Below, piece after piece: positions 1 through 30,487 of a DNA stretch of 30,487 bases (positions within the stretch are counted from its first letter, which is position 1; every line of letters begins with the position of its first letter). Below the pieces are notes generated by a model. That model was not told the origin of the DNA, searched no databases, and saw only the letters and a program-made list of their open reading frames with translations. Where the stretch lies: positions 1 to 30,487 of IMG/VR virus record IMGVR_UViG_3300037634_000844. One strand, given 5' to 3'. The stretch comes from a virus. Its lineage: Duplodnaviria; Caudoviricetes. Position numbers and translations under genes: made by a program.

Positions 1-1707
1 TGTTATGGAATATGCTACCTTAAAAACAGACGGTCTGGATTTTCCTTCATGGCATCATCAGAACTTGTTAATCAAGCAACCATATCCTCAGATAGCAGAT
101 ACGGGATTTTATCAAAGACTGGAGCTGATGCTAAAAAAATGTTCACAGATAAAGTTGTACCAATCTCGGTTAATTATCCATTCTTCTTTAAACCAATCCA
201 GGATGGTATGGATCGTCCTAAAACCGAACTGGCATACAGAGTCCCGGCATCTAAATTCACACGTAGAAAATTGGAAGCTAATGAACAACTTCCAGAACTA
301 GAAGGATTAGATACAACAATAGATTGGAAAAACACAGGGGACAATAGTTATGATGGGGAAAAGTTAAAAATCTTAGCTCATGATGAAAGTGGTAAGTGGG
401 AGAGACCAGATAATATATTAAACAACTGGAGAGTTACAAAAACCACATTAAGACTAGGTAGTAGAATAGTTGGGAAATGCATGATGGGATCTACAAGTAA
501 TGCTTTAGATAAAGGAGGAGCTAATTTTAAGAAATTATATGATGCATCAAACGTCACACAAAGAAATAGAAATGGACAAACAAGTTCGGGATTGTATTCT
601 TTATTCATACCTATGGAATGGTCCTACGAGGGATACCTCGATACTCATGGCATACCTGTGTTCGACACTCCAACAAAGCCAGTCCGAGGTATTGATGGAT
701 TTCCTATTGACATCGGAGTTATCGAGCACTGGGATAACGAAGCCGAGGGGTTAAAACAAGATCAAGACGGGTTAAACGAATTTTATAGGCAATTTCCTCG
801 TACTGAGAAACATGCTTTTAGAGATGAAACAAAGGAATCATTATTTAATTTAGTTAAACTCTATGAACAAATAGATTATAATGAAGAATTAAATAATAAA
901 GCAACTATAACTACAGGGAGTTTTCAATGGTGTAACGGATTAAAAGACACTAAAGTAGAATTTTATCCTAATCCTAACGGTAGATTTAAAATAAGCTGGG
1001 TACCTGATAAAGAAATCCAAAATAATATAATTCTGAAAAATGGAATTAAATATCCTGGCAACGATCACGTTGGAGCATTTGGTTGCGACAGTTATGATAT
1101 TAGTGGTACTGTTGATGGTAAAGGATCGAATGGATCGCTTCATGGATTAACTAAGTTTAGCATGGAAGATGCACCACCTAATCATTTCTTTTTAGAATAT
1201 ATAGCTAGACCACAAACCGCAGAAACGTTTTTTGAAGAAGTTTTAATGGCTTTAGTATTTTATGGAATGCCTTTGTTATGTGAGAATAATAAACCAAGAT
1301 TATTGTATTATTTGAAGCGAAGAGGTTATAGAGGATTTAGCATGAATAGACCAGATCGAGTATGGAACAAACTTTCTATTACAGAAAAAGAAGTAGGAGG
1401 AATACCTAATTCAAGTGAAGATATAAAACAAGCTCACGCGGCTGCTATTGAATCTTATATTGAAAACTATGTAGGAAGATTAAAAGAAACTTATGGAGAT
1501 ATGTATTTTCAAAGAACTTTAGAAGATTGGAGTAAATTTAATATAAATAATAGAACTAAACATGATGCAACTATAAGCTCAGGTTTAGCTTTAATGGCTT
1601 GTAATAAAAATAGGTATAGACCTATTCCAAAAAGAACAATGAAAACTATGGATTTAGGATTTAAAAAATATAATAATGAAGGTGAAATTTCTAAAATAAT
1701 ACGTTAA
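1..1707 (+). CDS. terL: Terminase large subunit (5'-truncated; the frame is open from base 1, so the Met at 49 is internal)
   Basis: Frame 1 reads CYGICYLKNRRSGFSFMASS from base 1 (Walker-A-type KxRRxGxS). It also has a Walker B LAHDESGKW, motif III-like MGSTS, and an RNase H-like nuclease domain with FGCDSYD, ENNK and HDATISSGLA. It lies directly upstream of the portal-like gene with a TAATG stop/start overlap. Confidence 0.95.
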   Translation, partial: CYGICYLKNRRSGFSFMASSELVNQATISSDSRYGILSKTGADAKKMFTDKVVPISVNYPFFFKPIQDGMDRPKTELAYRVPASKFTRRKLEANEQLPELEGLDTTIDWKNTGDNSYDGEKLKILAHDESGKWERPDNILNNWRVTKTTLRLGSRIVGKCMMGSTSNALDKGGANFKKLYDASNVTQRNRNGQTSSGLYSLFIPMEWSYEGYLDTHGIPVFDTPTKPVRGIDGFPIDIGVIEHWDNEAEGLKQDQDGLNEFYRQFPRTEKHAFRDETKESLFNLVKLYEQIDYNEELNNKATITTGSFQWCNGLKDTKVEFYPNPNGRFKISWVPDKEIQNNIILKNGIKYPGNDHVGAFGCDSYDISGTVDGKGSNGSLHGLTKFSMEDAPPNHFFLEYIARPQTAETFFEEVLMALVFYGMPLLCENNKPRLLYYLKRRGYRGFSMNRPDRVWNKLSITEKEVGGIPNSSEDIKQAHAAAIESYIENYVGRLKETYGDMYFQRTLEDWSKFNINNRTKHDATISSGLALMACNKNRYRPIPKRTMKTMDLGFKKYNNEGEISKIIR

Positions 1708-4118
1708 TGCAAATTTACACTAGCCCAAATGGCACATTTCCCGATCAGGTGGTACCTGATGCAGAAAAAGCAACTTTAGATTATGGTTATTCAGTAGGTA
1801 GAGCAATAGAAGGAGAATGGTTTAGAAATAATCAAGGCGCAGGATATAGATTCACAACTAACTATAATAATTTTCACAATCTAAGATTATATGCGAGAGG
1901 TGAACAATCAATTCAAAAATATAAAGATGAATTATCCATTAATGGAGATTTGTCATATCTTAATTTAGATTGGAAACCCGTACCTATTATATCTAAATTT
2001 GTAGATATAGTAGTTAATGGAATATCTCAACGTAGTTATGAAGTAAAAACTTTTGCTCAAGATCCTGAGTCAATGCAAAAGAGAACTAAATATGCTCAAA
2101 ACATTATAGATGATATTCAACAACAACAATATCAATTAGCAGTTCAAGAAGCTTTTGGAATAGATATATCTAAAGGTGAAAAAAATGAGAATACTCCAGA
2201 AACGATTGATGAGATAGGTATTCACATGCAGTTAAATTATAAACAATCAATTGAATTAGCTGAAGAAGAACTTATTGATCAAGTATTAGATAAAAATAAA
2301 TACCATTTACTTAGGAAAAGATTAAATTATGATTTAACTGTATTAGGTATAGGAGCTGTTAAAACTAACTTTAATAGATCAGAAGGTATTACTGTTGATT
2401 ATGTGAATCCAGCTAATTTAGTTTGGTCTTATACAGATGATCCTAATTTCCAAGATTTATGGTACGTTGGCGAAGTAAAAAATGTAAGTATTCCAGAACT
2501 TAAAAAGCAATTCCCTCATTTAACTCAAGCTGAAGTTGAAGAAATGGAAAAGTTTAAAGGGAATACAGCATATGAAAGAAATTGGAATGGTAGATATGAT
2601 GAAAATAGTGTACAAGTTTTATATTTTGAATGGAAAACTTATGCTAATCAAGTATTTAAAATAAAAGAAACTAATGTTGGTTTAGAAAAAGCGATTTTAA
2701 AAGAAGATACTTTTAATCCTCCAGAAACTGATAACTTTAAAAAAGCTTTTAGATCTATTGAAGTTCTATATTCAGGAGCTAAAATACTAGGTTATCCTAC
2801 TATGTTAAGTTGGGGTTTATCAGAGCATATGACTAGACCAGAAGCGGATACAGTTAAAGTTAATATGAATTATAATATTTGTGCTCCTCGATTATATAGA
2901 GGACGTATAGAATCTTTAGTAAGTAGAATTACTGGATTTGCAGATATGATTCAATTAACCCATCTAAAGTTACAGCAAGTGTTATCACGTATGGTACCTG
3001 ATGGAGTGTATTTAGACATGGATGGGTTAGCAGAAGTGGATTTAGGTAATGGTACTAATTATAATCCAGCTGAAGCTTTGAACATGTATTTTCAAACTGG
3101 TAGTATTGTTGGTAGAAGTTTAACTCAAGATGGAGATCCTAATAGAGGAAAAGTCCCCATTCAAGAACTTAATAGTTCTAATGGAATGGCTAAAATACAA
3201 TCTCTTATTCAAACTTATCAGTATTATTTACAAATGATAAGAGACGTAACCGGATTAAATGAAGCTAGAGATGGTAGTAATCCAGATAAAGATGCATTAG
3301 TAGGATTGCAAAAATTAGCAGCAGCACAATCTAATGTAGCTACACGCCATATATTGCAAGCAAGTTTATATTTAACATTAAAAACTTGTGAGAATATCTC
3401 TTTGCGAGTGGGAGATTCTTTAATGTTTCCTTTAACAAGAATTGCATTACAAAATAGTATTACTAATTACAATGTACAAACATTAGATGAATTATCTAAA
3501 TTAAATATTCATGACTTTGGGATATTCTTAGACTTAGAACCAGAAGAAGAAGAAAAAGCTGAATTAGAACAAAACATTCAAATAGCTTTAAAAACAGGTG
3601 GTATAGATTTAGAAGATGCTATAGATATAAGAAATATTAATAATCTTAAATTAGCTAATGAACTTCTAAAGAAAAGACGTAGACAGAAGCAAGCTAAAGA
3701 GCAAGAAATGCAACAAGCAAATATTCAAGCTCAAGCACAAGCAAACGCTGAAGCAGCTGAAAAAGCTGCATTGGCTGAACTACAAAAACAACAAGCATTA
3801 GCAGAAAGTCAACTTCAAATTGAACAAGGAAAATCTCAATTTGAGATTCAACGTATGCAAACTGAAGCAGAAATTAAAAAAGAATTAATGCAACAAGAGT
3901 TTGATTACAACATGCAATTAGCTCGAGTAAAAGTAGATTCGATAACCCAAAAAGAAAAAGAAATAGAAGATAGAAAAGATAACCGTACTAAAATGCAGGC
4001 AACGCAACAAAGTAAAATGATAGACCAAAGAAAAAACGATTTATTACCTACGGATTTTGAATCACAAGGTAATGATAATTTAGGTGGATTTGGATTAGAA
4101 CAATTCGCACCAAGATAA
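1707..4118 (+). CDS. Portal protein (crAss-like, 803 aa)
   Basis: Follows terL. Portal-like segments LDWKPVPIISKFVDIVVNG and IRDVTGLNEARDG, plus a long Q/E/K/A coiled-coil C-terminus like the barrel of podovirus portals. Confidence 0.88.
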   Translation: MQIYTSPNGTFPDQVVPDAEKATLDYGYSVGRAIEGEWFRNNQGAGYRFTTNYNNFHNLRLYARGEQSIQKYKDELSINGDLSYLNLDWKPVPIISKFVDIVVNGISQRSYEVKTFAQDPESMQKRTKYAQNIIDDIQQQQYQLAVQEAFGIDISKGEKNENTPETIDEIGIHMQLNYKQSIELAEEELIDQVLDKNKYHLLRKRLNYDLTVLGIGAVKTNFNRSEGITVDYVNPANLVWSYTDDPNFQDLWYVGEVKNVSIPELKKQFPHLTQAEVEEMEKFKGNTAYERNWNGRYDENSVQVLYFEWKTYANQVFKIKETNVGLEKAILKEDTFNPPETDNFKKAFRSIEVLYSGAKILGYPTMLSWGLSEHMTRPEADTVKVNMNYNICAPRLYRGRIESLVSRITGFADMIQLTHLKLQQVLSRMVPDGVYLDMDGLAEVDLGNGTNYNPAEALNMYFQTGSIVGRSLTQDGDPNRGKVPIQELNSSNGMAKIQSLIQTYQYYLQMIRDVTGLNEARDGSNPDKDALVGLQKLAAAQSNVATRHILQASLYLTLKTCENISLRVGDSLMFPLTRIALQNSITNYNVQTLDELSKLNIHDFGIFLDLEPEEEEKAELEQNIQIALKTGGIDLEDAIDIRNINNLKLANELLKKRRRQKQAKEQEMQQANIQAQAQANAEAAEKAALAELQKQQALAESQLQIEQGKSQFEIQRMQTEAEIKKELMQQEFDYNMQLARVKVDSITQKEKEIEDRKDNRTKMQATQQSKMIDQRKNDLLPTDFESQGNDNLGGFGLEQFAPR

Positions 4119-4127
4119 CTATTTATT

Positions 4128-4146
4128 AATTATTATATTATATTAT
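4128..4146 (+). promoter_or_regulatory. (TATTA)3 translation-initiation-region motif, copy 1
   Basis: AATTATTATATTATATTAT abuts and overlaps the scaffold ATG; an identical 19-mer occurs at 7318-7336. Confidence 0.5.
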
Positions 4147-5377
4147 GTCAGAAGTAAAAGAAGAAATTAAAGAAGCTCCAGATGGAACTTTAGAACAAGG
4201 AGAGTTTAAAGTTAAAAAGAAAAAACCCAAGAAACTCACTACTAAAAAAAGATCAACAACAAAAATAGATTTAAGTAAAAAACCAGAGTCTAAAAAAGAA
4301 GAAGAAAATGCCGTTCTTAAGCAAACAACAAAGGAAGATGTGTCACCGACTAGCGGAGAGAGCAAGGAAACAAGGGAAGAAACCAAAGTGGAACTGCAAG
4401 AAGTGGGAGGAACACACTCCGAAGAACAAACCACTTCCGTGGAGAATAAAGAAAAAGAAGAAGTAGTACTAGAAGAAGTTACAAAAGAAGAGGTAAAAGA
4501 AGATAAACCTATACTAGAACAACCTAGTACAAACACTCCAGTAAATGATCAAGAAAATTCTATTCCTGAAAGTGTACATAAGTTGTTAGACTTTATGGAA
4601 GATACAGGAGGAAATTTAGAAGATTTTGTAAGGTTAAGTAAAGATTATTCTAATGTAGATGAAAGTATTTTACTGAGAGAATATTATAAAAATATTAGAC
4701 CACATTTAGACAATGAAGAAGTAGACTTTATTTTAGAAGATACTTTCTCATGGGATGAAGACATGGACGATGAGCGAACTATAAGGAAGAAAAAGTTAGC
4801 TTATAAAGAAGAAATTGCGAAAGCCAAAAACTTTTTAGACGATCTAAAGGGTAAATACTACGAGGAAATCAAGTTGAGACCCGGAGTAACTCAAGAACAA
4901 CAAAAAGCTATGGATTTTTTCAATAGATATAACAAAGAACAAACCGCTGTCAAGCAACAACATGATACGTTTAAAAATACAACAAAAGATTATTTCGCTA
5001 ATGAATTTGAAGGTTTCAATTTTGATGTTGGTGAGAAGACTTTTAGGTATAAAGTAAACAATCCTAATGATGTTGCAGAAAGCCAATCTAATTTAACAAA
5101 CTTTGTTAAGAAGTTCTTAGATGAAAAAGGTAATGTTAAAGACTATAAGGGTTATCACAAAGCGATTTACGCTGCGAGAAATGCTGATACTATAGCTAAT
5201 CATTTTTACGAGCAAGGCAAAGCCGACGCTGTAAAAAATATGATGGCAAAATCTAAAAATATAAATAACGATCCAAGACCAAATAGTGGTGGAGATGTGT
5301 TTATTAATGGATTAAGAGTAAAAGCAGTTAGTGGAGCAAATAGTTCTAAGTTAAAAATTAAAACACGAAATAAATAA
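4145..5377 (+). CDS. Putative capsid scaffolding protein (acidic, 410 aa)
   Basis: Lies between portal and capsid. E/K-rich, probably disordered N-terminus, helical C-terminus (HFYEQGKADAVK) and a basic tail. Function is inferred from synteny. Confidence 0.7.
   Translation: MSEVKEEIKEAPDGTLEQGEFKVKKKKPKKLTTKKRSTTKIDLSKKPESKKEEENAVLKQTTKEDVSPTSGESKETREETKVELQEVGGTHSEEQTTSVENKEKEEVVLEEVTKEEVKEDKPILEQPSTNTPVNDQENSIPESVHKLLDFMEDTGGNLEDFVRLSKDYSNVDESILLREYYKNIRPHLDNEEVDFILEDTFSWDEDMDDERTIRKKKLAYKEEIAKAKNFLDDLKGKYYEEIKLRPGVTQEQQKAMDFFNRYNKEQTAVKQQHDTFKNTTKDYFANEFEGFNFDVGEKTFRYKVNNPNDVAESQSNLTNFVKKFLDEKGNVKDYKGYHKAIYAARNADTIANHFYEQGKADAVKNMMAKSKNINNDPRPNSGGDVFINGLRVKAVSGANSSKLKIKTRNK
4308..4466 (+). 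CDS. Overprinted small basic protein (52 aa) in the +1 frame of the scaffold gene
   Basis: ATG at 4308 to TAG at 4464-4466 gives MPFLSKQQRKMCHRLAERARKQGKKPKWNCKKWEEHTPKNKPLPWRIKKKKK. The upstream context is A-rich with A at -3. GC is 50/100 at 4341-4440 in an otherwise AT-rich gene. It resembles small phage proteins I recall starting MPFKSxxQR...W..HTP....LP (unverified). Confidence 0.65.
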   Translation: MPFLSKQQRKMCHRLAERARKQGKKPKWNCKKWEEHTPKNKPLPWRIKKKKK

Positions 5378-5395
5378 AACTTAAAACGATAAATT

Positions 5396-6874
5396 ATGGC
5401 GTTTGTAGCAAATGCGGCTTTTCCCGCATCAATTACTCCAATGCCGACTCAAGTTGCAGTTCAAGGAAATTATATTGATTTTCATGATGCAGCTTTTTCG
5501 ACTTGGACACAACAATACCTACCTGAGCTTTATGAGCAAGAGGTAGAAAGATATGGTAATAGGACCTTATCTGGATTTTTAAAAATGGTCGGGGCTGAAA
5601 TGCCTATGACATCTGATCAAGTAATTTGGTCGGAACAAAATAGATTACATGTTGCTTATGCTAATTGTGCTGTAGCTGCAGGTGGTCACGTTTTTCCAGA
5701 CTTTAGAGTAACAATCACTCCAGGAGCTGCAGAACCTACTTCAGCAATAAGAGATGGTAATACTATTCTAATTTCGGATAACGCAACTGGATTAACTACA
5801 TTAAAAGCTTTAGTCACTAATAGATTAGATGCTGGTACTGATGGTTATACTATAGAATGTCACGCTTATACAGGAGCAGCTTTAGCAGCAGCTCTAACAG
5901 CTGGTACATGTAGTATATATGTATATGGTTCAGAATTTCCTAAAGGAAGTAACGGAATGGAAGGGGCTATTGAACCAGGTTTAACTACTTATTCTAACAA
6001 TCCAATTATTTTAAAAGATAATTATGAATTAAGTGGTTCTGATGCTGCTCAAATTGGTTGGATAGAAGTTGCAACTGAAGATGGAACATCAGGATATCTA
6101 TGGTATCTAAAAGCTGAATCTGAAACAAGATTGAGATTTGAAGATTATATGGAAATGTCAATGGTTGAAGGTGAAATTAATGCTAATGCAGCTAATTTCC
6201 CAATCGCTACTTTCCCACCAGCTACTGTAGCTAATCAAGCAATTTTAGGTACGCAAGGTCTTTTTGCAGCTTTAGAAGCAAGAGGAAATGTATATTCTGG
6301 TTTTGCTGGTGCTGCTGCTCCAGGTTCTGGTGCAATGGGAGATTTTGATGTAATTCTTAATCAATTAGACAAGCAAGGTGCAATAGAAGAAAATATGTTA
6401 TTTTTATCAAGACAAACTGCTCTTGATTTTGATGATATGATAGCTGCTATGAATGGTAACTATGCTTCTTCAGCTGCTGCTTCTTATGGATTATTTGAAA
6501 ATGAAGCTGAAATGGCGTTGAATTTTGGATTTTCAGGATTTAGAAGAGGTTCTTATGACTTCTACAAAACTGACTGGAAATATCTTAATGATGCAACTAC
6601 TAGAGGTATGTCTTCTGCAATTGATGGTGTATTAGTTCCTGCTGGAACTTCAACAGTATACGATCAAATGTTAGGATCAAATATCCGTAGACCATTCTTA
6701 CACGTTAGATATCGAGCTTCAGAAACAGAGGATAGAAGATTTAAATCTTGGATCACTGGTTCTGTTGGAGGTGCTTACACTTCTGATCTTGATACTATGA
6801 GAGTTAATTTCTTGTCTGAGAGATGTTTAGTAACTCAAGCTGCTAATAACTTCGTGTTATTCCAAGGAGCTTAA
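5396..6874 (+). CDS. Major capsid protein (492 aa, HK97 fold expected)
   Basis: Position after the scaffold and suitable size. Segments QQYLPELYEQEVERYGNRT, LNFGFSGFRRGSYDFYKTDWKYLND and FLSERCLVTQAANNF resemble capsids of crAss-related Bacteroidota phages. Tandem TAATAA stop. Confidence 0.9.
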   Translation: MAFVANAAFPASITPMPTQVAVQGNYIDFHDAAFSTWTQQYLPELYEQEVERYGNRTLSGFLKMVGAEMPMTSDQVIWSEQNRLHVAYANCAVAAGGHVFPDFRVTITPGAAEPTSAIRDGNTILISDNATGLTTLKALVTNRLDAGTDGYTIECHAYTGAALAAALTAGTCSIYVYGSEFPKGSNGMEGAIEPGLTTYSNNPIILKDNYELSGSDAAQIGWIEVATEDGTSGYLWYLKAESETRLRFEDYMEMSMVEGEINANAANFPIATFPPATVANQAILGTQGLFAALEARGNVYSGFAGAAAPGSGAMGDFDVILNQLDKQGAIEENMLFLSRQTALDFDDMIAAMNGNYASSAAASYGLFENEAEMALNFGFSGFRRGSYDFYKTDWKYLNDATTRGMSSAIDGVLVPAGTSTVYDQMLGSNIRRPFLHVRYRASETEDRRFKSWITGSVGGAYTSDLDTMRVNFLSERCLVTQAANNFVLFQGA

Positions 6875-6904
6875 TAATTATTAACATTTTAAAATAGAGA
6901 AATT

Positions 6905-7267
6905 ATGCTTATAAAAATCATAAATCCAAACACAAGTACATCAGAATTATCTGGTACAGTACAAACTGGTAATATTATAGCGGATGTTGATGTCCCTATA
7001 GCTATATCTGGTTATTCAGATAGTAATTCGTTATCGTCGTTTGATCTTGCTATTCAAGATCCAGCTGGTGGTGCGCTTACAACTTTACAAATTCAATTTG
7101 ATGGTGACATGGGTGCTTCTATGCCCCAAGATGTGATTGACACTTTAAACTCAGTTTTAGAAGCTGGTAAAGCAGATCCACATCATTATCCTCAATTTAA
7201 AGATGTAAATATTGCAAGTGGTGCTGTTGCAGGACTTTATACAATTACTGGTCTTAGAATATCATAG
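6905..7267 (+). CDS. Small hypothetical protein, possible capsid decoration/auxiliary protein (120 aa)
   Basis: Clean ORF between the capsid gene and a strong terminator, so probably co-expressed with the capsid. Beta-rich, S/T/G/D-rich composition. Confidence 0.5.
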   Translation: MLIKIINPNTSTSELSGTVQTGNIIADVDVPIAISGYSDSNSLSSFDLAIQDPAGGALTTLQIQFDGDMGASMPQDVIDTLNSVLEAGKADPHHYPQFKDVNIASGAVAGLYTITGLRIS

Positions 7268-7288
7268 ATTACAGTTAACAACTAATAT

Positions 7289-7316
7289 AAGATCCCACTT
7301 CGGTGGGGTCTTTTTT
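7289..7316 (+). terminator. Rho-independent terminator after the capsid operon
   Basis: Stem GATCCCAC / GTGGGGTC (one G-U pair) closing a cUUCGg tetraloop (7299-7302), followed by T6 (7311-7316). Confidence 0.92.
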
Positions 7317-7317
7317 A

Positions 7318-7336
7318 AATTATTATATTATATTAT
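7318..7336 (+). promoter_or_regulatory. (TATTA)3 translation-initiation-region motif, copy 2
   Basis: Same 19-mer as 4128-4146, ending 3 nt before the ATG at 7340 and starting right after the terminator. Confidence 0.5.
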
Positions 7337-7339
7337 ATC

Positions 7340-8119
7340 ATGGAAGAAATAAAAGAAAAAAAGAAAAAACCCGAAGTAAAACAAGATACTTGGGAGTATA
7401 AAGATAGAAACTATTATTTAGTAGGAGATAAAACTCCTTTAACTTATACTATTATGTCTAAACATAGTAGACGATATCCTTGTGTATGGTTTGATTCAGA
7501 AAAAGGATATGAACGTGAACTTAGATATGCAACTAATCAAAAAAGTATATTTGTTGATGAGCAACAAGGGCAATCAACTTTGAAACATATTATTTTTGAA
7601 GGTGGACATTTAATGGTTCCGAAAGAAAAAAGAAATCTCCAAGAATTTTTAGCTCATCATCCACATAAAGGAGTAATTTTTGAAGAATTTGATCGTATTT
7701 TAGAAGCAACTAACGAATATGAGAATTTAAATTTAGAATTAGATGCTATGACCGCAGCAAGAGCAATGGAAATTGATCAAGCAGAAGCTATTTTAAGAGT
7801 TGAAAACGGATCTAAAGTATCAGATATGAATTCTAAAGAAATTAAGAGAGATATATTAGTAATGGCTAAGAAACAACCTAAAATGTTTATGGCTTTAGCA
7901 AATGATGAAAATGTAGGATTGAGAAATTTTGCAATAAAAGCATCAGAAGCTGGAATAATAGACGTTTCTGGTGATCAAAGAACTGTTATGTGGGGTAGTA
8001 ATAAAAGAAAACTTATGAATATCCCATTTGATGAAAATCCATTCTCAGCTATAGCTTCATGGTTTAAGACTGATGAAGGTATGGAAGTTTATAGATCAAT
8101 AGAGAAAAAACTTAAATAA
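7340..8119 (+). CDS. Conserved-type hypothetical virion-associated protein (259 aa)
   Basis: Intact ORF between the capsid and tail genes, with motifs RELRYATNQKSIFVDEQ and WFKTDEG. Function unknown. Confidence 0.6.
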   Translation: MEEIKEKKKKPEVKQDTWEYKDRNYYLVGDKTPLTYTIMSKHSRRYPCVWFDSEKGYERELRYATNQKSIFVDEQQGQSTLKHIIFEGGHLMVPKEKRNLQEFLAHHPHKGVIFEEFDRILEATNEYENLNLELDAMTAARAMEIDQAEAILRVENGSKVSDMNSKEIKRDILVMAKKQPKMFMALANDENVGLRNFAIKASEAGIIDVSGDQRTVMWGSNKRKLMNIPFDENPFSAIASWFKTDEGMEVYRSIEKKLK

Positions 8120-8130
8120 CAAGTGATAAT

Positions 8131-8162
8131 AAAAGGGTGGCCTAACCGCCACCTTTTTTTTT
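8131..8162 (+). terminator. Rho-independent terminator (possibly bidirectional)
   Basis: GGTGGC (8136-8141), loop CTAACC, GCCACC (8148-8153), then T9. A4 precedes the stem. Confidence 0.85.
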
Positions 8163-8175
8163 AAAAATATTTAAA

Positions 8176-8922
8176 ATGGTAGATGTAGATGTAGTTTACA
8201 AAACAGTATTATATATCCTTAATAAAGAACAAAGAGGATATATGACACCAGACGAATTTAATAGATTAGGTACACAAGTACAATTAGAGATATTTGAACA
8301 GTACTTTGAAGAATTAAATCAGCAACTACGTGTACCAGAAAACGATAGTGAATATGCTAATCGTGTAAAAAATTTAGATGAAAAAATAGATATATTTAAA
8401 ACTACTGGAGCAACTACTTATGACAATGTAACTACTCCTCTTACTCCCTATTTTTATGGACCATCAGATGTTCATAAAGTAGGTACAGTTATATATAATG
8501 GAATTAAAGAATTACAAAGAATTCAACGTAATGATTTTTTATTAATTAATAAATCTCCTTTAACAAAACCCACTTTAGAATATCCTGTATATATACAAGA
8601 AGGAGAACACCAATCGGTTGCTATTCCTTTAACTCTACATCCTATAGTTTATGTATATCCAGACACTATACAAACAGCAGCTGATATTACTTTAACTTAT
8701 ATTAAAAAACCATCATCTCCTGTATGGAATTACAGTACTTTAGCTAATGGCGCTTACCAATATACTGCCACAGGTTCTACACAGTTTGAACTAGATGGAT
8801 CTGAACAGGTTAATATTATTTTAAATATACTTATGTATAGTGGAGTAATAATAAGAGATCCACAGGTCGTACAAACAGCTGCTCAATTAGTACAGCAAGA
8901 CACAGTAAACGAAAAAACATAA
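8176..8922 (+). CDS. Putative tail ring / head-tail adaptor (tail tubular A-like) protein (248 aa)
   Basis: N-terminal helices (LNKEQRGYMTPDEFN...Q), a beta core ending in YIKKP..P.W, and a C-terminal helix. This is the layout of podovirus and crAss ring proteins, and synteny agrees. Confidence 0.65.
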   Translation: MVDVDVVYKTVLYILNKEQRGYMTPDEFNRLGTQVQLEIFEQYFEELNQQLRVPENDSEYANRVKNLDEKIDIFKTTGATTYDNVTTPLTPYFYGPSDVHKVGTVIYNGIKELQRIQRNDFLLINKSPLTKPTLEYPVYIQEGEHQSVAIPLTLHPIVYVYPDTIQTAADITLTYIKKPSSPVWNYSTLANGAYQYTATGSTQFELDGSEQVNIILNILMYSGVIIRDPQVVQTAAQLVQQDTVNEKT

Positions 8923-8928
8923 TAGAAT

Positions 8929-10098
8929 ATGGCATTATTAACAGAAACCGCTGCACAATATTATGCAGGTCAACAAGCTTATGTTCACAGTGCAGGTGTT
9001 GGTGTTGCACAAACACATATTTGGACTGCAGATACTCCTTTAATAGATACTACTACTAGCACTAATACAAATTTTAAAGTATTAGTTAATAATATACTTC
9101 AAGTTAGTGGAGTAAATTATACATTTATTTCTGCTACTAGTATTAGTATAGGACCAAATATTGTTGATGCTGCTGGTGCTACCGTTACTATAGATAATGG
9201 GGATATAGGAGTTATTCAATTATTAGATGATGCATTATGGGCAAATTATGGTAGTTATGAGTATATCAAAATGGATGATATAGTTAATAACTTTTTAGTA
9301 GCTTATGTAGGACAAGATAAGTTAATACCAAGTGCTAAACGAACTGATATAATGTTTCACGCTAAAAGAGGCTTACAAGAGTTTAGTTATGATACTTTAA
9401 AAAGTATTAAATCTCAAGAATTAACAATCCCTCCAAGTTTATCTGTGATAATACCACAAGATTACGTTAACTATGTTAAATTATCATGGATAGATGACTA
9501 TGGAGTTAAACATCCTATATACCCTACTACTTTAACTAGTAATCCATATACTGTACCTGTACAAGACGCATTAGGAGTGCCAACTCAAGATAGTTTAGGA
9601 GATAATTTAGAAGGAACCTCCTTAACAAATGAAAGATGGGATACTGCTAATGATAGGTTAATTAATGGAAATATAGATTTAAGTTATTTTAATGCTAATG
9701 TATATGGTTGGAATTGGGATAAATTAGCATATGGTAAAAGATATGGATTAGATCCACAAACGTCTAATAGAAACGGTTGGTTTACTATAGACGAAAGAGA
9801 AGGTAAGTTTTCATTTAGTAGTAATTTAAAAGATAGATTAATTATATTAGAATATATATCTGATGGATTATCAGTGGATTATGACATGCGAATACCTAAA
9901 ATGGCTGAAGAAGCTATTTACATGCATATAGCACATGCTATTTTATCTACGAGAAGAGGTATTCAAGAATATATAATAAGAAGATTTAAGAAAGATAGAG
10001 CAGCTGCTTTAAGAAATGCTAAAATAAGATTAAGTAATATTAAATCAGAGGAATTTACACAAGTGATGAGAGGTAAATCTAAATGGATTAAACATTAA
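8929..10098 (+). CDS. Putative second tail ring protein with an N-terminal beta domain (389 aa)
   Basis: Adaptor-like core (FHAKRGLQEFSYD, IPQDYVNYVKL, ILEYISDG, IPKMAEEAIY). The N-terminal insert KVLVNNILQVSGVNYTF...ISI resembles a common tail-associated beta module. Confidence 0.62.
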   Translation: MALLTETAAQYYAGQQAYVHSAGVGVAQTHIWTADTPLIDTTTSTNTNFKVLVNNILQVSGVNYTFISATSISIGPNIVDAAGATVTIDNGDIGVIQLLDDALWANYGSYEYIKMDDIVNNFLVAYVGQDKLIPSAKRTDIMFHAKRGLQEFSYDTLKSIKSQELTIPPSLSVIIPQDYVNYVKLSWIDDYGVKHPIYPTTLTSNPYTVPVQDALGVPTQDSLGDNLEGTSLTNERWDTANDRLINGNIDLSYFNANVYGWNWDKLAYGKRYGLDPQTSNRNGWFTIDEREGKFSFSSNLKDRLIILEYISDGLSVDYDMRIPKMAEEAIYMHIAHAILSTRRGIQEYIIRRFKKDRAAALRNAKIRLSNIKSEEFTQVMRGKSKWIKH

Positions 10099-10102
10099 TT
10101 AA

Positions 10103-13100
10103 ATGGCAGAAATTAGAAATAACTTCATCAAGTCCAAAATGAATAGGGACCTTGATGCAAGATTACTTCCACCAGGAGAATATCGTGAGGCATGGAATGT
10201 ATCTATAAGTCGATCAGAGGGAGATGATGTAGGTGCATTAGAAAATGTATTAGGTAATTTGTCTTTAACAGATTTTGGATTAAGTGCTCAATGTACAGTA
10301 GATATTATTGGGAAATTAATGAGTCCTAATAGTGATAGAATATTCGTATTTTTAACTAATTATGTAGATACTTCCATTGATAGATTATCTAATCCAGCTT
10401 ATGGAGCAGGAATAGAGTGTTATATAGGAGTGTATGACATTTCAGCAAACGTAGCAACATTACTTGTAGGTGGGACATTTTTAAACTTTTCTAAAACCCA
10501 TGAAATATATGGAGTTAATCTTATAAACAATTTATTATTTTGGACTGATAATAGAAATCAACCTAGAAAAATAAATATAGAAACAGCTTTAGCTGATCCT
10601 TATATAGTTGGTGGTAGTACAGGATATTATACCGAAGAAGATCATATATCTGTACCAAAATATTATCCTTATAAACCTATAGATTTATATAAAGATATAA
10701 CTGGTACGATTACTAGTACCATGAAAGACGTTACATCAGAATATCTACCTCCTCACTGTGTGACAATGTTAGCTGAAATAGCACCTGGACCTGGTGGTCT
10801 TTTTTTTAATTTTGATACTACATTTTCCACAGGTCCTGGTAATACTATTGATGTTGGTGATAAATTAACTATACCATCCTTAGGTGTAGAAACAATTATT
10901 AATGGCTTTGGAGGATTACCAACTACTAAAGATGTATCTGTAGTAACAGGTCCTGGAGTTCAAACAGCAGTTGGAAATATTGTTTATATACAACGTCCTA
11001 ATCCAGACTATGATGTCAATTGGCCTGGAGATAAAAAATTCCTTAATGATAAGTTCGTAAGATTTGCTTATAGATTTAAATTTGATGATAATGAGTATTC
11101 TCTTATATCTCCATTTACTCAAGAATGTTTTATCCCAAGGCAAGATGGTTATTTTATAGCAGATAATGAGCAAAGAGCATATCAAAGTACTGAAGTAAAA
11201 TTTATGGAGAATAAAGTTGATGATATTCAACTAGTAATTCCTATTCCTGATGGTATAACTGATTTTACTGATTTAGAAACAGATTTAAAAGTAAAAGAAA
11301 TAGATATCGTATATAAACAATCTAATGAAAGCACGTTGAAAGTATTAGATACTTTAACTACTACAGATTTTGGTACTACTTCCACTGCTTTTTATTTATA
11401 TGATTATCAATCTAGAAAACCTTGGAGAACACTTCCACAAAAAGATTTAATTAGAGTACAAGATCAAGCTCCTGTAAGAGCATTAGGTCAAGAAATAGTA
11501 GCTAATAGAGTTGTATATGGTAATTTTATTGATAAACATACCCCACCCACTACTTTAAATTACAACACCCAAGTAAGTGAAAAGTTTACAGAAGCTCAAG
11601 GTGGATATTTACGAAAAGAATACCCTAATCACACATTAAAACAGAATAGAAATTATCAAGTGGGAGTGGTATTATCAGATAGATACGGAAGACAATCTGC
11701 GGTAATATTGTCTAGTGTAGATACAGCTTCAACTTCCTCTACAGCAAAAGGTTCAACATTTTTTCATCCATATAAAGGAGAAGGAAGTGGAACTATAGAT
11801 GCTTTTTCTTATTTCCCTAGTCTTGCTCCGGATAAATTGTTTACTCCTAGAACAGGTTTTATACCATATTCAGATACTGGTAATGCTGCAACTACATGGC
11901 ATGGTGATAGTTTGAAAGTGCTATTTAATTCTACTATTCAATCACCAAAATCATCTACTACAGGTGCTCCAGGTTTATATAATGGAGATCCTACCACTTT
12001 AAATTATAATCCGCTTGGTTGGTATAGTTATAAAATTGTAGTTAAGCAACAGCAACAAGAGTATTATAATATATATTTTCCTGGATTACTTAATGGTTAT
12101 ATAGATGGAGAATCAAAAAATCCTTTAGCAGCTAGTGTGTCAGAACCGATTGGACATTTTGCATTGCATAGTGATAATATAAACAAAGTTCCTAGAGATT
12201 TAACTCAAGTAGGACCAGATCAAAAATTCTTTAGAACAGGTAGACCGAGTCCAAAAGAAGATCCTAGTTATTATCAATTTGTAAATACTGATGGTGTATT
12301 ATTTACCGCCGATCCATACACTGAAGAAGGAGAATTATTATTAAAAACTAGAGATAGACAAAGAGATTTAGATTCAGGTAGTATAGTGACTAATGCTAGT
12401 GTTAAATTGTATCCTAGAATATTAAATTATCAAGATATTGCTTCTACTGCTGTAACAAAAATATATGTAAGTACTGCAGGAACAGGATATGCTACGACCG
12501 CAGGAGTAGCCACAACAGGTGGTACTGGAAGTGGTTTAACTGTAGATATTACCGCGGGAGCTGGTCCTGTTACAGCAGCTGTTATAGATGCTGCAGGTAC
12601 AGGATATAAAGTAGGTGATATCGTTGATATAAGTGGGGGTGGAACGAATGCAAAAGTAACAGTTTTAGAAATACAAACAGCTCAAAATTCTCAAATGTAT
12701 CCTAAAGAAACAGAGGATGTAGTAGATAGTATTGGAACTGGTACAGAATTAGGTTTATGGGATCCAGGAGTAGATTCACCTTATGATACAGCCCCTGTAT
12801 TTTGGGGTTATAGAAATAACCCCTACATCGCTAAATTAAGTTTAGAAAATTGGCAATTAGGAGTGACTGGTCCTAGTCCATACGCTGGAGGTCAACAATT
12901 TGAAATAACTCAAATTACTCACCCTGGAAATGATTATCGAATAGATAGTAAAAACTTAGCTGTAGAACAGAAAGAAGATGCTGGATATGGAACTGGTTTA
13001 TTAGTGGATATAGATGGAATTGCTACTACGTTGACTGGTGATGTAGATGCTTTATCTATAGCAAGAGAAGGTACTGGTTGGATAGGTAGTCAAGCCGGTG

Positions 13101-14023
13101 TAGATTATACTGATATTAAAGTGACTGGAGGTGGTCTTCAAGATTGTACATTTGACTTAAGAGTAACAAACGTTCCTTGGCCTGGTTTAATGTCACCAGT
13201 ATTTACTGTATATGAAAACGAACCAGTGGAGTCGAAATTAGATATTTACTGGGAGACAACTACAGCAGGTTTAGTTTCAGAATTAAACACTGCTATTGTA
13301 AATTCAGATCCTTATACTCCATATGGAACATCTAGTAAGACTTGGTCATGGTTTGAAAGTGATGGATCAGGTACGGTTATTACAACAGATTTCTTCCCAA
13401 CAAATGGATTAGGAGTTAATTTAACAAATACTGCTAATAGCGGAGTGTTAAATTCTGTAACAGATTTCTTTGGTAATTCTTATTCCACTGCTTTATTTAC
13501 ATTAGTAAAAAATCCAGATGGTTCATTTAAAATAAGAACTAATAGTACTTTCTATGCTCAAATGTTATTCCCTATATTATCTTTCCCATGGAATTTTAAA
13601 ATTAACTTTACAGAAGGTGCTTCAGGAAATAGTAATTTTGTTACTATATCAGATTCAGCTGCGGTAATTAACAACTCAGAACCAGTATGGGATCCAACTT
13701 TTGTACAAGGTCCAAACGTAACACCAGCGGTACCAATAACTAGTGGTGATGCTATTAGTGTAAGTAGTGTATCTGGTCATGGTGGTGCAAGTCAAATAAT
13801 TGCAACTTTAGTAGCTACCAACGGTAGCGCAGATTTACCTTCTCAATATGATGGAGTAACCTTTACAATAGATGATACTACTAATTTTATTATTGATGGT
13901 TCTAATATTTTGTGGGTAAAAGGAGGAACTCCTGCAGGTGATTATCCAATAGTAGTAACTGTTCAAGATCTAGCTGGAGCATTTGCAGTAACTAATTTGA
14001 CGTTAACTATTACAGTTACGTAA
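10103..14023 (+). CDS. Tail stabilisation / muzzle (tail tubular B / P22 gp10-like) protein, N-terminal part, with inserted GxGY modules and C-terminal cadherin/Ig-like domains (1306 aa)
   Basis: Starts NNFIKSKMNRDLDARLLPPGEYREAWN and contains LLFWTDNRNQPRKINI, RFAYRFKFDD.EYS, NRVVYGNF and YQVGVVLSDRYGRQS, which I recognise from crAss-like stabilisation proteins. Confidence 0.78.
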   Translation: MAEIRNNFIKSKMNRDLDARLLPPGEYREAWNVSISRSEGDDVGALENVLGNLSLTDFGLSAQCTVDIIGKLMSPNSDRIFVFLTNYVDTSIDRLSNPAYGAGIECYIGVYDISANVATLLVGGTFLNFSKTHEIYGVNLINNLLFWTDNRNQPRKINIETALADPYIVGGSTGYYTEEDHISVPKYYPYKPIDLYKDITGTITSTMKDVTSEYLPPHCVTMLAEIAPGPGGLFFNFDTTFSTGPGNTIDVGDKLTIPSLGVETIINGFGGLPTTKDVSVVTGPGVQTAVGNIVYIQRPNPDYDVNWPGDKKFLNDKFVRFAYRFKFDDNEYSLISPFTQECFIPRQDGYFIADNEQRAYQSTEVKFMENKVDDIQLVIPIPDGITDFTDLETDLKVKEIDIVYKQSNESTLKVLDTLTTTDFGTTSTAFYLYDYQSRKPWRTLPQKDLIRVQDQAPVRALGQEIVANRVVYGNFIDKHTPPTTLNYNTQVSEKFTEAQGGYLRKEYPNHTLKQNRNYQVGVVLSDRYGRQSAVILSSVDTASTSSTAKGSTFFHPYKGEGSGTIDAFSYFPSLAPDKLFTPRTGFIPYSDTGNAATTWHGDSLKVLFNSTIQSPKSSTTGAPGLYNGDPTTLNYNPLGWYSYKIVVKQQQQEYYNIYFPGLLNGYIDGESKNPLAASVSEPIGHFALHSDNINKVPRDLTQVGPDQKFFRTGRPSPKEDPSYYQFVNTDGVLFTADPYTEEGELLLKTRDRQRDLDSGSIVTNASVKLYPRILNYQDIASTAVTKIYVSTAGTGYATTAGVATTGGTGSGLTVDITAGAGPVTAAVIDAAGTGYKVGDIVDISGGGTNAKVTVLEIQTAQNSQMYPKETEDVVDSIGTGTELGLWDPGVDSPYDTAPVFWGYRNNPYIAKLSLENWQLGVTGPSPYAGGQQFEITQITHPGNDYRIDSKNLAVEQKEDAGYGTGLLVDIDGIATTLTGDVDALSIAREGTGWIGSQAGVDYTDIKVTGGGLQDCTFDLRVTNVPWPGLMSPVFTVYENEPVESKLDIYWETTTAGLVSELNTAIVNSDPYTPYGTSSKTWSWFESDGSGTVITTDFFPTNGLGVNLTNTANSGVLNSVTDFFGNSYSTALFTLVKNPDGSFKIRTNSTFYAQMLFPILSFPWNFKINFTEGASGNSNFVTISDSAAVINNSEPVWDPTFVQGPNVTPAVPITSGDAISVSSVSGHGGASQIIATLVATNGSADLPSQYDGVTFTIDDTTNFIIDGSNILWVKGGTPAGDYPIVVTVQDLAGAFAVTNLTLTITVT

Positions 14024-14052
14024 GTAATATACAAAATAAGTGATTATAAATT

Positions 14053-15843
14053 ATGGCATATAGTTTAGAAGTAAGATACTTTAACGCTTTAACTCTAAAG
14101 AAAGCAGTTCAATCTTCAACTGGCACTCCAACTGGAGGTAATGCTATTCCTGTATGGCCTGGAGTAACTTGGAATCCAACAGGTTATCCTAATTTTCCTT
14201 TTGGAGAAACAGATAGTGGTGGAGCACCGCTTTATCCTTTATGGAATAGAGTTATATATCCTTTTAAAACAGGGAGATATCAATGGTATATAGAAGAATC
14301 TACTATTAAAGGAGGTTTTAATAATAATACTATGTCATTAGGTGTAAGAGCATATAGTGTTAATGAAGATATTGATAAAATAGATAAAGCCCAAAGTTTA
14401 ATTATATCTGGTTTATTAAATTCTAGAACTGGTTATAATGAAACGAATGTGTTTTCAACTGGAGAAAATATAATTAAAGATTTAGATCCTTTTGATGGTA
14501 CTATTCAAAAACTATACACGCAAGATACTAACTTATTAATATTCCAAGAAAATAAAGTAAATAAAGTATTAATAAATAAAAATACTATTTACTCTGGAGA
14601 TCAAGGAGCTGTGGATTATGTTAATACAGTGCTAGGACAAACAATTCCTTTTGCTGGAGAATATGGTATAAGTACTAATCCAGAAAGTTTTGCTATTCAT
14701 GGATTTAGAAAATATTTCACTGATAGATTTAGATCAGCAGTAATAAGATTATCTAAAGACGGTATTACAGAGATATCTGGATATGGAATGAAAGATTACT
14801 TTAGAGATCAATTAGCAACTATTACTAGTGATTGGCAGCGAAATGAAGTAAAAGGTACTGTAGTAGGTACATATGAAAGTCCTACAGATACAATTACTTT
14901 TAGTGGTATAAGTTGTTGTGATATACATATGGGAGCATTATTAGAAACATCTGCATCAACCCCAATAATTAGTGGAGCGGTAGTAACTAATTGCGTAGTG
15001 AATGGAGATTATGTAGATATCACTTTTGATGGAACATTTTCCCCAACACATTTCGAGACATTTACTAAAGGATTTTTCGTATGGTATACCCAGAGTAAAG
15101 CCGTAGGCGGTTGGGATAGTCATAATATGCATTATACAGTATCATTACAACCCAAACCAAGATGGGGTAGAGATTCAGATGGTAATATGCCACCAGCAAC
15201 ATATTCAACAACTTCATTTGAAGAATCTATTTTGGGATGGCCTAGTTTCTATACTTACATGCCTGCTTTTATAGATAGTTTAAAGAATAATTATTATTCT
15301 TTTATAGATACTAATATTTACCAACATTACGATGAAACAACCACCAATAATAGAGGTAAATACTATGGTGCTACTACGCCTGCAGAATCTAGTATAACAT
15401 TTATTTTTAATCCTAATCCTTCTATTACTAAAACATTCCAAACAATAGCTTATGAAGGTAGTAATGGTTGGGAATTAGACTCGTTTGCCTCTGATTTTGA
15501 AGGTATGGATTCAATATCTGGAGTATATTCCCAATATCAAGACACAGCAAATCCTGTAGCAAGTTATGTAGAAGGTCAATACGATTCATCTGGAAACATT
15601 TATCCTGCAGCATTAACACCACCTATATTTAGAGCTGGTTTTGATAGAAAAGAGAATAAATACGTATCTAATTTAGTAGGATCAAGTGTTCCAAGACCTG
15701 GTGAAGTAATATATGGAGCTCAATTAACAGGAGTTAAAGGATATTTAAGTACATGTAAAATACAATTAGATACTAGTACACAACCTGGAGGATTAAAAGA
15801 ATTATTCTCAGTATCAACAAGATATACTGTATCCTCTTATTAA
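14053..15843 (+). CDS. Tail stabilisation / muzzle protein, C-terminal beta-propeller-like part (596 aa)
   Basis: GTIQKLYTQDTNLLIFQENKV, GEYGISTNPESFA, YFTD..RSAVIRLSKDGITEISGYGMKDYFRD, GWPSFYTY and F.RKENKY resemble the C-terminal half of crAss-like muzzle proteins. Confidence 0.7.
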   Translation: MAYSLEVRYFNALTLKKAVQSSTGTPTGGNAIPVWPGVTWNPTGYPNFPFGETDSGGAPLYPLWNRVIYPFKTGRYQWYIEESTIKGGFNNNTMSLGVRAYSVNEDIDKIDKAQSLIISGLLNSRTGYNETNVFSTGENIIKDLDPFDGTIQKLYTQDTNLLIFQENKVNKVLINKNTIYSGDQGAVDYVNTVLGQTIPFAGEYGISTNPESFAIHGFRKYFTDRFRSAVIRLSKDGITEISGYGMKDYFRDQLATITSDWQRNEVKGTVVGTYESPTDTITFSGISCCDIHMGALLETSASTPIISGAVVTNCVVNGDYVDITFDGTFSPTHFETFTKGFFVWYTQSKAVGGWDSHNMHYTVSLQPKPRWGRDSDGNMPPATYSTTSFEESILGWPSFYTYMPAFIDSLKNNYYSFIDTNIYQHYDETTTNNRGKYYGATTPAESSITFIFNPNPSITKTFQTIAYEGSNGWELDSFASDFEGMDSISGVYSQYQDTANPVASYVEGQYDSSGNIYPAALTPPIFRAGFDRKENKYVSNLVGSSVPRPGEVIYGAQLTGVKGYLSTCKIQLDTSTQPGGLKELFSVSTRYTVSSY

Positions 15844-15853
15844 ATTAAATTAA

Positions 15854-16357
15854 ATGAAATCAGCAGTTGTAAACGAACTAGAAACAATATTTGATACCAG
15901 CTTAGCTATACCATATAAAGACAAGATAAAGTTAATAGAAGATAATCTTATAGCTAAAGCAGATGGAGAGAATATTGTAGGTAATGGTAAAGAAATTACT
16001 TATGCAGAAAATCTGTGGGAATATAAACACACATTTGCAGATGGATTATATATAAGAGAAATGAGGATGAAGCAAGGACAACTAGCTTTTTCTGCTATAC
16101 ATAAACATAGTTATGTATTTTCTCTATTATCAGGAATATTAGCTACTTCAACAGAAGATGGTATTGAAGAATTTATAGGACCATGTTATGTAATATCTCC
16201 ACGTGGCATTAAAAGAGTTGTTTACGCTATTGAAGATTGTGTAATAGCTACTATCCACTCTAATCCTACTAACACAGAAGATTTAGACGAGTTAGCAAAA
16301 ATAAATATAGCATTGAATTGGAAAGAATATAATGAATATGTTAAAAATAATAAATAA
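15854..16357 (+). CDS. Cupin-fold protein (167 aa)
   Basis: HTFADGLYIREM...G...SAIHKHS...LLSG...GP..VISPRGIKRVVYAIEDCV..TIH is a double-stranded beta-helix pattern of a phage cupin family usually found just before ejection genes. Confidence 0.72.
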   Translation: MKSAVVNELETIFDTSLAIPYKDKIKLIEDNLIAKADGENIVGNGKEITYAENLWEYKHTFADGLYIREMRMKQGQLAFSAIHKHSYVFSLLSGILATSTEDGIEEFIGPCYVISPRGIKRVVYAIEDCVIATIHSNPTNTEDLDELAKINIALNWKEYNEYVKNNK

Positions 16358-16363
16358 ATAATT

Positions 16364-17536
16364 ATGAGTTGGGCAATGATCGGCATGGCTGGTGTGCAAT
16401 TAACTACTGGTGTTATAACTAAGATGAGTGCTAATAAATCTGCTAATGAACAAAGGTTTAAAGCAAATGAAGAAGCAAAAAGGTTAAAGTTACTAGAAGC
16501 TAATCGCCAAGAAATTATAGATAAATCCGCAGATATTAGACGTATGAAAGGTCAAGTTAATAATCCTTATGCTAATCTTCAAGTTGCTACTAAAGCTGCA
16601 GATCTACAAATAGAACAAACAGATTTAGCATTAGCAAATACTTTGGATACTATCCAACGTGGTGGTATGGCAAAAGGTGGTACTGCAACTGCATTAGCCC
16701 AAGCAGCAGCTCAAGCTAAAGCTAAAATGGGGGCTACTATAGAAAATCAAGAAGCTCAAAATGCTAAACTTAGAGCACAAGGAGAAGCTAGTGCTCAAGC
16801 TCAGAAAATGCAATTAGAACAAATGGCAATTGGTGAGGAAGTTGCCTCATGGGGTAGAAGAGAAGGTAGGGAAATGCAAAGATTAAATAGAACAGCAGCA
16901 TTACAAAGAAATGCAGAGATGCAAGCTGCAGCAGATAGACAAGGTGGTACAGCAGCATTAATGGCTGGTATAGGTGGTGCTGCTACTACATTAGCAAGTG
17001 CAGACTTAAGTAAATTGAAAAAAGGTGGAACAGGAGGGATGGATGCTAAACTAGGTGATGTAACTGATCCATCTGGTGAAGGAATGTGGGGATATGGAGA
17101 AGCGCCTGATGGAACTAAAATGCATTTACCAGGAGTAGCTGGACAAGAAATGAGTATGGCACCAGATAACATAAATCAACCAAGTGCTATAACTAATGTA
17201 ACAAAAACTAATATAGGCCCACAAGGAGCTACACCTGCAGGATATGATAGAGCTGGTAATCCCACGTATGGAGGAGAAGCTTATGATTTAGCGTCTACAA
17301 CTACAGGAATAGGATTAATGCCAGCAATGGGAGATTTAGGACCGTTGGCATCTCCTGAGTTAGATTTATATCAAACAGCTCAAGGTACATTTGGTAATCC
17401 ACAAGGAAATACACAATGGGAAAAAGTAGGATTAACAGGAATGATTGATGAAAGAAAAAGATTACAACGAGCTGGAAAGTCTACTGATTATATTCAAAGT
17501 TTAATTAATGCTACTAGATCACATTATAATATATAA
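16364..17536 (+). CDS. Putative ejection / internal virion protein 1 (390 aa)
   Basis: N-terminal G/A-rich hydrophobic helix (MSWAMIGMAGVQLTTGVI), A/Q coiled coil, second hydrophobic helix (GGTAALMAGIGGAATTLA) and a G/P/T-rich tail, typical of podovirus pilot/ejection proteins. Confidence 0.65.
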   Translation: MSWAMIGMAGVQLTTGVITKMSANKSANEQRFKANEEAKRLKLLEANRQEIIDKSADIRRMKGQVNNPYANLQVATKAADLQIEQTDLALANTLDTIQRGGMAKGGTATALAQAAAQAKAKMGATIENQEAQNAKLRAQGEASAQAQKMQLEQMAIGEEVASWGRREGREMQRLNRTAALQRNAEMQAAADRQGGTAALMAGIGGAATTLASADLSKLKKGGTGGMDAKLGDVTDPSGEGMWGYGEAPDGTKMHLPGVAGQEMSMAPDNINQPSAITNVTKTNIGPQGATPAGYDRAGNPTYGGEAYDLASTTTGIGLMPAMGDLGPLASPELDLYQTAQGTFGNPQGNTQWEKVGLTGMIDERKRLQRAGKSTDYIQSLINATRSHYNI

Positions 17537-17538
17537 CA

Positions 17539-19509
17539 ATGGCAAAAAGAAATACAAATTATAGTGGGTATGATTATAGACCATCACCACAGAGACAGCA
17601 AAGACAAGCTTATGGTGCTTATGAAAATCCACAAGGAGTTATCGATTATAGATACCAAAATGTAGGTAATATTTTAACTGCTTTAAATGCTGGTATTGGT
17701 GGAGTTGTTCAAGCACAACAAGCTAGGAAACAACAAGCTGAAGATATTTTAAAACAACAAAATCAAAAGTTTGGAGATTTATTTACTGAAGAATATCTTA
17801 AAACAACAGCTAAAGAAAGAGAGTTTGGTGGATATGTAACAGGTAAAGATAGAAATGTTGTACATGAAGAAGTTGTAACTGCATTAACAGACATTGGAGA
17901 TGGATATGGTAAATGGTTAGAAGATCATCCAGAGGCAACCCAAAGAGAACGTACTATACAATTAGATAAAGCAATTGGTTCTATGCAGTTACTGAGGCAG
18001 GATTTGAGTAGCATGATGTTGGCTAAACAAGAGTATGATAAAGCTAAACAATTAAATCCAGGGGAAGTTGGGGCTATAGTACCAGGTTTTAATGATAATT
18101 TAATTTTTGGTATGAATGCTATGGATAGCAATGACCAAGACATGCATATCACTAGAGATCCAAATGGTAATTGGAGATTTACAGTTGCTAAAGTAGGTGC
18201 TGATGGAAACGCTATTTTAGGAGAAAGCACTACTATAGATATGACTGATTATAGAAATAAATCTATACAAAGTGGAGGATTTTGGAATACAGTGGAAGAG
18301 ATAGATGTACAACCTGTAGCTAATGATTTAGCTAGTATTATATATGAAAAAGCTGCAGATGGAAGTATTATATATAATGAAGATTTAACTACTACCGATT
18401 CTGCAGGGAATACTATTGTAGATATAGAAGCATTAAAAACATATACAAATCCTAATGATCCTACAGGAAAACCTATTTTTGAAACTATAGTAGAAGATGC
18501 TTTTGTAACAGGACCAGATGCTTTAAGTAAAAGATCTGGATATTGGAGGAGATTAGGTAATACAGGAGATTTTGATGAGACTGCTTATACTACTGCTATG
18601 CAAGAAAAAGTATTAGATGCTTTACCAAACTTCTTAAAAGGGCCAAAAGAAAAGAAGGCACCTACTGCTGCGGATAAAAGATTATGGTGGGAGCAAAAGA
18701 AATATAGAGATAAGCAACAACAAGATAAACTCGATAAGCAATTAAAAGCTATTCAAGCTAATAAAGATAAAACCAAGAAATATAAAGCATTTGAAGAAAC
18801 TTGGGTTGAAGCTCAAAAAGCATTTGGTGGAACTATTCAAGATAGAGAATTTGGTAATTTAGGTATTGAAAATATGCAACCTGATGAAATAGTAAATAAA
18901 TTAAATAATATTTTAGGTGTTACCGAATTTAGAGTAGAAGGTGGAGTTATTGGAAAAATAACTGATGACGATGAATTCTTAAAAGTTGAAATAAATACTG
19001 AAGACCAAATGTTGACTGAGTTATTGAAAGCCGATAAGTTTGAAAACTTCACAGCAGAAGAAAAAGAAGAATTTAAGAATATAGCAGAAACAGGAACATT
19101 TGCAGTAGAAAGTGATGAGTTAATATATACTTCTCCATTTGATATTACAGAAGAAGAGACAGTGGTAGTAGACGATATTAATCCTAATGTTAGAAATGCA
19201 ACTTGGTTTAAAGCAGCTAATAAGAAATTCAATAATTATGGAATTGATGTAGCTCAATTACCAAAAGAAGTTCGTCAACTTATAAGATCAGCAGTAACAG
19301 GTAATGAGATAGATGGTAAAAAATATAGAATTGATAACCCTGGACAAGGTGGTGGTACTAAAATTGATTGGGCTGGTATAAGTGATTTAGTACTTACAAA
19401 TAAAGATGCTATGGCAAGGATTAATGAAAGACTTAAGAAAGATATATGGAATAATTTACCTAAAGGTAGTAAAATGTTTATTGATGGTAAAATTAAAACT
19501 AAATCATAA
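17539..19509 (+). CDS. Putative ejection / internal virion protein 2 (656 aa)
   Basis: YENP motif, then an amphipathic helix (GNILTALNAGIGGVVQAQQ) and coiled coil. Lies between ejection protein 1 and the giant gene. Confidence 0.55.
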   Translation: MAKRNTNYSGYDYRPSPQRQQRQAYGAYENPQGVIDYRYQNVGNILTALNAGIGGVVQAQQARKQQAEDILKQQNQKFGDLFTEEYLKTTAKEREFGGYVTGKDRNVVHEEVVTALTDIGDGYGKWLEDHPEATQRERTIQLDKAIGSMQLLRQDLSSMMLAKQEYDKAKQLNPGEVGAIVPGFNDNLIFGMNAMDSNDQDMHITRDPNGNWRFTVAKVGADGNAILGESTTIDMTDYRNKSIQSGGFWNTVEEIDVQPVANDLASIIYEKAADGSIIYNEDLTTTDSAGNTIVDIEALKTYTNPNDPTGKPIFETIVEDAFVTGPDALSKRSGYWRRLGNTGDFDETAYTTAMQEKVLDALPNFLKGPKEKKAPTAADKRLWWEQKKYRDKQQQDKLDKQLKAIQANKDKTKKYKAFEETWVEAQKAFGGTIQDREFGNLGIENMQPDEIVNKLNNILGVTEFRVEGGVIGKITDDDEFLKVEINTEDQMLTELLKADKFENFTAEEKEEFKNIAETGTFAVESDELIYTSPFDITEEETVVVDDINPNVRNATWFKAANKKFNNYGIDVAQLPKEVRQLIRSAVTGNEIDGKKYRIDNPGQGGGTKIDWAGISDLVLTNKDAMARINERLKKDIWNNLPKGSKMFIDGKIKTKS

Positions 19510-19519
19510 AATATAATAT

Positions 19520-22500
19520 ATGAGTGAATTTCCAGAAGATCCACGTGAAGACCCTTTTGAAGCGTTTAGTTTCTCAGTAGATACTAGTGATCCATTTGAA
19601 ATGTTTGGTAGAAATGTTCAATTAACTACACAAGAGACTGTCACTGAACAACCTGAGCAAACTACAGATTATTTCGGAGGTATGGGGTTCACAGATGAAG
19701 TGGTTACTGATGATGTAACTGTAGATACAGAAGTAGAAGAGTGGGAACCTATATATTCTAGTGATTACTACGAATCTCTTCCTATGATGAACCAAGAGAG
19801 AGCTGCATATGAACAATGGAAATTAAAACCAGATAGAGAAGCATTACCAGAAGAAATAGAAGAAGCTAAAACAGGAGTTAGTGAGGTAAAACCTTTAACG
19901 ATAAAAGATCAATTAGGTTTAAATTTTAATGTACCGTTAGAAAAAACTCAAATACAACGACAAGAAGATTTTATTGAAGGATTAAGAGATGCTACTACTA
20001 ATAAGATATTTGTAACACCAAAAGAAACAGGAGTAGAAGTAGATGAATTAACGCTTAAATATGGAGATATTTTTACCGAGCGTTCTCCAGAAAAACATCC
20101 GCATGACGCTTTTGAGCAAGTAGGAGATTGGATAGGTAATACAATTATGACTTTACTTGATGTTCCGAGAACATTAGCTGGTCAAGAAGCTGCTGCCGAT
20201 TACAGTTGGTTTGGTTATGATCCAAAAGAATTAACTGTAAGTGACAAACAATTAATACAAGGGGCAGCTCAAACAGATGCTGATTTGATAAATAAAGAAT
20301 TAAATCAAATAAATAGTCCTATTAGATATCAATGGAATAATGGAAAATTACAACCATATATAGATTATGATTCTAAAGAAATAACTAAAAATGATGTTTT
20401 AAAAGCATTTGAAATTGTAAAAGAAAAACAAAAAAAAGCTGATGAAGGAAGATTAACAAATGATGAACTATCAGTAATTAAATTTGAAAATCAATATCAA
20501 GAGGCTTTAAAAACAGGAACTCCTACTGAAATAAAAGAAGCAAAAAACAAATGGATAGAAGAATGGAAGAAATTAGGTGGAGTTAAAAGAATTTTTAGTG
20601 AAGATGGATCTTTTATTTCAAAAAAAGATGCAACACCAGCAGATGAAAAAGCTAATTCTAATTTGGATGATGAAGCTTCTCAACAATGGGGACTAAGTGA
20701 TGAACAATCAATGTTGAATGCTAAACGCGCATTAGCTAATAAATTAATATATTTATCTAAAGAAATTTCTAAAGATCCTAAAGTAATAGGAAGAGGAATG
20801 AATTGGTTAGATGCTATGAGAGAAGGAGGATTTGGTTCTACATTTGATATAAGTGGTTATTTAGAAAAGGATAATTATATAGCATTAGAAGATAATTTAA
20901 AAATAATAAATCAAGTTGGAAATGAAGGAATTATTCTCCCTGAATTAAAATATTTGCCTGGAGGAAGTATTTTAACTAATCAATTTAATAATTTACTTAA
21001 ACAATACAATGTTGTAACTCGAGCAATGCAATTAAATATGGATCCAACTACGAATATTGGATCAGGATTTGTAGAAGATATAAAGGGATTTGGAGCTCAA
21101 ATAGCTGAAAAATTTAGTCCTACAGATGTAGAAACAGCACGTGAATTAGGAAGAGAATTTGTTAGTTTTACTCAAGATGAAGTAGGAATTTCTATCACTC
21201 AAGATTTAGCTAATAAAGTTGATTTTGCTTGGGATACCGAAACTGAACGTTATGTTTTAGATAAAGATATTAGTGAACAAACGTTAGAAACTATAGTAGA
21301 AATAGGACAAGTTATGGCAGAGTTTGCTGTAGCTAGAAAAGTTATAGGAAAGAAAAATATAAAGAAGTTAGGTAATTTTGTTAGAGAATCTGCTGCCGGT
21401 AAACCACGTATTATAAGAGCTGCTGCTACTGTAAGTGCGAGTATAATAGAAGAAGCTGCTGCTATACAAGCACGAAATGTATTAATAGCACCTATCACAG
21501 GTGGAGAAGATATGAGCTTAACTTGGGCAGTTGGAGCAGGAGCTATGGGATCTGTGGCTAAATATTTTAGTCCTGCAGGAGTTACAAGTATATGGACTAC
21601 GGGAAACAAAACTGTAAATAGATTAATTACTGCTATTGGTGGTTCTCAAACTGCTAATTTATTAGCTAAACAATTAATTCAACCTGCTATAGGTACGGGA
21701 GTAATGATCGCAGGTGAGATAACAGAAAATATCCTTACGACTGATAAGGGAATGAGAGAAATATGGGAAGAAGCTAGTGATTGGGATAAATTGGCTAGTA
21801 CTTGGGCAACATTATTTGCTCTTCAAAATTCTAAAGCACCTTTAAATATAGTAAGAGAACCTTATAGAGCTGTTGAAGCTGATATATTAGCATTAGGAAA
21901 GAAAACTAGATTTACTCAAAAAGCTGCTAAAGCTTTAGGTTTAGAATCTAACTACATGGATAAAAATGAAAAAGGTGATTATATTCTTACAGAAGACAAA
22001 ATTAATAAACAATTTAAAGAAAAAAGAAAAGAAGTTATAGATTCAGAACTATCTAAAGATGAGAAGTTTGAAAAACTTAGAGAACTTACAGCTGCACGAA
22101 GAAGCATGATAGAACATCGTCAATATTTAGATATTAAAAACACTATAAAAGCTACTGAGGGAGGTAAACAAATATGGGCTGATCAGTATGTTGAAAGTAT
22201 GAATTTAGCTTATGGAAGAGAATTGACAGCAGAGAATATTGAAGGATTAGCAAATACTCCTAGTACTCAACTTACTAGATTATTAGTTAGAGATCCGAAT
22301 AATAAGTTATCTAAACCAGATCAATCTGCTTTAGCTAATAGAATAATGGCGTATAGAGAATTAGCAGCAGATTTAAGTATGGAAGCTAACTTAACAGTAG
22401 CATCACAAGGAGGGTTAAGAGGAAAAGCACGTATAAATTATTTTAAAGAAAGATTAAAACAATTAAATGCCGAACGCGATTTATTAAATGCAACTGAAGC

Positions 22501-25500
22501 TTTAAAAGATAAAAAAATAACTCAATCTATTTATGACGAGCAAATTAGTGGACTTGAAAAAACTATTGAAGATTCTAATAAAAAGATTGAAAGTATAACT
22601 GATACATATACTAAAGAATTAAAAGAATCAAAGAAGTTTGAAAAGATTTCTAAACCCTTAATAGAAAGAGCTAAAGAAGCAGGTTTTAAAATAATAGAAG
22701 ATAAAACATTAGAAGGTGAAGCAGAGATTGGTGGAGGTGTATTTAGATATAATCCTAAAAAAGCTCCAGAATTCTTTACATTAGGAGTACATGAAGTAGG
22801 TCATCCAGTTGTTAATAGAATGCTTAAAGGAAAGACTCAAGCAGAAAAAGATTCCTTTGTAGAAGAGTTCAAAAAGATATTACCAGAGAAAACTTATCGT
22901 CTTATAGAAGAAAGACTATTAGGAAGACAAAATGTAAAAGATTATAAAGAAAATCCAAATACAGTAGAATGGATGAATGTATTTTTAGATATTACAGGTA
23001 GTGGAGCTTTAAAGTACGAAGGTAATTTTTTTGGTAAAGTAAAAGATTTTCTTAATAAATATAAAAAAGGTAAAGACTATAGTTTAGATTTAAACTTTGA
23101 AAATCCAAAAGAAGTATATGAAAACCTAAAAGCATTTGCTGAAGCTGCTGGTAAAGGAAAAGCTGGAGTTGGTGAAAAAGGAGAAATGCTCGTAGAAGCT
23201 TTGAAAAAAGCTCCACAAATGGAAGGAACTCAAAAGTCTGTTACTATAGATTTAGAAAATAAAAAGAATCAAGATACTTTAAATGAACAAGTTGGAGAAA
23301 GAACTGAAGAAGGTTATTATACTATGCCTAAAAAAGAATGGTTAGGAAGTAGAGCTCATAAAATTGCAAAAAATCTAATTGATGGTGGATCATTTGATTT
23401 ATTAATTGGTAAAAAAATATTTCCAGGTAAAAAAATATACACAGAAACTAGAGAAAATATTTTAGAAGATAGTAGAGCAGAGTTAAAAAGACATTTAGAA
23501 AATTTTGACCCTACATTAAATAAAAATTTATTTGGATATCTTAATTCGTATGTAGGTGCAAAAGTTGGTACAGTTACAGGAAGAGCTAAAAAAACAGTTC
23601 CTACTGTATCTAGAGATATTCAAGTAGAAGGAAGAAAAATGCCTGAACCTGAATCTAAAGATCTTGATCCATCTGAGTTAGCAGATATTGTTTTAGCAAA
23701 AGAAAGAAAAGCTAAAGCAGAAAAAGATAAACCTAAAGAAACTGTTGCTTCTAAAGTAGGAATGCCTAAAGTTATAGTTGATAAAATAAAAGGTGAAACA
23801 TCTAGTGAAGAATATATTGAAGAAGCTGCAGAAAAAGTAGATTATAGAAAGTTGCCCGAAATTTCAACTCCTCCTGGTCCTAATCAAACCATTCCTCCCT
23901 TTCTTAGTAAATTAAAAGCTCAAATAGCTACATCAAGAAAATATAAAGAAGAAGTAGCTCAATCTATGGGTACTAGAAAAGATTACATAGATTATCTAGA
24001 TAAAAACTTTGAAAAAATAGTTAAAAATTTACCACCCTCATATTTTTCTGGATTAATAGAAAGAAAAATCACCAGTGGAGTTAAAAAAGGATTAACTTTA
24101 AAGCAAGCTATAGATGCCGTGATCTTACCTAAAAATATGATTCAAAAAGATATTGGTCAAGGTTATACTTCAAACTGGCAAGGTAAAAAAACTGTAGGAA
24201 CTAAAGCTGCGAAAACAGGTATTACTTCAGGTTTAAAAAGAATAAGATTAAATCCAAATTTTGATTTTAAAAATAAAGCTAATATTGAAGCATTTAAAAA
24301 AGCTTTTAAATCTCAAGGAAGAAAAGAAGGATTAGCAGGTCAAATAAGTGCTAAAGGAGTTGTTGATTATTTACAAAAGAACTTAGGTACTGAAAGTAAA
24401 ATAGATAAACAACTAAAAGACAGTTATGATCTTAAAGGAAGAGAATTACCTAAAGATTATGCTAAACAATTTAGAGAACAAGTTGCTAAATCTGAAGTTC
24501 AAAGATCTGCAACAGAAGAGAAAATAGAACAAGAAAAGTTAAAGGAAATAGCAAATGCTAGATTACTTAAAGAAATAGAAAAGGGGTATTTTCTAGGAGA
24601 TATGAAAGGAATGGCTAATGCCATTAAATCATTAGTTAAAGAAAATCCAGGATTAAATTTAATAATACCTAAAGAAATAAGCAAAGAAGGTATTGTTAGA
24701 GATCCTGAAGGACAAGAAATGTTAATTAATTTTACTACTAATATTTTACCTCGATATTATGGTAAAAATGTTTTACTGAGCTCAGTATGGGCAGGAACTG
24801 CATCTGGCAAAGGCATGTGGATGGATACTCGGACATTAGCAGAAGTTAGAAAACTATTTTTATCTCATGAAGATAGAGTATCACAAGAAATTCAAGAAAC
24901 TATAAACCCAGGAATGGCTTCATCAGGATTAGATGTTATGAAGACTAGTCCTTTCACAAGTAATGGTAGTAAAAAGAAATTTATAGATAAAGTAAATAAA
25001 AGTTATAAAGGATTAGATTTATTCATAGATCAATCATTTAAAATGTTAAAAGAAAACCCAGATCAATTAAGTGGATTTCTTGCTATGATGAAAAATGCAT
25101 CAGTTACTAGTAGTCATTTTTGGAGGAACTTTTCACAAGTAATAGGTAAACACGTGAACTGGGCGGATAAGGTGATGATGGATCCTAAGAAAAAAGGGAA
25201 AGGGGTAGGAGAACATGCTTTAGTTCAAAATCAAGCCGGTGAATTTATGACTAAAGCTATATTGGAATCTATAGCTAAGAAAAATCGTAATATACTTAAT
25301 ACTGCTAAAGAATTATTAAGTGAAAATTACTTTCAAATATTAATTAGTCATGGGAGTGATAATAAACTAACTGAAATAGGTTTACAATCTAGTATGCCTA
25401 AAGGATTTTGGGAAAGTTGGAATAAAGCTTTAGAAACAGGAAACGTGAAAGAAGCTTGGTCAGTATGGTCTAGATATTTTAATAAAGAAATAAATAAAAT

Positions 25501-28500
25501 TAAAGGAGCAGATGGAGAGTTAGGATTTAATCCTAATAATATAATGTTACTTAATAGAAAAACTGGAGAAATTGAAAGTTTAGCAGATACATTAGGAATA
25601 GGTGAAAAACATTTTGGTAAAGATGTTTTAAATCCTGAGATTATAGCTAAACAACAAGAACTTATTGGAGAATGGTCACGAAGAAATCCAAATTATAATA
25701 CTATAACAAAATTAAGAGAACATTTAGCTATAGATTTAGACATGCTTAATGCTAAAAGAAATGCTACTTTAAACTCTAAAAAAGAATTAGAAAAAATAGA
25801 TAACATATTTAAAGTATCAGAAAAAGCTCCTAATGAAATATTAGTACAAAAATCTAATACTTTTGATAAAGCTTTAGCAGAAGGTAGAAAACTCAAAAAA
25901 GAAATTAAAAAAGCTAGAGTATTTGATTTTGACGATACGATTGCTAAAAGTAAGAGTAAAGTATTATATGAAACTATAGATGGAGAAAAAGGTAAATTAA
26001 CACCTGAAGAATTTGCTGCTCGTGGAGAAGAATTAAAAGAAAAAGGAGTTACTTTTGATTTCTCTGAATTCAATAAAGTTGTGGAAGGAAAGAAAGGACC
26101 TTTATTTGAATTATTTAAAAGAATGAAAGAAGCTGCAGGAGATAGAGATATGTTTATTCTTACAGCAAGAAGTGGAGCTGCTGCTCCTGCTATTAAAGAG
26201 TTTTTAAATAGAATGGGTGTTGAAATTCCATTAGATCATATTACAGGATTAGGTGATAGTTCTCCTTTAGCTAAATCAGATTGGGTTGTAGGAAAAGCAG
26301 CAGAAGGTTATAATGATTTTTATTTTGCTGATGATCATTTACCTAATGTAGAAGCAGTTAAAAAAGCATTAAGTCCTTTAGAGGTAAAAGCAAAAGTTCA
26401 ACAAGCGAAAGATGCTGTTCAATTTGAAATAGATAAATTACCAGGAGAAAGTGGAACCCAATTTAGTATGACAACTAAACGTGATCTTGATTGGAAAGAA
26501 AGTACTAAAATCACAGATGAAGGTCGTGCAATGTCTAGTATGAAAGCTAAGTTTGAAGTGAAAGGCGTTCCGTATGAAATATACTTAGATTTACTAAGTG
26601 ACAAAAAAAGAGGATCATGGGATTTAGGATTTACTAATTTAAAAGATGGGAAAAGAAGTCAAGCTATAACGGGGGATGGTAATGCGTCGCAAGTTTTAAG
26701 TATAGTATCAAATGCAGTTTTTGATTTAGCTAAAAGGAAAGATGTTAATGTTTTAAATTTTTCATCTAAAGAAAAAAGTAGAACGAGACTTTATAAAACT
26801 TTAACTAATTTGTGGGCTGATAAATTAGGTTGGAATCAAAGTTTTAATTCACAACACAACATATTTCACATTGGGAAACCAGGGTTTGAAATAGGATTAA
26901 AATATAAAAAGACACCTCAAGAAACAACAGTTGAAATAGAAAAATCTAAAGATAAATTTAGTAAACAATCTAAACCAGTCAAAAAAGTATTAAATGTAAT
27001 AGATATAAAAGGAAAAGTTCAACAAGCTATAATGCAAAAGAGTAATACTCTTAATGAAGGATTTAATAAGATAATAGAAGAAAGTGCAGGAGTAGATAGA
27101 TTTAAAGTATTTTCTGATGTTAAAGCTCAAATACGAGGAGAAAAAGCTAGAAGACAAAGATTCTTTATTCCTCCATCAGCAGAAGATTTTTTAGGGTTAT
27201 TATATGCTACATTAGGAAAAGGTAAACAAGGAGAAAATCATTTAAAGTTTTATGAAGATAATTTACTTACTCCATATAGTAGAGCAATGGAAAATTTATC
27301 TACTGATAGAGTTAATTTAATGAGTGACTTTAAAGATCTTAAAAACAAATTAGATGTTCCTAAAGATCTTAAGAAAACTACTAAATCAGGATTTACTCAT
27401 GAGCAAGCAGTTAGAGTATATTTATGGAATACAACAGGTAAAGAAATACCTGGTTTATCAAAAGCTGATTTTAAAGAATTAAATGATATTGTAGAAAAGA
27501 ATTTTAGATTAAAATCTTTTGCTGATCAAATTCTTTCTATAACAAAAGGGGATGGATATTCTACTCCTAAAAAAGAATGGTCTGTAGGAACTATAACAAC
27601 TGATTTAATTGATATTCTTAACACTACTAAGCGAAGTAAATACTTAGAACCTTGGAAACAAAATGTAGATGTAATCTTTTCTAAAGAAAACCTCAACAAA
27701 CTAGAAGCGGTTTATGGTGAAAAGTATAGAGAAGCAATGGAGAATATGCTTACTAGAATGAAATCTGGTAGCAATAGAACTGCAGGAGGTAATAAACTTA
27801 GTAATCAAGTATTAGATTATATTAATAATTCTACTGGTGCTATAATGTTTTTTAATACTAGATCAGCAGTACTTCAAACCATCTCAGCAGCTAACTTTAT
27901 TAATTGGAGTTTTAATAATCCTTATAGAGCTGGTAAAGCATTTGCTAATCAACCTCAATATTGGAAAGATTTTACTGAATTAATGAATTCGGATTATTTG
28001 AAAGATAGAAGACAAGGATTAAAATTAAATATAAGTGAATCTGAGATATCTAATGCTGCAAAAACTTCTAAAAATAAAGCTAAAGCTGTATTAAATTATA
28101 TACTTGAAAAAGGATATTTACCTACTAAATTTGCAGATAGTTTTGCTATAGCTTCTGGTGGTGCTACGTTTTATAGAAATAGGATAATAGATCTTATGAA
28201 AAACGAAGGTAAAACTGAAGTTGAAGCTAAGAAAATAGCAATGGAAGAATTTAGAAAGAATGCGGAAATTTCTCAACAATCTTCTAATCCATCTAAAATA
28301 TCTCAACAACAATCTAGTGACTTAGGAAGAGTTGTATTACAATTCGTCAATACTCCTATGCAGTATGCTAGAATACAAAAGCGAGCTATTCAAGATATTG
28401 CTAATGGTAGAGGAGATATGAAAACTAATGCAGGTAAAGTAGCTTATTATATGTTTTTGCAAAATATGATATTCAATGCATTGCAACAAGGATTATTTGC

Positions 28501-29326
28501 TTTAGGTTTTGGTGATGATAAGATTGATGATAAAGAAGAAGAGAAATTATACGAAGGTTTAAATGGAATGTTAGATTCTAGTTTAAGAGGTTTAGGTATG
28601 GCAGGGGTTACTGCTTCAGTATTGAAAAACTTAGGATTAGATATTTATGACAGGTCTAAAAGAGGACGACCAGAATATTCAGATGCTTGGATTAAATTAT
28701 TAGAATTTTCTCCTGCTATTAAAAGTAAACTTGGTAAATTAAAATCTGCAGCATGGCCATTTGATTCTAAGAAAAGAAGAGCAGAAGTATTTGAAAAAGG
28801 TTTTAGTTTAGATAATCCTGCTTATGAATCTATGGCTAAGGTTATAACTGCTACAACTAATCTTCCAGTTGATAGATTGTTTAGTAAAATTAATAATCTT
28901 AAAAATGCTTTCGCTGATGAAGCTGAAGCTTGGCAATCTGTTGCTATGGTTTTAGGATGGCCTGAGTGGCAACTAAAAACTACTAAACAAGAAGTTGCAG
29001 AAGAGAAAAAAGAATTAAAAGAAGATCCTTCGGGTTATAATGCGTGGCAACAAAAGTCTATTTTAAAACAATATGGATATAATGAAAAAGAAATAAAGAA
29101 ACTTAAAAATGAAGAATCGAGAGTAAAAGAAATATTAAAATCTCAAAAAGAAAATAACAATCAATATATACCTTTAAAAATAGATAAACCATGGGACGTT
29201 AAAATGAAAGAAGAAGGAGCTACTAAAGAAGAGATAAAGAAAAAAAGAGAAGAAAAAAAAGGAGGATATAAATCTACAAAAGGAGGTTTTAAAGATTCTT
29301 CATTTAAAACAACAACATTTAAGTAG
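19520..29326 (+). CDS. Giant multidomain (polyvalent-type) ejected virion protein, 3268 aa
   Basis: Uninterrupted 9.8-kb ORF and third gene of the ejection cluster. Contains HEVGH (22790), a sigma-region-2-like segment (about 23460-23570), an EH/MP/RY module (about 25210-25480), HAD motifs (25925-26335), an SRTRLY module (26777) and a helical, hydrophobic C-terminal region. Confidence 0.85.
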   Translation: MSEFPEDPREDPFEAFSFSVDTSDPFEMFGRNVQLTTQETVTEQPEQTTDYFGGMGFTDEVVTDDVTVDTEVEEWEPIYSSDYYESLPMMNQERAAYEQWKLKPDREALPEEIEEAKTGVSEVKPLTIKDQLGLNFNVPLEKTQIQRQEDFIEGLRDATTNKIFVTPKETGVEVDELTLKYGDIFTERSPEKHPHDAFEQVGDWIGNTIMTLLDVPRTLAGQEAAADYSWFGYDPKELTVSDKQLIQGAAQTDADLINKELNQINSPIRYQWNNGKLQPYIDYDSKEITKNDVLKAFEIVKEKQKKADEGRLTNDELSVIKFENQYQEALKTGTPTEIKEAKNKWIEEWKKLGGVKRIFSEDGSFISKKDATPADEKANSNLDDEASQQWGLSDEQSMLNAKRALANKLIYLSKEISKDPKVIGRGMNWLDAMREGGFGSTFDISGYLEKDNYIALEDNLKIINQVGNEGIILPELKYLPGGSILTNQFNNLLKQYNVVTRAMQLNMDPTTNIGSGFVEDIKGFGAQIAEKFSPTDVETARELGREFVSFTQDEVGISITQDLANKVDFAWDTETERYVLDKDISEQTLETIVEIGQVMAEFAVARKVIGKKNIKKLGNFVRESAAGKPRIIRAAATVSASIIEEAAAIQARNVLIAPITGGEDMSLTWAVGAGAMGSVAKYFSPAGVTSIWTTGNKTVNRLITAIGGSQTANLLAKQLIQPAIGTGVMIAGEITENILTTDKGMREIWEEASDWDKLASTWATLFALQNSKAPLNIVREPYRAVEADILALGKKTRFTQKAAKALGLESNYMDKNEKGDYILTEDKINKQFKEKRKEVIDSELSKDEKFEKLRELTAARRSMIEHRQYLDIKNTIKATEGGKQIWADQYVESMNLAYGRELTAENIEGLANTPSTQLTRLLVRDPNNKLSKPDQSALANRIMAYRELAADLSMEANLTVASQGGLRGKARINYFKERLKQLNAERDLLNATEALKDKKITQSIYDEQISGLEKTIEDSNKKIESITDTYTKELKESKKFEKISKPLIERAKEAGFKIIEDKTLEGEAEIGGGVFRYNPKKAPEFFTLGVHEVGHPVVNRMLKGKTQAEKDSFVEEFKKILPEKTYRLIEERLLGRQNVKDYKENPNTVEWMNVFLDITGSGALKYEGNFFGKVKDFLNKYKKGKDYSLDLNFENPKEVYENLKAFAEAAGKGKAGVGEKGEMLVEALKKAPQMEGTQKSVTIDLENKKNQDTLNEQVGERTEEGYYTMPKKEWLGSRAHKIAKNLIDGGSFDLLIGKKIFPGKKIYTETRENILEDSRAELKRHLENFDPTLNKNLFGYLNSYVGAKVGTVTGRAKKTVPTVSRDIQVEGRKMPEPESKDLDPSELADIVLAKERKAKAEKDKPKETVASKVGMPKVIVDKIKGETSSEEYIEEAAEKVDYRKLPEISTPPGPNQTIPPFLSKLKAQIATSRKYKEEVAQSMGTRKDYIDYLDKNFEKIVKNLPPSYFSGLIERKITSGVKKGLTLKQAIDAVILPKNMIQKDIGQGYTSNWQGKKTVGTKAAKTGITSGLKRIRLNPNFDFKNKANIEAFKKAFKSQGRKEGLAGQISAKGVVDYLQKNLGTESKIDKQLKDSYDLKGRELPKDYAKQFREQVAKSEVQRSATEEKIEQEKLKEIANARLLKEIEKGYFLGDMKGMANAIKSLVKENPGLNLIIPKEISKEGIVRDPEGQEMLINFTTNILPRYYGKNVLLSSVWAGTASGKGMWMDTRTLAEVRKLFLSHEDRVSQEIQETINPGMASSGLDVMKTSPFTSNGSKKKFIDKVNKSYKGLDLFIDQSFKMLKENPDQLSGFLAMMKNASVTSSHFWRNFSQVIGKHVNWADKVMMDPKKKGKGVGEHALVQNQAGEFMTKAILESIAKKNRNILNTAKELLSENYFQILISHGSDNKLTEIGLQSSMPKGFWESWNKALETGNVKEAWSVWSRYFNKEINKIKGADGELGFNPNNIMLLNRKTGEIESLADTLGIGEKHFGKDVLNPEIIAKQQELIGEWSRRNPNYNTITKLREHLAIDLDMLNAKRNATLNSKKELEKIDNIFKVSEKAPNEILVQKSNTFDKALAEGRKLKKEIKKARVFDFDDTIAKSKSKVLYETIDGEKGKLTPEEFAARGEELKEKGVTFDFSEFNKVVEGKKGPLFELFKRMKEAAGDRDMFILTARSGAAAPAIKEFLNRMGVEIPLDHITGLGDSSPLAKSDWVVGKAAEGYNDFYFADDHLPNVEAVKKALSPLEVKAKVQQAKDAVQFEIDKLPGESGTQFSMTTKRDLDWKESTKITDEGRAMSSMKAKFEVKGVPYEIYLDLLSDKKRGSWDLGFTNLKDGKRSQAITGDGNASQVLSIVSNAVFDLAKRKDVNVLNFSSKEKSRTRLYKTLTNLWADKLGWNQSFNSQHNIFHIGKPGFEIGLKYKKTPQETTVEIEKSKDKFSKQSKPVKKVLNVIDIKGKVQQAIMQKSNTLNEGFNKIIEESAGVDRFKVFSDVKAQIRGEKARRQRFFIPPSAEDFLGLLYATLGKGKQGENHLKFYEDNLLTPYSRAMENLSTDRVNLMSDFKDLKNKLDVPKDLKKTTKSGFTHEQAVRVYLWNTTGKEIPGLSKADFKELNDIVEKNFRLKSFADQILSITKGDGYSTPKKEWSVGTITTDLIDILNTTKRSKYLEPWKQNVDVIFSKENLNKLEAVYGEKYREAMENMLTRMKSGSNRTAGGNKLSNQVLDYINNSTGAIMFFNTRSAVLQTISAANFINWSFNNPYRAGKAFANQPQYWKDFTELMNSDYLKDRRQGLKLNISESEISNAAKTSKNKAKAVLNYILEKGYLPTKFADSFAIASGGATFYRNRIIDLMKNEGKTEVEAKKIAMEEFRKNAEISQQSSNPSKISQQQSSDLGRVVLQFVNTPMQYARIQKRAIQDIANGRGDMKTNAGKVAYYMFLQNMIFNALQQGLFALGFGDDKIDDKEEEKLYEGLNGMLDSSLRGLGMAGVTASVLKNLGLDIYDRSKRGRPEYSDAWIKLLEFSPAIKSKLGKLKSAAWPFDSKKRRAEVFEKGFSLDNPAYESMAKVITATTNLPVDRLFSKINNLKNAFADEAEAWQSVAMVLGWPEWQLKTTKQEVAEEKKELKEDPSGYNAWQQKSILKQYGYNEKEIKKLKNEESRVKEILKSQKENNNQYIPLKIDKPWDVKMKEEGATKEEIKKKREEKKGGYKSTKGGFKDSSFKTTTFK
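22650..23150 (+). other. Zincin-like metallopeptidase domain within the giant protein
   Basis: Beta strands (AEIGGGVFRYNP), then TLGVHEVGH (HExxH at 22790-22804), a downstream Glu in NTVEW as candidate third ligand, and an FFGKVKDFL helix. Boundaries approximate. Confidence 0.75.
25900..26410 (+). other. HAD-superfamily phosphatase domain within the giant protein
   Basis: All four HAD motifs in order: I VFDFDDTI (D at 25925), II ILTARS (T at 26162), III K in PLAKSDW, IV YFADD (26330-26335). Confidence 0.88.
26392..27027 (+). repeat. Exact 15-bp direct repeat AAAAGTTCAACAAGC (26392-26406 and 27013-27027) inside a duplicated 17-aa segment
   Basis: VKKALSPLEVKAKVQQA (26357-26407) versus VKKVLNVIDIKGKVQQA (26978-27028): 10/17 identical, 621 bp (207 codons) apart and in frame. 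Confidence 0.85.
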
Positions 29327-29335
29327 TATAAAACA

Positions 29336-29704
29336 ATGAAAATTAACGAAAACACGGAGTTAAAATTTGATTTAAAAACTATTATAAGTTTAATAGTATT
29401 AACTACTACATTTGTGGGTATGTATTACACGTTGCAATCTGATATAGAAGAAGCTAAAGAAATGCCACCTGCAGTTATAGATCGTATAGAATATGATCTT
29501 AAACAGGAGTTTTTCACAGAACATATTAATGATTTAGAAGACGAAGTAGATGAATTATACGAATGGTATTGGGATTTGGATGCAGAACTTCATCATAACT
29601 CTACACATGTTAGAAAGAGTTTAGAGGAAATAAAGAATGCACCTAAACAGAAGGCACAGACAATAATAATAAAAGAAAATAATAATAATAAAAAAAGGAG
29701 GTAA
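29336..29704 (+). CDS. Small single-pass membrane protein with coiled coil (122 aa); lysis role possible but unsupported
   Basis: Hydrophobic helix IISLIVLTTTFVGMYY, then an acidic coiled coil (INDLEDEVDELYE) and a basic C-terminus. Confidence 0.6.
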   Translation: MKINENTELKFDLKTIISLIVLTTTFVGMYYTLQSDIEEAKEMPPAVIDRIEYDLKQEFFTEHINDLEDEVDELYEWYWDLDAELHHNSTHVRKSLEEIKNAPKQKAQTIIIKENNNNKKRR

Positions 29705-29706
29705 CG

Positions 29707-30487
29707 ATGAGAAAGATAATATTAGGATTTATATTAAGTTTATTTGTAGGGATTTATTTCCCACAATGTACTCATACGTTTACTGGTTACGATTCATACG
29801 GAGATGGATGGAATGGAGCAAGTGCAACCATAACAGTAAATGGAATGATAGTAGGACAATGTGATTTACTATCAGGATCTTCAGAAACAATTCAATTTCC
29901 AGCCACTGATGGTGATTTAATTAAATTAGATTGGATTTCAGGTTCTTGGGATTCAGAAATATCCTGGGATGTAAAAGATGGGGGAGGAAGTATTATCTCC
30001 ATGGGTATATGGGGAACAAGTGCAGTTGGTAATGCTGCATGTCCTTTAGCTACGCCATGTGCTGCTTTAGATTACTCACAAGACTTTGAAACTGGAACCA
30101 CCTCTATGGTGGCTACTACAAATAGTGGATCTAATATTGCAGTAGACGCAACAGGAGCTAATGCAAGTCTTTATGGTGCGCATATGCAAGGAAATACATC
30201 TTCTTATTGGTACAATCCTTATAATAGTGGACCAGATGCTTTTTCGTCTTCACCTAATCATATAGCTCAAATTAGTAGAGAGATATGTGCAGCTACAAAA
30301 CCTAACGTAACTTTAACTTTTGATAAGAAACAAACTTATACTTATAATGTAACTTACTCTTGGTTTAGAGTTACAATAAATGGAATACCTATAGCGGATA
30401 TTAATGGGGAAACATATTTTAATGGATCTAATAATACTTGGAAAACAATGACTTATGATTTGTCTTTGTATGCAGGAAGTAATTTTA
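29707..30487 (+). CDS. Secreted Bacteroidota-type beta-sandwich protein resembling T9SS cargo/adhesin (3'-truncated, at least 260 aa; not in the ORF track)
   Basis: Open from ATG 29707 to the window end: MRKIILGFILSLFVGIYFP-QCTHTFTGYDSYGDGWNGASATITVNG...GSWDSEISWDVKDGGG...CP...C..LDYSQDFE...WKTMTYDLSLYAGSNF. Signal peptide followed by Gln, a DSYGDGWNG motif and a cleaved-adhesin-like YDLSxYAG. Confidence 0.8.
   Translation, partial: MRKIILGFILSLFVGIYFPQCTHTFTGYDSYGDGWNGASATITVNGMIVGQCDLLSGSSETIQFPATDGDLIKLDWISGSWDSEISWDVKDGGGSIISMGIWGTSAVGNAACPLATPCAALDYSQDFETGTTSMVATTNSGSNIAVDATGANASLYGAHMQGNTSSYWYNPYNSGPDAFSSSPNHIAQISREICAATKPNVTLTFDKKQTYTYNVTYSWFRVTINGIPIADINGETYFNGSNNTWKTMTYDLSLYAGSNF

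Follow-up and report, generated by a model that had tools for sequence, protein, structure and literature searches.

A conserved gene for a small basic peptide nested in the +1 frame of a scaffold-like phage head gene

In the 30,487-nucleotide stretch of tailed-phage DNA analyzed here in its entirety (hereafter, the window), a 410-amino acid (aa) gene of the head module contains, in its +1 frame, an open reading frame (ORF) for a 52-aa basic peptide (positions 4308-4466), which is very probably a conserved second gene translated from its own internal start. The dual-coding stretch is real, and both of its frames are under selection. To our knowledge, nested genes of phages have been described as fixed pairs, in a handful of model phages; the present one is frequent in an abundant group of phages, has been missed by annotation and relocates between unrelated hosts. 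The unusual aspect is the movement of a single small gene among unrelated host genes, together with its use as a leader. The system offers a natural, replicated test of how overlaps originate, here probably through the capture of an old gene rather than the birth of a new one, and of how the frame is chosen. Because Elemovirus, a relative of the window phage, and its host, Flavobacterium sp. BAL314, are in culture, translation and function are directly testable.

The nested gene and its genomic setting

The features of the window that are relevant to this analysis are the following:
49..1707, + strand, terminase large subunit gene (PHROG 6681, E 1e-119; the match begins at profile position 194 and the 5' end is probably cut)
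1707..4118, + strand, portal protein gene (PHROG 6547, E 1e-140)
4145..5377, + strand, host gene of 410 aa, scaffold-like by position, between the portal and capsid genes
4283..4307, + strand, likely initiation region of the nested gene, A-rich and weakly structured, with A at -3 (minimum free energy -1.5 kcal/mol)
4308..4466, + strand, nested gene in the +1 frame of the 410-aa gene, encoding a 52-aa basic protein of the MPFKS family, two-cysteine subtype
5396..6874, + strand, likely major capsid protein gene (PHROG 13704, virion structural protein, E 3e-88)
19520..29326, + strand, giant 3268-aa gene, without a copy of the basic peptide

The order terminase, portal, 410-aa gene and likely capsid gene is that of a phage head module, and the closest named relatives of the window, Elemovirus first, then phi38:1 and Gundel_1, infect Flavobacteriia. 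The gene at 5396..6874 likely encodes the major capsid protein, as judged by its size and position. The 410-aa gene occupies the place between portal and capsid that is expected of a head scaffolding protein, and is likely a head-assembly (scaffold) gene on the basis of gene position; the label "scaffold" used in the earlier note is a positional one, and the protein has no match in PHROG, Pfam, NCBIfam or PDB. Its homologues in Elemovirus and phi38:1 (gp92) are labelled "structural protein". The protein consists of a basic N-terminus, an acidic linker (codons 55-108) in which the nested gene is located, and a conserved C-terminal domain of ~270 aa.

The nested frame is a complete ORF within a longer ORF on the same strand, and its translation over host codons 55-108 is as originally quoted, with 20 Lys and Arg residues (15 K and 5 R) and two cysteines (Cys12 and Cys30). 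The peptide has a net charge of +17 and a pI of 11, that is, the size and high positive charge of a small basic DNA-binding virion protein, and is predicted to form two helices (residues 6-21 and 30-35) followed by a Lys tail (mean pLDDT 81.9). The host segment underneath is indeed acidic (14 D/E against 7 K/R), and the reported rise in GC content was reproduced, with 0.50 at 4341-4440 compared with 0.32 in the window and 0.30 in the rest of the host gene. This is the only + strand ORF in the window that begins with MP[FLYW], as well as the sole match to the family profile there. When the host protein was randomly recoded with synonymous codons 20,000 times, the 52-codon openness of the +1 frame was retained in 1.06% of the recodings, and an ATG at the nested start arose in 85%, so that the ATG alone is uninformative. 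An antisense ORF of 132 codons spans the overlap (4138-4536, - strand); it is likely a shadow because antisense frames are open in only some relatives.

No Shine-Dalgarno sequence was found in the 25 nucleotides upstream of the nested ATG (4283..4307). In Bacteroidota, as described in PMC6847099, initiation involves A at -3 and low structure instead of Shine-Dalgarno pairing. The start context of the nested gene, considered good in the earlier note, is A-rich and has A at -3, but the same stretch encodes Lys and Glu residues of the host, which partly force its A-richness. Among 101 starts nested in scaffold-like genes, 92% have A at -3, compared with 38% of 1,699 other +1 ATGs, and the mean folding energy is -1.7 against -5.4 kcal/mol, with host Lys and Glu codons contributing to both contrasts. 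For the 37 distinct copies nested in large hosts, a strong Shine-Dalgarno sequence (-6.4 to -12.6 kcal/mol) precedes nine, one of which (L177) has an ambiguous host, whereas equally strong sites occur at 0-4 of the 12-77 other +1 ATGs of the same large host gene. The remaining 28, which are mostly AT-rich, A-rich and of the Bacteroidota type, have no strong Shine-Dalgarno sequence. An initiation signal of its own is thus clear in the nine Shine-Dalgarno-bearing relatives, and is partly confounded by host codons in the Bacteroidota-type copies, including that of the window. Elsewhere in the window, a GGAGG Shine-Dalgarno-like site (29690-29707) precedes the last gene, unlike the other starts.

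Conservation and selection in relatives of the host gene

In the search with the host gene, the best 80 of 582 confirmed loci were kept, one of which is the window's own sequence. Among the 79 homologues that remain, the +1 ORF is intact in 56, so that the frame, whose openness the earlier note suggested checking, stays open in most relatives; one more (L009) carries the ORF with a host stop at the ORF end, in another (L076) the peptide is fused to the scaffold domain, and 21 have no intact ORF with an ATG. The nested gene is, accordingly, dispensable. In L022 (about 3065-3190), the frame is open but ACG replaces ATG, and in L062 and L071, a decayed remnant of the peptide is present and the host linker is retained. 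In L076 (2806-3849), the peptide continues in frame into the scaffold domain, and a stop terminates the host N-terminus; this differs from L053 by one frame change and is probably a sequence error. By a strict motif, the nested ORF is found in 30 of 36 host clusters at 90% identity, including the cluster of the window. The nested peptides of the relatives are 38-54 aa long, start at host codon 37-69 and fall into several subtypes that are 26-64% identical to the window peptide. No peptide match was found in phi38:1 or Gundel_1.

The selection analysis rests on loci chosen for carrying the nested ORF: 124 complete hosts with the ORF were reduced to 101 below 97% identity, from which 33 disjoint pairs were formed. 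Per-frame comparison, as suggested earlier, gave a clear signal, with a synonymous difference in the host frame of 0.057 in the overlap and 0.184 outside. The ratio is 0.31 (bootstrap 0.22-0.42), the value is lower in the overlap in 31 of the 33 pairs, and the dip is confined to the overlap. Host third positions differ by 0.097 in the overlap compared with 0.21-0.22 in the flanks and core, and host first positions, which are the wobble sites of the peptide frame, are most variable in the overlap (0.169 in 32 pairs, one pair having been dropped for lack of the core motif). Read in the peptide frame, synonymous and non-synonymous codon changes number 182 and 187, compared with 83 and 408, and 62 and 273, in the two flanks, as expected of purifying selection on a second, nested coding frame. 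The host frame is constrained as well: the peptide uses AAG for Lys in 546 of the 717 cases in which AAG yields Glu or Asp in the host, whereas the AAG share of Lys codons is 28% within host cores and 49% for AT-rich free copies of the peptide gene. This conservation, together with the suppression at synonymous sites in relatives, is stronger evidence than the test for chance openness. The presence of a GCC codon in 101 of 101 loci was not used as evidence, given that the loci were chosen by the motif and the argument would be circular.

No second nested gene was found downstream in the window, and 10 of 101 relatives have unrelated ORFs of at least 20 codons without a synonymous dip. A +1 ORF that recurs near host codon 250-273 was taken as a shadow because the dip there is only mild (0.125-0.18 vs 0.05).

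The peptide family and the origin of the overlap

A search of a 5.8-billion set with the single sequence returned no candidate, and a profile search of the same set returned 1,797; the family comprises 2,872 clusters at 50% identity. Its members are arranged in four ways in the genomes: as stand-alone genes, in the +1 frame of a scaffold-like gene, in the +1 frame of a giant gene, or as an N-terminal leader of longer, unrelated proteins. Among the best 80 of 84 loci found with profile A1, 65 are nested in scaffold-like genes, 13 in giant genes and two are N-terminal to long proteins. The best 80 of 483 loci found with profile A2 include 44 free copies, 15 in giant and nine in scaffold-like genes, six N-terminal, three ambiguous and three unclassified, and 79 loci from GTDB include 52 free copies, nine in giant and four in scaffold-like genes, two N-terminal, one ambiguous and 11 unclassified; the host-selected, A1, A2 and GTDB sets overlap slightly. 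The likeness to free-standing small phage proteins pointed out in the earlier note is thus borne out. A literature search, with subscription journals mostly outside its coverage, returned no description of the family or of such nesting.

Free copies range over cyanophage, actinophage and jumbo-phage records and bacterial and archaeal metagenome-assembled genomes (MAGs), and those of cyanophages S-CBS2 (L325:5001-5111) and P-RSP2 (L327:5001-5123) are unannotated. In Acidobacteriaceae MAGs (L287, L293, L297, L298, L301, L306 and others), a free subtype is found among ordinary chromosomal genes, in one case (L297) adjoining SRAP, and a copy in a gammaproteobacterial MAG (L285) adjoins DNA ligase; the Acidobacteriaceae-type subtype may serve the cell by protecting DNA. 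In cultured Elemovirus, the peptide is encoded in the +1 frame in the middle of the gene for a 3,667-aa "structural protein", and the scaffold homologue lacks it; in 68 Elemovirus records, the nested gene lies unannotated under a single "structural protein" CDS, as anticipated in the earlier note that gene callers would miss it. A Manatee Spring phage also has the peptide nested in the +1 frame of a giant gene.

The giant hosts form several groups without a BLAST link to each other, and some of the 20 scanned carry LPD23, LPD38, ART-PolyVal or DarB-like domains; such large polyvalent proteins are hosts of the nested gene, not its relatives. The 3268-aa gene of the window is likely their positional counterpart, an equivalence of position only, given that no BLAST link to the giant hosts was found. 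A stretch of that protein (residues 2126-2306) resembles polynucleotide kinases or HAD proteins (PHROG 415, E 1.7e-7). Each of 12 records searched has a single peptide match, and L089 has two copies in one giant gene (3326 and 4001), of which the first is truncated to 25 codons. A scaffold homologue is present in five giant-type records, and in four of them it lacks the peptide. No copy was found elsewhere in five scaffold-only fragments, which are 40-77% complete and were searched without a positive control. Nesting in the terminase gene (L177, L178) is ambiguous because the true start of that gene may lie downstream.

The leader form is common: among the best 150 proteins, 144 are new and 78 have at least 100 aa, of which 74 begin with the module. 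The tails behind it fall into 67 unlinked groups, and nine of the 75 scanned have a Pfam match.

The frame of nesting is constant, with none of 318 loci showing nesting in the +2 frame of a host of at least 300 codons. Avoidance of stop codons was rejected as the cause, given that, of 109 non-nested copies, 50 have an open +2 frame, which would read as R/K/L-rich, and 18 are open in the frame that nesting uses.

The earlier note described the gene as overprinted. A gene born de novo in this manner would be narrower in distribution than its host frame and would have no free homologues, whereas the nested frame has them in abundance in viral and GTDB loci. Because the peptide family has a far wider distribution than the host linker, which is limited to one phage group, the linker is the likelier newcomer, and we consider a peptide-first origin, with the acidic linker as the newer frame, to be likely. 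Plausible precursors are found in L277 (portal, free peptide, 294-aa gene, capsid-like gene) and L292 (terminase, free peptide, portal), and in L202, L233 and L240, free copies directly follow members of the same giant-gene family. In eight chosen sequences of one subtype, the DNA likeness between giant-hosted and scaffold-hosted copies sets in at the ATG, fades close to the stop and does not extend into the flanks. On the host tree, the peptide subtype requires 21 changes, compared with a minimum of four, and well-supported branches force at least four changes for absence of the peptide.

Under this scenario, a free-standing late gene would have been captured as a frame-compatible cassette of ~120-150 nucleotides in low-complexity linkers of virion genes, where the other frame reads as an acidic spacer, and would later have moved between scaffold-like and giant polyvalent genes, with repeated swap or loss; as a guess, the movement might involve recombination in low-complexity A-rich linkers. 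If so, the cassette would be a gene that travels hidden inside other genes. The opposite course, true overprinting of the peptide inside a virion gene and its later release, appears unlikely. It would fit the two-cysteine branch (21 rows, SH-aLRT 97), which contains only nested copies in the sampled tree, and the invariable +1 nesting despite the more frequent openness of the other frame could reflect a single nested ancestor. Against it, free and leader forms are known from many more lineages, both viral and cellular, the nearest kin of several nested copies are free copies of the same subtype, the host linker is not conserved in the scaffold homologues of Elemovirus or phi38:1, and a single clade of all nested copies is weakly rejected (p-AU 0.018; 68 of 243 cores, 39 columns).

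Embedded same-strand genes are well known in lambda (Rz1 in Rz) and phiX174 (E in D, a scaffolding gene). In these pairs, as here, the +1 frame of a lysis or morphogenesis gene harbours a whole second gene that has a start of its own. Unlike them, the present gene is not part of a fixed pair: it also occurs free-standing and as a leader, changes hosts and is likely the older frame, whereas E is regarded as the newer one. No lipoprotein or membrane features are evident in the peptide sequence.

Possible functions of the peptide

We tentatively favor the explanation that the two-helix protein, a predicted nucleic-acid binder, would enter the head together with the genome, and that the N-terminal module of unrelated proteins would act as an anchor bringing cargo to DNA or to the head. 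That similar peptides are conserved in viruses so unrelated suggests a universal target, of which nucleic acid is the simplest. Every clear nested host is a virion-module gene, and 14 of 43 non-nested viral loci have an identifiable terminase, portal, tail-fibre or giant-gene neighbour. Points against packaging are the low fraction of such neighbours, the many soil-bacterial copies amid cellular genes and the lack of the gene in some relatives. Small basic virion proteins such as phiX174 J, and the internal proteins of T4, which carry a capsid targeting sequence, resemble the peptide in size, charge, late-operon position and N-terminal leader use, but have no sequence or fold match to it. The DNA-condensing or capsid-internal role proposed in the earlier note is plausible, and the support from distant relatives is weak and mixed. 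If the module indeed loads cargo into heads, this would explain how many unrelated proteins reach virions. A possible, although speculative, generalization is that the ~40-aa module might be a universal virion-loading or DNA-anchoring tag in tailed phages, possibly also in giant viruses, and in Bacteroidota-type phages a mobile dual-coding +1 cassette hopping between unrelated virion-gene linkers.

Two distant relatives bear on packaging. Patience gp10 (HHalign probability 50.6; 12.7 bits) is expressed and listed as a virion protein in Table 1 and Table S1 of PMC4324244, where the spectra given are one in particles, four early and two late; no fully tryptic peptide of 7-35 aa is predicted for it. 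A term search of the capsid structure paper on Patience (PMC11965321) returned no mention of gp10. The record of 201phi2-1 gp383, for which four tryptic peptides are predicted, has no virion flag, whereas its neighbour gp382 is flagged. One tryptic peptide of 7-35 aa is predicted for the Elemovirus copy and two for that of the window.

The gp10 spectra and the missing virion flag of gp383 would also fit a real gene whose product acts inside the cell without being packaged, for example, by binding rRNA or host or phage DNA in late infection, a reading that we consider somewhat unlikely. The spectra of gp10 tabulated in PMC4324244 are commoner at 30 min than in particles, many copies in soil-bacterial MAGs lie amid ordinary cellular genes, two of them beside a DNA ligase or SRAP gene, and high conservation over unrelated viruses would fit any universal target. 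However, the confinement of clear nested copies to virion-module genes argues against it, and use as a leader on diverse tails is easier to reconcile with targeting than with ribosome binding. Among 36 members, none matched an ArfA or ribosomal-protein family at E up to 1; neither Pfam nor NCBIfam gave an ArfA match, and the KGKGS-type motif of ArfA is absent from the alignment, so that an ArfA-like rescue factor was rejected.

An unlikely alternative to packaging with nucleic acid is that the module serves as a signal for capsid targeting by attaching to the capsid, portal or scaffold protein of the head, the stand-alone form cementing the shell from inside; the capsid targeting sequence of T4 would be a parallel. 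The strictly N-terminal placement in 74 of the 78 long proteins agrees with this, as do the terminase or portal neighbours in six of 43 viral loci and four MAG proviruses, and the "structural protein" of Asteriusvirus A4_79 begins with a divergent module (12.5 bits, a weak match). The relatives are nevertheless too diverse to make a single capsid-protein partner likely: viruses that infect unrelated hosts and differ greatly in their capsids share near-identical modules, and a protein partner is unlikely to permit this.

It is very unlikely that the act of translating the internal ORF matters (through coupling, mRNA structure or a frameshift fusion of peptide and scaffold) rather than the peptide. 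The in-frame arrangement in L076 and the A-rich runs that end the nested ORF would fit, but residue-level conservation is common to nested and free-standing genes, and L076 is one of 79 loci, explained by the frame change noted above. The notion that the nested ORF is no gene but simply reflects a conserved host motif, compatible with the ready appearance of the ATG and with the absence or decay of the ORF in some relatives, is largely refuted by the threefold suppression of host synonymous sites, which a host motif cannot fix, the greater variability of host residues in the overlap than in the core, the free-standing homologues and the Shine-Dalgarno sites preceding nested copies in phages that use them.

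From comparison with known families, the peptide family appears to be a distant relative of PHROG 1375 (function unknown), to which nine of 36 members match (best E 4.9e-5), although not the window peptide itself. Common to both are F-x-S-K-x-Q, a helix, a Trp and a basic tail; Barnyard gp9 scores 27 bits on the peptide-family profile, and the gene lies next to that for the portal in both Barnyard and Patience. The two proteins, Barnyard gp9 and Patience gp10, differ in being free-standing with an N-terminal extension. For DUF3008 (PF11450), look-alikes in the ESM Atlas (0.90, with 37% of the cluster carrying the family, and 0.87) are a lead only, and membership was rejected because no Pfam match was obtained for the window peptide, the 36 nested or the 16 mostly free peptides; the literature search, within the coverage given above, returned no paper naming DUF3008. 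The divergent, longer modules of Asteriusvirus A4_79 (L340:1501-2355) and 201phi2-1 gp383 (L342:2127-2390, - strand) may bridge to this family.

Further comparisons gave the following outcomes. Pfam Choline_sulf_C was not adopted as the family: it matched 13 of 36 members, with a best E of 1.2e-4, yet one score, 20.9 bits, lies below the curated cut-off of 27 bits. One PDB sequence search matched repeated designed propellers, at 3-4 bits per stretch, and another gave no match. Weak matches appeared in RVTF4, Mozy and Caulobacter (E 2-10), and that in RVTF4 is in frame with its own gene and failed the family profile. A fold search over 48,161 chains yielded generic helical hairpins (best Z 3.5), which are uninformative. 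BFVD gave no match at E 0.001 or better, and its look-alikes, all weaker than this, include Harvfovirus and Terrestrivirus proteins, 201phi2-1 and Barnyard gp9. P0122, which has no Pfam match, carries behind the module a stretch rich in Lys and Ala, together with a GPRGG-type motif of the kind seen in basic adaptor domains of giant viruses.

Follow-up and report, generated by a model that had tools for sequence, protein, structure and literature searches.

A Ser-centred junction motif in a giant phage polyvalent protein is tied to the peptidase-bearing N-terminal half

A giant ORF with repeated QxSxT sites

Can a tailed phage carry a polyprotein that is cut into separate effectors by a peptidase of its own? 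The question was raised by a sequence-only reading of the window analysed here (the 30,487 nt at positions 1 to 30,487 of IMG/VR record IMGVR_UViG_3300037634_000844), which noticed a Q-x-S-x-T motif at module boundaries of one very long ORF and proposed it as an autoproteolytic cleavage code. The ORF (19520..29326; like all features below, on the + strand) encodes 3,268 aa and is the last of three genes located 3' of the tail block. The upstream region (1..19509) includes genes for terminase, portal and major capsid protein, a scaffold-position gene, ring and muzzle genes and two cargo-position genes. The giant ORF is phage-encoded and embedded among virion genes, at the gene position of Elemovirus gp18 and phi38:1 gp101, both annotated as 'structural protein'. 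It combines several biochemically unrelated domains in one polypeptide (peptidase, weakly sigma-like, HAD and DUF6934-like) that show mosaic exchange, and its product is likely an ejection or cargo polyvalent protein. Packaging and delivery with the DNA are inferred from where the gene lies and from its syntenic counterparts in cultured relatives, which are annotated as 'structural protein'.

The N-terminal region (aa 1-1019; 19520..22576) is free of QxSxT and, in relatives, is homologous to the N-terminal part of giant virion proteins from cultured phages, some of them peptidase-free. Elemovirus gp18 (NC_055854), Cellulophaga phage phi38:1 gp101 and Maribacter phage Panino CDS69 share the gene position and the homologous N-terminal region, and match family members with E-values of 1e-25 to 1e-6, the matches listed being to relatives and not to the window protein itself. 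Capsid and portal are about 41% identical to those of Elemovirus, and the portal is 34% identical to that of phi38:1. The Elemovirus protein also contains the peptidase (HEIFH; profile E-value 5.7e-14), whereas the phi38:1 and Panino proteins are without HExxH, and the downstream modules of all three differ from those in the window. For the module region, no close cultured relative and only one weak match emerged among 50,697 phage records, and further relatives with the peptidase type of the window were restricted to P0001, P0002 and one locus.

The zincin-like metallopeptidase (MPTase-type) domain spans 22622..23209 (about aa 1035-1230) and includes an HEVGH zinc-binding motif (aa 1091; 22790..22804) and a candidate third ligand, E1150 (22967-22969). 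In a 66-row alignment with identities of 11-22% (one row, 80%), E1092, H1095 and E1150 are invariant and H1091 is conserved in at least 90% of rows. The structural model places three strands (52-55, 63-66 and 69-72) before the HExxH helix (80-96) and a Glu-bearing helix (143-156), with the three-stranded sheet, HExxH helix and later Glu helix of zincin-like MPTases all present. HExxH is kept in 149/149 matches of a peptidase profile, by which these matches had themselves been selected, and this profile matches 1,752 clusters at 50% identity. A Pfam search with the peptidase yielded nothing above cut-off (Peptidase_M78 appeared weakly in 3/66 rows), the Pfam LPD and MPTase models did not match the giant protein, PDB sequence searches were empty, and a Foldseek search with the peptidase model returned nothing significant. 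A VIA fold search reached best Z-scores of 4.3-4.5, MATCAP among them (rmsd 5.4, 144 aligned), where values below 8 constitute no evidence. The weak fold-search rows include MATCAP, HtpX, ERAP1 and PprI, all of them zinc peptidases.

The giant ORF contains exactly five QxSxT, at the positions originally reported, and none 5' of HEVGH, as had also been claimed. Site A (QKSVT, aa 1238; 23231..23245) lies immediately behind the peptidase and precedes module 1 (23246..24499), which is weakly sigma-factor-like (PHROG 234 late sigma, E-value 0.037; Atlas Sigma70_r2 cluster, 0.91, a weak match). Site B (QRSAT, aa 1661; 24500..24514) is followed by module 2 (24515..25810), the most freely exchanged module, with mosaic identities and no usable match in Pfam, PHROG or Atlas. 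Module 3 (25895..26437) is a HAD-family phosphatase (DFDDT) resembling PNK phosphatases (PHROG 415, E-value 7e-9; class C acid phosphatase folds in Foldseek, E-value 1.6e-3, prob 0.99). Site D (QFSMT, aa 2314; 26459..26473) opens module 4 (26474..26959), an optional DUF6934-like insert (SRTRLY; PF22028, E-value 1.7e-4, under its cut-off; PHROG 6387 and 16075 matched), and 32/137 relatives have an insert at this place. The insert brings with it a duplicate of the HAD C-terminal segment, ending in KVQQA (26960..27028), which also follows the inserts listed for relatives. Site E (QKSNT, aa 2506; 27035..27049), the best-conserved junction, precedes a conserved C-terminal region of about 760 aa (27050..29323), for which Pfam and PHROG hold no known family.

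The remaining site, C (QKSNT, aa 2110; 25847..25861), had been read as a boundary just before the HAD module, a reading that is corrected here. The site is specific to one lineage (the window and P0001/L001), aligns with DEANK, DKANT or EKANT in relatives and falls within a confidently predicted helix (AlphaFold2 pLDDT 82-89), and we rejected it as a conserved junction. The ancestral junction, C' (25811..25825), is located 12 codons upstream, in a coil of the model, and has degenerated to KVSEK; relatives read NMSER, NTSEK, MASKD, KFSKS or QRSKT there. The expectation that the sites fall in low-confidence linkers was evaluated with AlphaFold2 for sites A, C, D and E, and holds for A (coil behind the last peptidase helix, pLDDT 46-56) and D (disordered stretch, pLDDT 26-31) but not for C, while E is borderline, drawn as helix where a low-confidence stretch (block 54) ends.

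Taken alone, the sites exceed chance only modestly: five occurrences stand against 0.46 expected (the mean of 5,000 shuffles, of which a fraction of 0.0002 reached five), but QxSxT ranks only 12th among the 30,730 gapped three-residue patterns observed in the protein. Because the pattern was chosen post hoc and ranks no higher, the single sequence is weak evidence, and the motif count was rejected as proof by itself on account of this look-elsewhere effect.

Junction spellings across relatives

A search for analogous motifs at the equivalent module junctions of homologues, as had been suggested, found a Ser-centred motif in the main set of 137 non-redundant relatives. The proposed code thus corresponds to a genuine protein-level junction signal, but Q-x-S-x-T is only one local spelling of a variable code, with protein-specific spellings of the QRSxT, ASKD, NxSEK, KFSK and KSS types. 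Non-homologous junctions of one protein repeat one spelling, and the within-protein concordance of non-homologous linkers across the 137 proteins is high (E with C, z=15.0; E with A, z=10.7; C with A, z=4.8), against z-scores of at most 1.8 in five control pairings. Between the peptidase and site E (E excluded), own-spelling motifs occur at densities of 1.74, 2.11, 1.16, 0.58 and 0.43 per 1,000 aa, as compared with at most 0.21 per 1,000 aa for foreign spellings; in the N- and C-terminal regions the own-spelling density is at most 0.11 per 1,000 aa, the C-terminal region of the window being almost devoid of such motifs as well.

The individual junctions follow the same pattern. At site A the own spelling is found in 10/13, 20/26 and 13/20 proteins of three spelling groups, and the site B equivalent reads [QE]RSxT in all 13 QRS-group proteins. 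Module 4 starts with NFSMR, SFSMN, KFSMD, RFSMT or SASMK in other hosts, and one insert family bears the spelling of its host protein at its start in 21/22 cases (9/9 ASKD, 7/7 KFS and 5/5 NxSEK hosts). The junction sites coincide with module exchange boundaries.

In a held-out set of 84 proteins, concordance between E and the middle junctions was again evident (z=7.5, control 0.0) and that between E and A was weak (z=2.9, control 1.4). [KR]xS is present at E in 56 of these proteins, against a background of 0.117, and in 19/38 of those with a non-HAD upstream module; it is missing in the other 28/84. Exceptions also occur in the main set, where 15/137 proteins fit no spelling class, site C bears the own spelling in only 4/13 QRS proteins, P0004 (a QRS host) keeps a mismatched NFSEK at D, and P0002 keeps NMSER at C'. 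In P0021, HDMLH replaces HExxH, yet SFSMN and SFSKN are retained.

Linkage of the spelling to the N-terminal half

The five spellings, which cover 122 of the 137 rows, require 6 changes on the peptidase tree, 16 on the HAD tree, 22 on that of module 2, and 25 and 29 on those of the C-terminal blocks. The spelling of the last junction hence tracks the tree of the N-terminal half and not those of its own flanks, though it lies 1,400 residues away. Among pairs of proteins with similar flanks (HAD and C-terminal), similarity of the E motif is 0.83 where the peptidases are alike (143 pairs) and 0.31 where they are unlike (922 pairs), with the peptidase groups having been chosen after the spellings were known; control windows gave 0.93 vs 0.86 and 0.80 vs 0.62. 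Linkage to the peptidase has its largest peak at aa 2505-2509 and a second one at aa 2121-2130, and phylogenetically independent pairs agree without exception on the flank trees (6/6, 7/7 and 5/5 for HAD; 8/8, 9/9 and 9/9 for the C-terminal trees).

The N-terminal blocks preceding the peptidase track the spelling equally well, with 6 changes each, and the recombinants between these blocks and the peptidase all fall within one spelling. Neither trees nor recombinants could thus set the peptidase apart from the preceding region, and the peptidase is not singled out. The spelling is tied to the N-terminal half, which includes the peptidase.

Self-cutting and its alternatives

Since the spelling changes in step with the front half that holds the zinc-protease-like domain, the junction motif is probably what the zinc peptidase within this protein recognises in order to cut the modules apart. 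Under this proposal the giant protein would be a modular polyprotein with a short Ser-centred motif at its junctions; the peptidase, as putative reader and cutter of the motif, would cleave behind itself and between modules, freeing a sigma-like protein, module 2, the HAD phosphatase, the optional insert and the C-terminal part. Cleavage near the Ser would yield pieces of 139, 47.5, 50.7, 22.6, 21.8 and 86.6 kDa, with those of 50.7 and 22.6 kDa possibly remaining one piece should site C go unused. Cleavage would presumably take place after packaging, in the head or following ejection, as earlier cutting would detach the pieces from the N-terminal virion part. A broader version, to which we give slightly better than even chances, envisages a large flavobacterial-type podophage family with a self-cutting injected polyprotein and a lock-and-key code, the five-residue spelling being specific to the peptidase lineage that reads it. 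Effector cassettes traded among phages would then be kept or re-spelled to suit the resident peptidase, and where an imported junction is foreign a new site may arise, QKSNT at 25847 being a possible example.

Two alternatives deny the motif a function as such. Chance, combined with a generic helix-capping or linker preference, would be compatible with the unremarkable look-elsewhere rank in the single protein, and site C by itself could be a chance occurrence, but the diagonal spelling table, the link to the peptidase half and the replication in the held-out set make this explanation barely credible; for the other four sites it is refuted by linker concordance and by own-spelling counts in relatives. 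The motif might otherwise have arisen from DNA-level repeats or gene conversion, as a side effect at module-swap recombination joints, as the match between sites and exchange boundaries and the duplicated HAD tail accompanying the insert would suggest. At identical motif residues in 26 proteins, however, codons are the same in 163/318 cases, with 173 expected; TCN and AGY Ser codons are mixed within proteins (TCT three times and AGT twice in the window motifs), and sites have shifted position while keeping their spelling. The motif is thus shared as protein sequence and not as DNA sequence, and this origin, largely refuted by the codon counts, was rejected as very improbable.

The remaining alternatives accept a functional motif and change its reader. 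It could be a non-cutting signal with the N-terminal region or a linked cargo protein as its reader, such as a docking, unfolding or pause site that meters the passage of modules along the tail channel; the peptidase would then have a different substrate, for instance the cell wall or some target in the host. The equal tracking by the N-terminal blocks and the motifs retained in P0021 would fit such a role, as would the wall degradation that a phi24B preprint, in its available part, proposes for the peptidase of a similar giant protein, and the crAss001 cargo proteins, modelled as ejected partly unfolded in an account whose available text does not mention cleavage (PMC10172136). We nevertheless regard it as unlikely: all sites lie 3' of the peptidase, the first directly behind it; one site per junction suits module separation better than metering; and in phi38:1 gp101 and Panino CDS69, which have the N-terminal region without HExxH, a weak 3-4-mer scan detected no repeated motif comparable to the junction sites. 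Cutting by a host protease, or by a separate phage protease of the head-maturation type that is passed on together with the N-terminal half, appears more doubtful still. Several head proteins of giant phages are indeed substrates of prohead proteases, according to the sections available of PMC10052503, and with the genome represented by a 30-kb window a further protease gene may reside elsewhere. Yet QxSxT is absent from the other 15 ORFs of the window (6,786 aa), capsid and scaffold-position proteins included, the neighbouring ORFs of 40 loci (50,007 aa) contain only 2 own-spelling motifs, and no protease family was matched among the other window ORFs. The maturation protease offered as an alternative by the sequence-only reading is thus a weak candidate, given that capsid, scaffold-position and other neighbouring proteins are without the motif, and tracking of the phage N-terminal half, among phages that exchange flanking DNA, would be unexpected for a host enzyme.

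With self-cutting as the preferred reading, RNA-virus polyproteins, in which one ORF encodes an embedded protease and repeated junction motifs, provide a formal parallel, and the giant ORF shares these three features. Their protease is a cysteine or serine enzyme, whereas here it is a metallopeptidase whose cleavage activity is predicted, in a probably virion-carried dsDNA phage protein with modules exchanged between phages. In tailed phages, head and ejection proteins are matured by prohead proteases such as T4 gp21, phiKZ gp175 and SPN3US gp245. This maturation likewise involves virion proteins cut at short motifs, but by a separate protease acting on many head proteins, whereas the present motif is confined to one polypeptide, 3' of an embedded metallopeptidase. 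The crAss001 cargo proteins gp45-gp50 are also encoded behind a muzzle gene, and they are packaged into the head and ejected, as is predicted for the giant protein; unlike the present protein they are related to RNA polymerase, and their processing is not discussed in the available text (PMC10172136).

Self-processing of polyvalent proteins was already proposed in 2017, when Iyer et al. (PMC5512222) suggested autoproteolytic domain release for their MPTases and likened it to the processing of RNA-virus polyproteins, while pointing to N4 vRNAP, ArdC and TraC1 as MPTase-bearing proteins that undergo packaging or transfer without being cut. The phage-type proteins they describe resemble the present one, which is likewise giant, probably virion-associated and composed of unrelated domains around an HExxH..E peptidase. 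Unlike here, the available text mentions neither a motif for recognition, nor a code at junctions, nor co-variation between peptidase and sites; 'linker' does not occur in it and 'cleavage site' appears solely in the title of a reference (PMC5512222). Candidate cut sites, which that text did not give, are named here, and a literature search, mostly outside subscription journals, found no junction code of this kind described by title or abstract start. If correct, the proposal would explain how phages swap injected effectors as cassettes, would define the real mature proteins inside giant ORFs and make the products of polyvalent proteins predictable, and would provide a naturally occurring collection of sequence-specific metallopeptidases whose sites can be read off the genome. 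Matched and mismatched peptidase-site pairs taken from the natural spellings offer a sharp test.

RFS/RFQ-type linkers are found in other polyvalent proteins. In Elemovirus gp18, RFQ occurs 140 aa past HExxH, with RQQ and RMQ further on; as a junction motif RxQ was discarded as not significant, with 5 occurrences vs 2.2 expected.

The giant open reading frame and its QxSxT sites

The window comprises a podophage virion block in which terminase, portal, capsid, ring and crAss-type muzzle genes are followed by two medium-sized genes and by a giant open reading frame (19520-29326, + strand; 3,268 aa). The muzzle-like gene occupies two ORFs, each with a match to PHROG 14478: 10103-14023, with an N-terminal crAss_MUZ match, and 14053-15843, with a MUZ_C match. 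In Elemovirus and phi38:1 a single long ORF fills this position. Capsid and portal of Elemovirus are ~41% identical to those of the window, those of phi38:1 and Panino are likewise related, and at the matching position all three cultured phages encode a giant 'structural protein' with the N-terminal region common to members of the window protein's family. We infer that the giant protein is packaged and ejected. In Elemovirus gp18 (L085 2052-13136), the same N-terminal region and peptidase are present, with RFQ 140 aa past HExxH.

The giant protein consists of an N-terminal region, the peptidase, site A (QKSVT, 23231), a weakly sigma-like module, site B (QRSAT, 24500), an unknown module, site C (QKSNT, 25847), a HAD phosphatase, site D (QFSMT, 26459), an optional DUF6934-like insert, site E (QKSNT, 27035) and a conserved C-terminal region. 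The module at 23246-24499, in a likely injected protein, has weak similarity to sigma-70 region 2. As claimed in the sequence-only reading, which took these motifs for a candidate cleavage code, QxSxT occurs five times in this ORF and only downstream of its sole HExxH (HEVGH, aa 1091); it is absent from the other 15 window ORFs (6,786 aa). In the structure predictions, which covered sites A, C, D and E, site A lies in coil, site D in a disordered stretch and site C within a confidently predicted helix, and site E is helical at low confidence.

Protein-specific spelling of the junction motif

A starting set of 201 sequences (the best 120 of 991 protein matches, the best 80 of 465 loci and the query) was reduced to 196 with both anchors and then to the 189 that had a peptidase motif and a sufficiently long C-terminal part; removing redundancy left 137 proteins. 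Analogous motifs do occur in these homologues, where the junctions are conserved as x-x-S-x-x with a spelling specific to each protein: KFS (59 proteins), ASKD (26), NxSEK (20), QRS (13, window included), KSS (4) and 15 unclassified. Non-homologous linkers of the same protein are far more alike than linkers across proteins (z 15.0, 10.7 and 4.8; controls at most 1.8), and the table of spelling against group, computed without site E, is diagonal and restricted to the peptidase-to-E stretch. At sites A/B/C, own spelling was found in 10/13/4 of 13 QRS, 20/14/17 of 26 ASKD and 13/9/14 of 20 NxSEK proteins, with foreign spellings in these groups in at most two proteins; in certain proteins junction sites are foreign or missing. 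The junction motif is a real feature, and a family-level code is well supported.

For an independent sample, 1,752 representatives matched the peptidase profile, and 149 new proteins yielded 90 with the C-terminal anchor and, minus 4 training near-copies and 2 with short C-termini, a held-out set of 84. Here the likeness of site E to the middle region of the same protein scores z 7.5 (control 0.0), and its likeness to the A region of that protein is weak (z 2.9; control 1.4). At E, 56 of the 84 carry [KR]xS (background 0.117), among them 19 of the 38 with a different upstream module.

Inserts between HAD and E were found in 32 of the 137 proteins. One closely related insert family starts with ASKDL in 9/9 ASKD, KFSK in 7/7 KFS and NFSEK in 5/5 NxSEK hosts (the giant proteins carrying it), while its sole QRS host, P0004, retains NFSEK. 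The insert type of the window starts with QFSMT there and with NFSMR, SFSMN, SASMK, RFSMT or KFSM elsewhere; P0046 has three tandem insert copies, each starting with KFS. Directly after the optional insert, the HAD C-terminal segment is present again (26960-27028, ending in KVQQA); insertion therefore duplicates the junction region. An insert labelled PF06414 (zeta-toxin-like, P-loop kinase) follows HAD in P0016, P0046, P0101 and P0111, and in P0016 is itself followed by QKSVA and QRSSN.

Site C did not hold up as a family junction. The motif of relatives lies ~11 residues earlier, at a degenerate KVSEK in the window, and QKSNT aligns to DEANK, DKANT or EKANT; it was newly gained or is there by chance. 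Site movement is seen a second time in the ASKD hosts P0019, P0023, P0025, P0028 and five others, where the insert start shows a decayed old junction (IDSER/IESER) and ASKDL six residues upstream. A further motif, [QE]KSLG, is conserved ~40 aa before site B in 11 of 13 QRS-group proteins, the window protein lacking it, and may be part of the module fold or an extra site.

Linkage of the spelling to the N-terminal half

The family proteins are mosaics. P0002 and P0006 are mostly at least 90% identical over module 2 and HAD, yet E reads QRSET in one and NASEK in the other; P0003 and P0020 have module 2 in common but carry QRSNT in the former and YASKD in the latter. Where two proteins have alike flanks, the similarity of their E motifs was 0.83 if the peptidases are alike too and 0.31 if they are unlike, with downstream control windows nearly unchanged. 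Peptidase-linked divergence had its top peak on the E motif and further peaks at aa 2101-2110 and 2121-2130. In the last of these (25880-25909), which lies before the HAD core, alike-flank pairs diverge according to peptidase type.

On FastTree trees, the five spellings require 6 changes for the peptidase, 13 for the sigma-like module, 22 for module 2, 16 for HAD, and 25 and 29 for the C-terminal blocks. Independent pairs on the flank trees, using peptidase groups picked after the spellings were known, all pointed in the same direction (6/6, 7/7, 5/5; 8/8, 9/9, 9/9). Against these groups, the best single C-terminal control columns reached F1 values of 0.40-0.59, and columns adjoining E 0.83-0.98. 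The coupling of a patch of fewer than ten residues to a region lying 1,400 residues off, despite recombination on both of its flanks, indicates selection for a match. The two blocks preceding the peptidase also require just 6 changes each, and every recombinant found between these blocks and the peptidase falls within a single spelling. The putative spelling determinant is thereby located in the N-terminal half without being narrowed down to the peptidase.

Candidate reader of the motif and rival explanations

Residues E1092, H1095 and E1150 are invariant in the peptidase alignment (66 rows, 11-22% identity), and in the peptidase model a three-stranded sheet precedes the HExxH helix (mean pLDDT 66.7); fold searches with this model returned no significant match. 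Judged from sequence, cleavage at the junction motifs is likely, and their probable reader is the peptidase, the simplest candidate that would recognize a specific sequence, belongs to the linked half, keeps its catalytic residues and directly precedes site A. With all sites downstream, the peptidase would remain joined to the N-terminal virion part and everything behind it would be released, most plausibly after packaging or ejection. In the text consulted, Iyer et al. 2017 (PMC5512222) defined polyvalent proteins, likened them to RNA-virus polyproteins and proposed autoproteolysis by their zincin-like metallopeptidase (MPTase).

The same text cites uncut counter-examples. In P0021 the motifs persist although HDMLH replaces HExxH. 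A signal that is recognized but not cut is an unlikely alternative to cleavage by the peptidase. Cutting by another protease appears less likely still; prohead proteases are the subject of PMC10052503. That the motifs are DNA repeats is very improbable: the serine codons of the five sites are TCT (three) and AGT (two), the two copies of QKSNT use different codons for Lys and for Ser, and codons at identical residues match in 163 of 318 cases versus 173 expected, so that the likeness is maintained at the protein level. Chance is the least credible explanation. Five QxSxT compare with 0.46 expected, a count reached in 0.0002 of 5,000 shuffles, but the pattern ranks merely 12th among 30,730 observed gapped triplets, for which reason the single sequence is insufficient for a motif claim and the homologues carry it.

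Among the papers listed, judged by title and abstract opening, we found no description of a junction code. A preprint on phi24B (10.64898/2026.04.10.717836) suggests, in the portion covered, that a similar peptidase serves to degrade the wall, and the covered portion of the crAss001 cargo paper (PMC10172136) does not discuss cleavage.

Active-site variants of the peptidase with junction motifs retained, namely EExxH, HExxxH and HDxxH, are found in relatives (P0074, P0086, P0093, L028, L044, L046, L060, L064; P0007, P0039, P0050, P0104, L008; P0021).
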